From positions 1 through 63,408 of the forward strand of contig JAXDQV010000146.1 of the NCBI GenBank assembly GCA_034667645.1: a stretch of 63,408 nucleotides of DNA. The letters run 5' to 3'. The stretch is from Chthoniobacter sp. (GTDB taxonomy: Bacteria > Verrucomicrobiota > Verrucomicrobiia > Chthoniobacterales > Chthoniobacteraceae). A program made the translations under genes and the position numbers. The notes beneath the pieces were generated by a model. It saw nothing but the letters and a program-made list of their open reading frames with translations, was not told where the DNA came from and did not search any database. Positions 1-63,408 of the stretch are shown piece by piece (position 1 is the first letter of the stretch; every line of letters begins with the position of its first letter).

Positions 1-38
1 TCTTAACTCTCTACCTCCCCTCTCTAGACTTAACTTTG

Positions 39-73
39 CTGCGGCCAATCTGTTGACAATCAACAGCTAGGCG
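39..73. repeat. 35-nt direct repeat, copy 1; contains the 17-nt palindrome CTGTTGACAATCAACAG at 50..66
   Basis: 32/35 identical to 16641..16675: CTGCG[G/A]CCAA[T/C]CTGTTGACAATCAACAG[C/T]TAGGCG. Lies 15 nt beyond the stop of the 88..615 ORF. Confidence 0.8.
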
Positions 74-87
74 TGTTCGTGACTTGG

Positions 88-615
88 TTATAGATCCACA
101 TCGCGTTCAGGTATATCCTTCTTGAGTTCGGCCAGTTGTTGTTCGACATGCGCCTGCCATTCTGGGATGTCTGCAATCATCTTGTTCTTGATCGCGTTGA
201 CGCCGTTAAGGCTCTTTCGCAGCTGGCAATGGATAGTCCATAGTGCCTCGTTTGTTGCCTCTCGTCCGTTTGTGTTGGTTAGTTCGACGAGATTGTCTGA
301 GATGAAAGTTATGCACCAGCTCGTTACGAAGGTCGTTCGCCTCCCAGAGTAGGGTGCTAACTCTCGATCCATAGACCCGCTCTCGTGGAGAATTCTTACG
401 GAGCGCCCGAGACACAAGTTAAGTAGATCATCGTGCTTTCGGATTTTGGTGGCCTCTCGGTCGATCTCGACGAAACCGTGCCTCTCCGCGGCCAGAAGCA
501 ACACCGCGACAGATTTCTCTAGCTCTTGCGCGATGTGAACGGTCAGTCCGTAGTTGATGTAGAATGTCTCCATGTCCTTGGCATACGGACTATCATCGTT
601 AGAGAAGCGCCTCAT
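88..615 (-). CDS. hypothetical alpha-helical protein in an AT-richer patch; possibly a decayed HEPN-type gene
   Basis: 175-aa ORF stays open in AT-rich sequence. No motif recognised in this frame, but an RNELVH (Rx4H) motif lies in the overlapping frame at 311..328. Confidence 0.5.
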   Translation of the reverse strand: MRRFSNDDSPYAKDMETFYINYGLTVHIAQELEKSVAVLLLAAERHGFVEIDREATKIRKHDDLLNLCLGRSVRILHESGSMDRELAPYSGRRTTFVTSWCITFISDNLVELTNTNGREATNEALWTIHCQLRKSLNGVNAIKNKMIADIPEWQAHVEQQLAELKKDIPERDVDL

Positions 616-639
616 CGGATCAATTTGAGCGTGGGCTAG

Positions 640-660
640 CGCCTAACTTTGAATTAGACG
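640..660. repeat. 21-nt palindromic element CGCCTAAC-TTTGA-ATTAGACG
   Basis: 19/21 identical to 30139..30159. Each copy lies 25-30 nt upstream of the start codon of an unrelated minus-strand ORF. Confidence 0.7.
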
Positions 661-965
661 AACTTTCGTAAAATAAGGCGAAGAAAGTTTCGCCTCTTTC
701 TGCTGGGGTTTTCACGGGCAGCTTTACGGTCTTCCGCTTTGGCACTACGGGAAGGATACGGAGGGCGCCGATGGTGAACAAGCCGGGATCGCTCGGTCGG
801 GGGGAGGAGAAGGTTTTTTTTCATCGCGGCAGAAGTTTTCCAGCGGTTCGAACGGGAGTTGGCTCGCCGGCTGCAACATAGCGAGCGGATGACTTGCCAC
901 TTACGGCAGGCAGAACTATCCAAACAGCGCGAACTGCGGATCGCCTTTCCACTCAAATTGAGCGC

Positions 966-1598
966 TCAATCCGCGGCGATGAGGCCGAGGCTGATGGCGT
1001 AGCGCGTCAAACTCGCGACGCCGTGCAAGCGCAGCTTGGCCATGAGATGGGCGCGATGGTTTTCCACAGTTTTCGCCGTCACGTAGAGCCGGGTGGAAAT
1101 CTCCTTGGAGCTGTTTCCCTCGGCGATCATTTGCAACACCTCGCGCTCGCGCGGCGAGAGTTCGATGCTCAAGGCCGCGGCCGAAGTGGCATCGAAAAGG
1201 AAACCGGTGACGTAGCTGGTGAAATAACCGCGCCCGGCGGCTACGGCGGAAATACCTTCGCGCAGCACCGCCAGATCGTCGGCCTTTGAAACAAAACCGG
1301 CGGGCCGGCATTTCAGGGTTTGGGTGATGAGCGGCCCGTTTTTCGTGCCGGAATAAATCAGGACGCGCGCCCGGCTCTGTCTCGCCTGCAGCCTGCGGAG
1401 CACTTCCTGCCCGGTCAGCTCGGGAAGGCGGAGATCGAGGACGACGAGGTCGGGATGAGTCTTCGCGCAAACCTCGAGTGCCTCGACGCCGGTGGCGGCT
1501 TCACCGACTACTTCGTAGCGTTCATCTGCGGAAAGAAGCGTGGCCAGCATCTGCCGGATCGACGTGTGGTCATCGACTAAAACAATCCGCTTTTTCAT
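966..1598 (-). CDS. NarL/LuxR-family two-component response regulator (REC + HTH)
   Basis: MKKRIVLVDDH...DLVVLDLRLPE receiver motifs. C-terminal LSPREREVLQMIAEGNSSKEIS...TVENHRAHLMAKL LuxR-type HTH. ATG at 1596..1598 chosen over the upstream ORF start. Confidence 0.9.
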   Translation of the reverse strand: MKKRIVLVDDHTSIRQMLATLLSADERYEVVGEAATGVEALEVCAKTHPDLVVLDLRLPELTGQEVLRRLQARQSRARVLIYSGTKNGPLITQTLKCRPAGFVSKADDLAVLREGISAVAAGRGYFTSYVTGFLFDATSAAALSIELSPREREVLQMIAEGNSSKEISTRLYVTAKTVENHRAHLMAKLRLHGVASLTRYAISLGLIAAD

Positions 1599-1786
1599 CC
1601 GGCATGCCTCCTGGCTGATCACCATTTTCAGCGGCACCCGACTTCCATGCGGGAGAGGGTGCGCAGAACATCCGTTAACGGACGAAACACGCGGCGCGCC
1701 AAGAGAAAAGTGGGTATTTGTTTTTCAGTGAATTGAGTAGTTCTGCTCATTCCGAAGCGCGCCGTTTCCCATAGCTTCGGAGAGTG

Positions 1787-2617
1787 ATGCCTCCAAAATC
1801 CGGCGCCGGAAAATCGTCTCAGAAAATCTCCCGCGGTTTCGGCTGGGTGCCCGACCTGCCCGACCAGCGCGATCACGCTTATGCCGCCCCGATGGCGAAA
1901 CTCGGAGCGCTCCCGCGTCGCGCCGACCTGCGGAAACTTTGTCCGCCGGTTTACAATCAGGGGCGCATCGGCTCCTGCACGGCGAACGCGATCGCCGCCG
2001 CCCTCGAGTTCGACCGCAAAAAACAGAGCCTCGCGGACTTCATCCCGTCGCGCCTTTTCATCTACTACAACGAGCGCGCCATGGAGCACACCATCGGCTC
2101 CGACGCCGGCGCGATGATCCGCGACGGAATCAAAAGCGTCGGCAAAAAAGGGGCGTGTCCGGAAACCGAGTGGCCTTACGACGACACGCCAGCAGACTCG
2201 ACCACGAGCCTTTGGCCCAAGGACGCGAAGCCTGCGCAGAAGCCGCCGAAGCCGTGCTACGACGACGCGAAGAAAGCCCGCGCGCTGAATTATCAGCGCG
2301 TCGATCGCACTCTCACGCAGATGAAAGGCTGCCTCGCGGACGGCTTTCCGTTCGTCTTCGGGTTCACGGTTTACGACAGCTTTGAAAGCGACGCCGTCGC
2401 CAAAACCGGGCTGCTGGAAATGCCTGCACCGGGCGAGGGGGTGGTGGGGGGGCACGCCGTTCTCTGCGTCGGCTACGACGATAAATCGCAACATTTTCAC
2501 GTGCGGAATTCCTGGGGCACGACGTGGGGGAAACGCGGCTATTTCACGATGCCTTACTCCTACCTGCTCGACGAAAACCTGTCCGACGATTTCTGGACGA
2601 TCCGGACGGTCGCCTAG
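1787..2617 (+). CDS. papain-family (C1) cysteine peptidase, no signal peptide
   Basis: QGRIGSCTANA (oxyanion Gln and catalytic Cys), GGHAVLCVGYD (His), NSWGTTWGKRGYF (Asn-Ser-Trp). Confidence 0.85.
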   Translation: MPPKSGAGKSSQKISRGFGWVPDLPDQRDHAYAAPMAKLGALPRRADLRKLCPPVYNQGRIGSCTANAIAAALEFDRKKQSLADFIPSRLFIYYNERAMEHTIGSDAGAMIRDGIKSVGKKGACPETEWPYDDTPADSTTSLWPKDAKPAQKPPKPCYDDAKKARALNYQRVDRTLTQMKGCLADGFPFVFGFTVYDSFESDAVAKTGLLEMPAPGEGVVGGHAVLCVGYDDKSQHFHVRNSWGTTWGKRGYFTMPYSYLLDENLSDDFWTIRTVA

Positions 2618-2626
2618 CCGTCATCC

Positions 2627-4000
2627 ATGCGAACACTCATCGTTCTGCATGGGTGGAGTGACAACGCGACTTCCTTCGAGCCACTGGCGGGCTGGCTGCG
2701 CGGGCAGGGCTTCGATGTCGTAGGCATCTGGCTCGGCGACTACCTCTCGATGAACGACGAGGTCAGTCTCTACGATCTCGGCAACGCGTTCCGGCGCGCG
2801 CTCGATTTCCACAAAATCCCGCAGGCGCGCCATAGCTTCGACTTGATCACGCACAGCACGGGCGGACTCGTGGCGCGAGAGTATTTGCGGCAGAGCTGTG
2901 TGGATGAAAACGGCGAGCCCGATGCCGTGCGCGCGCCGATCGCGCATCTCTGCATGCTCGCGCCGGCGAACTTTGGCTCGCCGCTGGCGAATCTCGGCAA
3001 GTCCGTCATCGGCCGCTTTTTCAAGGGCTGGGACTGGAACCATTTCGCGGAGTCCGGCAAGCAGGTGCTCGATGCGCTGGAGCTCGCCGCGCCTTATTCC
3101 TTCTGGCTTGGCGTCGATGATCTGTTCCGCGCCGGCTATCGCATTTTCGCGCCGGAGAATACCTTCACGACTGTGATGGTCGGCACGATCAGCTATCCCG
3201 GCATCAAGTCCGTGATGCATGAAAACGGGAGTGACGGCACGGTCCGCGTTTCCACCGCGAATCTGAACGCCACTTACCTCTCGGTTGATTTTGCCGACGC
3301 GAATGCATCGCCGAAGCCGGTCGCCAAACCGCGCGTGAACCCGGATATCGCGTTCGCCGTCTTCCATCGCAATCACGGCAGCATTACCAAAGCCGTTCCG
3401 GACAAGGACTCCCCCGAGCTCGCGCAGGTCGAGAGCTGGCAGAAAACGCTGCTCGATGCGTTGCGGCTGGAGCCGGGTGATTACTCGACGCACGCCGCGC
3501 GGTGCTCAGCGATCACAGACCAGACCTTTGTCGAAGGCCGGCAAGGACCGAATCCAGACTGGTATCATCGCTACCAGCACGTGGTTTTCCGCGTGCACGA
3601 TCAGTTTGGAAATTCCATCCCGGACTACGTTATCGAGTTTTATCAGCAGGATCGGGACGACGACGACCGGGTCATGGAATTCATCCACAAAGAGATCGTC
3701 GAGAAAGTTCACACCAACGCCATCGATCATGGCTACCGCAGCTTTCTGATCGATACCGACGACTTGATCGAGTTTATCGATAAACACGACGCCGAAGTCT
3801 GCATGAGCATCACGGCTGCCCACGTCTCGCGCCGGATCCGTTATCGCAATCCCGAGCACGGCTTCCGCGTTTTCACCAAGACAAATCGCGGCATGCTCCA
3901 CCCGAACGAACCGATCCTGGTGAACATCACGCTTTATCGCGACCCGGACGTCGAGAATCCCGACCCGGCCCTGAACGTCTTCCGCCTTCTCCCTGCATGA
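2627..4000 (+). CDS. alpha/beta-hydrolase (lipase/esterase-like) with a C-terminal domain of unknown function
   Basis: LIVLHGWSDN... and nucleophile elbow LITHSTGGLV. No signal peptide. Stop overlaps the next start (ATGA at 3997..4000). Confidence 0.7.
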   Translation: MRTLIVLHGWSDNATSFEPLAGWLRGQGFDVVGIWLGDYLSMNDEVSLYDLGNAFRRALDFHKIPQARHSFDLITHSTGGLVAREYLRQSCVDENGEPDAVRAPIAHLCMLAPANFGSPLANLGKSVIGRFFKGWDWNHFAESGKQVLDALELAAPYSFWLGVDDLFRAGYRIFAPENTFTTVMVGTISYPGIKSVMHENGSDGTVRVSTANLNATYLSVDFADANASPKPVAKPRVNPDIAFAVFHRNHGSITKAVPDKDSPELAQVESWQKTLLDALRLEPGDYSTHAARCSAITDQTFVEGRQGPNPDWYHRYQHVVFRVHDQFGNSIPDYVIEFYQQDRDDDDRVMEFIHKEIVEKVHTNAIDHGYRSFLIDTDDLIEFIDKHDAEVCMSITAAHVSRRIRYRNPEHGFRVFTKTNRGMLHPNEPILVNITLYRDPDVENPDPALNVFRLLPA

Positions 4001-4800
4001 ATTTTTTATCGAAAATCCAGCTCAGCTTTCTCGCACTCCTCGTCCTTTTGCTCACCGGCTGCGCGGGCGGTCCCGGTCAGCCCAAACCGCTTGCGACCCT
4101 TTATCATTCCTACGAATCGGATCGTGTCGCGCGTTATCGGGATCCGAATTCCCCGGCGATCGCCGCGGCGAGCACCAGCGCGGGCGCCCGCAACGACTTG
4201 ATGAACGACCTGATCCTCATGATCGATCACAACTATGCGGAGATCGAAAAGCGTCTCTACGGGAACAAGTCATGGGCGGATTTCGGCGGCAGCGTGCTTG
4301 CCACGGGCCTCGGCACGGCCGGCACGTTGAGTGGCGATCTCGTGGTAAAAACGACGCTCTCGGCGCTCGTCACCGCGATTGATTCAACGAAGGTTTCTTT
4401 CAACAAGGACGTCCTCCAGGGCCAGAGTATCATCGCGATCATCGCCACCATGCGAAAGATGCGCGCGGAGAAACTCCTCGAGATCCGGCTCGCGCAAAAG
4501 CTCAGCATCCACGGCTATCCGCTCTCGCTCGGCCTCGATGATCTGATGGCTTACTACAATGCCGGCACCTTCATCGCCGCGCTCCAGGGCATGACCGAGG
4601 ACGCCGCCTCCGGCAAGAAGAACGCGGAGGAAAGGCTCAACTCCTTCAAAGTGCAGGGCGTGGTTCCAGTGAAAGTCGCGCCGAGCCATCCGACCGGTGT
4701 CATCGAACCGGCTGCGACCGGGGCGACGAGCGTAGATCCGGATGTCCCGACCAAACTCCAGCCGTCGCATCCGATCGGTGTTGTCGAAAGCGCCCAATAA
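3997..4800 (+). CDS. lipoprotein of unknown function
   Basis: Signal peptide with lipobox LLLTGCAGG. Translationally coupled to the preceding hydrolase gene. Confidence 0.6.
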   Translation: MNFLSKIQLSFLALLVLLLTGCAGGPGQPKPLATLYHSYESDRVARYRDPNSPAIAAASTSAGARNDLMNDLILMIDHNYAEIEKRLYGNKSWADFGGSVLATGLGTAGTLSGDLVVKTTLSALVTAIDSTKVSFNKDVLQGQSIIAIIATMRKMRAEKLLEIRLAQKLSIHGYPLSLGLDDLMAYYNAGTFIAALQGMTEDAASGKKNAEERLNSFKVQGVVPVKVAPSHPTGVIEPAATGATSVDPDVPTKLQPSHPIGVVESAQ

Positions 4801-4803
4801 CCA

Positions 4804-6006
4804 ATGAGCATCCTGCGCACTCTGCCGATCGATCTTTCACTCGAGTCTCTGCAAGAGCGGCTGCGCCATTGTGAGCAAGGCATGACGGTGAACGGGAAAC
4901 TCGTGCCGACCATGTTGTTGAGCCTGACGCGCGATACCGCGTTGACGCCGGAGAGCCCGACCGTGCCGGTGGATGTGAATCTCGCGGATTTTGACCCCGC
5001 CACCGAGGTGGCTGGAAAGATCGAGCTGATCGGCGATGTCCCGCCGGAAACCGACCCTGACTCGCGGGCCGCGTTTTTCCGTAATCTCCAGCGCATCAGC
5101 CTCGAGATCGTTTGCTTCTCGGACGTTTTCGTTAAAGGAAAGATCCAGGAAGTCGTCACCTGTCACGAACTGGCGGAAGATCCTGCGCCCGTGCCGGAGC
5201 CCGTCCCGATCCCGACGCCGGCTCCAATTCCAGTCCCGGCTCCGGTTCCTGCACCGACTCCAGTCCCACCTGTTCCAGCGCCCTTGCCCATCCCCGCACC
5301 GCCAGTCCCTGCGCCCGCGCCGACCCCAGTCCCGGCGCCGACACCGGTTCCAGCTCCGGATCCAACCCCGACCCCAGCGCCGGCTCCTGCGCCGATGATC
5401 TCTCAAAAAGCCTTCGAACTCATTCGCGAGTTTGAGGGAATTGATCAGCCCGGCATCTGGCCCGGCGCCTCGTCCGGGATTTCGCTTGGTGTCGGCTACG
5501 ACCTTGGCAGCGTCACCGCGTCCGAGTTCAAGCAGGATTGGGCGGAGCCGCTTTTGTCCGGAAATCATTTTGACCGGCTCCTAGGCGCCATCGGAGTCGC
5601 CGGGCAGGCGGCGCGCGCGATGGCGCCGACTTTTCGCGACATCAAAGTGAGCGAGAGCGCCGCGAGCGAAGTCTTTGCGCAACGCACGGTCCCGCTTTTC
5701 CACGCGCTGACGCGAAAGACCTTTCCCGGCATGGAACAGCTCCCCGCGGACGCGCAGGGGGCGCTTTTGTCGCTCGTCTATAATCGGGGCAGTGCGCTCA
5801 GCGGCGACCGGCGCACCGAGATGCGCGCGATTCGCGACATCATTCAAAACGCGGTCCAGAGCGGCAGCGTCAAAAGCAACTTGCGCCCGGTGCTCCATGC
5901 CATTGCGGCGGAAGTGCAGTCGATGAAACGTCTTTGGGTCAACGCGGGCGTTCCCGGGTTGCTGCGCCGCCGCGATGCCGAGGCCGAACTCATCCGCAAT
6001 GCGTGA
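4804..6006 (+). CDS. three-part protein: N-terminal domain, about 70-aa (P-x)n linker, C-terminal lysozyme-like (GH24/pesticin-type) domain
   Basis: Pro-rich linker encoded at about 5182..5394. C-terminal LIREFEG...ISLGVGYDLG...LLRRRDAEAELI resembles phage-type lysozyme signatures. No signal peptide. Confidence 0.6.
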   Translation: MSILRTLPIDLSLESLQERLRHCEQGMTVNGKLVPTMLLSLTRDTALTPESPTVPVDVNLADFDPATEVAGKIELIGDVPPETDPDSRAAFFRNLQRISLEIVCFSDVFVKGKIQEVVTCHELAEDPAPVPEPVPIPTPAPIPVPAPVPAPTPVPPVPAPLPIPAPPVPAPAPTPVPAPTPVPAPDPTPTPAPAPAPMISQKAFELIREFEGIDQPGIWPGASSGISLGVGYDLGSVTASEFKQDWAEPLLSGNHFDRLLGAIGVAGQAARAMAPTFRDIKVSESAASEVFAQRTVPLFHALTRKTFPGMEQLPADAQGALLSLVYNRGSALSGDRRTEMRAIRDIIQNAVQSGSVKSNLRPVLHAIAAEVQSMKRLWVNAGVPGLLRRRDAEAELIRNA

Positions 6007-7432
6007 TATGAATTCCCGACTGCTCTCGCCGCTCTTCGCACTTTTGCTCGGTCCGGCCTTTTCGCAAGCCGAGTCGGTGGAGCCATCGGGCGCAGTCGCG
6101 TTGCCCGCCGCTGCTCCGCTCAGCGCGGATGCACTTCCGGCGGTTGCGGAAGCTCCGGCCCAACCCACGCCCCCGCCTTATGCGCGTTATGAAACCACGG
6201 GAGTTTTCCATGTCCGAAATGAACGCCGGCCTTCGCAAAACCCGGAGACCGATGCCTGCGTGGCGCGGCGCGGCGACGTGATATGCGTCTATGTAAAGCA
6301 CCTCAACTCCTGGTTGCGCGACCCGCTGTATAAGGATCGGTTTCCGAAGGACGCGAAAATTGCCGATCTGATTCCTTATCTGGATGACGTGCCGTTGAAA
6401 GGGATTCATCCGGAGCAATCGTGGCCCGAACCGCCAGACACGGACTCGGAAGCTTCGCCGCAGGTTCATTACCTGCGTTTCACATTGAGCCGCACGGAGA
6501 CCTCGAAGAGTGCGTGGACGCAGATTCTGAATCGCCCAAACTTCCAAAAGCTCATGAAGGTCTCAGTCGGCTTCGAGAATGGAGAAGAGATGCGCACCTG
6601 GGTGCTGCCGACATCAAAGAAGTCGGAGAACCTCTTCATTTTCACCCTGATCCCGCCATTCCGTTTCTGGCTCGGGACCGTGCTGATTCTCGGCGCATTC
6701 GTGGTTTTCGTTTACCTCGCGCGATGGACGGACATTATCCGCGACACCGGCGCGCCGTTGCGGCCGGACAAGCGCTGTCCTTACAGCCTTTCCCGCGCGC
6801 AGATGGCGTTCTGGTTTTTTCTGGTCGTCGGCGCGTTCTTTTTCCTGTGGGTCATCATCGGCGACACGGACACGCTCAATCCGTCGGTGCTCGGTTTGAT
6901 CGGCATCAGCGCGAGCACCGCGCTCGGGGCGGCGTTTGTGGATTCGGGGAAAAAAACGGCGCCGGCGAGCGAAACGGAATTGCCGGCCGTCAACCTTTCC
7001 CAGCCCCGGCGAAAAATCTGCGCAGAGATCAGCAAACTGATCGCGAAGGAGAAAGCGGAGCTGAAAGAAATCGAGACCGAGCGGGCGAAAATCGCCCCAG
7101 CCGATGAAACGAAGCTCGCGGCGAATGCAGCGGCACAAGCGAACAAAACCCAGCAGATTGCCGACCTCCAGCGTCAGCTCGATTACTTCGAGTGGCCGGC
7201 GTGGAAAGGGACGATGTATGATCTCCTCGCGGAGAACAACGCAGTCTGCTTTCACCGCTTCCAGATTTTCGTCTGGACGATCGTGCTCGGCATCATGTTC
7301 GTCGCGAACGTTTACAATCAGCTCGCGATGCCGGAGTTCAGCGCCACGCTGCTCGGCCTACTCGGGATCAGCGCTGGCACCTACGTGGGATTCAAAATTC
7401 CCGAAAACAACAAGACGAAGGAAGACGCCTAG
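5999..7432 (+). CDS. signal-peptide membrane protein with an internally duplicated 2-TM module and a coiled coil
   Basis: MRDMNSRLLSPLFALLLGPAFSQA leader. Start overlaps the stop of the lysozyme-like gene by 8 nt. Repeated ...LGL[IL]GISA[SG]T... TM modules flank an ELKEIETERAK...LQRQL coiled coil. Confidence 0.6.
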   Translation: MRDMNSRLLSPLFALLLGPAFSQAESVEPSGAVALPAAAPLSADALPAVAEAPAQPTPPPYARYETTGVFHVRNERRPSQNPETDACVARRGDVICVYVKHLNSWLRDPLYKDRFPKDAKIADLIPYLDDVPLKGIHPEQSWPEPPDTDSEASPQVHYLRFTLSRTETSKSAWTQILNRPNFQKLMKVSVGFENGEEMRTWVLPTSKKSENLFIFTLIPPFRFWLGTVLILGAFVVFVYLARWTDIIRDTGAPLRPDKRCPYSLSRAQMAFWFFLVVGAFFFLWVIIGDTDTLNPSVLGLIGISASTALGAAFVDSGKKTAPASETELPAVNLSQPRRKICAEISKLIAKEKAELKEIETERAKIAPADETKLAANAAAQANKTQQIADLQRQLDYFEWPAWKGTMYDLLAENNAVCFHRFQIFVWTIVLGIMFVANVYNQLAMPEFSATLLGLLGISAGTYVGFKIPENNKTKEDA

Positions 7433-7491
7433 AAACGCGCGCCACTCACGTCAGAAGTTTTTTAAATAAACCAAGCCCGGCGAATCCTCTT

Positions 7492-8643
7492 ATGAACTTA
7501 TCCGACATCATCCACGCCACGACGCAGCCTTATTCCGCTTTGCGCCGGGAGTTGAAGTTCAAGGACTGGTTTATCATCTCGCGGAGCCTGGCTTTCAACA
7601 TGCAGGCGCAGACGCAGAGCAATTGGTGCTGGGCGGCGACGGCGCGGAGCGTGTCGCATTTCTATTGGTTCCTGAGCCGCTGGTCGCAGTGCAAGATCGC
7701 GTGCGCGGAATTGAACCTGACGACGTGTTGCGATACGACGGTGCCGGATGACTGCAACGTGAGCTGGTATCTGGCGAAGGCGCTGACGCGGACGCAGAAT
7801 TTCGTGAGTGTGACGGGGACGGTGAGTTTCGCGACGGTGAAGGCGGACATCGATGCGGGGCGGGTGGTCGGAGCGCGGATCGGATGGAGCGGCGGCGGCG
7901 GGCACTTCTGCGTGATCTACGGCTACACGGAGGCGATCTTTGGCGAGGACTACTTTGACATCGACGATCCAATCTACGGGAAATCGCACCTGACGGTTTC
8001 CGACTTTACCAATAACTATCAGGACACCGGCACATGGACGGACACGGATTTCACCAAGAGCCACATCGATTTTATGCCGATCATTCCCATTCTCGTGGAT
8101 CAGGAAATCCTGCGGCATATCTGGGAGCAGCGACCTTTGCTCGGGGTGAAAGCAGGGCTGCCGGTGGAGGAGATCGAGAAGACCGAAGGGCGCACCTTGG
8201 GGCTGGCGCATCCGGTCTTCACCCTGGGGCTGAACGAACTGAAGGAAGCGTCAGCGCGAGCGGCGCAAACAGGCGTGCGGGTCATGGAATTCGCCGGCGA
8301 AACACCGCGCGCGTTTTACGATGTCGCGGACGGCAAAGAGGGAAGCGTGCGGCAGATGTCGGCGACCAGCCCATACCTGCAACTTTTGCCACGGGCCATG
8401 GAAGTGGTATCCGCGTTGCCGGCGGACGAACGGCAGTTCGAGCTGCGTTTGCTGCGGGTGCCGGCGCTCAACTTCGAGGCGCTCTGGCTGCACTCGGGAG
8501 AGGGTGAGGAGGATCGCGTGATTCCTCTGCGAAACTTTCACGGGTTCGCTCCCATGCACGCAGTCTCTTATCGGGAGGCGCTCGAAAAACTGCGCCACGC
8601 GGCGCGTTCCGTGCGCCAGCAGGATGACGCGATGGGAGCCTGA
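7492..8643 (+). CDS. papain-fold cysteine peptidase (C39-like/BtrH-like) with a C-terminal domain of unknown function
   Basis: QTQSNWCWAATARS (Gln about 5 residues before Cys), GGGGHFCVIYGY (His), DIDDPIYG (Asp). No signal peptide. Confidence 0.6.
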   Translation: MNLSDIIHATTQPYSALRRELKFKDWFIISRSLAFNMQAQTQSNWCWAATARSVSHFYWFLSRWSQCKIACAELNLTTCCDTTVPDDCNVSWYLAKALTRTQNFVSVTGTVSFATVKADIDAGRVVGARIGWSGGGGHFCVIYGYTEAIFGEDYFDIDDPIYGKSHLTVSDFTNNYQDTGTWTDTDFTKSHIDFMPIIPILVDQEILRHIWEQRPLLGVKAGLPVEEIEKTEGRTLGLAHPVFTLGLNELKEASARAAQTGVRVMEFAGETPRAFYDVADGKEGSVRQMSATSPYLQLLPRAMEVVSALPADERQFELRLLRVPALNFEALWLHSGEGEEDRVIPLRNFHGFAPMHAVSYREALEKLRHAARSVRQQDDAMGA

Positions 8644-8659
8644 GAAACTCGAAAAACCC

Positions 8660-17014: not shown

Positions 17015-18049
17015 TCACACCAGTCGCCAACGCCTGCGCCGGACGAGCAGTGCCAGGCTGGCGATCCCCAAGAGCGCGGCAGTCGCCGGCTCCGGCACCG
17101 GCACGAGCACCCCGGCACCCGCCAGGAAACTTTGGTTCGCCGGAAGAAGGAATGATGCCCAGATACTGCGATCTCCGTATTCGGAATCGCCGCCACCGGT
17201 GGCCGCAAAGCCGCCATCGAGCACGCCCACCAGCTTTCCGCCGACGATCAGCGGACCGCCGCTGTCGCCCAGGGCGGTCGTGGCCTCCAGGGCGAGGGCG
17301 GTATTCGAACCGAGACTGTTTCCCTGACCGGAGGGCCCGTCGAAATCGGTCTGGATGGTGAATTGCGAGTTCGGCCGATGGTCGGCCGGCACGCCCACGG
17401 AATCGATGACGTTTTTACCAGCCCGGCGGATGCCGTCGTCCGGATTTCCGGCGAAGGTCAGGCCATTCCCCCAAAGTCCGTAGCCGACCATCGTTCCGAT
17501 CTGGCCCACCGGATTGGCAAAGGAGAGGCCCATCGGCGTGGGGAGCGTGCCGGTGAAAAAATCGAAGGTCATCACCGCCAGATCGTATTGATCAGCGCCC
17601 TTGGCGAGGCTGCCGTCGCCGTTCGTATAAAAGCTATGGACCGCCACATCGAAACTATCCACGAAGGCGGTGCCCGTGGCGGTGCCGCCGTTGGGTCCCG
17701 TGTTGTCGCCGAAGTAGATGATGAAAGAGTTCGCATCGATGACGCCATCGGGCCCGGAACTGCCACCCGGGCCCTCGTCATCCACGACGTGCGCGGCGGT
17801 CAGAAACTTGAACTGTCCTGGAACGGCGGACTCCACCAGCGTGCCGGAGCTGGTATAGCCAAAACCACCGATATTGAAATGGATGTAACCCACGGCATCG
17901 TAAAGCGCGCCCTCGGCGACGTAGGGGTTCGTGCTGTCTGTGGCGCTCCATGCCGTATCGTGACGCATGGAAATGCCCTGCGCGGCCTGGCTCGCCGCGA
18001 GCAGGGCGATGACGAAGCCGGTCAATACCGGCCGGTGACCGGAGATCAC
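17015..18049 (-). CDS. trypsin-like (S1) serine protease with PEP-CTERM anchor
   Basis: TAAHVVDD (His), GDSGGPLIVG (Ser). C-terminus PVPEPATAALLGIASLALLVRRRRW. GTG start followed by a signal-peptide-like sequence. Confidence 0.8.
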   Translation of the reverse strand: MISGHRPVLTGFVIALLAASQAAQGISMRHDTAWSATDSTNPYVAEGALYDAVGYIHFNIGGFGYTSSGTLVESAVPGQFKFLTAAHVVDDEGPGGSSGPDGVIDANSFIIYFGDNTGPNGGTATGTAFVDSFDVAVHSFYTNGDGSLAKGADQYDLAVMTFDFFTGTLPTPMGLSFANPVGQIGTMVGYGLWGNGLTFAGNPDDGIRRAGKNVIDSVGVPADHRPNSQFTIQTDFDGPSGQGNSLGSNTALALEATTALGDSGGPLIVGGKLVGVLDGGFAATGGGDSEYGDRSIWASFLLPANQSFLAGAGVLVPVPEPATAALLGIASLALLVRRRRWRLV

Positions 18050-18284
18050 TGACGGTGGGTTCCCATAAAAAGCAGTTCGACCGAACTTCGATGAGACTGG
18101 GTGCCAACAGCGGGCCCGGCGAGGCGAAAGTTATCGTTCTGGCAAGGCTTACAAACGCGGCCCGCTAAAGCATCTGTCGAAAGGAGTTTCCGGCTTTTCA
18201 AGCCGCCTGCTCCGCCATTTAACCTATCAAACTTTCTTCATCAGCTTACGAGACACCTTTCATCTGGGTCAGGTGGTCCTTCCG

Positions 18285-18914
18285 CTATTTCTTCGGCGCA
18301 GGGCCGACGTATTTCAGCACCATCGAGCCCGGAGAACTGCTCATTGCGCTGTCCTGCGTCATGGTCATCTGGCTTACATCCACGCGGAAGGTTAAGAATC
18401 TCTTCTCAGCAGGGCGAGCGCCCTTTAGCTCCAGCTTCACGATGTCCGGCGCTTCGAGGGAATAGGACCAGCCGGGATCAGCGAGGTGAGCGCCTACCGC
18501 TTTCATATTGCCGCTGCGGAGAAAGTTAATCGACACGTTGTCTTTGCCCTCCCTTACCCACCTTGTGTTCTCAATGAGCTTTCTCAGGTCAGTTTTGTCC
18601 CCGGTGCTCGAAACGGATGAACTAGCATCCACCGGAGCGCCTGCGTTGGCGACCGCAGCGGGCCCGCCCACCGCGTGCAGTTGCGCCTGGATCGTCTTGG
18701 CCAGATCGAGCTCCGCGTCCTGCGTGGCGCGCTTGAAGAGTTTCTCGAGCGTCTCCTTGTAGCGGCGGTTGATGGGTTCCATCGCCACCGCCGCGGCCTT
18801 CTCGCGCTCGGCACGCGCCAGATTGAAGTCGCGCTCATTGACGGTCTCCGCGCGAAGGGCGGGAGCGAGCAATGCGACGGCGAAGGAAACGGTGAGGAGG
18901 AGGTGTGTTTTCAT
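18285..18914 (-). CDS. secreted hypothetical protein
   Basis: MKTHLLLTVSFAVALLAPALRAE leader from the internal ATG at 18912..18914. No recognised domain. Confidence 0.55.
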   Translation of the reverse strand: MKTHLLLTVSFAVALLAPALRAETVNERDFNLARAEREKAAAVAMEPINRRYKETLEKLFKRATQDAELDLAKTIQAQLHAVGGPAAVANAGAPVDASSSVSSTGDKTDLRKLIENTRWVREGKDNVSINFLRSGNMKAVGAHLADPGWSYSLEAPDIVKLELKGARPAEKRFLTFRVDVSQMTMTQDSAMSSSPGSMVLKYVGPAPKK

Positions 18915-19026
18915 GGGGAGTGCGAGTCGGGCGTGCGTGCTTATATTCATTTTGCCAGGATCGGCGAAGGAAAGAACAAGGACGCGGCCATTTGCTGAAA
19001 GACGCCGACGGGACCGCTGAAACCCC

Positions 19027-19146
19027 AACGGAAATCACCGCCGCTAAGCGATCACCCTTAATCACACAAACGGAAAGCGGCAGCCTGTGAAAGGGCTGCC
19101 GCTTTTCTTTGATCAGAGATTGATAAATCAGAGTTTTTTTCGGTTC
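19027..19146 (+). repeat. about 120-nt duplicate of 15398..15514 (gene 3' end, terminator hairpin and downstream flank)
   Basis: AACGGAAATCA[T/C]CGCCGCTAAGCGA..., identical hairpin AAAGCGGCAGCC/GGCTGCCGCTTT at 19074..19105, then ...GATTGA[A/T]AAATCA.GAGTT..CGGTTC. No intact upstream gene on this strand. Confidence 0.75.
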
Positions 19147-19206
19147 TACTGCGCTCAGGATGACCACGCGGTCCGGGCGGATTTGAACCTGTGGACGAAC
19201 CTCGCG

Positions 19207-20367
19207 CTAGGCCGCCAGCGTCATTTGCCGCAGCTTGGCGATCACGCGCGGCAGGATCTCAATCGCTTTTTCCACTTCGTCCTTCGTGTTGAAGCGGCTG
19301 AAGGAAAAACGGAGCGAACTCCGGGCCCGCTCCGCACTGAAGCCCATCGCGCGCAAAACATGCGACGGGTGAATGGAGCCGGTGGTGCAGGCGGAACCGG
19401 CGGAGCAGCAGATGCCCGCTTTATCGAGCAGCATCAGCACGCCTTCGCTCTCGATGCCGTCGAACGCGATGCTCGTGGTATTCGGCAGACGGTGGACCGC
19501 GTCGCCGTTGAGCTGGGTGTCGGCGATTTTTTCGAGCACGGCTTTTTCAAAATCATCCCGCAATCCGCGCACGAATGTGTTCTCGTGCTCCATGGTTTCG
19601 CCCGCGAGTTCCGCGGCTTTGCCGAGCGCGACGATGCTTGCGACGTTCTCCGTGCCGGCGCGTTTGCCGTGCTCCTGGCCGCCGCCGATGAGATACGGAT
19701 TGAAGCGCGTGCGACGGCTCACAAAAAGCACGCCGACGCCTTTCGGGCAGTGGAGCTTGTGGCCGGAGACGCTCAGGAAATTGATGTGTGAGTGCCCGAG
19801 GTTGATCGGGATTTTGCCGACGGCCTGCACCGCATCCGTGTGAAAGAGTGTTTTCTTTTTGTGCACGATCGCGGCGATTTCCTCGATCGGAAAAAGCACG
19901 CCGGTTTCGTTGTTGGCCCACATCGTGGAGACGATGGCGGTATCGGGCCGGATCGCCCGCTCGAGCTCGCCGAGATCGATCTGGCCCCGCTCATCGACGC
20001 CGAGCCACGTCACTTCATGGCCGCGTTTTGCGAGCCATTCGCAGTGTTTGATAATCGCACTGTGCTCGACGCGGGTGGTGACAATGTGCTGGCGATCGCG
20101 ATCGAGCGAGAGCGCGGAGGTGATCGCGGCGTTGTTCGACTCGGTCCCGCAACTGGTGAAAATAATCTCGCGTGGCTCGCAGCCGAGCAACGCCGCGACA
20201 CGCTCGCGCGCCGTCTCCACGGCCTTCGCCACCTGCGACCCGAAGGTGTAGGCGCTCGATGGATTCCCGTAGAGCTCGGTCAGAAACGGCAGCATTTCCG
20301 TCACGACGGCGGGATCGACTGCGGTCGTGGCGTTGTTGTCGAAATAAATGACCGGCTCCGTTTTCAT
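19207..20367 (-). CDS. nifS: cysteine desulfurase (NifS/IscS class)
   Basis: YFDNNATT..., PLP-lysine region SGHKLHCPKGVG, active-site loop CSAGSACTTGS. Confidence 0.9.
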   Translation of the reverse strand: MKTEPVIYFDNNATTAVDPAVVTEMLPFLTELYGNPSSAYTFGSQVAKAVETARERVAALLGCEPREIIFTSCGTESNNAAITSALSLDRDRQHIVTTRVEHSAIIKHCEWLAKRGHEVTWLGVDERGQIDLGELERAIRPDTAIVSTMWANNETGVLFPIEEIAAIVHKKKTLFHTDAVQAVGKIPINLGHSHINFLSVSGHKLHCPKGVGVLFVSRRTRFNPYLIGGGQEHGKRAGTENVASIVALGKAAELAGETMEHENTFVRGLRDDFEKAVLEKIADTQLNGDAVHRLPNTTSIAFDGIESEGVLMLLDKAGICCSAGSACTTGSIHPSHVLRAMGFSAERARSSLRFSFSRFNTKDEVEKAIEILPRVIAKLRQMTLAA

Positions 20368-20440
20368 CGAAAGGCCGCGGAGCTTATCGCATCTCCCCGG
20401 ACCGCGCCACTGCGTTTGCAAGCGTTGCGCAAAGGCGAGC

Positions 20441-20577
20441 ATCGCGCAGAGGCGCAGAGATCGCAGAGGGGAAGATATGGAATAAGGAGTCAGCGTTTCG
20501 AGCGATCACGCGGCTGGCCCCATGCGCTTCACAGACGATGCCAAATGATCTCTGCAACCGCTGCGCCTCTGCGCGAT
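20441..20577. repeat. perfect 17-bp inverted repeats enclosing 103 bp with no ORF
   Basis: ATCGCGCAGAGGCGCAG (20441..20457) and CTGCGCCTCTGCGCGAT (20561..20577). Sequence related to the inverted repeats flanking the GxxExxY gene. Confidence 0.8.
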
Positions 20578-20579
20578 GC

Positions 20580-22067
20580 CTATTCCGCCACGCCTGCCAT
20601 CGCGCGCATCAATGTTTCCTCGGAAAAATCGCCGCGCGCGATTTCCCGCTCGAGCCGTCCATCGCGCATCACGAGAATGCGCCGGCTCAGGTTCATCACT
20701 TCCGGCAATTCCGAGGAGATCACGACGATGGCTTTGCCCTCGCACGCGAGTTCATCCAACAGCTCGTGAATCTCGGCCTTGGCCCCCACATCCACGCCGC
20801 GCGTCGGCTCGTCCACGATCAGCACATCGCACTCGCGCACCAGCCACTTCGCCAGCGCGATTTTTTGCTGGTTGCCGCCGCTCAGGCCGGCGATCGGGCC
20901 TTCCATGGACGGAGTTTTCACCCGCAGACGGTCGGCATAACGGCGCACGAGCCGCGCCTCGGTTCCCATCTGCACGAAGCCGATCCGCGTGAGTTTTTTT
21001 AATGCGGCGAGCGAAGTATTTTCCCGGCATTTCATCGTGAGCACGAGACCGAGCCGCTTGCGATCCTCTGGCAAAAGACCGACTCCCGCGCGCAGTGCGG
21101 CTTCAACGGAGCCGGTCGGCAGCTTTTTTCCATGGACGAAAACATCGCCGCGCGCCTCCGGGTCGAGCCCGAAAACAGCCTGCGCGATTTCACTGCGTCC
21201 CGCGCCGACCAGGCCGGCAAAACCAACGATCTCGCCTGCGCGGACGCTAAAGTTGACATCGGAAAACTTCCCGGGTGACGAGAGGTTTTGCACGCGCAGC
21301 AATTCCGCTCCGGGGTCCTTGGCAAGATGTTGCACCGTGTATTGCTGGACCGCGCGCCCGACCATTTGTTGCACGACGCGATCGGGGGAAGTGGCCGCGA
21401 TCTCCTCGGTCGCGACGTGCCGTCCATCGCGCAGCACCGTGATGCGGTCGCAAAGCAGAAACAGCTCCTCCATTCGGTGCGAGACGTAAATGAGCGTCAG
21501 GCCCTGCTGTTTCAGTTGTTTAACGAGCTGAAACAAATGTGCGGTCTCCCCGGCGGAGAGCGAGCTTGTCGGCTCGTCCATGACGATGATGCGCGCCCCA
21601 GTTCCCAGGGCGGCCGCGATCTGGACGAGCTGCTCGCGGCCGGTGCTGAGCGCGGAGATGGGAGTGTCCACATCAATGTCCGCCTCGATGACCGCGAGCA
21701 TCGCGCGGGCTTTGTCGCGCATCGCGGCGCGATCCACGAAACCCGCGCGGCGCGGCAGCTCGCCGAGACAAAGATTCTCGGCGACCGACAGGTTCGGGCA
21801 GAAGGCGAGCTCCTGGTGCACCATCGCAATGCCGAGCTGCCGCGCCTGCAGCGGGTTTGCCGGCGCAATCGGTTTTCCTTCGCACAGAATCTGGCCTCCG
21901 TCGGCCACATGCACCCCGGCCAGGATTTTGCCGAGCGTGCTTTTACCGGCGCCGTTTTCCCCAATCAGGGCGTGGCAATGCCCGCGCTCGATTTCGAAGC
22001 TCACGTCATCCAGCGCGAGCACGCCGGGAAAACATTTGGTGAGATTTTTGAATTCCAGAAATGGCAT
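20580..22067 (-). CDS. sugar ABC transporter ATP-binding protein (duplicated ATPase, RbsA/MglA-like)
   Basis: Two nucleotide-binding domains: GENGAGKST / LSTGREQ and GLVGAGRSE / LSGGNQQK. Confidence 0.9.
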   Translation of the reverse strand: MPFLEFKNLTKCFPGVLALDDVSFEIERGHCHALIGENGAGKSTLGKILAGVHVADGGQILCEGKPIAPANPLQARQLGIAMVHQELAFCPNLSVAENLCLGELPRRAGFVDRAAMRDKARAMLAVIEADIDVDTPISALSTGREQLVQIAAALGTGARIIVMDEPTSSLSAGETAHLFQLVKQLKQQGLTLIYVSHRMEELFLLCDRITVLRDGRHVATEEIAATSPDRVVQQMVGRAVQQYTVQHLAKDPGAELLRVQNLSSPGKFSDVNFSVRAGEIVGFAGLVGAGRSEIAQAVFGLDPEARGDVFVHGKKLPTGSVEAALRAGVGLLPEDRKRLGLVLTMKCRENTSLAALKKLTRIGFVQMGTEARLVRRYADRLRVKTPSMEGPIAGLSGGNQQKIALAKWLVRECDVLIVDEPTRGVDVGAKAEIHELLDELACEGKAIVVISSELPEVMNLSRRILVMRDGRLEREIARGDFSEETLMRAMAGVAE

Positions 22068-22076
22068 CACGCAGAG

Positions 22077-22539
22077 GCGCAAAGGCGCAAAGGTTTTAGG
22101 AGTGCATATCCGGCGTGGGTTGCGAATCGGGAAGACCGTTTACGACCCGTGCAATTCCGTCTTTAATGCGAGGAAGGCCAAAGTTGAGGACGAGTCCGAG
22201 TCGTTTTCCGGTGAGACGAAGCTGGGTGAGTAATTGCTTCTTGTGGACAGCGTGGTTTTCTTCCACGGACTTTATCTCAACGATCACGCTTTCTTCCACC
22301 ATGAGATCGGCACGGAAGCCGACTTCGAAGCGCAATCCGCGATATTGAATCGGAATTGCAACCTGCCGCTCCACTCGCAGCCCGCGCGACTGCAACTCAT
22401 GCGTGAGCACCACCTCGTAAACCGATTCGAGCAGTCCCGGCCCCAGCTCCGTATGAATCTGATAAGCCGAATCCACGATGATTGCTGCCAACTCGTTTTC
22501 GCTCCTTTGCATTTCCTTCGCGACTTTGCGCCTTTGCGC
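22077..22539 (-). mobile_element. inverted-repeat-bounded module carrying a GxxExxY gene, inserted inside the ABC-transporter operon
   Basis: Perfect 16-bp inverted repeats GCGCAAAGGCGCAAAG (22077..22092) and CTTTGCGCCTTTGCGC (22524..22539) bracket the ORF exactly. Confidence 0.6.
22096..22512 (-). CDS. GxxExxY family protein (PD-(D/E)XK nuclease fold)
   Basis: IVDSAYQIHTELGPGLLESVYEVVLTHEL...EIKSVE...QLLTQLRLTGKRLGLVLNFG is the family signature. The internal ATG at 22510..22512 lies inside the inverted repeats. Confidence 0.85.
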   Translation of the reverse strand: MQRSENELAAIIVDSAYQIHTELGPGLLESVYEVVLTHELQSRGLRVERQVAIPIQYRGLRFEVGFRADLMVEESVIVEIKSVEENHAVHKKQLLTQLRLTGKRLGLVLNFGLPRIKDGIARVVNGLPDSQPTPDMHS

Positions 22540-22547
22540 GAGGGTCA

Positions 22548-23504
22548 CTACTTCGGCAGCCATTTCTCCCAGTTTTTCGCAAACTCATCGACGTTCTCTT
22601 TCGTCACCGGCACGAGGGCGCTCACGTCCACCACGGCGTCGGGATTTTTGTGCAACGATACTTTGTTAAACAAGTGCTCAACCGAGCGATGGCCCCACTC
22701 GTAGCACTGTTGCGCGAGCAACAATTGCACGTGGCCGCTGCGCAGATACTTCAGCTCCGCCGGCAGCGCGTCCACCGAGACGCACTTGATCGTGCCGGGC
22801 TGCCACTTCAGCGCGTTTTCGGTAAACAGCGGCCAGCCGCCGATGAATGCCCAGCCGGTGATGTCGGGATTCGATTGCATGACCTGCTCGACTTTCGCCG
22901 CCGCGTCCTGCGGCGTTTCCTTGTGGTAATAAGTCTCCTTGATCGTGATGCCGGGAAATTTCTTCGCCACATTGCGCACGCCTTCCACCCGCTTTTGCAG
23001 GTTCGGCGCGTTTTGGTTTCCCGCTAAAATCGCGACCACGCCTTTGCCCTCCATCGTTTTCGCGAGTTCCTCCATCACCTGCTCGCCGCACTTGATGTCG
23101 TCCACGCCGTAGGTGACGAAGCGTTTGCTCTTCGGCGCGTCGGAATCGAACGTCGCGACCGGCACGCCATTATCCGCCGCCGAGTTGATCGCGTCGGTGA
23201 GTTTGTTCGCGTCCGAGCAGCTCACGGCAATTCCATCCACGCCCGCGAGCATGAGCTGCTCGATGGCTTCCGCCTGCTTTTGCGCGTCCTCCTCGTTGGG
23301 CGTGCGCCAGTCGATTTTGATCGCGACGCTGTTTTTCGCGCTGAGTTCCTTGGCGGCATCTTCCGCGCCGACACGTGCGGCCTGAAATACCGGATTGCTC
23401 TGCGACTTCGCGACGAGGCCAAACGTGAGCGATTTTTTGTCTTCGCCGCGCGCGGTGAAAACGGTGAGGGTGAGGAGGAGGATTAGTTTTTTCATGAGAT
23501 TCAT
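22548..23504 (-). CDS. sugar ABC transporter periplasmic substrate-binding protein
   Basis: Signal peptide, then the periplasmic-binding-protein type I pattern (FGLVAKSQSNPVFQAARVGAEDAAKEL...). Confidence 0.85.
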   Translation of the reverse strand: MNLMKKLILLLTLTVFTARGEDKKSLTFGLVAKSQSNPVFQAARVGAEDAAKELSAKNSVAIKIDWRTPNEEDAQKQAEAIEQLMLAGVDGIAVSCSDANKLTDAINSAADNGVPVATFDSDAPKSKRFVTYGVDDIKCGEQVMEELAKTMEGKGVVAILAGNQNAPNLQKRVEGVRNVAKKFPGITIKETYYHKETPQDAAAKVEQVMQSNPDITGWAFIGGWPLFTENALKWQPGTIKCVSVDALPAELKYLRSGHVQLLLAQQCYEWGHRSVEHLFNKVSLHKNPDAVVDVSALVPVTKENVDEFAKNWEKWLPK

Positions 23505-24613
23505 TTGCGGCCCGCGCGGGCAGCCAGTCGGCGCTGCGCGAGCCAGTTGTTGAGTTGGTCGAGCACGACCGCGAGGATCACGACCGTGCCGATGAGGATT
23601 TGGGAGTAGTTTTGGTCAATGCCGAGAATGACGATGCCGCTGCTGATCATCTGGATCAAAAGCGCGCCCAGCACGGCGCCGAACGCGGTGCCGCGTCCGC
23701 CGGACAAGCTCGCGCCTCCGACGACCGAGGCAGCGATCACGTTCAACTCGTAGCCCTGGCCGTCGCCCGAAGTCGCGGCGCCGTAGTAACCGAGAGCGAT
23801 GAGCGCCGCGATGCCTGCGGTGAGGCCGGAGCAAACATAGACGCCGAGTTTTACCCGGTTGACCTGGATGCCGCTGAAACGGCTCGCCAGTTCGTTGCCG
23901 CCGATCGCGTAAACCCGGCGGCCGGCAGCCATGCGAGCGAGGAAAACGCTGCCGGCGATGGCGACGACCACCATTACCGCGAGCGGAACGACACTCAAGC
24001 CGCCGCTGGTTTCGTAACGCACGATCTCGCGCAGATGCGGAGGAAAACCGCCGACGGACTGACCGTGCGTCACCACAAACGCGACGCCGCGAAAGACCGC
24101 CATCGTGCCGAGCGTGATGATGAAAGGATGAACCCCCAGCGCGACAATCATCGCGCCATTGGCCAGGCCGCAGGCGGTCGCCGCGCCGAGACAGGCGAGC
24201 ACGCCGGGCCAGATGCTTCCATTTTCAAACGCGTGAAAAGCCATTGCGCCCAGCACCGAAGCGAGCGCGTAAATCGCGCCGACCGAAAGGTCGATGCCGC
24301 CGGCGATGATCACAAACGTGATCCCGACCGCCATGATCGCGATGAAGCTGGTGTCTTTCGCGAGCTGCGCGAGATTTTGCGCGTTCAGGAATTTGTTTTT
24401 CTCGATCACCGCCGCGGTTCTCTCGCCGGCTGCATCGGTCACAAAAACGCGATGCCGCTGACCATCGGCGCCCACCTCAAAGCGCGGCGTCTTGACCGTG
24501 CCGCCAAAGATCGAAAGCAGCGTGCCGATCACCAAAATCGCGAGCAGCAAGCCGCCTTCCTGCAGACGCAGTTGGCGCTTCGGTTCGGGGGAAATCTGCG
24601 CGGGAGGCGACAC
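23501..24613 (-). CDS. sugar ABC transporter permease (RbsC/branched-type)
   Basis: Multi-TM protein with ...GGIDLSVGAIYALASV... motif. GTG start. Stop overlaps the substrate-binding-protein start (ATGA). Confidence 0.9.
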   Translation of the reverse strand: MSPPAQISPEPKRQLRLQEGGLLLAILVIGTLLSIFGGTVKTPRFEVGADGQRHRVFVTDAAGERTAAVIEKNKFLNAQNLAQLAKDTSFIAIMAVGITFVIIAGGIDLSVGAIYALASVLGAMAFHAFENGSIWPGVLACLGAATACGLANGAMIVALGVHPFIITLGTMAVFRGVAFVVTHGQSVGGFPPHLREIVRYETSGGLSVVPLAVMVVVAIAGSVFLARMAAGRRVYAIGGNELASRFSGIQVNRVKLGVYVCSGLTAGIAALIALGYYGAATSGDGQGYELNVIAASVVGGASLSGGRGTAFGAVLGALLIQMISSGIVILGIDQNYSQILIGTVVILAVVLDQLNNWLAQRRLAARAGRK

Positions 24614-24690
24614 GGGGGAGCGCGAAAATTACCGGCACGCGGCAGGCGCGGCGATCAGAAAATGCGCGGCACGCCGCGTCCGTCCCGCCG

Positions 24691-25387
24691 TCATCGCGCC
24701 GTCATCGCATAGATATACATGTTGAGGATGAGCTTCATGCAGCCGGGAGCCCGCAGCGGCGTCTGCGGCCAGCCGCATTGCAGGCCATACATGCTGATGA
24801 TCGAGACCATGTGGTCGTTCACGAAGACGCCATATAACCCGTAGTTTGCGCACCTTTCCTGATTCCCCATGTCCTTGGTGTAAATGTCGGCCCGGCTTAC
24901 CTTAAAAAAAGCAGGTGTAGATGCCATGTGTCTCCGGCAGCTTTCGAAACTCGGCCTCCGGAAACATGCGCTGAAAAATAGCGCAGTTCGCGCGCAGGCA
25001 GACCTCCATGTCCGGATTGACTCCCGGGGTTGCGCAGGCGTCCACGCAGAGGAAGCCGCCACGGCGCAGATACTCGCCGATGTTGGCCAGCCGCGCCGGG
25101 TCGGTCACCCATCGGAGATCCTTCGCATAGATGAAAGGGTAGCCGCACATCTGATCGAGGTGTGCCGGATCAGCCGGTTGGGGCGACATCCGGAGATCGA
25201 GACTCGTCTTTTCCCGGATAAATTGGGCCAGCGGGGCATCACGATCACGATGGACTTGCCAATCCCTGTCTGGCGTGAGCAATCGCGCGAGGTCAACCCG
25301 TTCCGCCTTATGCTGACTCTGCGCATTGGATGGCGATGTAGGCAACCAGATCACCACGACCGCGAGGAAGGCTGATCGATGATCCAT
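24691..25387 (-). pseudogene. DUF4159-like gene split by a 1-nt frameshift in an A7/T7 homopolymer
   Basis: The 24902..25417 ORF ends ...THGIYTCFF* in the T-run (24904..24910). Reading continues in the 24691.. frame as FFKVSRADIYTKDMGNQ...LILNMYIYAMT. Confidence 0.6.
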
Positions 25388-25405
25388 GGGATAACTCCTG
25401 CCGGT

Positions 25406-25425
25406 CCTGACATTCAACAGTCAGG
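25406..25425. repeat. degenerate third copy of the CTGTTGACAATCAACAG-type palindrome
   Basis: CCTGACATTCAACAGTCAGG (6-bp arms) aligns to CCTGTTGACAATCAACAGTTAGG of 16651..16673. Confidence 0.45.
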
Positions 25426-25426
25426 C

Positions 25427-25461
25427 CTCTGTTCCTGTTCACGGCGGCTCATCTTCAGAAA
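25427..25461 (-). repeat. intergenic module copy A (first half only)
   Basis: Minus strand reads TTTCTGAAGATGAGCCGCCGTGAACAGGAACAGAG, starting 4 nt after the stop of the 25466.. ORF. Confidence 0.8.
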
Positions 25462-25465
25462 TGGC

Positions 25466-25759
25466 TCATAAGGAATCTCCGAGGCTGAGTGCAAAGTAGA
25501 GTCCAAAGTAAAGCACACTCCATCCCATAGCGGGAAGATAGGCTACTACCATGAGAGTCCTCCAAAGGCGATTGACAGGCAAAAAGAGCAAAGGAACAGC
25601 CCCGAAGAGGGTGGAAATTGCCAGCGCGCTAAAGGCGAGCGGAGAATTGCCATACCAGCGAGTATGGAAAACCGCAGTGATAAACAGCCCGAAGGCAAGG
25701 TAGGGGATCAATGCTGCCCACAATAGCAGCAAAATGGTGGGGATTTCTCTCGTTCTCAT
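25466..25759 (-). CDS. small polytopic membrane protein, unknown function
   Basis: MRTREIPTILLLLWAALIPYLAFGLFITAVF... has three or four hydrophobic helices. ATG directly follows module copy B. Confidence 0.5.
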   Translation of the reverse strand: MRTREIPTILLLLWAALIPYLAFGLFITAVFHTRWYGNSPLAFSALAISTLFGAVPLLFLPVNRLWRTLMVVAYLPAMGWSVLYFGLYFALSLGDSL

Positions 25760-25829
25760 GCTCTTCCAGTTTGGGAGCGTTCTGTTTGTCCTAGAACTCT
25801 GTTCCTGTTCAGGGCGATGTGCTTCCAAG
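25760..25829 (-). repeat. intergenic module copy B (degenerate first half, full second half)
   Basis: Minus strand reads ...CGCCCTGAACAGGAACAGAGTTCTAGGACAAACAGAACGCTCCCAAACTGGAAGAGC, followed by ATG. Confidence 0.8.
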
Positions 25830-25858
25830 CCGCCGGGGGTTTGGAAATGAGAACATAA

Positions 25859-26188
25859 TCACTCCATTAGAATCTGAACCAAATCCTGATTCCTGGTATC
25901 GGTGGCGATGGCCAGCATCCGACCCGGACGATAGAATAGCGCGAAACCCTTGTCAGGAAACTTCACGCCGTGGGCGATCAGGATGTTCTTCCAATCGGTC
26001 ATCCCTTCGGCCTTCAGTCCCATCATTCCTTTCGGCAGGGGGCCATATAAAACGATCACGCATCCCGGCGGGCACTGGGGGAGCGGGAATGGCCTGCGGT
26101 AGTCTGGATCAGAAGACCATGCTCCTTGTGCGGCATAGCCATAAACCAGAATGCAGCCTGCAAGAATGAGGTAACGCATCCTTGTCAT
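25859..26188 (-). CDS. small secreted protein, unknown function
   Basis: MTRMRYLILAGCILVYGYAAQGAW leader. Unrelated in sequence to neighbouring ORFs. Confidence 0.5.
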   Translation of the reverse strand: MTRMRYLILAGCILVYGYAAQGAWSSDPDYRRPFPLPQCPPGCVIVLYGPLPKGMMGLKAEGMTDWKNILIAHGVKFPDKGFALFYRPGRMLAIATDTRNQDLVQILME

Positions 26189-26210
26189 AGCCTTCCCCTC
26201 CTCACTTCCA

Positions 26211-26282
26211 GCTCTTCCAGTGTGAAGCGTTCTGCTGGTTCTCGGCACTCTGTCCCTGTTCATGGCAGCTCATCTTCAGAAA
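26211..26282 (-). repeat. intergenic module copy C (both halves)
   Basis: Minus strand reads TTTCTGAAGATGAGCTGCCATGAACAGGGACAGAGTGCCGAGAACCAGCAGAACGCTTCACACTGGAAGAGC. Confidence 0.8.
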
Positions 26283-26307
26283 TCTGTTAGCTGCTAATGT
26301 TTAAAAC

Positions 26308-26883
26308 TCATTCCATTTGTCTTTTCAGAAGGTTCACTTCCCGCCAGTTTAATGGACGCTTCCATAGTGGGGCTTTCAGTAATTTTTGAAACGCGGTTTC
26401 GATATCCACGCGACTGACGAGGTGATAATGCCGGGATGCCCAATCGGTATTGGATAAGCAATAGTGCAAATAAGGGGGGGCTTCTTCAGCGTGTCCGAAC
26501 AGAGCGTAGTCGGACACGATTAGAAATGGAATGTCGTCGATTATCACGATTGGCTCAAGGGGCCAGTCTTTCTCCGAAGTGCCACCGTAAAATCCCGCAC
26601 CGCCAAGCATCGGTGCGCGAAACGCCATGTTCTTTCTCGACTCAAAAAGCATCCTGCAGAGAAGAATTACTTGTTCGTCATATTTTTTGGAGCTCGCCCA
26701 CCGTTGGAGCCGAATGATCGCTTCATCCTTCCCTAGAGATTGTAACTCCACGGCCAGGGCAACGAAAGGGGTGGGCTTATACGAACCTATATCGCCACAC
26801 TCCTCTATGTTGGTAGCCCAAGCTATCGTGTCGAAAAGCGCGGCTAACATAATCAAAACGAAAAGCGGTGGTCGTCCTCTCAT
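26308..26883 (-). CDS. hypothetical exported protein
   Basis: MRGRPPLFVLIMLAALFDTIAWA leader from the ATG at 26881..26883, which directly follows module copy D. Confidence 0.5.
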   Translation of the reverse strand: MRGRPPLFVLIMLAALFDTIAWATNIEECGDIGSYKPTPFVALAVELQSLGKDEAIIRLQRWASSKKYDEQVILLCRMLFESRKNMAFRAPMLGGAGFYGGTSEKDWPLEPIVIIDDIPFLIVSDYALFGHAEEAPPYLHYCLSNTDWASRHYHLVSRVDIETAFQKLLKAPLWKRPLNWREVNLLKRQME

Positions 26884-26886
26884 TCT

Positions 26887-26961
26887 GAAACTGTTCCAGT
26901 TTGGAAACGTTCTGTTTGTTCTGGCACTCCGTTCCTGTTCAGGGCGGATCATCTTAAGAAA
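26887..26961 (-). repeat. intergenic module copy D (both halves)
   Basis: Minus strand reads TTTCTTAAGATGATCCGCCCTGAACAGGAACGGAGTGCCAGAACAAACAGAACGTTTCCAAACTGGAACAG. Confidence 0.8.
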
Positions 26962-26987
26962 GCTGCGGTTGTAATATGCTAGATAAG

Positions 26988-27341
26988 TCACCGCGACAGC
27001 GTCTTGTGCTCAGGTGGGATAGTGGCTGGATCGAATCCGAACATGAGCAATGGCTCGCTTGGCGAAGCATTATCGTTGAGCCCTTGTCGGTAAAGAACGA
27101 ATGAATCAAAGCGGGGTTCCGTTGCTGACACGCCTTGAGACGCAAGAGCCTTAATGTCAACGCGAGATTCTGAGGTGTTCGGGGCGAAATATCGCGAAAA
27201 GTCACGATCAGTAACCCAAAGCGCTTCGCTCAAAGTCATTAGCCTGGGTCTGTGAAAGTGCTGCCACAAAATGACCACTCCGAAAATGAAGGCAACCAGA
27301 CACAACGCGAAGGCAAAAAGCCTGAACCAGCGGAGTATCAT
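26988..27341 (-). CDS. hypothetical N-terminally anchored protein
   Basis: MILRWFRLFAFALCLVAFIFGVVILW anchor. No recognised domain. Confidence 0.5.
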   Translation of the reverse strand: MILRWFRLFAFALCLVAFIFGVVILWQHFHRPRLMTLSEALWVTDRDFSRYFAPNTSESRVDIKALASQGVSATEPRFDSFVLYRQGLNDNASPSEPLLMFGFDPATIPPEHKTLSR

Positions 27342-27371
27342 TTTTCATATCTCGCCACTTCCGTCTCAAGT

Positions 27372-27394
27372 CCATGGCGGCTCATCTTCAGAAA
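27372..27394 (-). repeat. intergenic module copy E (first half, truncated)
   Basis: Minus strand reads TTTCTGAAGATGAGCCGCCATGG. Confidence 0.7.
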
Positions 27395-27468
27395 CCTATG
27401 GAAAGCCGGAGACCTTTGGCGCGCGCGCAAGTGGCAGCGGTTGCACACGTCGGGCATTCCTACATAGG

Positions 27469-27963
27469 TTAAGTCTCGTCACGGACAATTTGAAGAACTA
27501 ATCCTGACTTAAGGTCTTTGACCTTTTCCATTACTCTTATTTCTCCGTTTTTTGTCGGATAGTCTCCGCAGAGAATGTGACTGCCGACTCCAGCATCCTG
27601 GGACAAAGCATGCTTGATCGGACATGCCACGGCCTGAAGGGCGTTGTTTGGCAGCGACGTAAAGAGACTTCCGCATCTCATCGAAATCGCTATGCCCCGA
27701 TCCGTATCATGCATGAGGATGATAAGATCGCCTTTGCGTTGAAATCCTACACGACCGAGGTATTGCTGCGTAATCCGCCCATCCTTGACGAGATCAACCC
27801 ATGCAGTGAATTTATCGGGTAAATTCTTCGCAGGTATGCGCCAAGCATAAACGCCTAGATGTTGCGCCAACTCAGAAGCCGAAATATCGGGACCAGAAGC
27901 CTTGGTTGGTAGGCAGAATAGGAGGGCAGCGCACAGGAACGTGAGCGTTGTTTTTGTAGTCAT
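27469..27963 (-). CDS. secreted hypothetical protein
   Basis: MTTKTTLTFLCAALLFCLPTKASG leader. AT-richer than the core genome. Confidence 0.55.
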   Translation of the reverse strand: MTTKTTLTFLCAALLFCLPTKASGPDISASELAQHLGVYAWRIPAKNLPDKFTAWVDLVKDGRITQQYLGRVGFQRKGDLIILMHDTDRGIAISMRCGSLFTSLPNNALQAVACPIKHALSQDAGVGSHILCGDYPTKNGEIRVMEKVKDLKSGLVLQIVRDET

Positions 27964-28027
27964 TGTGGATGAGGCCTTATAGGAAGTTAGTTAACAAGGT
28001 TCACCCGCGTCAAACTCCGGTTTCCCC

Positions 28028-28058
28028 CTCGTGCCCAAAGTGAGGCTTTGGGCACGAG
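28028..28058 (-). terminator. strong hairpin downstream of the 28079.. gene (no U-tract)
   Basis: Perfect 13-bp stem CTCGTGCCCAAAG/CTTTGGGCACGAG with a 5-nt loop, 20 nt after the TAG at 28079..28081. Confidence 0.35.
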
Positions 28059-28078
28059 AGTCAAAGGCTTAGCCGCTC

Positions 28079-28812
28079 CTATCCCCTTACGGTCAAGTTG
28101 AGCGGCTGGGAGATTTGGCCGAAGGGTTTGTTTTGGTAGCGGTATTGGACCTCGAAGATCCAGACCTCGGCGGTGCCGGCGGCGGGGAGCGGTTCCTCGA
28201 CCACGTAGCGGCGGGTGGTGGAGAAGCCGAGCTGCTTTTTCGGCTGGCCGGGGCGGGTGATCCAGACGGTGTAGCCTTGGAACTGGCCCTTGGTGCAGGT
28301 CAGCTCGGGATGGCCGCTGGAGTAAAGGTCGCCGGTGACTACGGGGTGGTGGTGATCGGGTCGGGCGCCGGGATTTCCGCGCCCTCGATGCCGAGGAGTT
28401 TCCCGTCGCTCTCGTCGTAATTGTCGGCGTTTTTGATTCCCGCCACGGTGCTGCTGAAGAAGGTGAAGAAGCCGGGCTCGAGCTGGGCGGCGACGGCGGG
28501 CGGGCCGGCGGAGACCTGCGGCGCGGCAGGCAGCGTGGGCAGGCCGGGCAGCGGCTGCGGGGCGCCGGGCGCGCCGGTGAGCATGGAGTCGCGGGTGCCG
28601 GTGAGGCTTTGGCTCCAATTCCGGGCGACCACGAGGGCGTCGAGGAACCATTGCCAGACGAGCCGCGCCTGATGGATGCGGGCGAGGTCGGCGGCATCGA
28701 GGCTGTATTTGGTGGCGAGCGCGCCGGCGTTGGCGTTGATATTGGTGTCAAAGGCGACGAGCATCGTGGCGATCCCGTCGGCGGTGAGGGGCATGTAGGA
28801 TTGTTTGGGCAT
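28079..28812 (-). pseudogene. hypothetical helical plus beta-sandwich protein, split by a frameshift near 28340..28346
   Basis: The 28339..28812 frame ends ...PDPITTTP*. The 28079.. frame continues VVTGDLYSSGHPELTCTKGQ...EVQYRYQNKPFGQISQPLNLTVRG. The junction lies at a G4/C4 run. Confidence 0.5.
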
Positions 28813-28907
28813 GGGTGGGTTTGCTGGGTGTTTTTTTGGGTTTTACAGAGAGAGTCGGGGCAAAAACGGGCTGTTTGGGGCCTAAGCCATGGGGAACGGG
28901 CGCTCCC

Positions 28908-29033
28908 CTGCGGCGGGTGAGCACTGAGGAGCCGCTGGTGAGGGCTCAGGAGCGGCGGGTGAGGGCTCGGCCACGGCGGATGAGCACGCGGGAGCGGCGG
29001 GTGAGGCTGGAGCCGTGGCGGTGGAGGGAAAAC
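28908..29033. repeat. 21-bp tandem repeat, five to six copies
   Basis: GAGCGGCGGGTGAGGGCTC[A/G]G-type units begin at 28908, 28929, 28950, 28971 and 28992, with a degenerate unit at 29013. Confidence 0.75.
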
Positions 29034-29256
29034 CTGCCGCGGAAAAGTGCTCATCTCCCGTAATTGAGCGCTCACCGGCGACGGCAGAGCGCGGACCCGC
29101 GGCCGCTTCCCCACCGCCCGTGGAGCGCGCGGGAAAAGAAGAAACGCCGGAGGGAAAATCCGGCGTGGCCAAAAACGCAGGAAAAGCTAGCGGCCTATCG
29201 AGGCCGTGGAAGGCTCGCCCGCCCGCCAACCGCCACGAGCCCCAACCTCCGCCTCG

Positions 29257-29296
29257 GCCTTGGAGCCTTGGAGCCTTGGAGCCTTGGAGCCTTGGA
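29257..29296. repeat. 8-bp tandem repeat (GCCTTGGA) x5
   Basis: Five perfect head-to-tail copies in the 700-bp ORF-free region upstream of the 28079..28812 gene. Confidence 0.9.
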
Positions 29297-29456
29297 CATG
29301 TTGCGGGGGTTAAACGGTTTGCACCGAACCGTCAATCCTCTTTCGCGGGTGTGGCGGCTTTCCGCGGCACCCTCGATCCCGGCGGGCGTGCGCTGTGTTC
29401 AAAAAAGTCCGTGCCAGCCCCCCACCCTCACCGCATGTAGCCACAACGAAAGAACA

Positions 29457-29505
29457 ACCCAACTAAGCTCCAAGTTCTACTTGCAATCTTCCATAGGGGT
29501 TAGGC
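29457..29505 (-). repeat. attC-like box pair downstream of the 29513.. ORF
   Basis: Minus strand reads GCCTAAC (fits RYYYAAC) 7 nt after the stop ... CAAGT-AGA-ACTTG hairpin ... GTTGGGT (fits GTTRRRY). Only 49 nt long. Confidence 0.3.
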
Positions 29506-29512
29506 GTTGCGG

Positions 29513-30109
29513 TCATTTGGGTTCAGGTTGCTCCTTCTTGCTACCTCTGTTGGCTTTGATTACCGCGTTGAGTCGTTCCAGATAGTAATCGCGGCAGGCT
29601 TGGTCATACGTGGGAACGTCTTCGCGCTTGCATTCCTTGATGTCAACGATGTAGGCGTTGAACTGGCAATAGAATAAACCCACTCCATACTGCCGTGACA
29701 ATGCGTCGGCTAATTCGGGGCCATCCTTCGTGCGCTCATTCCATTCGCCTGGAATATAGATGATATTCGGAAAGGGAATGCGGCCACCAAGCCGGTCGTC
29801 CGCGACTTCGGCATTGAGGGGGAAGGTCGCGTAGAACTCGGTCAGGATAGCCTTGAGTTCTGGGAAGCTGAAGTCGCGATCAATGCCCAACAGGCGATAG
29901 CTGGGTGCAACGGTGGGACTGCGGCGAAGCGCGTTGTCGCCACGCACAACTATGCTGTAAGTGGATTCTCGTCGGAGGTAACGGTCTGGCTCGGTCTTCT
30001 CGGCAGGCGGTCGCACCACCGAAAATTCAATGGCGCGTGGATCAATTTCGTTGTTGGCGCGTAGCGTTACGATGCCGAGGAGAAGGACGGTGAATGTTCG
30101 AAAGGTCAT
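29513..30109 (-). CDS. secreted hypothetical protein
   Basis: MTFRTFTVLLLGIVTLRA leader. AT-richer. No recognised domain. Confidence 0.55.
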   Translation of the reverse strand: MTFRTFTVLLLGIVTLRANNEIDPRAIEFSVVRPPAEKTEPDRYLRRESTYSIVVRGDNALRRSPTVAPSYRLLGIDRDFSFPELKAILTEFYATFPLNAEVADDRLGGRIPFPNIIYIPGEWNERTKDGPELADALSRQYGVGLFYCQFNAYIVDIKECKREDVPTYDQACRDYYLERLNAVIKANRGSKKEQPEPK

Positions 30110-30138
30110 GGTGGTGCTTCCGAGGTCGCGCGTAGCAT

Positions 30139-30215
30139 CGCCTAACTCTGAATTAGGCGAAAAGAGGTTGCCCTCGCGGCAGGTGATTTTGTTCGCCTAA
30201 TTCAGTTTGAGGTTG
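30139..30215 (-). repeat. compound palindrome with GCCTAAC/GTTAGGC boxes (attC-like architecture)
   Basis: Perfect 14-bp inverted repeats CTGAATTAGGCGAA (30148..30161) and TTCGCCTAATTCAG (30192..30205) with a 30-nt spacer. Outer CGCCTAAC (30139..30146) pairs imperfectly with TTTGAGG at about 30206..30212. Confidence 0.45.
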
Positions 30216-30468
30216 CATCGATACACGGCGTTGTTCGCATAAGACAGGATCGTCTCCAAGGCTCAACTACTCGAGCAAAGCGGAGGTGGCGCTTTTTTAA
30301 CTCATCTTTCTCGGCACGCCCTCCGGCTTTTTGGATTGCGCGGTTGCAATCAAGGTTCGGCTACAGGAAAGAAGCCGGAAAGGGCGCTCGGGCGAACCGC
30401 CGGAGCGGCGCGTTGCAAAATCGATCTTTCGGGATGGCAAAATTGTTTTCGCGCAGTAGCATCGCACC

Positions 30469-30921
30469 ATGCTGGAGCAATTAATCACCATCGCTACTTT
30501 CAACAGCGACATCCCCGCAGAAGAGCTGAAGGACCGGTTTCTCGACGCCGGATTGCGCGCCGAGGTGCTGGACGAATCCGGGACGCAGGCGCTGTTTTTT
30601 TCCACGAGAGAGCCGCGGGCGCACATGCGCGTGCGCGTGCCGAAGGCGGACAACGATCGCGCGAAGGCGCTGATGGCGGAATGGAGCGAGAAGGAAAGCT
30701 TCATGCGCGAAGCGGTGCGCTGCCCGCAGTGCGGCTCATCGCAAATCGAGTATCCGCAGTTCTCGCGGCGGACCGGGATGGCGTGGTTTTTCGGCGTGCT
30801 GGCGGCGATCGGCGTCATCCCGCGCCTCTATTTTTGCGAAGACTGCAAATTCGAATGGCCGGACAAGGAACCGGCCAAACTCGATCTCGATCCGCTGAAC
30901 TGGCCGAAAGGGCAGAAGTAG
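30469..30921 (+). CDS. small protein with an N-terminal DUF2007-like domain and a C-terminal zinc ribbon/TM
   Basis: CPQCGS...CEDCKF Cys pairs flank a hydrophobic segment WFFGVLAAIGVI. Confidence 0.5.
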   Translation: MLEQLITIATFNSDIPAEELKDRFLDAGLRAEVLDESGTQALFFSTREPRAHMRVRVPKADNDRAKALMAEWSEKESFMREAVRCPQCGSSQIEYPQFSRRTGMAWFFGVLAAIGVIPRLYFCEDCKFEWPDKEPAKLDLDPLNWPKGQK

Positions 30922-30928
30922 CGGCTGT

Positions 30929-31753
30929 CTAACCGAGCGTGGCCAGCACGATCTCCGGCTGGCAGCGAAAGCGCACCGGCGGTGTGATGGTCCCAACCCC
31001 GCGGGTGACGAACACCCGGGCGACCGGTCCCTGCACCAGCCCGTGCGTGTATTTTTGTCCATAGAGGGAGGGGACAATGGGCGCGCCGATGATCGGAAAA
31101 CTCACCTGGCCTCCGTGGGTATGGCCGCTGAGGACCAGACCGACGCGCGGATCGCGAATTCGCTCCACATAATCAGGATTGTGCGAGAGCAGAATCACCG
31201 CGTCGCGCGTCGTTGCCTCGCCGAGCGCCGCCGGGAGGTGCTGCACGTCCCGCCAAAAGTCGCCCACTCCGCAAAGGCGCAAGCGGGCACCGCCGCGCTC
31301 AATCCAGACGCCGGAGTTCGTCAACTCCGTGATGCCGGCCGCCTGGAGCGCGGCTTTTGAGCGAAGGGTGCCGTTCGAGTAATGGTCATGGTTCCCGAGC
31401 ACCGCGAACGTGCCGAGCTTCGACTCGAAATGGGCGAGTTCGGCGATTCCGGGCACGATGTATTCCGTTCCGTGATGCACGTAATCCCCGCCGAGCGCGA
31501 CGAGGTCCGGCTGCAACTCGTTCGTCATTTTGACCACTTCGCGCACATAGCTGAGCGGGACGAAGGGGCCGTGATGGATATCGGCCAGAAAAGCGATGCT
31601 CATTCCGCGGAGACTTGCATCGAGATTCGGCACCGGCAGTTGCACCCGCAGGACGTGGATCCATTTCGCCTCAATGACGCCGTAGCCGAACCCGCCCACG
31701 GCACAACCCAGGACGGCGCGCGCAGAAAGCTTCAAGAAGTGGCGCCGGTTCAT
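30929..31753 (-). CDS. metallophosphoesterase (calcineurin-like, Tat-type leader)
   Basis: MNRRHFLKLSARA leader. DIHHG, GDYVHHG, GNHD, SHNPD, GHTHGGQ motifs. Confidence 0.85.
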   Translation of the reverse strand: MNRRHFLKLSARAVLGCAVGGFGYGVIEAKWIHVLRVQLPVPNLDASLRGMSIAFLADIHHGPFVPLSYVREVVKMTNELQPDLVALGGDYVHHGTEYIVPGIAELAHFESKLGTFAVLGNHDHYSNGTLRSKAALQAAGITELTNSGVWIERGGARLRLCGVGDFWRDVQHLPAALGEATTRDAVILLSHNPDYVERIRDPRVGLVLSGHTHGGQVSFPIIGAPIVPSLYGQKYTHGLVQGPVARVFVTRGVGTITPPVRFRCQPEIVLATLG

Positions 31754-33261
31754 CGAGGAGGCTGACTGAGCAATTCCTGTGCGTAATGCGCATGGCGCGC
31801 CTGCCATGAGCGCCAGTTGCGCGAAACGGCTGCGTGCGCTTCTTTTGATCGGATGGAATCCAACTTTTCTCCCGCAACATGCGCCACAAGGCCGTCGGTT
31901 TCGGCGATCTGCTTGAGCGCCGGCCAGGCGGAAGGCCCGAGATTCACCAGATATTGCACATCAAGGGTGCGCGATCGGTCGGCGTTCCATTGTGCGACGT
32001 TGTAGCGGGCAACCCAATTCGCCACGTCGGCAAATTGCACGCAGTAGAATAAGGCGAACGTCGCGAGAGCGTTCGTGAAAATGAGCCAGTTCAGAGTCCG
32101 CCGCCGCTGCACGTGGATCGCGAGGAGCACGAACCCCGTGGTGACGAGCAACAGAAAGAGCGCCACGTAAACGCGCAGCGTGCTGAGTTGATACGCCTCC
32201 ACGTAGAGCTTCAGCCGCAGCAGCACACTGCTCACCAGCACCACGTTTTGCCCGATCCAAACGAGCGCGAGCACGCGCAGGCTGCGCTCACGCGCGATCG
32301 CGTCGGCTTGCTGGAAAATCGCGACGAGCACCACGGCCGAGAGCAACACGGCGACGACGAGAAGGAACACGCCGCCATGCACGAACTCGCTGTAGGTGAC
32401 ACCGGCGGGAATCGCGCTGTGAATCCACAAATAAATCGCGTCGATGGTATTCACCGCGAGGAACAGGGCATTGAGGAGCGCCAGCGCGAGACGCGATTGC
32501 CACAAGCGGATCGCCCGCTCCCGCGGCGCCGGGAGCGATGGCACGTCGCGCGTCCACCAGCGAGCGTGGTCGGGCACACGTCCCGGTTCCACGAAGGGCA
32601 GAGCGCCGGCCGCGATGACGATCCAGAAAAACACGCGTCCAAACGTGATGTCGAAATGGGTGAGCCATTTGAAGAACGCATCGAAGGAGTCGAAGGCCCA
32701 TCTGCCGAAAATGGCGTTGCCGCGACCGAGGAGCATTCCGAAAACGACGGTCAGCGCGAGCGCGGGGAGACAGATCCGCGCCAGCCGCGCCGTCCGCTCC
32801 AGCGTCAAGCTTGCGACGCCGCGCGCCTCATCTTTGCTTCGCGAAACCGTCGCGAGGATGCGCAGCCAGCGTGCGGGAGTTTTGGCGAAAGACCAAAGTG
32901 CTTCGGACCACCGCGGCCAGCCCGTCGGCAGCATCGCGTAAAATGATTCGCCGGTGAGGGCGACCAGCAGCGCGATCGTGACGAGGACATTGGAGAACGA
33001 GATCTCGATCGCGGATTGTGCTGCTGCGCCGACTAACAAAACCGTGACCGCAATGGCTGCGGGTATTCTCACTCCGGCGCGTTTATTTCCCCAGACCGCC
33101 CCTCCCAGGATCACCACGAAGATCGAGAGCGAAATCCCTGGCAGCTCATACCAAAAGAGGAAGTCCGCCACCGCGGTGATCAGGAGAACGAGCGCCGCAA
33201 TAACGGACAGTCGGCGGCGCGAAACGATGGGTGGGGGAAGCGGAATTTCGGGTGGGTTCAT
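31750..33261 (-). CDS. large polytopic membrane protein (DUF4153/DUF4173-like)
   Basis: More than 10 hydrophobic helices. Start overlaps nothing; stop overlaps the phosphoesterase start (ATGA). Confidence 0.5.
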   Translation of the reverse strand: MNPPEIPLPPPIVSRRRLSVIAALVLLITAVADFLFWYELPGISLSIFVVILGGAVWGNKRAGVRIPAAIAVTVLLVGAAAQSAIEISFSNVLVTIALLVALTGESFYAMLPTGWPRWSEALWSFAKTPARWLRILATVSRSKDEARGVASLTLERTARLARICLPALALTVVFGMLLGRGNAIFGRWAFDSFDAFFKWLTHFDITFGRVFFWIVIAAGALPFVEPGRVPDHARWWTRDVPSLPAPRERAIRLWQSRLALALLNALFLAVNTIDAIYLWIHSAIPAGVTYSEFVHGGVFLLVVAVLLSAVVLVAIFQQADAIARERSLRVLALVWIGQNVVLVSSVLLRLKLYVEAYQLSTLRVYVALFLLLVTTGFVLLAIHVQRRRTLNWLIFTNALATFALFYCVQFADVANWVARYNVAQWNADRSRTLDVQYLVNLGPSAWPALKQIAETDGLVAHVAGEKLDSIRSKEAHAAVSRNWRSWQARHAHYAQELLSQPPR

Positions 33262-33292
33262 TGTGCTGTTTTCGTCGTGTGGTTTGGAGGTG

Positions 33293-34063
33293 CTACAGCG
33301 CTCCCGCCTCTTCCGCGCACTCGCGATGCGGCGCTGGAATCCCTATGGGTTGATCGGCCGAACAGAGCTTGCGGAGAAAGGCGATGCACTCCTTCCGCGC
33401 CTCGCGCAGGAACTCGTGGCGCGTAGCTCCCAGAGCGAGGAGACACTCCGCGTGATCGAGCCACGCGGCGCGTGCCGCCCCGAGAAACAGCGCCTGAAAC
33501 TGCCAGCACCACAAGGCTCGTTCGCAGGGCAGAAGCTCGCGATGCAGCATGGCCAGCCGGTCGCAGTGGAATTCGATGTGCTTCGCCTCGTCCCGCAGCA
33601 CGAGCGCGCAGGCCTGGTCGAGCGCCGGGTCACGTCCGCGCAAATGCAGCAGTCGATAATATGCAGTGCCGACGAGCTCCGCGATCACGAGCACCTGAAT
33701 TTCAAAATCGAGTCCAAAGGCTCGTCGCAGCAAACGGAAAACCGAGTGAGTCCAATGCCGGTGCGTCAGGTTTCCGTCGAAGCGCTTCACCAGTTCTCGC
33801 AGCAGCCGCCCGTGTTCCTGCTCTTCCTGGATAAACAACGCGAGCGCCTCAAAATACGCCGGATCATTCGCCGCTTCCGCGTATTGGCGCGCCTGCTTCA
33901 GGAGAAATCGGCCTTCGCCACTTTCGCCCAGTTCAAAATGCGAAAGGGATCGCGCAAGTTTTTTGCGCATCGGAACTTCGTCAGGGCAGGGCAAATGCCA
34001 CTGCGGTTCCACGCGATTCAGCCGGTTGTTTTGAAAATAGGCGAGCCAGCGTTGTGAGTTCAT
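33293..34063 (-). CDS. ferritin-like di-iron protein
   Basis: Two ExxH motifs in helices (IQEEQEHGRLL and VLRDEAKHIEF). Confidence 0.55.
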   Translation of the reverse strand: MNSQRWLAYFQNNRLNRVEPQWHLPCPDEVPMRKKLARSLSHFELGESGEGRFLLKQARQYAEAANDPAYFEALALFIQEEQEHGRLLRELVKRFDGNLTHRHWTHSVFRLLRRAFGLDFEIQVLVIAELVGTAYYRLLHLRGRDPALDQACALVLRDEAKHIEFHCDRLAMLHRELLPCERALWCWQFQALFLGAARAAWLDHAECLLALGATRHEFLREARKECIAFLRKLCSADQPIGIPAPHRECAEEAGAL

Positions 34064-34067
34064 TGTT

Positions 34068-34925
34068 TTACGGTTGTTTAAAGGTCTGCGCAATTTGCAG
34101 GAGTCGCTCGCGAACCGCTGCGACCGTTTCATGGAGGGTGGAGGTGCCCGCGGTCAGCCCGACCACCTCTCCACCTTGAAACCACTTCGCTTCAAGTTCC
34201 TCCGCCCGCTCGATATGATGGGCCGGCACCCCGGCCGCGGTGGCGGTCTCGACGAGCTGGCGTGTGTTGTTGCTGTTGCGGCCGCCCACCACCACGAGGA
34301 CGTCCACCTCTGCGAGCAGCTTTTTCAGCGCGTTTTGCCGGTCTTTCGTCGGCCGGCAAACGGTGTCACAAAAGCGAACTTCGCTCTCTGGATTTGACGA
34401 ACGAATTTCCTGAACCAGCGCCAGCACCTTATCGAGCGGCTGCGTGGTTTGTGAGATCACGCCGTAGCGTTCGCGTTTAGGGAGCCGGGCGACATCGGCG
34501 AGGGCGCCGATTACGTGCGCCTCCGGGAAGTCGCCAGTGAGTCCGACCACTTCCACGTGTCCCAGCTTGCCGATGACCACAGGGAAATATCCGAGGGAGA
34601 CCAGCGTCTTCAGTTGATCGTGCGCGTGCCGGACGAGAGGACAGGTGCCATCGGCGACGCCGAACCCCGCTTGTTTCCAACCCTGCCGCGCGCGATCCGA
34701 TGCGCCATGAGCCGAAATCATCACCTGCCGCGAGCGGCTCGTTTCAAAACGCGCGGGATCGCCTTCGCTCACGCCATGCGCGGCCAGTCGCTCGCGAATG
34801 ATCGGGTTATGCACGAGCTCGCCGAGGATGGTGAGCGGTGCGTGTTGCGCGAGTTGTTCCGCCTGCTTGAGCGCATCTCTCACGCCGAAGCAGAGTCCGT
34901 AGTGTTCAGCCAGTTTTATGATCAT
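34068..34925 (-). CDS. ispH: 4-hydroxy-3-methylbut-2-enyl diphosphate reductase
   Basis: MIIKLAEHYGLCFGVRDAL..., HNPIIRERL, ...TCPLV..., typical IspH/LytB layout and length. Confidence 0.9.
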   Translation of the reverse strand: MIIKLAEHYGLCFGVRDALKQAEQLAQHAPLTILGELVHNPIIRERLAAHGVSEGDPARFETSRSRQVMISAHGASDRARQGWKQAGFGVADGTCPLVRHAHDQLKTLVSLGYFPVVIGKLGHVEVVGLTGDFPEAHVIGALADVARLPKRERYGVISQTTQPLDKVLALVQEIRSSNPESEVRFCDTVCRPTKDRQNALKKLLAEVDVLVVVGGRNSNNTRQLVETATAAGVPAHHIERAEELEAKWFQGGEVVGLTAGTSTLHETVAAVRERLLQIAQTFKQP

Positions 34926-34964
34926 AGTTAAGCTTTGTAATACAAAGTAAGTGGGGACAAAAAA

Positions 34965-35261
34965 TCAGCTGCGGCCGGTCTTGACGATTTCCTCCAGGAC
35001 TCGGAGATAATCCTGAAACGAGTTACGGCCTTTCATCGTCAGCGCATAGCTGGTTTGCGGGCGATCGAGCACCTCCTTGGTCACCGCCACGTAGCCGCCC
35101 TGGTGCAGCGTGCGCAGATGCGTCACGAGGTTTCCGTCACTCATTTTGAGCTCTGCTTTCAGATCCTGAAAGGGCCAGCTCGGACGCGTGGCAAGCAAGG
35201 TCATGATTGCGAGCCTTCCTTTTTCGTGAATCGTTCGGTCGAGTTTGTCGAAATCGAGCAT
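34965..35261 (-). CDS. winged-helix transcriptional regulator
   Basis: IHEKGRLAIMTLLATRPSWPFQDLKAELKMSDGNLVTHLRTLHQGGYV wHTH pattern. Confidence 0.7.
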   Translation of the reverse strand: MLDFDKLDRTIHEKGRLAIMTLLATRPSWPFQDLKAELKMSDGNLVTHLRTLHQGGYVAVTKEVLDRPQTSYALTMKGRNSFQDYLRVLEEIVKTGRS

Positions 35262-35265
35262 CGGT

Positions 35266-35880
35266 TCATGCTGTTTTTCGAGGCCAGGCGGCGACCGCGT
35301 AAACGAGGTGGAACAATCCAAACGTGATGCCCATCAGCCATTCTGCGCCGATGTATTTCGGGTAACAGGCGTGGTTGGCGGCCAGCGCGAAGAGGGCCGC
35401 GAGTAAAAATGACCAACCAAGAACGACGAGGGAGCGCGGGGAGAAGTGGGCGGTGGCGAGCAGAGCCAATCCATAAAAGGCGCTCCAGACAATCGCCAGG
35501 AGATGCGAGTCGCGGCCCGCGAGGATCGAGGGCAGGCTAATTACTGCCGCAGTGAGGCACGGCGGAAACAAGGCTCTCACTGCCAGCCTCAATGATGAGG
35601 AAAAAAGCGGCTCTCCACGCAAGCGCGCCGCACGCCAGAGATAGAACGTGTTCGCCGCGCTCGTGATGCAAAGCGCGAGAATCCACCACAGCGCGAAATG
35701 AGGCACCGCCGTGGAGCGTGGATGATTGCGCAACCACATTAGCGACCCGGTCGCAATGACGACGGCCAGCATTCCCCCCACCAAGGCTGTCGGCGCTGAG
35801 ACCGCCCGGTAAATCGTGGCCCGCTCCATCAGCGTGCGGATGACGCGCAGATGCTCCTCGGCCTCGTTTCGCTCATTCAT
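35266..35880 (-). CDS. hypothetical membrane protein, cotranscribed with the wHTH regulator
   Basis: About five TM helices. 4-nt gap to the downstream regulator gene. Confidence 0.5.
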   Translation of the reverse strand: MNERNEAEEHLRVIRTLMERATIYRAVSAPTALVGGMLAVVIATGSLMWLRNHPRSTAVPHFALWWILALCITSAANTFYLWRAARLRGEPLFSSSLRLAVRALFPPCLTAAVISLPSILAGRDSHLLAIVWSAFYGLALLATAHFSPRSLVVLGWSFLLAALFALAANHACYPKYIGAEWLMGITFGLFHLVYAVAAWPRKTA

Positions 35881-35924
35881 GACGATGACTTTGCTCCACA
35901 AAGTTAAAGTGCGCAAGTATTTTT

Positions 35925-37289
35925 TTATGACTTCTGCTTCTCGCGCGGCGGGCGACCGCGAAACATGAGGATGATCGGCAATCCCATGAAGCGCACTTTT
36001 TCTCTCAACTGTGCGTCGATGTGTTTTCGATACGAGTCCGGCAAAGCTTTTGGATCATTCACAAAGAGCAGAAAGCGGGGAACGGGAATTGCCTGGCCTG
36101 CGCTTGCCTCCACCTGCGTCGCATAGAGAATCTTAAAGCGCCGTCCGCTTCGGATCGGAGGCGGCGTGGCGGTGAGAATGGATTGGAGCATCCGGTTGAG
36201 AACACCGGTGGAAATCTTCCCGCGCGAGGACTCGCGCACCTGTTCGACGATTCGGAAAAGCCGTTCCATGTTTTCGCCCGTTTTTGCGGAGAGCATCAGC
36301 AGCGGTGCGTAGTCAACGAAGAATAGCTCGGCGCGAATGTCGTCCATGAACTCGTGCAGGAACTCCTTTCGCTCGCCTTCGATCGTGACCAGATCCCATT
36401 TGTTCACCACCACGATGCACGGTTTTTCCGCCTTCTGAATCGAGCCCGCAATCTTTTTGTCCTGTGACGTCACGCCGAGCACCGCATCAATCACCAGGAC
36501 GCACAAATCCGCGCGCCGAATGCTTCTCTCCGCGCGCATGACACTGAAAACTTCGACGGAATTATCGACCTTCCCGCGCGCGCGGATTCCGGCAGTGTCG
36601 ATCAGCACATATTGCTGTTCCCCCCTGGTGTAAGGCACGTCCACGGCATCCCGCGTCGTGCCGGAGATATCGCTGACCATGGTGCGCCGATCATCGAGAA
36701 TGGCGTTGATCAACGACGATTTTCCAACGTTCGGCCGGCCGACAATCGCAATGCTGAGCGACGCGGGCGCAGACTTCTCGTTTGCCGATTTCGTGGGCAG
36801 AAAACTTTCAGCCAGCTCGACCAGATGCCCGATGCCGAGGCCGTGCTCGGCGCTGATGGAAAGCACGTTTTTAAAACCGAGCCGGGTAAATTCATCGGCA
36901 AAGGAAGTGTGCTTCGGGTCGTCGATTTTATTGACGAGAAGCACGAGCGGTTTGTCGGCTCGCCGCAGCACCTGCGCGAGTTCCTGGTCCACAGGCGTGA
37001 GGCCAGACTGGCCGTCCACGACAAAAAGAAGGACATCCGCGGTCGCAATGGCGATGTCGGCTTCCGTCCGCACCTGCTCGGAAAAACTCGCATCGACCAC
37101 GCTCCCGATTCCGCCGGTGTCCACGATTGTGAACGGGTTCCTGCCCAGTTTGCACTCGGCCGCGAGCCGGTCACGCGTGACGCCAGGTTGGTCGTGAACG
37201 ATGGAGATCTTGCGCCCGGCGAGACGGTTGAAAAGTGCGGACTTTCCGACGTTCGGCCGACCGACGATCGCGACGGTTCTAGTTGCCAT
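35925..37289 (-). CDS. der: ribosome-associated GTPase Der/EngA
   Basis: Two G domains, each with GRPNVGKS, DTGG/DTAG and NKxD, plus a KH-like C-terminus. Confidence 0.95.
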   Translation of the reverse strand: MATRTVAIVGRPNVGKSALFNRLAGRKISIVHDQPGVTRDRLAAECKLGRNPFTIVDTGGIGSVVDASFSEQVRTEADIAIATADVLLFVVDGQSGLTPVDQELAQVLRRADKPLVLLVNKIDDPKHTSFADEFTRLGFKNVLSISAEHGLGIGHLVELAESFLPTKSANEKSAPASLSIAIVGRPNVGKSSLINAILDDRRTMVSDISGTTRDAVDVPYTRGEQQYVLIDTAGIRARGKVDNSVEVFSVMRAERSIRRADLCVLVIDAVLGVTSQDKKIAGSIQKAEKPCIVVVNKWDLVTIEGERKEFLHEFMDDIRAELFFVDYAPLLMLSAKTGENMERLFRIVEQVRESSRGKISTGVLNRMLQSILTATPPPIRSGRRFKILYATQVEASAGQAIPVPRFLLFVNDPKALPDSYRKHIDAQLREKVRFMGLPIILMFRGRPPREKQKS

Positions 37290-37896
37290 GGCCCCCGGCG
37301 TGAAGCTGGCGAAAGCCGTCCGTCACGTATCCGATTCCGGAAACGAGCGTAAACAACCCCGCGAAGGCGACGGGAATATCGAGGAAGTGCAACTCATAAC
37401 TTTGTCCGGCAAAACTGATCGATTTTGTAAAAAAATCGAGCTGCAGCATGACAAAGGCGATGGAGATCATCTGGAGCGCGGTGGCGACTTTTCCTACCCA
37501 GCTCGGCTTCACGTGCACTTTCCCGACGAGATAATGCAGGACGGCGGTTCCCGTGAGAATCACCGCGTCGCGCGTGATCACGAGCACCGCGAACCAGAGC
37601 GGGAATTCATATGTCCAGTTGCTGAAACTCAGCGTGATGATCGCGGCGAGAAGTAGCCCTTTGTCGGCGATGGGATCGAGCACGACTCCGAGCGCGCTCC
37701 GCTGGTTGAAACGCCGCGCCACATAGCCATCAATGCCATCGCTCGCGGCCGCGGCGATGAACACCGCAATGGCGGCGAAGCGCTCCCAAAGCTGGGGCTG
37801 ACCGCGTTGCACGCTTTTGCCGTAGTAGATCGCCATCATGACAAAGACCGGAATAAGTAGGATGCGGGTGACGGTGATTTTATTCGCCGTGGTCAT
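37279..37896 (-). CDS. pgsA: CDP-alcohol phosphatidyltransferase (PgsA-like)
   Basis: DGIDGYVARRFNQRSALGVVLDPIADK signature. Confidence 0.85.
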   Translation of the reverse strand: MTTANKITVTRILLIPVFVMMAIYYGKSVQRGQPQLWERFAAIAVFIAAAASDGIDGYVARRFNQRSALGVVLDPIADKGLLLAAIITLSFSNWTYEFPLWFAVLVITRDAVILTGTAVLHYLVGKVHVKPSWVGKVATALQMISIAFVMLQLDFFTKSISFAGQSYELHFLDIPVAFAGLFTLVSGIGYVTDGFRQLHAGGHGN

Positions 37897-37978
37897 CGGA
37901 CGAGATTGTCGCGCGGAGCGCTGGATTTGCAATGCCCGCCGCCCGGATGCGGACGTTTCCGCCCAGATCCGCCCGCCT

Positions 37979-38863
37979 TTAGAACTGCAGCGTCAATCCC
38001 GCGTGCGCGGCGAAGTTCTGGTAGGTCGCCAGCGCCTGGGTGGAGTCGTTGTCGATAAAGTCAGCGCCGAATGAGCCGTAGAGATGCGCCGTGAACTGGT
38101 AGATCACATTTCCCCCCACCACATGGCGGGAATCGCGGCGCGGCTCATTGATGTAATCACTGTATTGGAATTGGTAGAAAAGCTGCCCGAAGAGCGCGGG
38201 GCGAAACTGATGGGTGAGGCTGACGGTGGCGCAATTCACGTAGCGATCGTCCTGAGCTGGTGATGCGAAGTGATCGGAGAATTTGTAAGCGACCGTGAGC
38301 AGAGTGCGGTGCTCGTTGAAGACGTAGCCATTATCGATGCCCGTCGAGAAAACCATCGCTTCCGACAGCCGGTGTCCGGTGTCATAGGAGGTGTAGTGAT
38401 AGGGCTCGGCACCGACGAAGAGCCGCGGGCAGGTCGGCTTGGGACGCCAGTCGAGAAAAGTATTTCCGCTGAAGCCCCAGAAGCTGCGGTTGCCGTGATC
38501 GGCGTAAACCGCCGACTCTGCCCTGACGACGGTATCAATGCTTAGTCCGTGGCCAAGCGCATGATTGAATCCGACTTCGCCGGTGGGAAAGCTGAGCAAA
38601 TCGCCGCTGCTGTGGTTGCCCAGCAGCTTCGCGTTGGTTACGAATTCCTCCCGTGCCTGGACGCTGCCGCGCAGGTGCGACAGGAAGGAATCGGGTTTTG
38701 CCGGACGAATGTCGCCCATGTCTTCGCGTTCGGAATCGCTCAGCCTGACGGAGCTCTCGTTCCCGACCACGTTTTTGTCGGAAGATTGCGCCGTGGCGAG
38801 AAGCGCGGAGGCGAGGAGCGCGGCGGTCGCACAGAAAGTGGATTTCACTTTGCAGGAAATCAT
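37979..38863 (-). CDS. outer-membrane beta-barrel protein, unknown function
   Basis: Signal peptide, alternating-hydrophobic strands, C-terminal ...AGLTLQF. Start overlaps the FecR-gene stop (ATGA). Confidence 0.45.
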   Translation of the reverse strand: MISCKVKSTFCATAALLASALLATAQSSDKNVVGNESSVRLSDSEREDMGDIRPAKPDSFLSHLRGSVQAREEFVTNAKLLGNHSSGDLLSFPTGEVGFNHALGHGLSIDTVVRAESAVYADHGNRSFWGFSGNTFLDWRPKPTCPRLFVGAEPYHYTSYDTGHRLSEAMVFSTGIDNGYVFNEHRTLLTVAYKFSDHFASPAQDDRYVNCATVSLTHQFRPALFGQLFYQFQYSDYINEPRRDSRHVVGGNVIYQFTAHLYGSFGADFIDNDSTQALATYQNFAAHAGLTLQF

Positions 38864-39762
38864 CGCGTGCTCCTTCCGACTTGTCCTTGCCCGGGACTCC
38901 GGACGGGCTTCGGCGTCGGGGTTGGCGTGGGCGTTGGCGTCGGGGGGGCCACCGGCTCCACTTCGTGCGGGGTATTCAGGAAATCGCGAACGCGGGGGTT
39001 GATCTGCGTGGCTTCCTGAATGTCGAGGAAATGCAGGTCAGGCAGGCCCGGAAATTCCGCGAGGACGCCTGCGACCTCGTCATCCACCGGCGCCAGCGGC
39101 GAACCGAGCGGAAAACTCGGCGGCGGTCCACCGAAGTTAAAGAGCTTGCTCGTCTTCACCACCTCGTCGAGGTCGAACTGGAAGATGTGTCCCGAAGAAT
39201 CCACCGCCCAGCCTTTCGGCACATCGCCCCATTGCGTGTGCAGCGTGCCGCGCAACACCGCGATCAGGTTCTCGGAGACGAGCCCGATCGTTCCCGTCAC
39301 GGCGGCCGTGAAGGCCCGCGTCTTGATCTGGCCGCCACCCGATCCCGGCGGGATGTAAAACAGCATCGTCCCTTTTTCCAGCGAGAGCGTCCGCGAGCCG
39401 GCGTCGAAAGTGAACACGCTGTTCTGTCCGACGCGCACGATCGAGTGGTCGCTGAATTTCAGTTCTGCTCGCGCTTCGGTCAGGGTCCGGAGATACTCCT
39501 CGCCCTTGATCACATCGGAGACGGCGGCGGGCCGTTCGGCGGCTTTTGCGCCCTGGCCGACGGAGACCTGATTCTCGATTCGCGTGACAGTGGCGGAGTC
39601 AAACGGCTGAGCTGCGGCGCCGGTGCCACCGAGCGAAAACAGACTGGCCGCGGTCAGAACACCGAGTTGGAAGCGGACGGGCCGGGCGAACACAGGGGCG
39701 CATTTTTCCGATGCAATGCGGCAAGTCAACGGAAAACATCCGCGCCGAGGTTGTTTGTGCAT
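38860..39762 (-). CDS. FecR-domain protein with a PT-repeat tail
   Basis: ...LKFSDHSIVRVGQNSVFTF...GTMLFYIP... FecR-like core. C-terminal PPTPTPTPTPTPKP. Confidence 0.65.
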   Translation of the reverse strand: MHKQPRRGCFPLTCRIASEKCAPVFARPVRFQLGVLTAASLFSLGGTGAAAQPFDSATVTRIENQVSVGQGAKAAERPAAVSDVIKGEEYLRTLTEARAELKFSDHSIVRVGQNSVFTFDAGSRTLSLEKGTMLFYIPPGSGGGQIKTRAFTAAVTGTIGLVSENLIAVLRGTLHTQWGDVPKGWAVDSSGHIFQFDLDEVVKTSKLFNFGGPPPSFPLGSPLAPVDDEVAGVLAEFPGLPDLHFLDIQEATQINPRVRDFLNTPHEVEPVAPPTPTPTPTPTPKPVRSPGQGQVGRSTR

Positions 39763-39818
39763 TGGGCCGGTGCTACACCGCTAACGTGCAACGCTGGCTT
39801 CCCTCTCATCGCGCGCAA

Positions 39819-41885
39819 ATGGCGGCCATCTGCGCCCTTTGCACCACCGCGGTCCTCGCGTTGCATTTTACCTCGACTCCGTTTCAGCAGGCGGAAATGC
39901 GCGGGCTCGATGCGCTGGTCCGCTTCGCCAGCCGTTCGGCCGTGGATCCGCGCCTCGTTTATCTCGCGATCGACGACGCCTCGATCAACTTCGGCTCGAA
40001 CGCCTTCAGCGGAGAGCTAGCCGCGTCTCCGGCGCTGCAAAAGATCGCCGCCGGCTGGCCGTGGTCGCGCGAGGTGCATGCGATGATTGTCGACCGGCTC
40101 CTGCAGGCCGGCGCGCGCGTGGTGGCGCTCGATCTCCTGTTCCCCACGCCGCGCGAGGGCGATGAGGCGCTGCGGGCCGCCCTCGATCGCTGGCGCGACC
40201 GCGTCGTGATCGGCAGCAACTTCGTGGACGAGGACGGCGCCGGCGCCACGCGCACCCTTTCCGTGCCGACCAGTTCGCTCGTGGAAAACGGCGCGTCCGA
40301 TGACCGCGTCGGCTTTGTCAACTTCTGGCCCAATCCGCTCGACGACGTCGTCCGCGCGGCTCGCTACCGTGTTTCGGCTTCCGAAATTTTCCATACCGCG
40401 CCGGTTCAAGGCGAAGCGCAGTTCGAATCGCTGAGCGCTCGTGTCCTGCGGAAGATCGGGCTCGCTGATAAAATCCCCACCGGCCCGAAAACCCTGCGCT
40501 TTGCCTCGGCCGCAGATCGCGGCGGCTTCCGCCCGCTTTCGGCCTACCTGCTTTTCGTGCCGGAGGCGTGGAAGGAGAATTTTCAAAACGGCGAATTCTT
40601 TCGCGACAAGATCGTCGTCGTCGGCCCGTGCGGGAATTTCCTGAAAGATCAGCTCCCCACGCCGCTCGGCCTGATGGAAGGCCCGGAGGTCCACCTCAAT
40701 GCGCTCAACGAGGCGCTGCAGTCCAGCTTCGTCACCCGGCCCGGCCCGCTGGCGGAAGCGCTGATCATCGCCGCGGCGGGACTGGCGGCGCTCGCGCTCA
40801 GTCTCGCGGTCTCGCAGCCGATCATCCGCTTCGTCGTCCTCGTCGCCGGCAGCGCCGCGTATCTCGGCGCGGTGGCGCTGCTTTACGATCACGGCCGATT
40901 CCTCGCGCCGCTGCTCGCGCCGCTCTTCGCCTTCGATCTCAGCGGCGTCACCGCTTTCATCTGGCAGCAATGGCTGGAGCGGCGGGAAAGCCGCCGGGTG
41001 CGACGCATCTTCGAGCGCTTCGTCTCCAGGAACGTCGTCAGCGAAGTCGTCGATAATCGCGAGAGCTTCCTCCTCCAGCTCGGCGGCGTCCGCAAATGCG
41101 TGGTCGTCCTGATGACCGATCTCCGCGGTTTCACCTCGCTCACCGAGCAGGCCGATTCCACCCAGCTCGTCGCGCAGCTCAATGAATACTTCACCGAGAT
41201 GGTCAAATGCGTCTTCGCCGCCGATGGCACCCTCGATAAATTCATCGGCGACGCCGTCCTCGCCGTCTGGGGCAACGTCCACAGCGACGGACCCGCGCGC
41301 GACGCCGAGCTCGCCGTCACCACCGCGCTCCGCATGCAAAAAAGCCTGCGCGAGCTCAACGCCGAGTGGCCCGCGCGCGGCTGGGTGCCGCTCCAGATGG
41401 GCATCGGCATCAACTACGGCGAAGTCATCTTCGCCGCGCTCGGCTCCGAGGAAAAAGCCGAGCCGACCGTCATCGGCGACCCCGTCAACGTCGCCTCCCG
41501 CCTCGAGGGATTGACCAAGGAATACGGGCTCGACTTGATCATCGGGGAAAGCGTCGCCGAGCTGATCCGCGAGAAGTTTCATCTGCAGGTCGTGGACCTC
41601 GTCCGGCCCAAGGGAAAGACCCGCGCCGTCCGCATCTACACCGTGCTTGGGCGGGTGGATGAAAAGCTCGACCCCGTGACCGTCGAGTATCTGCGCGAAT
41701 ACGACGCGGCGTGCGCGCAATACCACGTCGGGGAGTTTGGCGAAGCCGGCCGGTTGTTCGAGGCCGCGCTCGCGAAGTCCAAGGGCGACCCGCTCGCCCC
41801 CATGTATGCCGCCCGCTGCCAGCGCCTCCTGCACCAGCCTCCCGCCGCGCCGTGGGACGGCGTGTATGTGATGGAGACGAAGTAG
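39819..41885 (+). CDS. CHASE2-sensor adenylate/guanylate cyclase
   Basis: N-terminal TM plus periplasmic CHASE2-like region, three TM helices, then a class III cyclase domain (VVVLMTDLRGFTSLTE, FIGDAVLAVWG, GDPVNVASRLEG). Confidence 0.85.
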   Translation: MAAICALCTTAVLALHFTSTPFQQAEMRGLDALVRFASRSAVDPRLVYLAIDDASINFGSNAFSGELAASPALQKIAAGWPWSREVHAMIVDRLLQAGARVVALDLLFPTPREGDEALRAALDRWRDRVVIGSNFVDEDGAGATRTLSVPTSSLVENGASDDRVGFVNFWPNPLDDVVRAARYRVSASEIFHTAPVQGEAQFESLSARVLRKIGLADKIPTGPKTLRFASAADRGGFRPLSAYLLFVPEAWKENFQNGEFFRDKIVVVGPCGNFLKDQLPTPLGLMEGPEVHLNALNEALQSSFVTRPGPLAEALIIAAAGLAALALSLAVSQPIIRFVVLVAGSAAYLGAVALLYDHGRFLAPLLAPLFAFDLSGVTAFIWQQWLERRESRRVRRIFERFVSRNVVSEVVDNRESFLLQLGGVRKCVVVLMTDLRGFTSLTEQADSTQLVAQLNEYFTEMVKCVFAADGTLDKFIGDAVLAVWGNVHSDGPARDAELAVTTALRMQKSLRELNAEWPARGWVPLQMGIGINYGEVIFAALGSEEKAEPTVIGDPVNVASRLEGLTKEYGLDLIIGESVAELIREKFHLQVVDLVRPKGKTRAVRIYTVLGRVDEKLDPVTVEYLREYDAACAQYHVGEFGEAGRLFEAALAKSKGDPLAPMYAARCQRLLHQPPAAPWDGVYVMETK

Positions 41886-42395
41886 CCCCACGCGGAACCG
41901 GGAAACCTCCTCACTCCCGACGGCAAAGTCCTCCCCCACGCGACCCGAGCGGCTTTGAAGCCGCCAAAAACCACTCACTTAAGGACCAATTCCACACGCC
42001 TGACAGCATCGACCACACACCTCCCAGCATCCACCATACATTTCAAGGCCTCGTCCACACGCCCGAATGGCGATGAATAGCCATAACTCGCCTCTAAACC
42101 GCCTTTTCCTCTGTAAACCGCCTCCACCCTACTCCCTGTCCCTCGCTCCCCCCTTGCACCTTCTTCCTCAACGCCTATTACATTTAGGGCATTCTTCCCG
42201 ACGACTGAACCCTGTAACATTATTATGATGCACCGACACATCAAGTGGGTTATCGCGGCACTTGTTAGGACGGTTGCGCTTCTCAACGCTGACCAAGTTC
42301 TGCCGACATAAAAGCGGATGTCCAAGCCGTGCTGGAAGCAAGGTCAGCGGGATTTGACGCCTTCTGGAAGGAGCCAAAGTTGCGGGAATTCGGAC

Positions 42396-42731
42396 ATGAA
42401 GCGCCCGGGGAAGATATGCATTGCTATAGAGGGCGCTGTTGACCCATCCGGCCTTTATTGGATTCCCGCGACCGCAACGATCGAATCTCTGCTGAAGGCG
42501 CCACCAGCTAAGGCGAAGAAGAATTTCAGCGGCTCAGTCCTCGTCTGGCGGCACGAACGTATCTTTGTTTTCGTGAAGCCAGAACGAGGTTCAACGTTGA
42601 TCGGGCCTAAAATATTGATGGGACAGGAGGACAAGGTTATTTACGAAGCTCCGACCTTCCGAATTCCTGGAGCTACATTTCAACTCAAGCCTTACGATAT
42701 TGTAACGTTCGACCGAAACATCTACATCTAG
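42396..42731 (+). CDS. small hypothetical protein in an AT-rich patch
   Basis: ORF open in AT-rich DNA. No motif recognised. Flanked by ORF-poor sequence. Confidence 0.4.
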   Translation: MKRPGKICIAIEGAVDPSGLYWIPATATIESLLKAPPAKAKKNFSGSVLVWRHERIFVFVKPERGSTLIGPKILMGQEDKVIYEAPTFRIPGATFQLKPYDIVTFDRNIYI

Positions 42732-42952
42732 TAGCCATACGGCTAATCCCTATTGAAAACTACAAGTGAGATCCGAAACTTAGTTTGGATTACAGGGCAG
42801 GTGGGCGGCGGGCACCGACTGCTTGGCGTGAATTTGCGTTGACACGCGCGGGTTCCAGTTTTATCGGAACAAGGCTCGCGTCCTCCCAGCTCTCCCGCCA
42901 CCCGGGCGCTGCATCCACGCGGGCGCGCGCAACTTTCCAAAATCAATACCGT

Positions 42953-45067
42953 ATGATGAAAAGCTCCCTCCGCTTCCTCCTTGCCGCTGCCGGAACTCTG
43001 CTGCTGCCCGCCGCTCCGGCGTGGGCGGCGGATATCTTTAAAGCCAATAACCAGACGATCCTGACCGACTCGAATAGCTGGGTCTCGACCAGCGGGGGCG
43101 TGCTGCCGCCACCCACCGCGCCGGGGCCCGGAGACGTGGCGGTGTTTGATTCCACCATCCAGCAGAGCGGGACGGGAACGGTGACCACGCTCTACGGCGG
43201 GGATTTGAGCTGGGGCGGAATACGGGTGGCAAATCCAGCGCTGAGCGCGACCTCCGGCGCTCTGAAAGCCTACGTCATTAGCGGCACTGGAAACACGCTT
43301 ACCCTCGGTGCTTCTGGCATCGACATGAGCAACGCCACGAGGACTTTTCTAATCGGCAGCTCAGTTCTAATTGCAGCCAACCAAACTTGGGCGGTCGCTG
43401 ATGCGAGCGCGAATATCACGAGCCCGACCACGGGGAGTGGATCATTTGAATCCGCTTTCGCGCTCAGCCAGTTGGAAGACCTGATTTTTTCCGGAACCGG
43501 TTCGGCGAGTAATGCTGCCTTATCGTCTTTCAACCTGGGCGGTTTCACGGTGACGACTTCCGGTAGCGGAACGATCGTGATTCACTCCGGCTACCTGGTA
43601 ACGAATGGCACTTTCAATGTAGGTAACGGCACCGCGGGAACGGTTATTACCAACGGCACGAACGCGAACAGGAGTTCCGCATTAACGGTCCAGAGCGGAG
43701 GTAGCCGAAATCAGACGATCAACAGCGACGTCACCTTTAACGTCTCAAGCACCCTTCGCATGCAGGCCAATGGCGGGGTATTTACTTCGGCTGCGGCCGT
43801 CAACATCCTCAATGGCGGTATTCTAAATCTTGTTTCCGCCAACTCCACGGCCGGGAATAGCGTCACGCTCAGTGGGTCACTCAATATTAGCGGCACGAGT
43901 ATTCTCCACGTTTCAAACAGTCCGAGCAACGGTGCTGGAAGCCAGCCAATCACCATTACGGGGAATTTGGCAGGGGCGGCTCCGCTCACGATTCAGAACA
44001 ACGCTTCAAACGCCGCCAGCGTTTTTTCCTTTATGGGAGACAACTCCGGCTACAACGGCGCGGTTACGGTTTCGGGCACCATCGGGAACCGTTTTGTCCG
44101 CCTCGGCAGCGACACAGCGGGTAGCGCGAACGCAACTTGGACGGTAAATTCCGGGAACACGCTGCAGGTGGGTGGCACCGCCGCCGCGACCGGCGCATCC
44201 GTGCAGCTCGGCGTGCTCAACGGGTCGGGCACGATCATGAATCCCGTTACTTCCAGCACGAGCTCGATCACCGTCGGATCAGGGATCTTCGGGGGCGTGA
44301 TCTCCAGCGGCTCCAGCACCCTGAACCTGACAAAAGCGACGGCGGGAACCCTCGCGCTCTCGGGCAGCAACACCTACACCGGCGCCACCGCGATCAACGC
44401 GGGGACACTCGTCGTCTCCGGTTCCATCTCGGCTACTGGCAATGTCACGGTGGGTGATGCGCTCAACCTCGCGACGGCAGCGGTTCTCTCCGGCAGTGGC
44501 CGGGTGGGGAATGTCACGCTTGGACCCGCGATTGCCGCAAACAGTGGCGCGAAGGTAAGCCCGAGCCTGAGCGTCACGACCAGCGGGACAACTTTGAACA
44601 CGAGCAACTTCACCATGAACTCGGGTGCGCATCTCGCGCTCCAGCTCGGCCGGACCACGCCCGGGACTGACTTTGCGAGCGGCATCTCGGATCGTGTGAA
44701 TGCGACCGGAGGAGTAACGCTCAACGGCGGCGACCTTCAACTCAGCTTGCTCAGCGGCTACACCCCCGCCGTCAACGACGTGCTTTATCTCCTGATCAAC
44801 GATCTGTCAGATAGTATCGTCGGCACCCCCGGCACGTTTGTCAGCGTGAACGGGACCCCAACGGTCCTGACTCAGGATTCCACCTTCACGGTCGGCGGCA
44901 ACACCTACAAGATCAGCTACACCGCGGACACGGCGACCAGTTCGTTTGAAGGGGCTGGGAATGACGTGGCGCTGCAGCTCGTGCCCGAGCCGGGCGCCTG
45001 GGGCATGTTGCTTGGCGGTGCCGGAGTCTTGTTCGCGGCTCGAGGGCTTCGCCGGCGCGCACGCTGA
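42953..45067 (+). CDS. autotransporter-associated beta-strand-repeat protein with PEP-CTERM anchor
   Basis: Signal peptide MMKSSLRFLLAAAGTLLLPAAPAWA. GSNTYTGATAINAGTLVVSG-type repeats. C-terminus LVPEPGAWGMLLGGAGVLFAARGLRRR. Confidence 0.75.
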   Translation: MMKSSLRFLLAAAGTLLLPAAPAWAADIFKANNQTILTDSNSWVSTSGGVLPPPTAPGPGDVAVFDSTIQQSGTGTVTTLYGGDLSWGGIRVANPALSATSGALKAYVISGTGNTLTLGASGIDMSNATRTFLIGSSVLIAANQTWAVADASANITSPTTGSGSFESAFALSQLEDLIFSGTGSASNAALSSFNLGGFTVTTSGSGTIVIHSGYLVTNGTFNVGNGTAGTVITNGTNANRSSALTVQSGGSRNQTINSDVTFNVSSTLRMQANGGVFTSAAAVNILNGGILNLVSANSTAGNSVTLSGSLNISGTSILHVSNSPSNGAGSQPITITGNLAGAAPLTIQNNASNAASVFSFMGDNSGYNGAVTVSGTIGNRFVRLGSDTAGSANATWTVNSGNTLQVGGTAAATGASVQLGVLNGSGTIMNPVTSSTSSITVGSGIFGGVISSGSSTLNLTKATAGTLALSGSNTYTGATAINAGTLVVSGSISATGNVTVGDALNLATAAVLSGSGRVGNVTLGPAIAANSGAKVSPSLSVTTSGTTLNTSNFTMNSGAHLALQLGRTTPGTDFASGISDRVNATGGVTLNGGDLQLSLLSGYTPAVNDVLYLLINDLSDSIVGTPGTFVSVNGTPTVLTQDSTFTVGGNTYKISYTADTATSSFEGAGNDVALQLVPEPGAWGMLLGGAGVLFAARGLRRRAR

Positions 45068-45133
45068 GCGCCGCTTTTGCGGACGTGAGAAAAAGTGCGC
45101 CGAGGCGCGAATGACTGCTACTGTCCACGCCCC

Positions 45134-46438
45134 ATGCCTTTCCGCGCACTCAATCTCGGAGCCGACATTTTCAAAGCCATCCAGGACGCCGGCTACACCG
45201 AGCCGACGCCGATCCAGGCGGAAGCCATCCCGCCGATCCTCGCAGGCCATGACCTGATCGGGATCGCGCAGACCGGCACCGGAAAAACCGCGGCGTTCGT
45301 TTTGCCAATCCTCTCGCTCCTCACCGCCGCGCCGGAGCCTCGGCCGCGAAGAGGCACGCGTGTGTTGATCGTAGCGCCGACGCGCGAGCTGGTGGTGCAG
45401 ATCGAAGAAAACGTGCGGGCCTACGCGAAATATCTGCCGCTGCGCATGGCCACCGTTTACGGCGGAGTGGGGGAGCGCCCGCAGATCGAGGCGCTGCGTT
45501 CCGCGGTGGATCTCGTGATCGCCACGCCGGGGCGGCTGATCGACCTGATGGGACAGCGGCACGGCGACTTTTCCGGCATTGATTTTCTCGTGCTCGATGA
45601 GGCCGACCGGATGCTCGACATGGGTTTCCTGCCGCAGATCCGGCGCATCGTGAAAGCGCTGCCGCAGAAGCGCCAGACGCTGATGTTTTCCGCCACGCTC
45701 TCGCGCGAGATCGAGGCGCTCACGCACGAGTTTCAGAAGTCGCCGAAGATCGTGCAGATCGGCCGGCGCGCGAATCCGGCGGAGACGGTGACGCAGCTCG
45801 TTTATGAAGTGTCCGCCGGCCTGAAGCCCTCGCTGTTGACGCATCTGCTGGGCGATCCGGTGTTCGATTCCGTCCTCGTTTTCACGCGCACCAAGCACGG
45901 CGCGGATCGGATCGCCAAGCGGCTCGAGAGCAGCCAGATCAAAACGGCGACGCTGCATTCCAATCGCTCGCAAAACCAGCGGCTGCGCGCGTTGAAGGCC
46001 TTCAAGTCCGGCGAAGTCCGCGTGCTCGTGGCCACCGACATCGCTGCGCGCGGAATTGACGTGGACGGGATCTCGCACGTGGTGAATTACGATTTTCCCC
46101 TGCATCCCGAGGACTACGTGCACCGCATCGGACGCACCGGCCGCGCCAATGCCGTCGGCGACGCCATCAGCTTCGTCACGCCGGAGGATCACGGTTCGCT
46201 GCGCTCGCTCGAGCGCTTCATCGGGCGGGGCATCGTCCGCAAACGTGCCGAAGGCTTCGACTACGCCGCCTCGGCCCCGGCGCCATCCAGCGCGCCACGC
46301 GAGCCGCGTCGCAACACGAACCACTCCCGCCCCACGCCGAACAACTGGACGCCGCACACACCCGGTGGACGCACGGCCGGTAGCGGCCATCGTCGCGGCG
46401 ACGGTGCCGGTCATTCGCGCGGTTCAGGCCGCCGGTAG
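45134..46438 (+). CDS. rhlE: DEAD-box ATP-dependent RNA helicase with a basic tail
   Basis: Q-motif TPIQ, AQTGTGKT, DEAD, SAT, HRIGRTGR. Arg/Gly-rich C-terminus. Confidence 0.9.
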   Translation: MPFRALNLGADIFKAIQDAGYTEPTPIQAEAIPPILAGHDLIGIAQTGTGKTAAFVLPILSLLTAAPEPRPRRGTRVLIVAPTRELVVQIEENVRAYAKYLPLRMATVYGGVGERPQIEALRSAVDLVIATPGRLIDLMGQRHGDFSGIDFLVLDEADRMLDMGFLPQIRRIVKALPQKRQTLMFSATLSREIEALTHEFQKSPKIVQIGRRANPAETVTQLVYEVSAGLKPSLLTHLLGDPVFDSVLVFTRTKHGADRIAKRLESSQIKTATLHSNRSQNQRLRALKAFKSGEVRVLVATDIAARGIDVDGISHVVNYDFPLHPEDYVHRIGRTGRANAVGDAISFVTPEDHGSLRSLERFIGRGIVRKRAEGFDYAASAPAPSSAPREPRRNTNHSRPTPNNWTPHTPGGRTAGSGHRRGDGAGHSRGSGRR

Positions 46439-46462
46439 GAGCGGAGCAGGTTGCTTGCGGCG

Positions 46463-47286
<824 letters not shown>

Positions 47287-47359
47287 ACCGGAGCACCTGA
47301 CCATTCCCGGCGGAGGCAGACAAGACATTTGCTTGCACGGCCTGCGCGGTCTTAAGGCA

Positions 47360-49996
47360 TCACTGTGAAGTGATGAAGAGGCGGAGGAAAAGTTTACCGT
47401 TCTCTGCGAGGCTCGCCGTGGCCCTCATGACATAGTAGCCACTCTGTTCGCTGATTACAACCGGCGCTGCGGCGATAGCGGTCCAGGTGCGGAGATCGGG
47501 GGATTGCTGAACCGCGTAGGTAATGCCGGAAAGGTTCTTCGACATGCGGAAGGTCAGGACTACGTTGCCTGATTCGTCGCGGCTGGCGGTGACGAGCCCC
47601 AGCGTATCCGCTGTGTTAGGATTGGAAGCGAGAAAGTATTCGAGGAGATTGGAGCCGCCGTCACGGTCGGGGTCGGCATTGGGGCCAATAACCAGCGGAT
47701 CGGTTTGGCCGGGAAAGGCGGCGACGCGCCATTGACCGAAGGTCTGCGCGGGCTTGGCGCTTACCTCAGCAGAGTTGGCGCTGGTGCCGCTTACATTCGC
47801 TGCTGCTACAACGTAGTAGTAGGGAGTGCCATTGGTCAGGCCAGCATCCGTGTAAGTGGTGCCAACGGCCGAGCTGCTAAGTGCCAAATAACCGGTGCCG
47901 CTGGTTAGACTGCGCGAGACAATATAACGGGTCGCGTTGGCGGGAGCGGTCCAATTTAGCGCTACCTGAGCGTCGCCGGGGGTTGCGATAAGACCGGTGG
48001 GCGCGACGGGCGGAGGAACCGGCGTGGCGCTGGCTTCCGCGGAGTTGACGCCGGTTCCGCTCGTGTTGCTCCCGCTGACCACATAGTAATAGGTGGTGCC
48101 GTTTGCGCGGCCAGTGTCGGTGTAGGTGGTGGCTGTTCCGCTCGCGATGGCGGTGTAAGGGCCGCCGCTGATCGTGGCGCGCTGGATGTTGTAACCCGCC
48201 GCCCCACTGGATGCCGGCCAGCTCAGCGAGACCTGTCCGTTTCCGGCCGTTGCCGTGAAGCTCGGCGCATTTGGGACGGCGAGCGTCCGCGCCGTGCCTT
48301 GGTAAATGTCCAGGCAGTCCAGGCTGTATCCGGGGCTCAGAAAACCGGTTCCGGTCGAGCCGCTGATGGGGAAAATCGTGATCGTATTGGCGGTGCCGCT
48401 CACGAGCGTTCCGGCAGGCACGGTATAAGTGTAGGTGGTGTTGAAACCGCGATAGGTTCCCACCGTCAGCGACCGGGTCTTGGCGTAAGAGGGCGCCGCG
48501 GGATTGCTGGACGTCCATGAGTTGACGGTGATCTTGGGACGCGCCCCGGAATAGGAATTGGTGATCCCGATCCGGATCGTATTCGCCGCGGCAGCCTGGA
48601 CCGCGGTCGCGGTAAAGTTAATCACTTGATTCGAATTTACGTCGCCCCATTGATAGCACGGAATCCCTGTCGCCGGGGAAGAGGTCCCGACCACGTAAGG
48701 GCCGGGATTCCATGTGGCGATGCGCACGTCCGATGGATGCATCGTCGTCACTTTGTCCCCGTTCAAGAACTCGTTGGGCGCGCCATCCCAATTTCCAATC
48801 CGCCAGACAGGCACCGTGGCGCTGGGATCGTTGGTGATGGTGATCGGGTTGAGAGTAACCAGTCCTCCCGCCGTGACCGCAACGCTTGTTGTGTAAACGA
48901 CCAGCTCGTTTTTATGAATGCTCATGGTGTAAGTGCCGGAGAGCATCCCGGTCATCGTGAACGCGCCGTTACTAGCCGCGGCGTCCGTCCAATACTGCGC
49001 GGCGGCATTCGCGAAGCCGACGGTGTAGGTATAGCTGGTGTCACGGCCCGAGATGCCGCCACAGGTGACCGTGCCGCGACCCGACGAGCCCACATAGCCG
49101 ACGAGTCCCATGTTCGCGACCCACGAGGTATCGAGTGCCGGTGGCGCTCCGCCATTCGTGAAAACGAGAGTGTAAGGGCCATTGAGGATGTTCGTGCGGA
49201 AGGCTTCGGTCTGCGCCTCGCCGTAATTCACGATTTCATAAAGCTCCTGCTGATCGCCGCACTGGTTGATCAGGCAGCGCCAGAAGGGGCCGCCGCAGTC
49301 GCCCTCGTGATTACTGCGAACCATCCATGCGGCGACGTTGGTGCCCGTGGCACCGGTGTAGCTCCAATCTTTCAGTCGCTGGTTTGAATAGTGCTTGGAG
49401 CGGGTCTGGCCACGAAGCGCGACGTTCGCGTTCGTGCCGCTAAATCCGAAAATATCGCCGGACTCAACAGTGCTGTCGGTGTTACGAATTTCGGACGGGG
49501 TCGGCCCATTGGGCAGCAACCCATTTGGGATCCGAACGATGAAGCGAACCAGCCCGATCGCCGGTTCCTCCGTAAAGTGGGTCGCCATGTAAATGTGGCT
49601 GAATCCTTTGCGCGCCATGTAGTAGTGCGTGAGCGTTCCCGTGGTCCCGGAGGAGATGCCCGTGGCAGTGACACCGATTTTGACGTAATCTGTGCCCACC
49701 GTGGTGCCGGAAACCGTGACCCCCGTGGTGCCTAGGCCGGAGTTAATATGCGATCCCTTGGCGGAGTATTGATATTGGACTCCATTGTAGAGGAGCGACG
49801 TGATGTCGCCATTGGACTGATTCACTTTGAAAACGAGACCTGCATTCGTATCGACGGTGTAATAACCCCCACTGCTCGTGAGCCCGAAGGCCGCAAGGGC
49901 GGTAAGGGGGGTGCAAAACTGCAGCGCCAAGGCGGTCAAAACCGCAGAGAGAAAAAGGCGCACCGAGTGCGTGCAAGTGAACGTGGAGGAGGGCAT
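47360..49996 (-). CDS. rhamnogalacturonan lyase (PL4-like) with two FN3 domains and a C-terminal sorting/anchor domain
   Basis: The N-terminal about 600 aa resemble PL4 lyases (GGYYTVDT...ITSLLYNGVQYQ..., ...THYYMARKG...). Two ...TYYYVV... FN3 repeats. Assignment by recall only. Confidence 0.65.
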   Translation of the reverse strand: MPSSTFTCTHSVRLFLSAVLTALALQFCTPLTALAAFGLTSSGGYYTVDTNAGLVFKVNQSNGDITSLLYNGVQYQYSAKGSHINSGLGTTGVTVSGTTVGTDYVKIGVTATGISSGTTGTLTHYYMARKGFSHIYMATHFTEEPAIGLVRFIVRIPNGLLPNGPTPSEIRNTDSTVESGDIFGFSGTNANVALRGQTRSKHYSNQRLKDWSYTGATGTNVAAWMVRSNHEGDCGGPFWRCLINQCGDQQELYEIVNYGEAQTEAFRTNILNGPYTLVFTNGGAPPALDTSWVANMGLVGYVGSSGRGTVTCGGISGRDTSYTYTVGFANAAAQYWTDAAASNGAFTMTGMLSGTYTMSIHKNELVVYTTSVAVTAGGLVTLNPITITNDPSATVPVWRIGNWDGAPNEFLNGDKVTTMHPSDVRIATWNPGPYVVGTSSPATGIPCYQWGDVNSNQVINFTATAVQAAAANTIRIGITNSYSGARPKITVNSWTSSNPAAPSYAKTRSLTVGTYRGFNTTYTYTVPAGTLVSGTANTITIFPISGSTGTGFLSPGYSLDCLDIYQGTARTLAVPNAPSFTATAGNGQVSLSWPASSGAAGYNIQRATISGGPYTAIASGTATTYTDTGRANGTTYYYVVSGSNTSGTGVNSAEASATPVPPPVAPTGLIATPGDAQVALNWTAPANATRYIVSRSLTSGTGYLALSSSAVGTTYTDAGLTNGTPYYYVVAAANVSGTSANSAEVSAKPAQTFGQWRVAAFPGQTDPLVIGPNADPDRDGGSNLLEYFLASNPNTADTLGLVTASRDESGNVVLTFRMSKNLSGITYAVQQSPDLRTWTAIAAAPVVISEQSGYYVMRATASLAENGKLFLRLFITSQ

Positions 49997-50169
49997 GGCG
50001 GGACGATACTCTATCGCGCGACCTCTCTTAAAGCAACGCCACACCCTATTCGTCGCTCACCTTCATCCCGCTTCGCTAAATCACGTCTTGACGTTTTCGG
50101 GGCAATTCACCATCTATTTCGCCCGTTGCCGCCGGAGCCCAGCATTGACCGGATCGGAGCGACTTTTTT

Positions 50170-52491
50170 ATGAAAGAACTCTTCAGAATCCGATCCGCCG
50201 CCCGCGCCTGGTTTTGCCTGCTGGCGATCATTTGCACGGTGATGAACTCCTTTGCGCAGCCGCAGGAGGCGCCAGCCCCCATCGTCAAACAGATCGACAT
50301 CCAATACGCCGGACCTTCAACCGTAAGCCGCGAGCGGATCCTGGCGAACATGCGAACCAAAGTTGGGCGGCCCTACAGTCAGGGCACAGTCGAGGAGGAT
50401 GTGCGCAATCTTTATGCGACGGGAAATGTCACCAACGTGCGGATTTTTGGGCAACCAGTGACGGATGGAGTGAAGGTGATCGTAGTGGTGCAGTCAAAGG
50501 CCACCATCGGCACCCTGGAAGTGCAGGGAGCGACGAAAGTAAAGGCCGGGAGCTTAAAAAAGCAGTTTTCCAGCAAGCCGGGCGAGGCCTTGAGCGAAGC
50601 GAGCGTTGAGGCTGATCGTCAGAAGATCCTCGACGCATATGCGAGTAAAGGTTTCACCGACACACAGGTGACCGAAAAGACGGACATCGAGGATGCGACC
50701 GGCAAGGCGCGCGTGGTTTTCATGGTGAACGAAGGAGGAAAAACAGCGATTAGCGCGATCCATTTTGAGGGAAATACTGCGTTCACCGAGAAGCAGTTGC
50801 GCAAAGTGCTGAAGACGAAGTCGAAGAACCTTCTCTCGTTCCTGACCAAAGCCGGCCAGCTCAAAAACGAACAGCTCGATGCGGATGTGCAGACGCTGCG
50901 CGAGTATTATCAGAATCACGGTTACGTTGATGTCGCGATTGGAGACGTGAGAATCGACCGCACGGGCGACAAAGACGTGACGCTGTTTTTCCCGATCCGG
51001 GAAGGCGCGCAATATCACGTCGGAAGCGTCGCGGTGGCCGGTGCGCAGGTTTTCACGCCGGACGAGGTGACGGCGCAGTTGAAGACGCACGAAGGCAACG
51101 TTTTCTCGCCCGCTGACTTGAAGGCAGATGTGAAGGCGATCAGCGATCTCTACGGCGCGCGCGGCTACATTGACCTGCAGGCTACGGCGGATACAGCCAA
51201 TGGCGGCTCGAATGTCATCAACGTCGTTTATCGTCTCGGTGAGGGGAACCAATCCTATATCGAACGGGTGAACATCAGCGGAAATACGCGGACCAAGGAC
51301 AAGGTGATCCGGCGGGAGCTGGCGGTCGCGCCGGGCGAGGTCTACAACACCACCCGGGTCGACGCGAGCAAGCAACGCTTGCAAAACCTGAACTACTTTT
51401 CGCGCATCGAGTCGTATCCGTCCGATACGCTCGTTCCGGGGCGTAAGGACCTTAATGTGCTCGTGGAGGAAAAACGGACCGGTTCGTTTAATTTCGGCGC
51501 CGGCTTCTCGACGATCGACAGCCTCCTCGGCTTCGTGGAGGTGCAGCAGTCCAATTTCGACTTGTTAAAATGGCCGGACTTCACTGGCGGTGGTCAGCGT
51601 TTCCGGACACGAATCCAATACGGCACGAAGCGGAAAGATTTCCTCATCTCGCTCACTGAGCCGTGGTTCCTCGATTACCAAGTCTCCGTCGGCGGCGAAG
51701 TATTTTACAACGAGGCGCAGTTCGTCTCGTCCGTTTACGATCAGCGGAACTACGGGTTCGATCTCAACGCCCGCAAAGCGCTCACGCAGGACATTTCCGT
51801 CCGCCTCGACTACCGGCTCGAGGAAATCGACATTTTCCACCTTTCCTCCGACGTCTCGAACACGATCCGGGAAGATGCGGGCAATCACCTGAAAAGCTCG
51901 GTCACGACCGGCGTCACTTACGACACGCGTGATAGTGTTTTCCTCACGCGCAAGGGCCAGCGGGTGGACCTTTCCGGCTATATCGCAGGTGGTCCGCTCG
52001 GCGGCAACGTCGATATCTACGGCTTCGATTTAACCGGCAGCCAGTATTTTCATCTGCCTTGGGACACCATCTTCCTGATCAATGGCGAGATCGCCACTGT
52101 CGATAATTTTAACGGAGGCTCCCACGTTCCCATTTTTGACCGGCTCTATCTGGGTGGTGCGAACAATCTGCGCGGGTTCAAATACCGGCACGCGGGACCG
52201 AAGGACGAAAACGATGAGCCCATCGGCGGGAACACTCTCGCGCGGTTGACCTTGGAATACACCTTCCCGATCGTGGACCGGGTTCGTGGCGCAGTGTTTT
52301 ATGATACCGGCTTTGTGAATCGCGGCGCCTACCAATTCGGGATTGACGATCTGAATTCAGATTTCGGCATCGGCCTCCGGCTCGATTTGCCCATCGGCCC
52401 CGTTCGGCTGGACTACGGAATTCCGATTCAGTCGAGCGATGGCGGAGGCCATAGCGGGAAATTCAACTTTACCATCGGCTATCAATTTTGA
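50170..52491 (+). CDS. bamA: outer-membrane protein assembly factor BamA
   Basis: POTRA repeats, then a beta-barrel ending ...FNFTIGYQF. Followed by skp and lpxD. Confidence 0.9.
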   Translation: MKELFRIRSAARAWFCLLAIICTVMNSFAQPQEAPAPIVKQIDIQYAGPSTVSRERILANMRTKVGRPYSQGTVEEDVRNLYATGNVTNVRIFGQPVTDGVKVIVVVQSKATIGTLEVQGATKVKAGSLKKQFSSKPGEALSEASVEADRQKILDAYASKGFTDTQVTEKTDIEDATGKARVVFMVNEGGKTAISAIHFEGNTAFTEKQLRKVLKTKSKNLLSFLTKAGQLKNEQLDADVQTLREYYQNHGYVDVAIGDVRIDRTGDKDVTLFFPIREGAQYHVGSVAVAGAQVFTPDEVTAQLKTHEGNVFSPADLKADVKAISDLYGARGYIDLQATADTANGGSNVINVVYRLGEGNQSYIERVNISGNTRTKDKVIRRELAVAPGEVYNTTRVDASKQRLQNLNYFSRIESYPSDTLVPGRKDLNVLVEEKRTGSFNFGAGFSTIDSLLGFVEVQQSNFDLLKWPDFTGGGQRFRTRIQYGTKRKDFLISLTEPWFLDYQVSVGGEVFYNEAQFVSSVYDQRNYGFDLNARKALTQDISVRLDYRLEEIDIFHLSSDVSNTIREDAGNHLKSSVTTGVTYDTRDSVFLTRKGQRVDLSGYIAGGPLGGNVDIYGFDLTGSQYFHLPWDTIFLINGEIATVDNFNGGSHVPIFDRLYLGGANNLRGFKYRHAGPKDENDEPIGGNTLARLTLEYTFPIVDRVRGAVFYDTGFVNRGAYQFGIDDLNSDFGIGLRLDLPIGPVRLDYGIPIQSSDGGGHSGKFNFTIGYQF

Positions 52492-52543
52492 ACATAAGCG
52501 GCTCCCCGCAGTCTCACGCTCACTTCGAATCGCCCATTCTTTT

Positions 52544-53167
52544 ATGAAAAAACTGACCCTTCCAGCCCTGGCCGTGACCTTTCTCCTCGCCAGTTCCATG
52601 GCATCGCTCGCTCAATCCAAAGTGGGCACCGTCGACATGAACAAGATTTTCTCCTCCTACTACAAAACCAAGGACGCCGAGTCGCGCATCAATGAAGCGC
52701 GCGCTGCTGCAAAGAAGGAACTCGACGATCGGATGGACACCTACAAAAAGACGGTGGATTCCATCAACAAGCTGAACGAGGACCTGAACAATACGGCTCT
52801 CAGCAAGGACAAAAAGGACGAAAGCGGCAAAAAGCGCGACGATATGATCAGCGAGACCAAAAATCTCGAACGAGAGATCGGCGAATTCCGCACCACCCGT
52901 GAAAAGCAACTGCAAGAACAGGCTGTTCGCATGCGCAACGGGATTGTCGAGGAAATCACGAAGCTCGTGCAGGAGGAAGTGAAGAGCAATTCCTACGATC
53001 TGGTCTTCGACAAATCGGGCCAGAGCCTGAACGGCGTGCCGATCCTTCTCTTCTCGCGTGATTCGGACGACTTCAGTGATCGCATCATTACGGCGTTGAA
53101 CAAAAACCGCCCGAAAGACACGGGCGCTGCCCCCGCTGAAAAAGCGGCGCCGAGCCCGAAAAAATAG
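52544..53167 (+). CDS. skp: periplasmic chaperone Skp/OmpH
   Basis: Signal peptide, then a Lys/Glu-rich coiled-coil OmpH pattern. Conserved position between bamA and lpxD. Confidence 0.8.
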   Translation: MKKLTLPALAVTFLLASSMASLAQSKVGTVDMNKIFSSYYKTKDAESRINEARAAAKKELDDRMDTYKKTVDSINKLNEDLNNTALSKDKKDESGKKRDDMISETKNLEREIGEFRTTREKQLQEQAVRMRNGIVEEITKLVQEEVKSNSYDLVFDKSGQSLNGVPILLFSRDSDDFSDRIITALNKNRPKDTGAAPAEKAAPSPKK

Positions 53168-53272
53168 CCTTTCAAAACACCATCGTGAAAAGTCCGTTGC
53201 TTCGAAAGAGCAGCGGACTTTTTGTGTCTCGACCCGACGTGATTCCGGGAAATTGAGGATGCGCTAATCCAA

Positions 53273-54346
53273 ATGGACGTTACGATTCACGAACTCGCCG
53301 CGCTCGTCGGCGGCCGGCTTGCAGAGGAGGGCAACGTCGGGCCGCGCATTACCGGCGCCGCGTCAATTGCGGATGCCACAGAAGGCCAGGTCACGTTTTT
53401 CGGAAACGCTCGATATTTGCCCGCGCTCAAGCGTTGCCGGGCGAGTGCTGCGCTGGTGCCGCTGGAATTTAGCGAAGAAATCGGGCCTGAACTTATTCAC
53501 GTCGAGAATCCCTCGCTCGCCTTTGCGCAGATTCTCGAGAAATTTGCTCCACCCGCGCCGGTCTATGCATCCGGCGTGCATCCCAGCGCTATCATCGGGG
53601 AGAATGTCACGCTTGCCGAAAACGTGTCGGTCCAGCCTTACGCGGTCGTTGAGCAAGGTGCCCGGATCGGAGCTGACACCTTCATCGGCGCCCATTCCTT
53701 CATCGGGCAGGGAAGCACGCTCGGCGCAGGCTGTAAGATCCACCCGCACGTCACACTAAGGGAAAACTCGCTGCTTGGCGCACGCGTTACGATTCACAGC
53801 GGCACGGTGGTTGGCAGCGACGGCTTTGGATACGAGTTCGCGGAAGGCGCGCACGTGAAGATTCCCCAGATCGGATTTGTGCAAATCGATGACGACGTGG
53901 AAATTGGAGCCAATGTGACCATCGATCGGGCTCGCTTTGGACGGACCTGGATTCAGGAGGGCACGAAGATCGATAACCTGGTTCAGATCGCTCACAACGT
54001 AACCATTGGGAAACATTGCATCCTCGTTTCCCAAGTGGGAATTTCCGGCAGCACGCGGCTAGGGAATTACGTCACCCTGGCAGGACAGGTTGGATTGGTG
54101 GGACATATCGAAGTCGGAGACCAAGCCATCGTCGGGGCCAAAAGCGGCGTAAGCAAAAGCGTTCCGGCGAAAGAGCACTGGTTCGGAATTCCGGCCATGC
54201 CCGAAGAGAATTTTAAAACGCGGTTCGCGTATATCAACCGGCTCGCGAAGCTCAATGCGAGAGTGAAGGCTCTGGAACAACGTCTGGAAGCGCAGGAGAA
54301 GTCCGCTCGACCTGCGGGCAGCGATTTGCAAAGCCGATCTGTCTGA
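53273..54346 (+). CDS. lpxD: UDP-3-O-acylglucosamine N-acyltransferase
   Basis: N-terminal LpxD domain followed by left-handed beta-helix hexapeptide repeats. Confidence 0.9.
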   Translation: MDVTIHELAALVGGRLAEEGNVGPRITGAASIADATEGQVTFFGNARYLPALKRCRASAALVPLEFSEEIGPELIHVENPSLAFAQILEKFAPPAPVYASGVHPSAIIGENVTLAENVSVQPYAVVEQGARIGADTFIGAHSFIGQGSTLGAGCKIHPHVTLRENSLLGARVTIHSGTVVGSDGFGYEFAEGAHVKIPQIGFVQIDDDVEIGANVTIDRARFGRTWIQEGTKIDNLVQIAHNVTIGKHCILVSQVGISGSTRLGNYVTLAGQVGLVGHIEVGDQAIVGAKSGVSKSVPAKEHWFGIPAMPEENFKTRFAYINRLAKLNARVKALEQRLEAQEKSARPAGSDLQSRSV

Positions 54347-54371
54347 TTTTTACCGAGGCCCAATTCCTCCT

Positions 54372-54869
54372 ATGACTCGCAAGGCAACACCGCAACGACC
54401 GGGAAAGAAACGCGCCGCCAAGCGCCCGAAGCGCCTTCTTTCACGGCCGATCCTGCCGATGCAGCGGCAACTTCCGTTTGCCCACGAAGGCCGCTATTTC
54501 GACTTGAAGGAGATCTTTGCGAAGCTCAATGCGAAGTATTTCCGCAACTCGCTGCGCCGCTACACGATCATCTGGGGCCGCAAAAGGAAGGAACGGCCAC
54601 GCGAATACTTCATCTTCGGATCGATCCAGGAGGAGGATAAAATCATTCGCATCCACCCGCTGCTCGATGCGCGGTTCGTTCCGCGCTGGTTCCTAGAGTA
54701 TGTCATTTACCACGAGATGCTCCATTCTGTCGTGCCCGACGAATACGATAAAAAGCGCAAGCGCCGCATCGTGCACACCGACAAGTTCAACGCGCGCGAG
54801 CAGCAGTATCCGTGGTATCGGCGCGCCCAAAAGTGGGAGCAGGAAAACTTGGCACGGTTTTTACAGTAA
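54372..54869 (+). CDS. SprT-like/DUF45-like zinc metalloprotease
   Basis: YVIYHEMLH HExxH motif. Basic N-terminus. Confidence 0.6.
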   Translation: MTRKATPQRPGKKRAAKRPKRLLSRPILPMQRQLPFAHEGRYFDLKEIFAKLNAKYFRNSLRRYTIIWGRKRKERPREYFIFGSIQEEDKIIRIHPLLDARFVPRWFLEYVIYHEMLHSVVPDEYDKKRKRRIVHTDKFNAREQQYPWYRRAQKWEQENLARFLQ

Positions 54870-54964
54870 GTTCCGGCACTTCAGTTGGTGGGACTCCCGT
54901 GCGTTTTTCAGGAGCTGCCACAACTTCGATTCGACGCTCGCCCGCCACGCGATAACTTGGCGGC

Positions 54965-56473
54965 ATGAATCGCGTTTTCGGAATTGAAACCGAATACGGC
55001 ATCACGGTCGACGGCGTGCAGGAGGTGGATGTCGTGCACGAGTCCATCGAGATTGTGCGTCGCTATACCGAACATGGGGCCTTGATGAAATGGGATTATG
55101 ACCTCGAAGATCCGCATCAGGACGCGCGTGGATTTCGCGCGAGCGAACTGCTCCAGGACACGGACGAATCGGCTTACTTCGAGATTGATCGGAAGCGACC
55201 GCTTTCATTTGAAGAGATCAAAAGCGACCTGGTGCTTTCAAACGGCGCGCGGTTTTACAACGACCACGCCCATCCGGAATACTCCACGCCGGAATGCATG
55301 ACCCTCCGCGAACTGGTGGCGCACGACAAGGCCGGCGAGCGGATTATTGCCGAATGTGCGCGCCGTCGAAACCGGCAACTCGCGCCCGACCGCGAGGTGC
55401 GTCTCTATAAAAACAACACGGACTTCGTGGGCCACAGTTACGGCTGCCACGATAACTACCTAATGCGCCGCGATGTGCCGTGGGGGCGAATCGTCACCGA
55501 TGTCGTCCCGTTCCTCGTCACACGGCAGATTTTCGCGGGAGCGGGAAAACTTGGCATTGAGGCGGAAGGCGCGACCGGCCAGCCGGGTATTTTTCAAATC
55601 TCACAACGCGCGGATTTTTTCCAGGTGCTCTGCTCGATCGATACGATGAACCGCAGGCCGATCGTCAACACCCGCGACGAACCTCACGCGGATCCCCGAC
55701 AATATCGACGACTGCACGTCATCATCGGCGACTCGAACATGAGCGAGATCGCCACGGCTCTGAAAATCGGCACGACCGCGCTAGTGCTCGGCTTGATCGA
55801 ACAAAAGCAGGCGCCCCAGCTCGAGTTGGCGAATCCGGTCGAGGCGACAAAGGCCATCAGCCGCGATCAGACTTGCGATTGGATTGTCGAGCTGCGCGAT
55901 GGCCGGAAAATCTCGGCTATTGACGTGCAGCGGCTTTATTTGAAGGCGGCGCAGCAGCACTGCGCGCAGGATGAGGAGACACGCTGGCTGCTCGGCGAGT
56001 GGGAGCAGGTGTTAAACGATCTGCAAACGGATGTCACACGCTGCGGGGATCGCGTGGACTGGGTCGCCAAGAAATTCCTGCTCACCACCTTTCGTGAAAG
56101 CGAACAGATCGAATGGACGGACCCGTGGCTTCAGTCCATCGACCTCGAATATCATAACGTGGCGCTGGAACAGGGGCTGCACTACGAACTGGTGCGCAGC
56201 GGCCAGATGCGCCGCTTCGTTTCCGAGCAGGAAATCAAGGACGCAATTTTTCAGCCCCCGCCCACAACGCGCGCTTACTTTCGCGGACGCTCAGTCGCGA
56301 AATTCAACGCTGAGATTGAATCGGTTCAGTGGGACGAAGTCGTTTTTCGTCGCGGGCAGCGCACCAAAACCGTGAGCCTGAGGCAGGCATTTGAGGAAGG
56401 TCAGGCCGATCGAATCAACGCTCTGATCCGGGAGCCGAAAAGTTTTGCCGAGTTTTTCGACGCGCTCGCCTGA
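54965..56473 (+). CDS. Pup-ligase/deamidase family protein (PafA/Dop homologue)
   Basis: GIETEYG, HPEYSTPEC, YKNNTDFVGHSYGCHDNYL, PFLVTRQIFAGAGK, NTRDEPHADPRQYRRLHVIIGDSNMSE align closely with PafA/Dop signatures. Confidence 0.85.
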   Translation: MNRVFGIETEYGITVDGVQEVDVVHESIEIVRRYTEHGALMKWDYDLEDPHQDARGFRASELLQDTDESAYFEIDRKRPLSFEEIKSDLVLSNGARFYNDHAHPEYSTPECMTLRELVAHDKAGERIIAECARRRNRQLAPDREVRLYKNNTDFVGHSYGCHDNYLMRRDVPWGRIVTDVVPFLVTRQIFAGAGKLGIEAEGATGQPGIFQISQRADFFQVLCSIDTMNRRPIVNTRDEPHADPRQYRRLHVIIGDSNMSEIATALKIGTTALVLGLIEQKQAPQLELANPVEATKAISRDQTCDWIVELRDGRKISAIDVQRLYLKAAQQHCAQDEETRWLLGEWEQVLNDLQTDVTRCGDRVDWVAKKFLLTTFRESEQIEWTDPWLQSIDLEYHNVALEQGLHYELVRSGQMRRFVSEQEIKDAIFQPPPTTRAYFRGRSVAKFNAEIESVQWDEVVFRRGQRTKTVSLRQAFEEGQADRINALIREPKSFAEFFDALA

Positions 56474-56504
56474 GCGCCCCGACGACACGCTGGCTTCTGG
56501 AGGA

Positions 56505-57794
56505 TTAAGCGGAGGCGACGCCGTCTGCGGTCTCGGCGAAGGCAGAAAGGCGGCCTTCCAGCTCCGGCGGCACATGTGCGCGCACGTGCACGACCTCATC
56601 CTCGTAACGAATGTCGAGCACGTGACCGACGCGATGGATCTCCGCGATCAGCGCCGCTTCGTGCGCCGGAATACAATACGAAGCGCGCAACCTCCAGGCG
56701 CTGAGCTGGTGCTCGAGTTCCTGCAGCATCGCCTCCATTCCTTCCCCATGGGCGGCGGAGATGATCACACTATTTGGCCAGGCGCGCACTTGGGCCGGAA
56801 CCAGTTCCCGATTTTCCAATGCATCCACTTTGTTAAACAAGGTGAGCGTTTGTTTTCCATGCGCATCGAGCTCCTGGATCACCGAATTTACCGCTTCGAT
56901 CTGCTCCTGGAATTGTGGATGGCTCAAATCGACAACGTGAATGAGCAGATCGGCTTCATGCACTTCTTCCAGTGTGGCTTTGAAGGACTCAATTACGGTG
57001 TGTGGTAGTTTGCGGATGAAACCGACCGTGTCCGTCAGCAGCACTTTTTGTTTGTTGGGCAGCACGAGCTGGCGCGTCGTCGGATCGAGGGTTGCGAAAA
57101 GTTTGTCCTCCGCCACCACACCTGCTCCGGTAAGACGGTTGAGGAGCGTCGATTTCCCGGCGTTCGTGTAGCCGACGAGCGCGGCGACCGGCCAATGATG
57201 CCGGCGGCGTCCTTCCCGCTGGATCAGGCGATGCTTTCTGACCTCGGTTAAATCGCGTTCCAGCCGCGCGATTCGCTCCTGCACGCGACGTCGATCGACT
57301 TCGAGCTGCGTCTCACCCGGGCCGCGGGTCCCGATCCCGCCGCTCTGTCGCGAGAGGTGATTCCACATCCGCGTGAGGCGCGGCAGGAGGTATTGCAGTT
57401 GCGCCAGCTCGATTTGCAACCGGCCTTCGCGCGAGCGAGCGCGCTGCGCGAAGATATCGAGAATCAATTGCGTGCGATCGAGGATCTTGCGCGAAGTAAG
57501 TTCCTCCAGGTTTCGCCCCTGCGCGGGGGAAAGTTCGTCGTCGAAAATCACTGACGTGATGTTTTCCGCGCGGCAACGATCCGCGATTTGCTCGGCCTTT
57601 CCCTTCCCGATGTAAAAGGGCGCGGTTGGTTGATCGAGCCGCTGGGTCATTGTGCCGACGACTTCTGCACCAGCCGAATGCGCGAGCTCCGCGAGTTCCT
57701 CCAGCGAGTCACGCAGTTCCCACTTATTCGCGCCATCGCGTTCGAGCCCGACCAGGAGCGCCCTCTCCCTGCGATTCGCCTGCGTTTCAAACAT
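56505..57794 (-). CDS. hflX: GTPase HflX
   Basis: HflX N-terminal domain plus G domain GYTNAGKSTLLNRL, DTVGF, NKVD. Confidence 0.9.
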   Translation of the reverse strand: MFETQANRRERALLVGLERDGANKWELRDSLEELAELAHSAGAEVVGTMTQRLDQPTAPFYIGKGKAEQIADRCRAENITSVIFDDELSPAQGRNLEELTSRKILDRTQLILDIFAQRARSREGRLQIELAQLQYLLPRLTRMWNHLSRQSGGIGTRGPGETQLEVDRRRVQERIARLERDLTEVRKHRLIQREGRRRHHWPVAALVGYTNAGKSTLLNRLTGAGVVAEDKLFATLDPTTRQLVLPNKQKVLLTDTVGFIRKLPHTVIESFKATLEEVHEADLLIHVVDLSHPQFQEQIEAVNSVIQELDAHGKQTLTLFNKVDALENRELVPAQVRAWPNSVIISAAHGEGMEAMLQELEHQLSAWRLRASYCIPAHEAALIAEIHRVGHVLDIRYEDEVVHVRAHVPPELEGRLSAFAETADGVASA

Positions 57795-58689
57795 GCGGAG
57801 AAGGCAGAGACGAAAGCGCCTTCCGCACGATCCAATCGACCGCGGACGCCGGGGGAAAAGTGGTGAGATTCAGCGGCTCAAAACTAGGCTCGCTCCGAAA
57901 CCACGTCAATTGACGTTTGGCATAGCGCCGGGTTGCCAGTTGGATCTGTGCAATTGCTTCGGCTTGCGAAATGTCTTTGCGCAGGCAGGCCCGGGTCTCG
58001 CGCAATCCGATCACCTGGGATGCGGTTCGCCCGATTTCTGGGACCTGTCGAATCTCTTCGAGCAACCCTCGTTCAAACATTTGTGCCACCCGCGCATCGA
58101 TCCGCGTGTGGAAATCTGCCCGGTCACGGGTCAGTAGAACGCCGGAGGGGACCGTTGCCTTTTTTCCCCAGAGGTCTCGAAACGCGGAGAATGGCTTCCC
58201 GGTCAGCAGACAAACTTCGATCGCGCGCACCAGCCGCCGTTTGTTTTTTAAATCAATTTGGCCTGCGCCCGCTGGATCCAGTCTGGCATAACGCCTTTGC
58301 AATTCCGCGAGAGGAGTCGCTTCCAGTTCGACGCGCAGGGTCTCGTCCGCAGATGGGAGCTCCGACAGCCCGTGGGTCAAAGCCCGCACATACAAACCGG
58401 TGCCGCCGGCCACAATCACCAGCCGACCGCGCCTGGTGATTCCTTCGGCGCGCGATTTCGCGAGAGCCGCAAACTGCGCGGCGTCGAAGGATTGCGTCAG
58501 CGGAATCTCACCAATCAGATGGTGAGGCACGTTTGCGAGTGTTTCGGCATCAGGCTTGGCCGTCAGAATCTCGAGCCCCGCATAAATCTGAAAAGCATCG
58601 GCGCTGATGATCTCGGCGCCAATCCGCTGTGCGACTTCCGCGGCGAGGTCCGTTTTCCCGACCGCCGTGGGGCCGACGAGGAAAAACAT
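57787..58689 (-). CDS. miaA: tRNA dimethylallyltransferase
   Basis: GPTAVGKT P-loop and the ...HHLIGEIPL... MiaA pattern. Overlaps hflX by 8 nt. Confidence 0.9.
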   Translation of the reverse strand: MFFLVGPTAVGKTDLAAEVAQRIGAEIISADAFQIYAGLEILTAKPDAETLANVPHHLIGEIPLTQSFDAAQFAALAKSRAEGITRRGRLVIVAGGTGLYVRALTHGLSELPSADETLRVELEATPLAELQRRYARLDPAGAGQIDLKNKRRLVRAIEVCLLTGKPFSAFRDLWGKKATVPSGVLLTRDRADFHTRIDARVAQMFERGLLEEIRQVPEIGRTASQVIGLRETRACLRKDISQAEAIAQIQLATRRYAKRQLTWFRSEPSFEPLNLTTFPPASAVDWIVRKALSSLPSPHV

Positions 58690-58696
58690 CCTGAAA

Positions 58697-59209
58697 TCAG
58701 AGATCGCTTTCGCTTGAACCGGCGTTCACGAGCTCCAATCGGACGCGGCTCGTGCCGGAGCGCACCATGGCGAGCTGGCGCGCCGCCGCCGCGTTGACGT
58801 CGATGATCCGACCTTTTGTGAACGGCCCGCGGTCGTTGATCCGCACGATCGCGCTGCGGTTGTTCGCCAGGTTAATCACTTTTACGAGCGTTCCAAACGG
58901 CAACCGCCGATGCGCAGCGGTTAATACGTCACCTCTCGCGCCTGCGCCTTCGCCCGGATACCAAGAGGCGATTCCGGTCTGTAATACGGCTAGCTTGGAC
59001 GAGGCTGGCTGGGTTGGCAAAATAAGCGCCTTTGCCGAAACAGCGGCCGATGGTGCAGCGGCGACCGGCGCGACACCGTGCTCGATCACGATCGGCGGTT
59101 TTTTCAACAGACCGACATGGACGCCGCTATCCGCCACCCGTGTGGCGACGAACAGGCTTGCTACCAAAATAAATGTGGCCAGCACTCGCCGGATGGTTTT
59201 TGTCCGCAT
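58697..59209 (-). CDS. rlpA: RlpA-like septal lytic transglycosylase (DPBB domain)
   Basis: SWYPGE...TAAHRRLPFGTLVKVINLANNRSAIVRINDRGPF DPBB signature. Confidence 0.8.
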   Translation of the reverse strand: MRTKTIRRVLATFILVASLFVATRVADSGVHVGLLKKPPIVIEHGVAPVAAAPSAAVSAKALILPTQPASSKLAVLQTGIASWYPGEGAGARGDVLTAAHRRLPFGTLVKVINLANNRSAIVRINDRGPFTKGRIIDVNAAAARQLAMVRSGTSRVRLELVNAGSSESDL

Positions 59210-59346
59210 GAAAGGCGCGGAAGGTAATGGCAAAGAGCCGTTCGTCAAGGGACTTTCATGGCCGGCTGACGATTTTCCGGTTTCGAAGTCCGTGGAAAAT
59301 TGTGGGGTTGGCAATGCGCCGGGCGATCGCTACCATCAGGCGCAGA

Positions 59347-59556
59347 ATGAAATGGCTGGCTCTTCCCCTCGTCTGCGCAATGGCTTTTCTCGGCGGCGGT
59401 TGCGAGCAACATCGCGTCGCGGAACTCGCACAACTCGAGGAATCTCCCGAGGCTGAAGCTCACGCCGGGCACGGGGTTAAAGGGGAAGGCGCGCGGCCCG
59501 ACCAAGGGGTAAAGTCCGCGCCCGATGCACCGGGCCCGAAGTATTTCACCCACTGA
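59347..59556 (+). CDS. small lipoprotein
   Basis: MKWLALPLVCAMAFLGGGCEQ lipobox. Short and low-complexity. Confidence 0.45.
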   Translation: MKWLALPLVCAMAFLGGGCEQHRVAELAQLEESPEAEAHAGHGVKGEGARPDQGVKSAPDAPGPKYFTH

Positions 59557-59563
59557 CCTTCTG

Positions 59564-60619
59564 CTAACGGAGCGCGTCGCCGACTACTTTCGCGGTTAAA
59601 AAGCGAAGGGCAGGGGGATAAAATCTCAATAGGTCGAGCAACAGACTTCCGGCCCGCGGGTAAAGCACCGCGCGTTTGGCCAGCGCATTGACCCATAATC
59701 GGCCCCGGTAAAGTCGCGCATGTTCGCGCGCATAGTCCCCCGGCGATGATCCCGCACGAATATGCCGGGCCGCCAATTCGCCAGACGCGAGGGCGTAGAA
59801 AATCCCTTCGCCGGTGAAGGGCTCCACGACGCGTGCCGCGTCGCCGCACAGGAACAGGTTTTCGTATGCAGGAGAAATCGGCGCCCGCGAGAGAGGAGTG
59901 ATCGTGCGCCACGCCGTGCTCGCGGCAACCGCGAAGTTCGCCTCGGCCCATGCCTTCAGGCTGGCGATCCGTTTCGGCCGACTAACCAGGCAAAGATTCA
60001 CCTCACCGTCACCAATGCTGGCTGCCCCGCAGTAGCCTTCCGGCAGCAAGCGCAAGATGACGCGTTCGCCGAACCCGGGTGGCGCTGGAACGTGCGTCTG
60101 CAGGGCAATGCGATCCTTTTTCGCTGCCGGCAGGAGGCTCAGTGATCGCGCAATGGTGGAATTGCGCCCATCCGCCGCTACCAGGACTCGCGCGCCGAAG
60201 GTTTTCTCGGCTGCGTGGACTCGCCAGCCCCGCTCGATTGACGTGATTGCCGCATTCTCCCGGACCTCCGCTCCGCATTCGAGCGCTCTCTGCAAAAGAA
60301 GATTGTCCAGATGCGCGCGCTTGACCGCAATTTCGCCTCGCTTTGACGCATTCAGTGGAAAACAAATCGACCGTCCGCGAACCCCGATAAACTCGATTTC
60401 TTCGAGCTTCGAGTGCGGAAGGGAAAGCACCCGGCTCGCAAGATCAAGGCGTTCGAGAAGCGGCCAGCAGCTCGGGTTGAGGCAATCCCCACAAACCTTA
60501 TCACGCGGAAAAGTCACCTTCTCGAGGATGAGCGTTGAGAGGCCGGACTGTGCGCAAAATGCGCCGCAAGCTGCGCCCGCGGGTCCTCCGCCAGCAATGA
60601 TCACGTCGTAGGTTCTCAT
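59564..60619 (-). CDS. FAD-dependent oxidoreductase, geranylgeranyl-reductase family
   Basis: YDVIIAGGGPAGAACG dinucleotide-binding motif, ...RDKVCGDCL... Confidence 0.8.
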   Translation of the reverse strand: MRTYDVIIAGGGPAGAACGAFCAQSGLSTLILEKVTFPRDKVCGDCLNPSCWPLLERLDLASRVLSLPHSKLEEIEFIGVRGRSICFPLNASKRGEIAVKRAHLDNLLLQRALECGAEVRENAAITSIERGWRVHAAEKTFGARVLVAADGRNSTIARSLSLLPAAKKDRIALQTHVPAPPGFGERVILRLLPEGYCGAASIGDGEVNLCLVSRPKRIASLKAWAEANFAVAASTAWRTITPLSRAPISPAYENLFLCGDAARVVEPFTGEGIFYALASGELAARHIRAGSSPGDYAREHARLYRGRLWVNALAKRAVLYPRAGSLLLDLLRFYPPALRFLTAKVVGDALR

Positions 60620-60652
60620 TCGACATTTCTCCCGACGACCAGTCGCCCGCCT

Positions 60653-61750
60653 TTAGACAAAGGTTTCCGCCACCGCGTCGGCCATCAGTTTCCCCTTGCG
60701 CGTAAGCACGACGCGGTCGCCCCTGTCCTGCAAAAATCCGAGTTCCCGAAATTCCTGAATTTGTGCGCGCCATGGGCCGAGCGCCGCGTTGGGAACACCA
60801 CGATTTGTGCGCAGACTGAAGGCGAGTTTTTCGGCGATTTTGGTCCGTTCCGGCAGACGTTCCTCAAAGGAAACCGGTGAGACGTTGCTGAAAAGCCGAT
60901 CGCAGTATTCCACGGAATTCGGGACGTTTTGCCAGCGGCGTGGCCCGATGGTGGAAAACGCGCTCGGACCGATCCCGAGGTAATCCGAGCCTTTCCAGTA
61001 TGCGCAGTTGTGCGCCGACTCCCGGCCGGGCTGCGCGTAATTCGAGACTTCGTAATGCGCGAACCCAGCGGCACCGAGCTGATCCATTCCCATTTCAAAA
61101 AAATCAGCGTCCCGATCGTTGTCCCGGTTAAATTCATGCGCCGCCAGCTTTTGGAAAAACGCCGTGTCTTCTTCGTAAGTGAGGCAATACGACGAGACAT
61201 GCTCCGGCGCGAGCGCGACGGTTTTCTCCAGGTCCCGCTGCCACTCCGCGGCCGTCTGTCCCGGCACGGCGAACATCAAATCCAGACTGACGTTTTCAAA
61301 ACCCGCCTCACGCAATGTGTTAAACGTCCGTTCAGACTGCGCCGCGGTGTGGGCCCGCCCTAAAACACGGAGCGTCCGGTCGTTCCATGACTGCGCACCC
61401 ATGCTAATGCGATTCACGCCGAGGGCCCGGAGCAGGCGCGCCTTTTCCGGGGAAACGGTTGCCGGATTAATCTCAAACGTAAACTCTCCGAGAGCGTTTA
61501 AATCCAGCCGGCTGCGCAGACGCGTCAGGAGATATTCGAGTTCGGACAGGGAAAGCGAGCTTGGTGTTCCGCCTCCAAAATAGATCGTGTGCGGCTGCAT
61601 CGTGAACCGCGAGGCTTGTCGTTCGATTTCGAGCAGGAGCGCGTCGAGAAAGCGCCGCGACTTGTTTCGCATCGTGGTTTCCACATGGAAACTGCAATAC
61701 GGGCAAAGTTTCGCGCAGAACGGGATGTGAACGTAAAGGTGACGGATCAT
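60653..61750 (-). CDS. hemW: radical SAM heme chaperone HemW
   Basis: CAKLCPYCSF CxxxCxxC cluster motif. HemN-like length without the N-terminal extension. Confidence 0.85.
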   Translation of the reverse strand: MIRHLYVHIPFCAKLCPYCSFHVETTMRNKSRRFLDALLLEIERQASRFTMQPHTIYFGGGTPSSLSLSELEYLLTRLRSRLDLNALGEFTFEINPATVSPEKARLLRALGVNRISMGAQSWNDRTLRVLGRAHTAAQSERTFNTLREAGFENVSLDLMFAVPGQTAAEWQRDLEKTVALAPEHVSSYCLTYEEDTAFFQKLAAHEFNRDNDRDADFFEMGMDQLGAAGFAHYEVSNYAQPGRESAHNCAYWKGSDYLGIGPSAFSTIGPRRWQNVPNSVEYCDRLFSNVSPVSFEERLPERTKIAEKLAFSLRTNRGVPNAALGPWRAQIQEFRELGFLQDRGDRVVLTRKGKLMADAVAETFV

Positions 61751-61800
61751 GGCTGGGGCCGCGAGCAGCGACGCTCCCGCTGCCTACGCAGTGACGAGGC

Positions 61801-63405
61801 TCAATGAGGCGTCGCTTTTTCGGCTCCGAGACCGGTGTTCGCGCGGACGGAAAGTTCTGCGAACTTTGCTTCCGCCGAGGGTTCGCGACGAAGCAGGGTT
61901 CCGAGAATTGCGCCAAGGAAACCAAGAGGAATGCTGACGATCCCGGGATTCTCCAGCGGAAAAAACGGGGCGCGCTGGATCAGGTGCCGCGCGCTCAGGG
62001 CGGTCGCCGCGGTATCGAGCCCCATGATGCTCGGCCCCACGAGAATCAGCGCGAGCGAGCCGACAAGCCCCGTCGTCATTCCGATGACAGCTCCGCTGGT
62101 GTTAAAACGTTTCCAGAAGATCGAAAAGACGATGACGGGAAGATTAGCCGAGGCCGCGACCGCGAAGGCGAGTGCAACGAGAAACGCGACGTTTGCAGTC
62201 GGCCCGAGGAGAATCGCTATCCCAATGGCGATGGCTCCGACGACGAGCGCGGTGATTCGCGCGACGCGCACCTCTTCCCCCGGCCGATGCTCGCGGCCGT
62301 GGTGGATGACGTTGGTGTAGAAATCATGCGCAAAAGAAGTGGAGGCGCTGATCGTCAGCCCCGCAACCACCGCGAGGATGGTGGCGAAGGCAATGGCCGA
62401 AATGAATGCGAAGAAAATGTCACCGCCGAGAGCTTGGGCGAGCAGGGGCGCGGACATATTGGTCCCGCCGCCGAGCTTGATTTTATCCGGGCCGACGATC
62501 GTCGCGGCCCCAAAGCCGAGGAAGGTCGTCATGATGTAAAAGCAACCGATCAGCACCATGGCCCAGACCACGCTGATCCGCGCCGTTTTGGCATCGGGCA
62601 CCGTGTAAAACCGAATCAAAATATGCGGCAAACCTGCGGTCCCGCAGATCAGTGCGAGCCCGAGCGAGATCAGATCCAGCGCGCCGTAAGGGGGCTTGTA
62701 GCGCAGGCCGGGTTGCAGGAAATCCTTCGTCACGAGCACGTCTTTCTCGTGATAGCTCACCTGCGAAATGGCTTTGAAAAACTCCGCAAAACTCCATCCG
62801 AAATGCCGCAGCACGAGGAAACTGAGAAGGATGGTTCCAGCAATCAGCAGAATCGCCTTGATGATCTGCACCCATGTCGTCGCGAGCATTCCTCCGAAGA
62901 TGACGTAAACGATCATCAGGATTCCGACGCCGATGACCGCGGTCGGATAGTTGAGGCCGGACCCTTTCAAAAGCAACGACACGAGCGCACCGGCACCGAC
63001 CATTTGCGCGATCATGTAAAACGTCGAAACCGTGAGAGTCGAAAGCGAGGCCATGGCTCGCACCGGACGCGGGCTGAGGCGGAATGCGAGCACGTCGGCC
63101 ATCGTGTATTTCCCGGTGTTCCGCAGCGGCTCGGCGACGATCAACAGCACCGTGAGATAGGCGACCAGCCAGCCCACGGAAAACATGAAGCCGTCGTAGC
63201 CCTGAAACGCAATGATGCCGGCAATCCCGAGAAATGAAGCGGCGCTCATGTAATCGCCGGCGACGGCGACGCCGTTTTGCCACGCGGTAATCCGCCGGCC
63301 GGCGGCAAAATAGGCCGCGGTGCCTTGGGATTTACGAGCGGCCCAATAGGTAATCCCGAGCGTCACCGCCACGAAGAGCAAAAACATCAGGAGCGGGGTG
63401 GACAT
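61801..63405 (-). CDS. actP: cation/acetate symporter (SSS family, ActP-like)
   Basis: ...[48 protein letters not shown]... matches the ActP N-terminal signature. About 13 TM helices. Confidence 0.85.
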
Positions 63406-63408
63406 GGT

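Follow-up and report, generated by a model that had tools for sequence, protein, structure and literature searches.

A low-GC islet of five small genes

Five small ORFs, all on the minus strand and with a short repeated module between them, form an islet of unusual composition within the window (the whole stretch of DNA analysed, 63,408 nt). The ORFs, and the gene that follows them, are:

27469..27963, minus strand, ORF1: 164 aa, N-terminal signal-peptide-like segment
26988..27341, minus strand, ORF2: 117 aa, N-terminal transmembrane helix
26308..26883, minus strand, ORF3: 191 aa, secreted protein
25859..26188, minus strand, ORF4: 109 aa, probable lipoprotein (LAGC lipobox read from sequence)
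25466..25759, minus strand, ORF5: 97 aa, polytopic membrane protein
24691..25387, minus strand, DUF4159 gene: PF13709, E 1.2e-18, profile positions 2-125 of 202

ORF1 is the first gene in the islet and has no module upstream. The islet is bounded by a hypothetical gene and by the DUF4159 gene, which has core-like GC, lies directly downstream of the last module copy (junction E, below) and is interrupted where a T7 run near 24903-24910 shifts the frame. An ABC sugar-transporter operon adjoins, and the upstream neighbours of the array encode hypothetical proteins, DUF2007, a metallophosphoesterase and DUF4153 (Pfam). GC is 0.49-0.55 over 25.2-28.2 kb compared with about 0.60-0.70 on either side, so that the islet, at ~50% in a Verrucomicrobiota chromosome of ~62%, lies about 12 GC points under its flanks. 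GC3 is 0.53-0.61 in the islet ORFs and 0.70-0.80 in most core genes; both measures agree with the original prediction that these ORFs are AT-richer than the core. The 63-kb window carries no tRNA genes, and the islet has no BLASTN match among phage or plasmid records.

The flanked ORFs had been described as mutually unrelated, small and exported or membrane-bound, and this description held: no similarity was detectable in pairwise comparisons of ORF1-5 (best BLASTP E 0.5). None of the five matched Pfam, PHROG, NCBIfam or PADLOC, and the 90% cluster of each islet protein contains itself alone. ORF3 is a genuine conserved protein of a rare family: its two homologues, at 59% and 41% identity, share many invariant residues with it. 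In L014, the only homologue locus with fetched DNA, the ORF3 homologue stands alone, without the module. An AlphaFold model of ORF3 (pLDDT 67) had no fold match in the PDB.

The module and its copies

One non-palindromic module of 35-90 nt is found at five minus-strand junctions within 25422-27397. It consists of three parts: alpha, TTTCTGAAGATGAGCCGCC (19 nt); beta, TGAACAGGAACAGAG; and gamma, TGCCAGAACAAACAGAACG..CCAAACTGGAAGAG, the end of which adjoins the start codon of the gene downstream. Of the copies, B, C and D are full, and A and E are truncated. The labels used here run opposite to those of the original prediction, which are given in brackets:

27358..27444, minus strand, junction A (E): copy 27358-27397, alpha only, 27376-27394
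27395-27444, minus strand, pre-alpha stretch of junction A: GC-rich near-palindrome at 27414-27431
26876..26965, minus strand, junction B (D): full module; alpha 26943-26961 (2 mismatches), beta 26927-26941, gamma 26877-26926
26197..26286, minus strand, junction C (C): full module; alpha 26264-26282, beta 26248-26262, and gamma
25746..25833, minus strand, junction D (B): beta and gamma with a degenerate alpha; alpha 25812-25830 (ATG lost), beta 25797-25811, gamma 25760-25796
25422..25462, minus strand, junction E (A): copy 25427-25462, alpha and beta only, 4 nt past the ORF5 stop; alpha 25443-25461, beta 25427-25441

Alpha begins 74, 26, 25 and 4 nt past the upstream stop codon, and its 5′ edge is sharp in A, B, C and E and in a 1064-nt contig described below. 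The 3′ end of the homology is graded or variable. In A, similarity to the other copies stops ~6 nt past alpha; in E it stops past beta, and is followed by unrelated sequence with a small hairpin and then by the start of the DUF4159 gene; in B and D it runs into the first codons. The module of junction B ends 7 nt from the ORF3 ATG (26883), while that of junction D abuts the ORF5 ATG (25759), with D-to-B similarity fading gradually across the first ~30 nt of ORF5. The gamma of junction C has +1 and -1 indels compared with B and D. The spacing of GAAC motifs is preserved among B, C and D.

Allowing up to 3 mismatches, alpha has 4 matches where 0.05 are expected (a count reached in 0 of 100 shuffles), beta has 4 real matches in the window, and the gamma core has 2 matches where 0.00 are expected. 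Repeat families D3 and D4 cover the module (84% over 70 nt for D4 at junction D). An nhmmer profile built from the five copies recovered exactly those five in the 63-kb window (E 2e-25 to 4e-06) and no sixth copy in the remaining ~60 kb. The counts and the profile together confirm the five minus-strand junction copies originally reported. It is extremely improbable that the repeat is a chance occurrence or that the array is an assembly chimera made by the repeat. Read depth is low (4-7), assembly was from short reads and the repeats are longer than 31 nt, but every copy is placed in the interior of a Logan contig, between stretches of unique sequence, the Logan contigs break within ORFs and none at a module, and a JGI contig is 99.93% identical to the window over 4467 nt. 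The module is therefore not an assembly artefact, and shuffled sequences never reached the observed counts.

The organism is present in one soil sequencing run only, and in none of the RNA runs in which it was sought. Contigs from the same soil run (X1) carry about six further copies, so that about 11 are known in all, every one from a single soil sample. The 1064-nt contig reads, in order, GC-rich hairpin sequence, alpha, 74 nt, an ORF5-like gene (ORF5′, 90% nt), alpha-beta and the start of a different ORF; the changes listed between ORF5′ and ORF5 are 9 synonymous and 11 replacements, mostly conservative. Two contigs of 671 nt and 393 nt carry an ORF2-like gene (ORF2′, 86-88% nt; listed in-ORF changes, 9 synonymous and 12 nonsynonymous) with A′- and B′-type modules, followed by diverged gamma and non-ORF3 sequence. 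The 744-nt and 371-nt contigs have pre-alpha/alpha or alpha-beta only. Two contigs that do not belong to the reference, of 393 nt and 744 nt, repeat the pre-alpha and alpha of junction A. Within the 19-nt alpha, A and A′ differ by no substitutions, merely by one extra T at the 5′ T-run, compared with 9 substitutions and an indel in the 34 nt downstream and 4 substitutions in the 7 nt upstream. With about 11 copies from one sample, drift and gene conversion are not separable from selection.

The ORF5′ and ORF2′ contigs diverge from the window at or beside the module edges; these contigs are ≤1.1 kb and their genome of origin is unassigned. Since none of the variant contigs of the run spans the neighbouring DUF4159 or binding-protein genes, they represent other loci rather than a syntenic sister strain, and their different flanks could partly be homologues under 80% identity. 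The cassette-like organisation that had been proposed is upheld by these contigs, in which ORF5-like and ORF2-like genes are again bounded by modules and have other neighbours; this answers to the check for reordering suggested at the outset. Confinement of the module to this one locus, which the original prediction named as something that would refute it, does not hold, because other contigs of the run carry the module; in a broader form it stands, the module being lineage-confined in all collections scanned. No copy was found in 185,579 GTDB species genomes or in the metagenome contig collection, neither of which includes the window's own genome, or in pattern scans of IMG/VR. The exact pattern TTCTNAAGATGANCNGCCNTGRAC had 3 genome-contig and 9 metagenome-contig matches that share nothing past the pattern, and eight of the nine metagenome matches are one conserved coding gene. 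In the nearest relative (84% identity in the permease), synteny is absent on the islet side.

Reading frames, RNA folding and promoter signals

The frame opened by the ATG in alpha varies between the junctions. In A (27385) it begins a 15-codon ORF with a TGA overlapping the ORF2 ATG (ATGA), in C a 23-codon ORF that ends 13 nt ahead of the ORF4 ATG (26188), within GTGAGGAGG, and in E a frame with a stop 26 nt ahead of the next ATG. The peptides of these three stop-closed frames are MSRHGLETEVARYEK, MSCHEQGQSAENQQNASHWKSWK and MSRREQEQRPDC, respectively. In B the alpha-ATG frame is in frame with ORF3. Junction D has no alpha ATG, but its module can be read through without a stop in the frame of ORF5, beginning at a TTG further upstream. 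With stops in A, C and E and an open frame in B and D, the module is, as originally proposed, a nucleotide-level repeat independent of frame. The accompanying claim that in B and D its frame is that of the ORF downstream is correct for B from the alpha ATG, and for D only by way of the upstream TTG, the alpha ATG being lost.

The open frames bring in the alternative that the module is a relic of a shared coding 5′ end, comprising a start codon, a polar cytoplasmic tail of ~23 residues and the beginning of a signal anchor, that was duplicated and fused to different gene bodies, with A, C and E as frameshifted or truncated remnants. Translation of B (from the alpha ATG) and D (from the TTG) gives RPEQE.S.RTNRT.PNW.S.R.R.., with 19 of 33 columns invariant; two indels in C restore the frame; the NCBI annotation begins ORF3 at the alpha ATG of junction B (214 aa); and the B/D similarity fades gradually into the signal peptide. 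Five of the eight B/D differences fall at third codon positions, but this excess is not significant (p about 0.09). A common coding origin is nevertheless unlikely, given that the ATG is missing in D, that stops occur in A, C and E, that C reads a different peptide over 8 codons, and that the ORF3 homologue in L014 starts at an MR.R signal peptide without extension or module. A profile of the module peptide found no real protein among 1.84 billion representatives, just three translated-repeat artefacts.

Module RNA did not fold better than shuffled sequences in four copies (z = +0.7, -0.25, -1.3 and -1.5); junction D did (z = -2.6), through a copy-specific stem. No inverted repeat or palindrome is common to the five junctions, as expected from the reported lack of attC-type symmetry, and no conserved fold or conserved set of alternative pairings was found. 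GC-rich hairpins occur only in the pre-alpha stretch of junction A and in the flank of the 1064-nt contig. Rfam 15 covariance models gave 0 matches at E <= 1 over 24000-30500. The CUGAAGA of alpha resembles the CUGANGA box of hammerhead ribozymes, a candidate rejected as no ribozyme model matches.

A scan limited to sigma-70-type promoters found none in the conserved part of the modules. The lone minus-strand match near a junction (27369-27340, junction A, just downstream of alpha) falls in sequence that the other copies do not share, and with its second hexamer it reaches into the start codon of ORF2. In the full alpha-beta-gamma copies the TA dinucleotide is absent save for TCTAGG in D and TTAAG in the alpha variant of B. 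No minus-strand terminator was found inside the islet. Two suggestions of the original prediction, a shared promoter and a leader-peptide/attenuator unit, gain no support from these results: the modules contain no sigma-70-like promoter, and the short upstream ORFs of A, C and E are accompanied by no terminator/antiterminator pair and no conserved fold. Three other patterns were rejected by eye: an ECF-type promoter (GGAAC-N16/17-CGTT), for which the spacer here is 21 nt, and, on spacing, a sigma-54 promoter (TGGCAC-N5-TTGC) and a dif-like 11-6-11 dyad.

A purely cis-regulatory role, as a DNA operator or RNA-protein platform for a small regulon of exported proteins, with the array having arisen separately, is unlikely. 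Candidate features would be the five [AG]GAAC[AG] motifs, an (ARN)4 run in beta and CsrA-type GGA motifs, of which there are two or three. This role would fit with the unstructured module RNA, the retention of GAAC spacing in B, C and D, the constant position of the gamma end beside the start codon, and an alpha that varies less than its flanks when diverged loci are compared. However, no known promoter or Rfam family is matched, the GAAC spacings (6, 13, 9 and 15 nt) have no helical periodicity, and genes follow both A and E although neither has gamma and A also lacks beta. It would also leave unexplained the stacking of unrelated genes of foreign composition and the recurrence of the same genes beside new neighbours.

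Proposed cassette shuffling and comparison with known systems

Judged from its sequence, the module is an unstructured, non-palindromic element attached to a pool of small exported or membrane-protein genes. Its presence beside two of the same genes in other contexts points to a private gene-shuffling and expression spacer, not an integron. The preferred reading, held tentatively and at a little short of an even chance, is that it may be a lineage-private intercistronic leader that doubles as portable homology for cassette shuffling; we infer both the recombination mechanism and the translational role.

On a polycistronic mRNA, beta-gamma would form an A- and purine-rich, U-poor, unfolded leader reaching to the start codon, and the alpha ATG would open a short frame that runs into the start of the next gene or stops at or near it. 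Leader and short frame together may act as a translation-initiation or relay region that carries ribosomes over gaps of 78-127 nt. Such a relay ORF cannot be essential, since junction D has no alpha ATG. On DNA, modules of 35-90 nt between unrelated genes would provide portable homology, and general (RecA-type) recombination between copies could excise, insert or reorder units of a gene and its module. One-ended, homology-assisted events would yield truncated copies like A and E. Since 35-90 nt of homology at 70-92% identity comes close to the minimum for RecA-dependent exchange, such exchange between modules would be rare.

Alternatively, the module could be a site-specific recombination site of an integron-, CALIN-, rAID- or Xer-module-like system, with its recombinase encoded outside the window and the crossover near the beta/gamma boundary, each cassette having gamma at its 5′ end and alpha-beta at its 3′ end. 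The ORFs are unrelated, GC-skewed and in the same direction, alpha-beta follows ORF5 and ORF5′, and ORF2 and ORF2′, alike while the sequence beyond differs, and the last junction (E) joins alpha-beta to core-type sequence. Cassette arrays distant from an integrase are known, as CALINs (bioRxiv 10.1101/030866). This explanation is quite improbable here, because no integrase, recombinase or transposase was found among the ~65 window ORFs scanned with Pfam (63 kb), the copies share neither a hairpin nor an inverted repeat, and they have no conserved crossover core. The integron core GTTRRRY matches 70 times in the whole window against 79 expected and never in a module; the matches in the islet are two inside ORFs and one by chance 9 nt beyond junction E (25412-25418). 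Nor do the junctions end at one fixed nucleotide, A breaking past alpha and B and D fading into the ORF. Two of the extra copies, B′ and E′, carry diverged gamma-like sequence, so the apparent break between beta and gamma is partly an alignment limit. The lack of the module in the 185,579 species genomes also counts against such a system. Site-specific recombination, one of the possibilities first suggested, is thus not favoured. In a bolder version, which is very doubtful, the hairpin-less bipartite junction (alpha-beta / gamma) would mark a previously unknown Verrucomicrobiota gene-capture system, in which a recombinase encoded elsewhere would cut out gamma-ORF-alpha-beta units for exported proteins as circles and insert them at the beta/gamma boundary; such a system would be functionally analogous to integrons but built on a different kind of site.

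The preferred reading, shuffling by portable homology, may be likened to the shuffling of ORFans by the PeSL motifs of T4-type phages, which are located at rearrangement breakpoints, with ORFans on both sides (Arbiol et al. 2010, PMC2839356). Like the module, PeSLs are short conserved intergenic motifs that extend from the upstream stop to the downstream start (PMC2839356; PMC4122927), are placed between small ORFans of a hyperplastic region and provide homology for modular shuffling. They differ in being a consensus sigma-70 promoter plus a stem-loop terminator, whereas the module has neither promoter consensus nor shared stem-loop, and in being found in phage genomes, whereas the islet is in a bacterial chromosome and has no phage matches. 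The rAID-1 arrays of Bacteroidales resemble the islet in having many small same-strand ORFs, a skewed GC and repeats in the sequences between genes (Ross et al., bioRxiv 10.1101/471110). They open with a conserved XerD-family recombinase, unlike anything in these 63 kb, and have recognisable homologues of immunity genes, while the islet ORFs match nothing in Pfam, NCBIfam, PHROG or PADLOC; the islet also belongs to another phylum and has five genes only. Integrons and CALINs share with it the promoterless-looking, same-strand, unrelated small ORFs, the recurring separator and, possibly, the lack of a local integrase. Their attC sites form hairpins from imperfect inverted repeats (R''-L''...L'-R') and carry a GTTRRRY core at the crossover, whereas the module is direct, asymmetric and unstructured and lacks this core (Cury et al., bioRxiv 10.1101/030866). 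As to an integron head (IntI, attI, Pc), the ~65 ORFs of the 63-kb window include no IntI-type recombinase.

Orphan modules downstream of cdiA/rhs genes are explained by homology-driven insertion and displacement. There too a short conserved fragment, with varying truncation, precedes variable genes, but there it is coding sequence, the pre-toxin region of a large toxin gene upstream, and pairs of toxin tip and immunity gene come after it; the islet has no such gene or pairing. In the vlp/vsa families of Mycoplasma and the lipoprotein families of Borrelia, a conserved promoter, 5′ UTR and signal peptide precede variable bodies. The conserved 5′ leader fading into a signal peptide ahead of divergent exported proteins is similar, but the mature proteins of those families are still related or repetitive, whereas the islet ORF bodies are unrelated, and their phase variation proceeds via inversions or slipped-strand tracts, whereas the module has no inverted copies or homopolymer switches. 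REP, BIME, ERIC and MITE elements are palindromic or have terminal inverted repeats and are spread genome-wide; the module has no palindrome, and no copy in the other 60 kb.

At present the module represents a small private repeat family, known from about 11 copies in one sample and without relatives in the public genome collections, which limits its general importance unless a mechanism is shown. If it truly mediates gain, loss and reordering of small genes for exported proteins, both the 'mobile regulatory cassette' shuffling of T4-type phages and the integron- or rAID-like arrays of Proteobacteria and Bacteroidales would have a counterpart in a soil Verrucomicrobiota not yet cultured, on its chromosome and by way of a site with neither a hairpin nor an adjacent recombinase. 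The 19-nt alpha box would then serve as a handle for the accessory secretome cassettes of this lineage.

Module copies and reading frames

A non-palindromic sequence is common to five minus-strand junctions and comprises three parts, alpha (TTTCTGAAGATGAGCCGCC), beta (TGAACAGGAACAGAG) and gamma (TGCCAGAACAAACAGAACG..CCAAACTGGAAGAG). Junctions A to D lie upstream of ORF2 to ORF5 of a small-gene islet, and junction E lies upstream of a DUF4159 gene; the labels A-E of the original prediction ascend by coordinate, and correspond to E-A here.

Copies of the module at the five junctions
Junction A, 27358-27397 (-): alpha only
Junction B, 26876-26965 (-): alpha, beta and gamma
Junction C, 26197-26286 (-): alpha, beta and gamma
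Junction D, 25746-25833 (-): beta and gamma, alpha decayed
Junction E, 25422-25462 (-): alpha and beta

The repeat is real and well above chance. Alpha, allowing up to three mismatches, was matched four times (25443-25461, 26264-26282, 26943-26961 and 27376-27394) against 0.05 expected, and the gamma core twice against 0.00 expected. Beta is found at 25427, 25797, 26248 and 26927. A repeat finder gave the same families (D3 and D4), and an nhmmer profile built from the five copies recovered exactly those five (E 2e-25 to 4e-06), with no further copy in the 63-kb window or any fetched locus. The predicted junction geometry is confirmed: the distance from the upstream stop codon to alpha is 74, 26, 25 and 4 nt, and that from the end of gamma to the next ATG is 1-22 nt. 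All good copies share a sharp 5' edge of alpha. On the 3' side the homology varies in length: it stops with alpha in A and with beta in E, and between B and D it fades over roughly the first 30 nt of the ORF.

In junction B the alpha ATG opens a frame continuous with, and fused to, the downstream ORF, and in D the module and ORF5 share one open frame from an upstream TTG. Both read RPEQE.S.RTNRT.PNW, and in C the two indels cancel out to keep the frame, as might be expected if the module were a coding N-terminus shared by the downstream proteins. However, the alpha ATG is lost in D, other residues are read in C, and a stop codon closes the alpha-ATG frame in A (overlapping the next start, ATGA), in C (13 nt short of the next ATG) and in E (26 nt short, at a TGA that overlaps an in-frame TTG). 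An ORF3 homologue at another locus (L014) starts directly at its MR.R signal peptide, without the module, and a module-peptide profile run against 1.84 billion representatives matched no genuine protein. The original prediction had dismissed a shared N-terminus; the stops and the lost ATG uphold this, the B/D peptide and the indels of C detract from it, and such a terminus appears unlikely. One match to the profile, P0133, is a 76-aa 'protein' with NRTLPDWNVK every 22 residues; it is evidently the translation of a tandem or CRISPR-like DNA repeat, and it resembles the gamma peptide (NRTLPNWKS) by chance.

The islet and its chromosomal setting

The islet consists of five same-strand ORFs of 164, 117, 191, 109 and 97 aa. 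As predicted, they are unrelated and exported or membrane-associated: none is similar to another (best E 0.5), and each carries a signal peptide, lipobox or transmembrane segments. They are also AT-richer than the core, with 49-55% GC over 25.2-28.2 kb against about 60-70% in the flanks, and GC3 of 0.53-0.61 against 0.70-0.80 in most core genes. No family was matched in Pfam, PHROG, NCBIfam or PADLOC. ORF3 has two homologues (59% and 41% identity; 57 invariant columns), and the differences of ORF5 and ORF2 from diverged metagenome copies divide about evenly into synonymous and mostly conservative changes; on these grounds, some of the ORFs at least are real genes.

The window is ordinary chromosome, with genes such as those for IspH, Der, an HflX-type GTPase, MiaA, BamA, LpxD and an ABC sugar transporter, and Verrucomicrobiota supply the best named relatives of the permease gene beside the islet (Pedosphaera, Limisphaerales, Lacunisphaera). 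In the nearest relative (84% permease identity), synteny breaks off exactly on the islet side of this gene, which leaves no orthologous locus for comparison. A JGI soil contig (L001, 4467 nt) aligns without gaps to window 24924-29390 at 99.93% identity. Downstream of the last junction, the DUF4159 gene (24691-25387, minus strand) has core-like GC and an apparent frameshift at a T7 run (about 24903-24910), beyond which the C-terminal part lies in another frame; the JGI contig, starting at 24924, stops short of this run. A hypothetical gene upstream of the islet (28079-28812, minus strand) is open for 157 aa, up to a TAG that follows ACCACCACCCCG, and then continues in another frame with a clean 88-aa C-terminal domain, indicating a frameshift at a C run. 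Its low-complexity, P/A/T-coding parts match many other contigs of the soil run.

Further copies and relation to known systems

The module pattern gave only chance matches in 185,579 species genomes and a metagenome contig collection, and none in IMG/VR; BLASTN of the islet against phage and plasmid records gave no match. The organism was found in a single public run, a soil metagenome, and in no RNA run. When Logan contigs of this run were aligned to the islet, every module lay inside a reference contig, between unique flanks, confirming the assembly. At least six copies beyond the window's five were present in other, non-reference contigs of similar depth (4-7). A 1064-nt contig carries, in gene direction, GC-rich hairpin sequence, alpha (matching C at 25/26 nt), 74 nt, an ORF5 copy (90% nt identity) and alpha-beta, then TGCGTTCCAAGACAAATATGATCTTCAAGC, a shortened gamma-like stretch with a new ATG, in place of the DUF4159 leader. 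Contigs of 671 and 393 nt carry an ORF2 copy (86-88%) with alpha and the stretch before it in junction A (pre-alpha) upstream, and alpha-beta downstream, followed by a diverged gamma (ACAGACAGAACGAACAAGCAAACG...) and 390 nt without a match to ORF3. A 744-nt contig shares only pre-alpha and alpha (27374-27444), and a 371-nt contig only alpha-beta. None of the variant contigs covers the DUF4159 or binding-protein gene; they are therefore other loci, of the same genome or another organism, rather than a syntenic sister strain. When junction A is compared with its diverged counterpart, the 19 nt of alpha are free of substitutions, while the 34 nt after it have nine and an indel, and the 7 nt before it four; alpha is therefore either constrained or homogenised.

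The cassette-like reading is thus partly borne out: two of the five cassette genes (ORF5 and ORF2) recur with modules on both sides and different neighbours, but the defining features of known systems are missing. The predicted lack of attC-type hairpin symmetry holds, as the junctions have no common inverted repeat and fold no better than shuffles, except for a copy-specific stem in D. With no GTTRRRY core at the modules and no IntI, integron attC sites were rejected; no integrase, recombinase or transposase was found among the ~65 window ORFs scanned. The rAID-1 arrays (Bacteroidales recombinase-associated interbacterial defence) resemble the islet in repetitive intergenic sequences and GC skew, but their defining XerD-family recombinase was not found among the window ORFs scanned, nor immunity homologues by way of Pfam, NCBIfam, PHROG or PADLOC, and this identity was also rejected. 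Promoter-early stem-loops (PeSLs) of T4-type phages (PMC2839356) were rejected because the module has no sigma-70-like promoter, which also lends the proposed promoter no support, and no shared stem-loop. Nor are there terminators in the islet, against an attenuator, and Rfam gave no match at E <= 1. The module is a small, lineage-private repeat family, classed as kin to conserved intergenic repeats that border accessory ORFans and shuffle them.

The sharp 5' edge and variable 3' extent accord better with homology-driven exchange, or with one-ended homology-assisted insertion, than with a fixed crossover. On this basis, the module may be a common intercistronic leader for a pool of small exported-protein genes, doubling as portable homology by which gene-plus-module units would be shuffled; PeSLs are the proposed model for the latter role. 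On the mRNA, beta-gamma runs up to the start codon as an unfolded, U-poor stretch rich in A and purines. Together with the alpha-ATG frame relations, this suggests, post hoc from five copies, a possible translation-initiation or relay region across the 78-127-nt gaps.

Other features of the window

A PD-(D/E)XK nuclease gene of lower GC (22096-22563, minus strand; PDDEXK_3, E 3.7e-37) lies between ABC ATPase and binding-protein genes; its absence at this position in the nearest relative (L015) suggests a selfish insertion in the operon. A plus-strand cluster (1784-11149), about 14 kb from the islet, encodes several unannotated proteins, a papain-like C1 peptidase (1784-2617), a C70/C39-like peptidase (7492-8643) and a Tle1-like phospholipase domain protein (10010-11149; PF09994, E 7e-85), and is possibly an effector cluster.

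Several repeats were also seen. A 41-nt intergenic unit (GCGAGGCCCGAAGGCTTTTTACAATTGCAATTCTCACCCGT) is in tandem 2.6 to 4 times at 14119-14270. Within 29224-29600, GCCTTGGA occurs five times (29257-29296), and nearby sequence in the soil run reaches a depth of 80, where that of the genome is about 5, which suggests an element that is shared or repeated widely. Repeat pairs occur at 16906-16946/29392-29432 (83% identity) and, intergenically, at 15465-15506/19094-19135 and 39-73/16641-16675 (91% identity), the last holding a palindrome (CTGTTGACAATCAACAG) that resembles an operator. A Pup-ligase family gene (54965-56473, plus strand; PF03136, E 7e-170) is also present on this Verrucomicrobiota chromosome.
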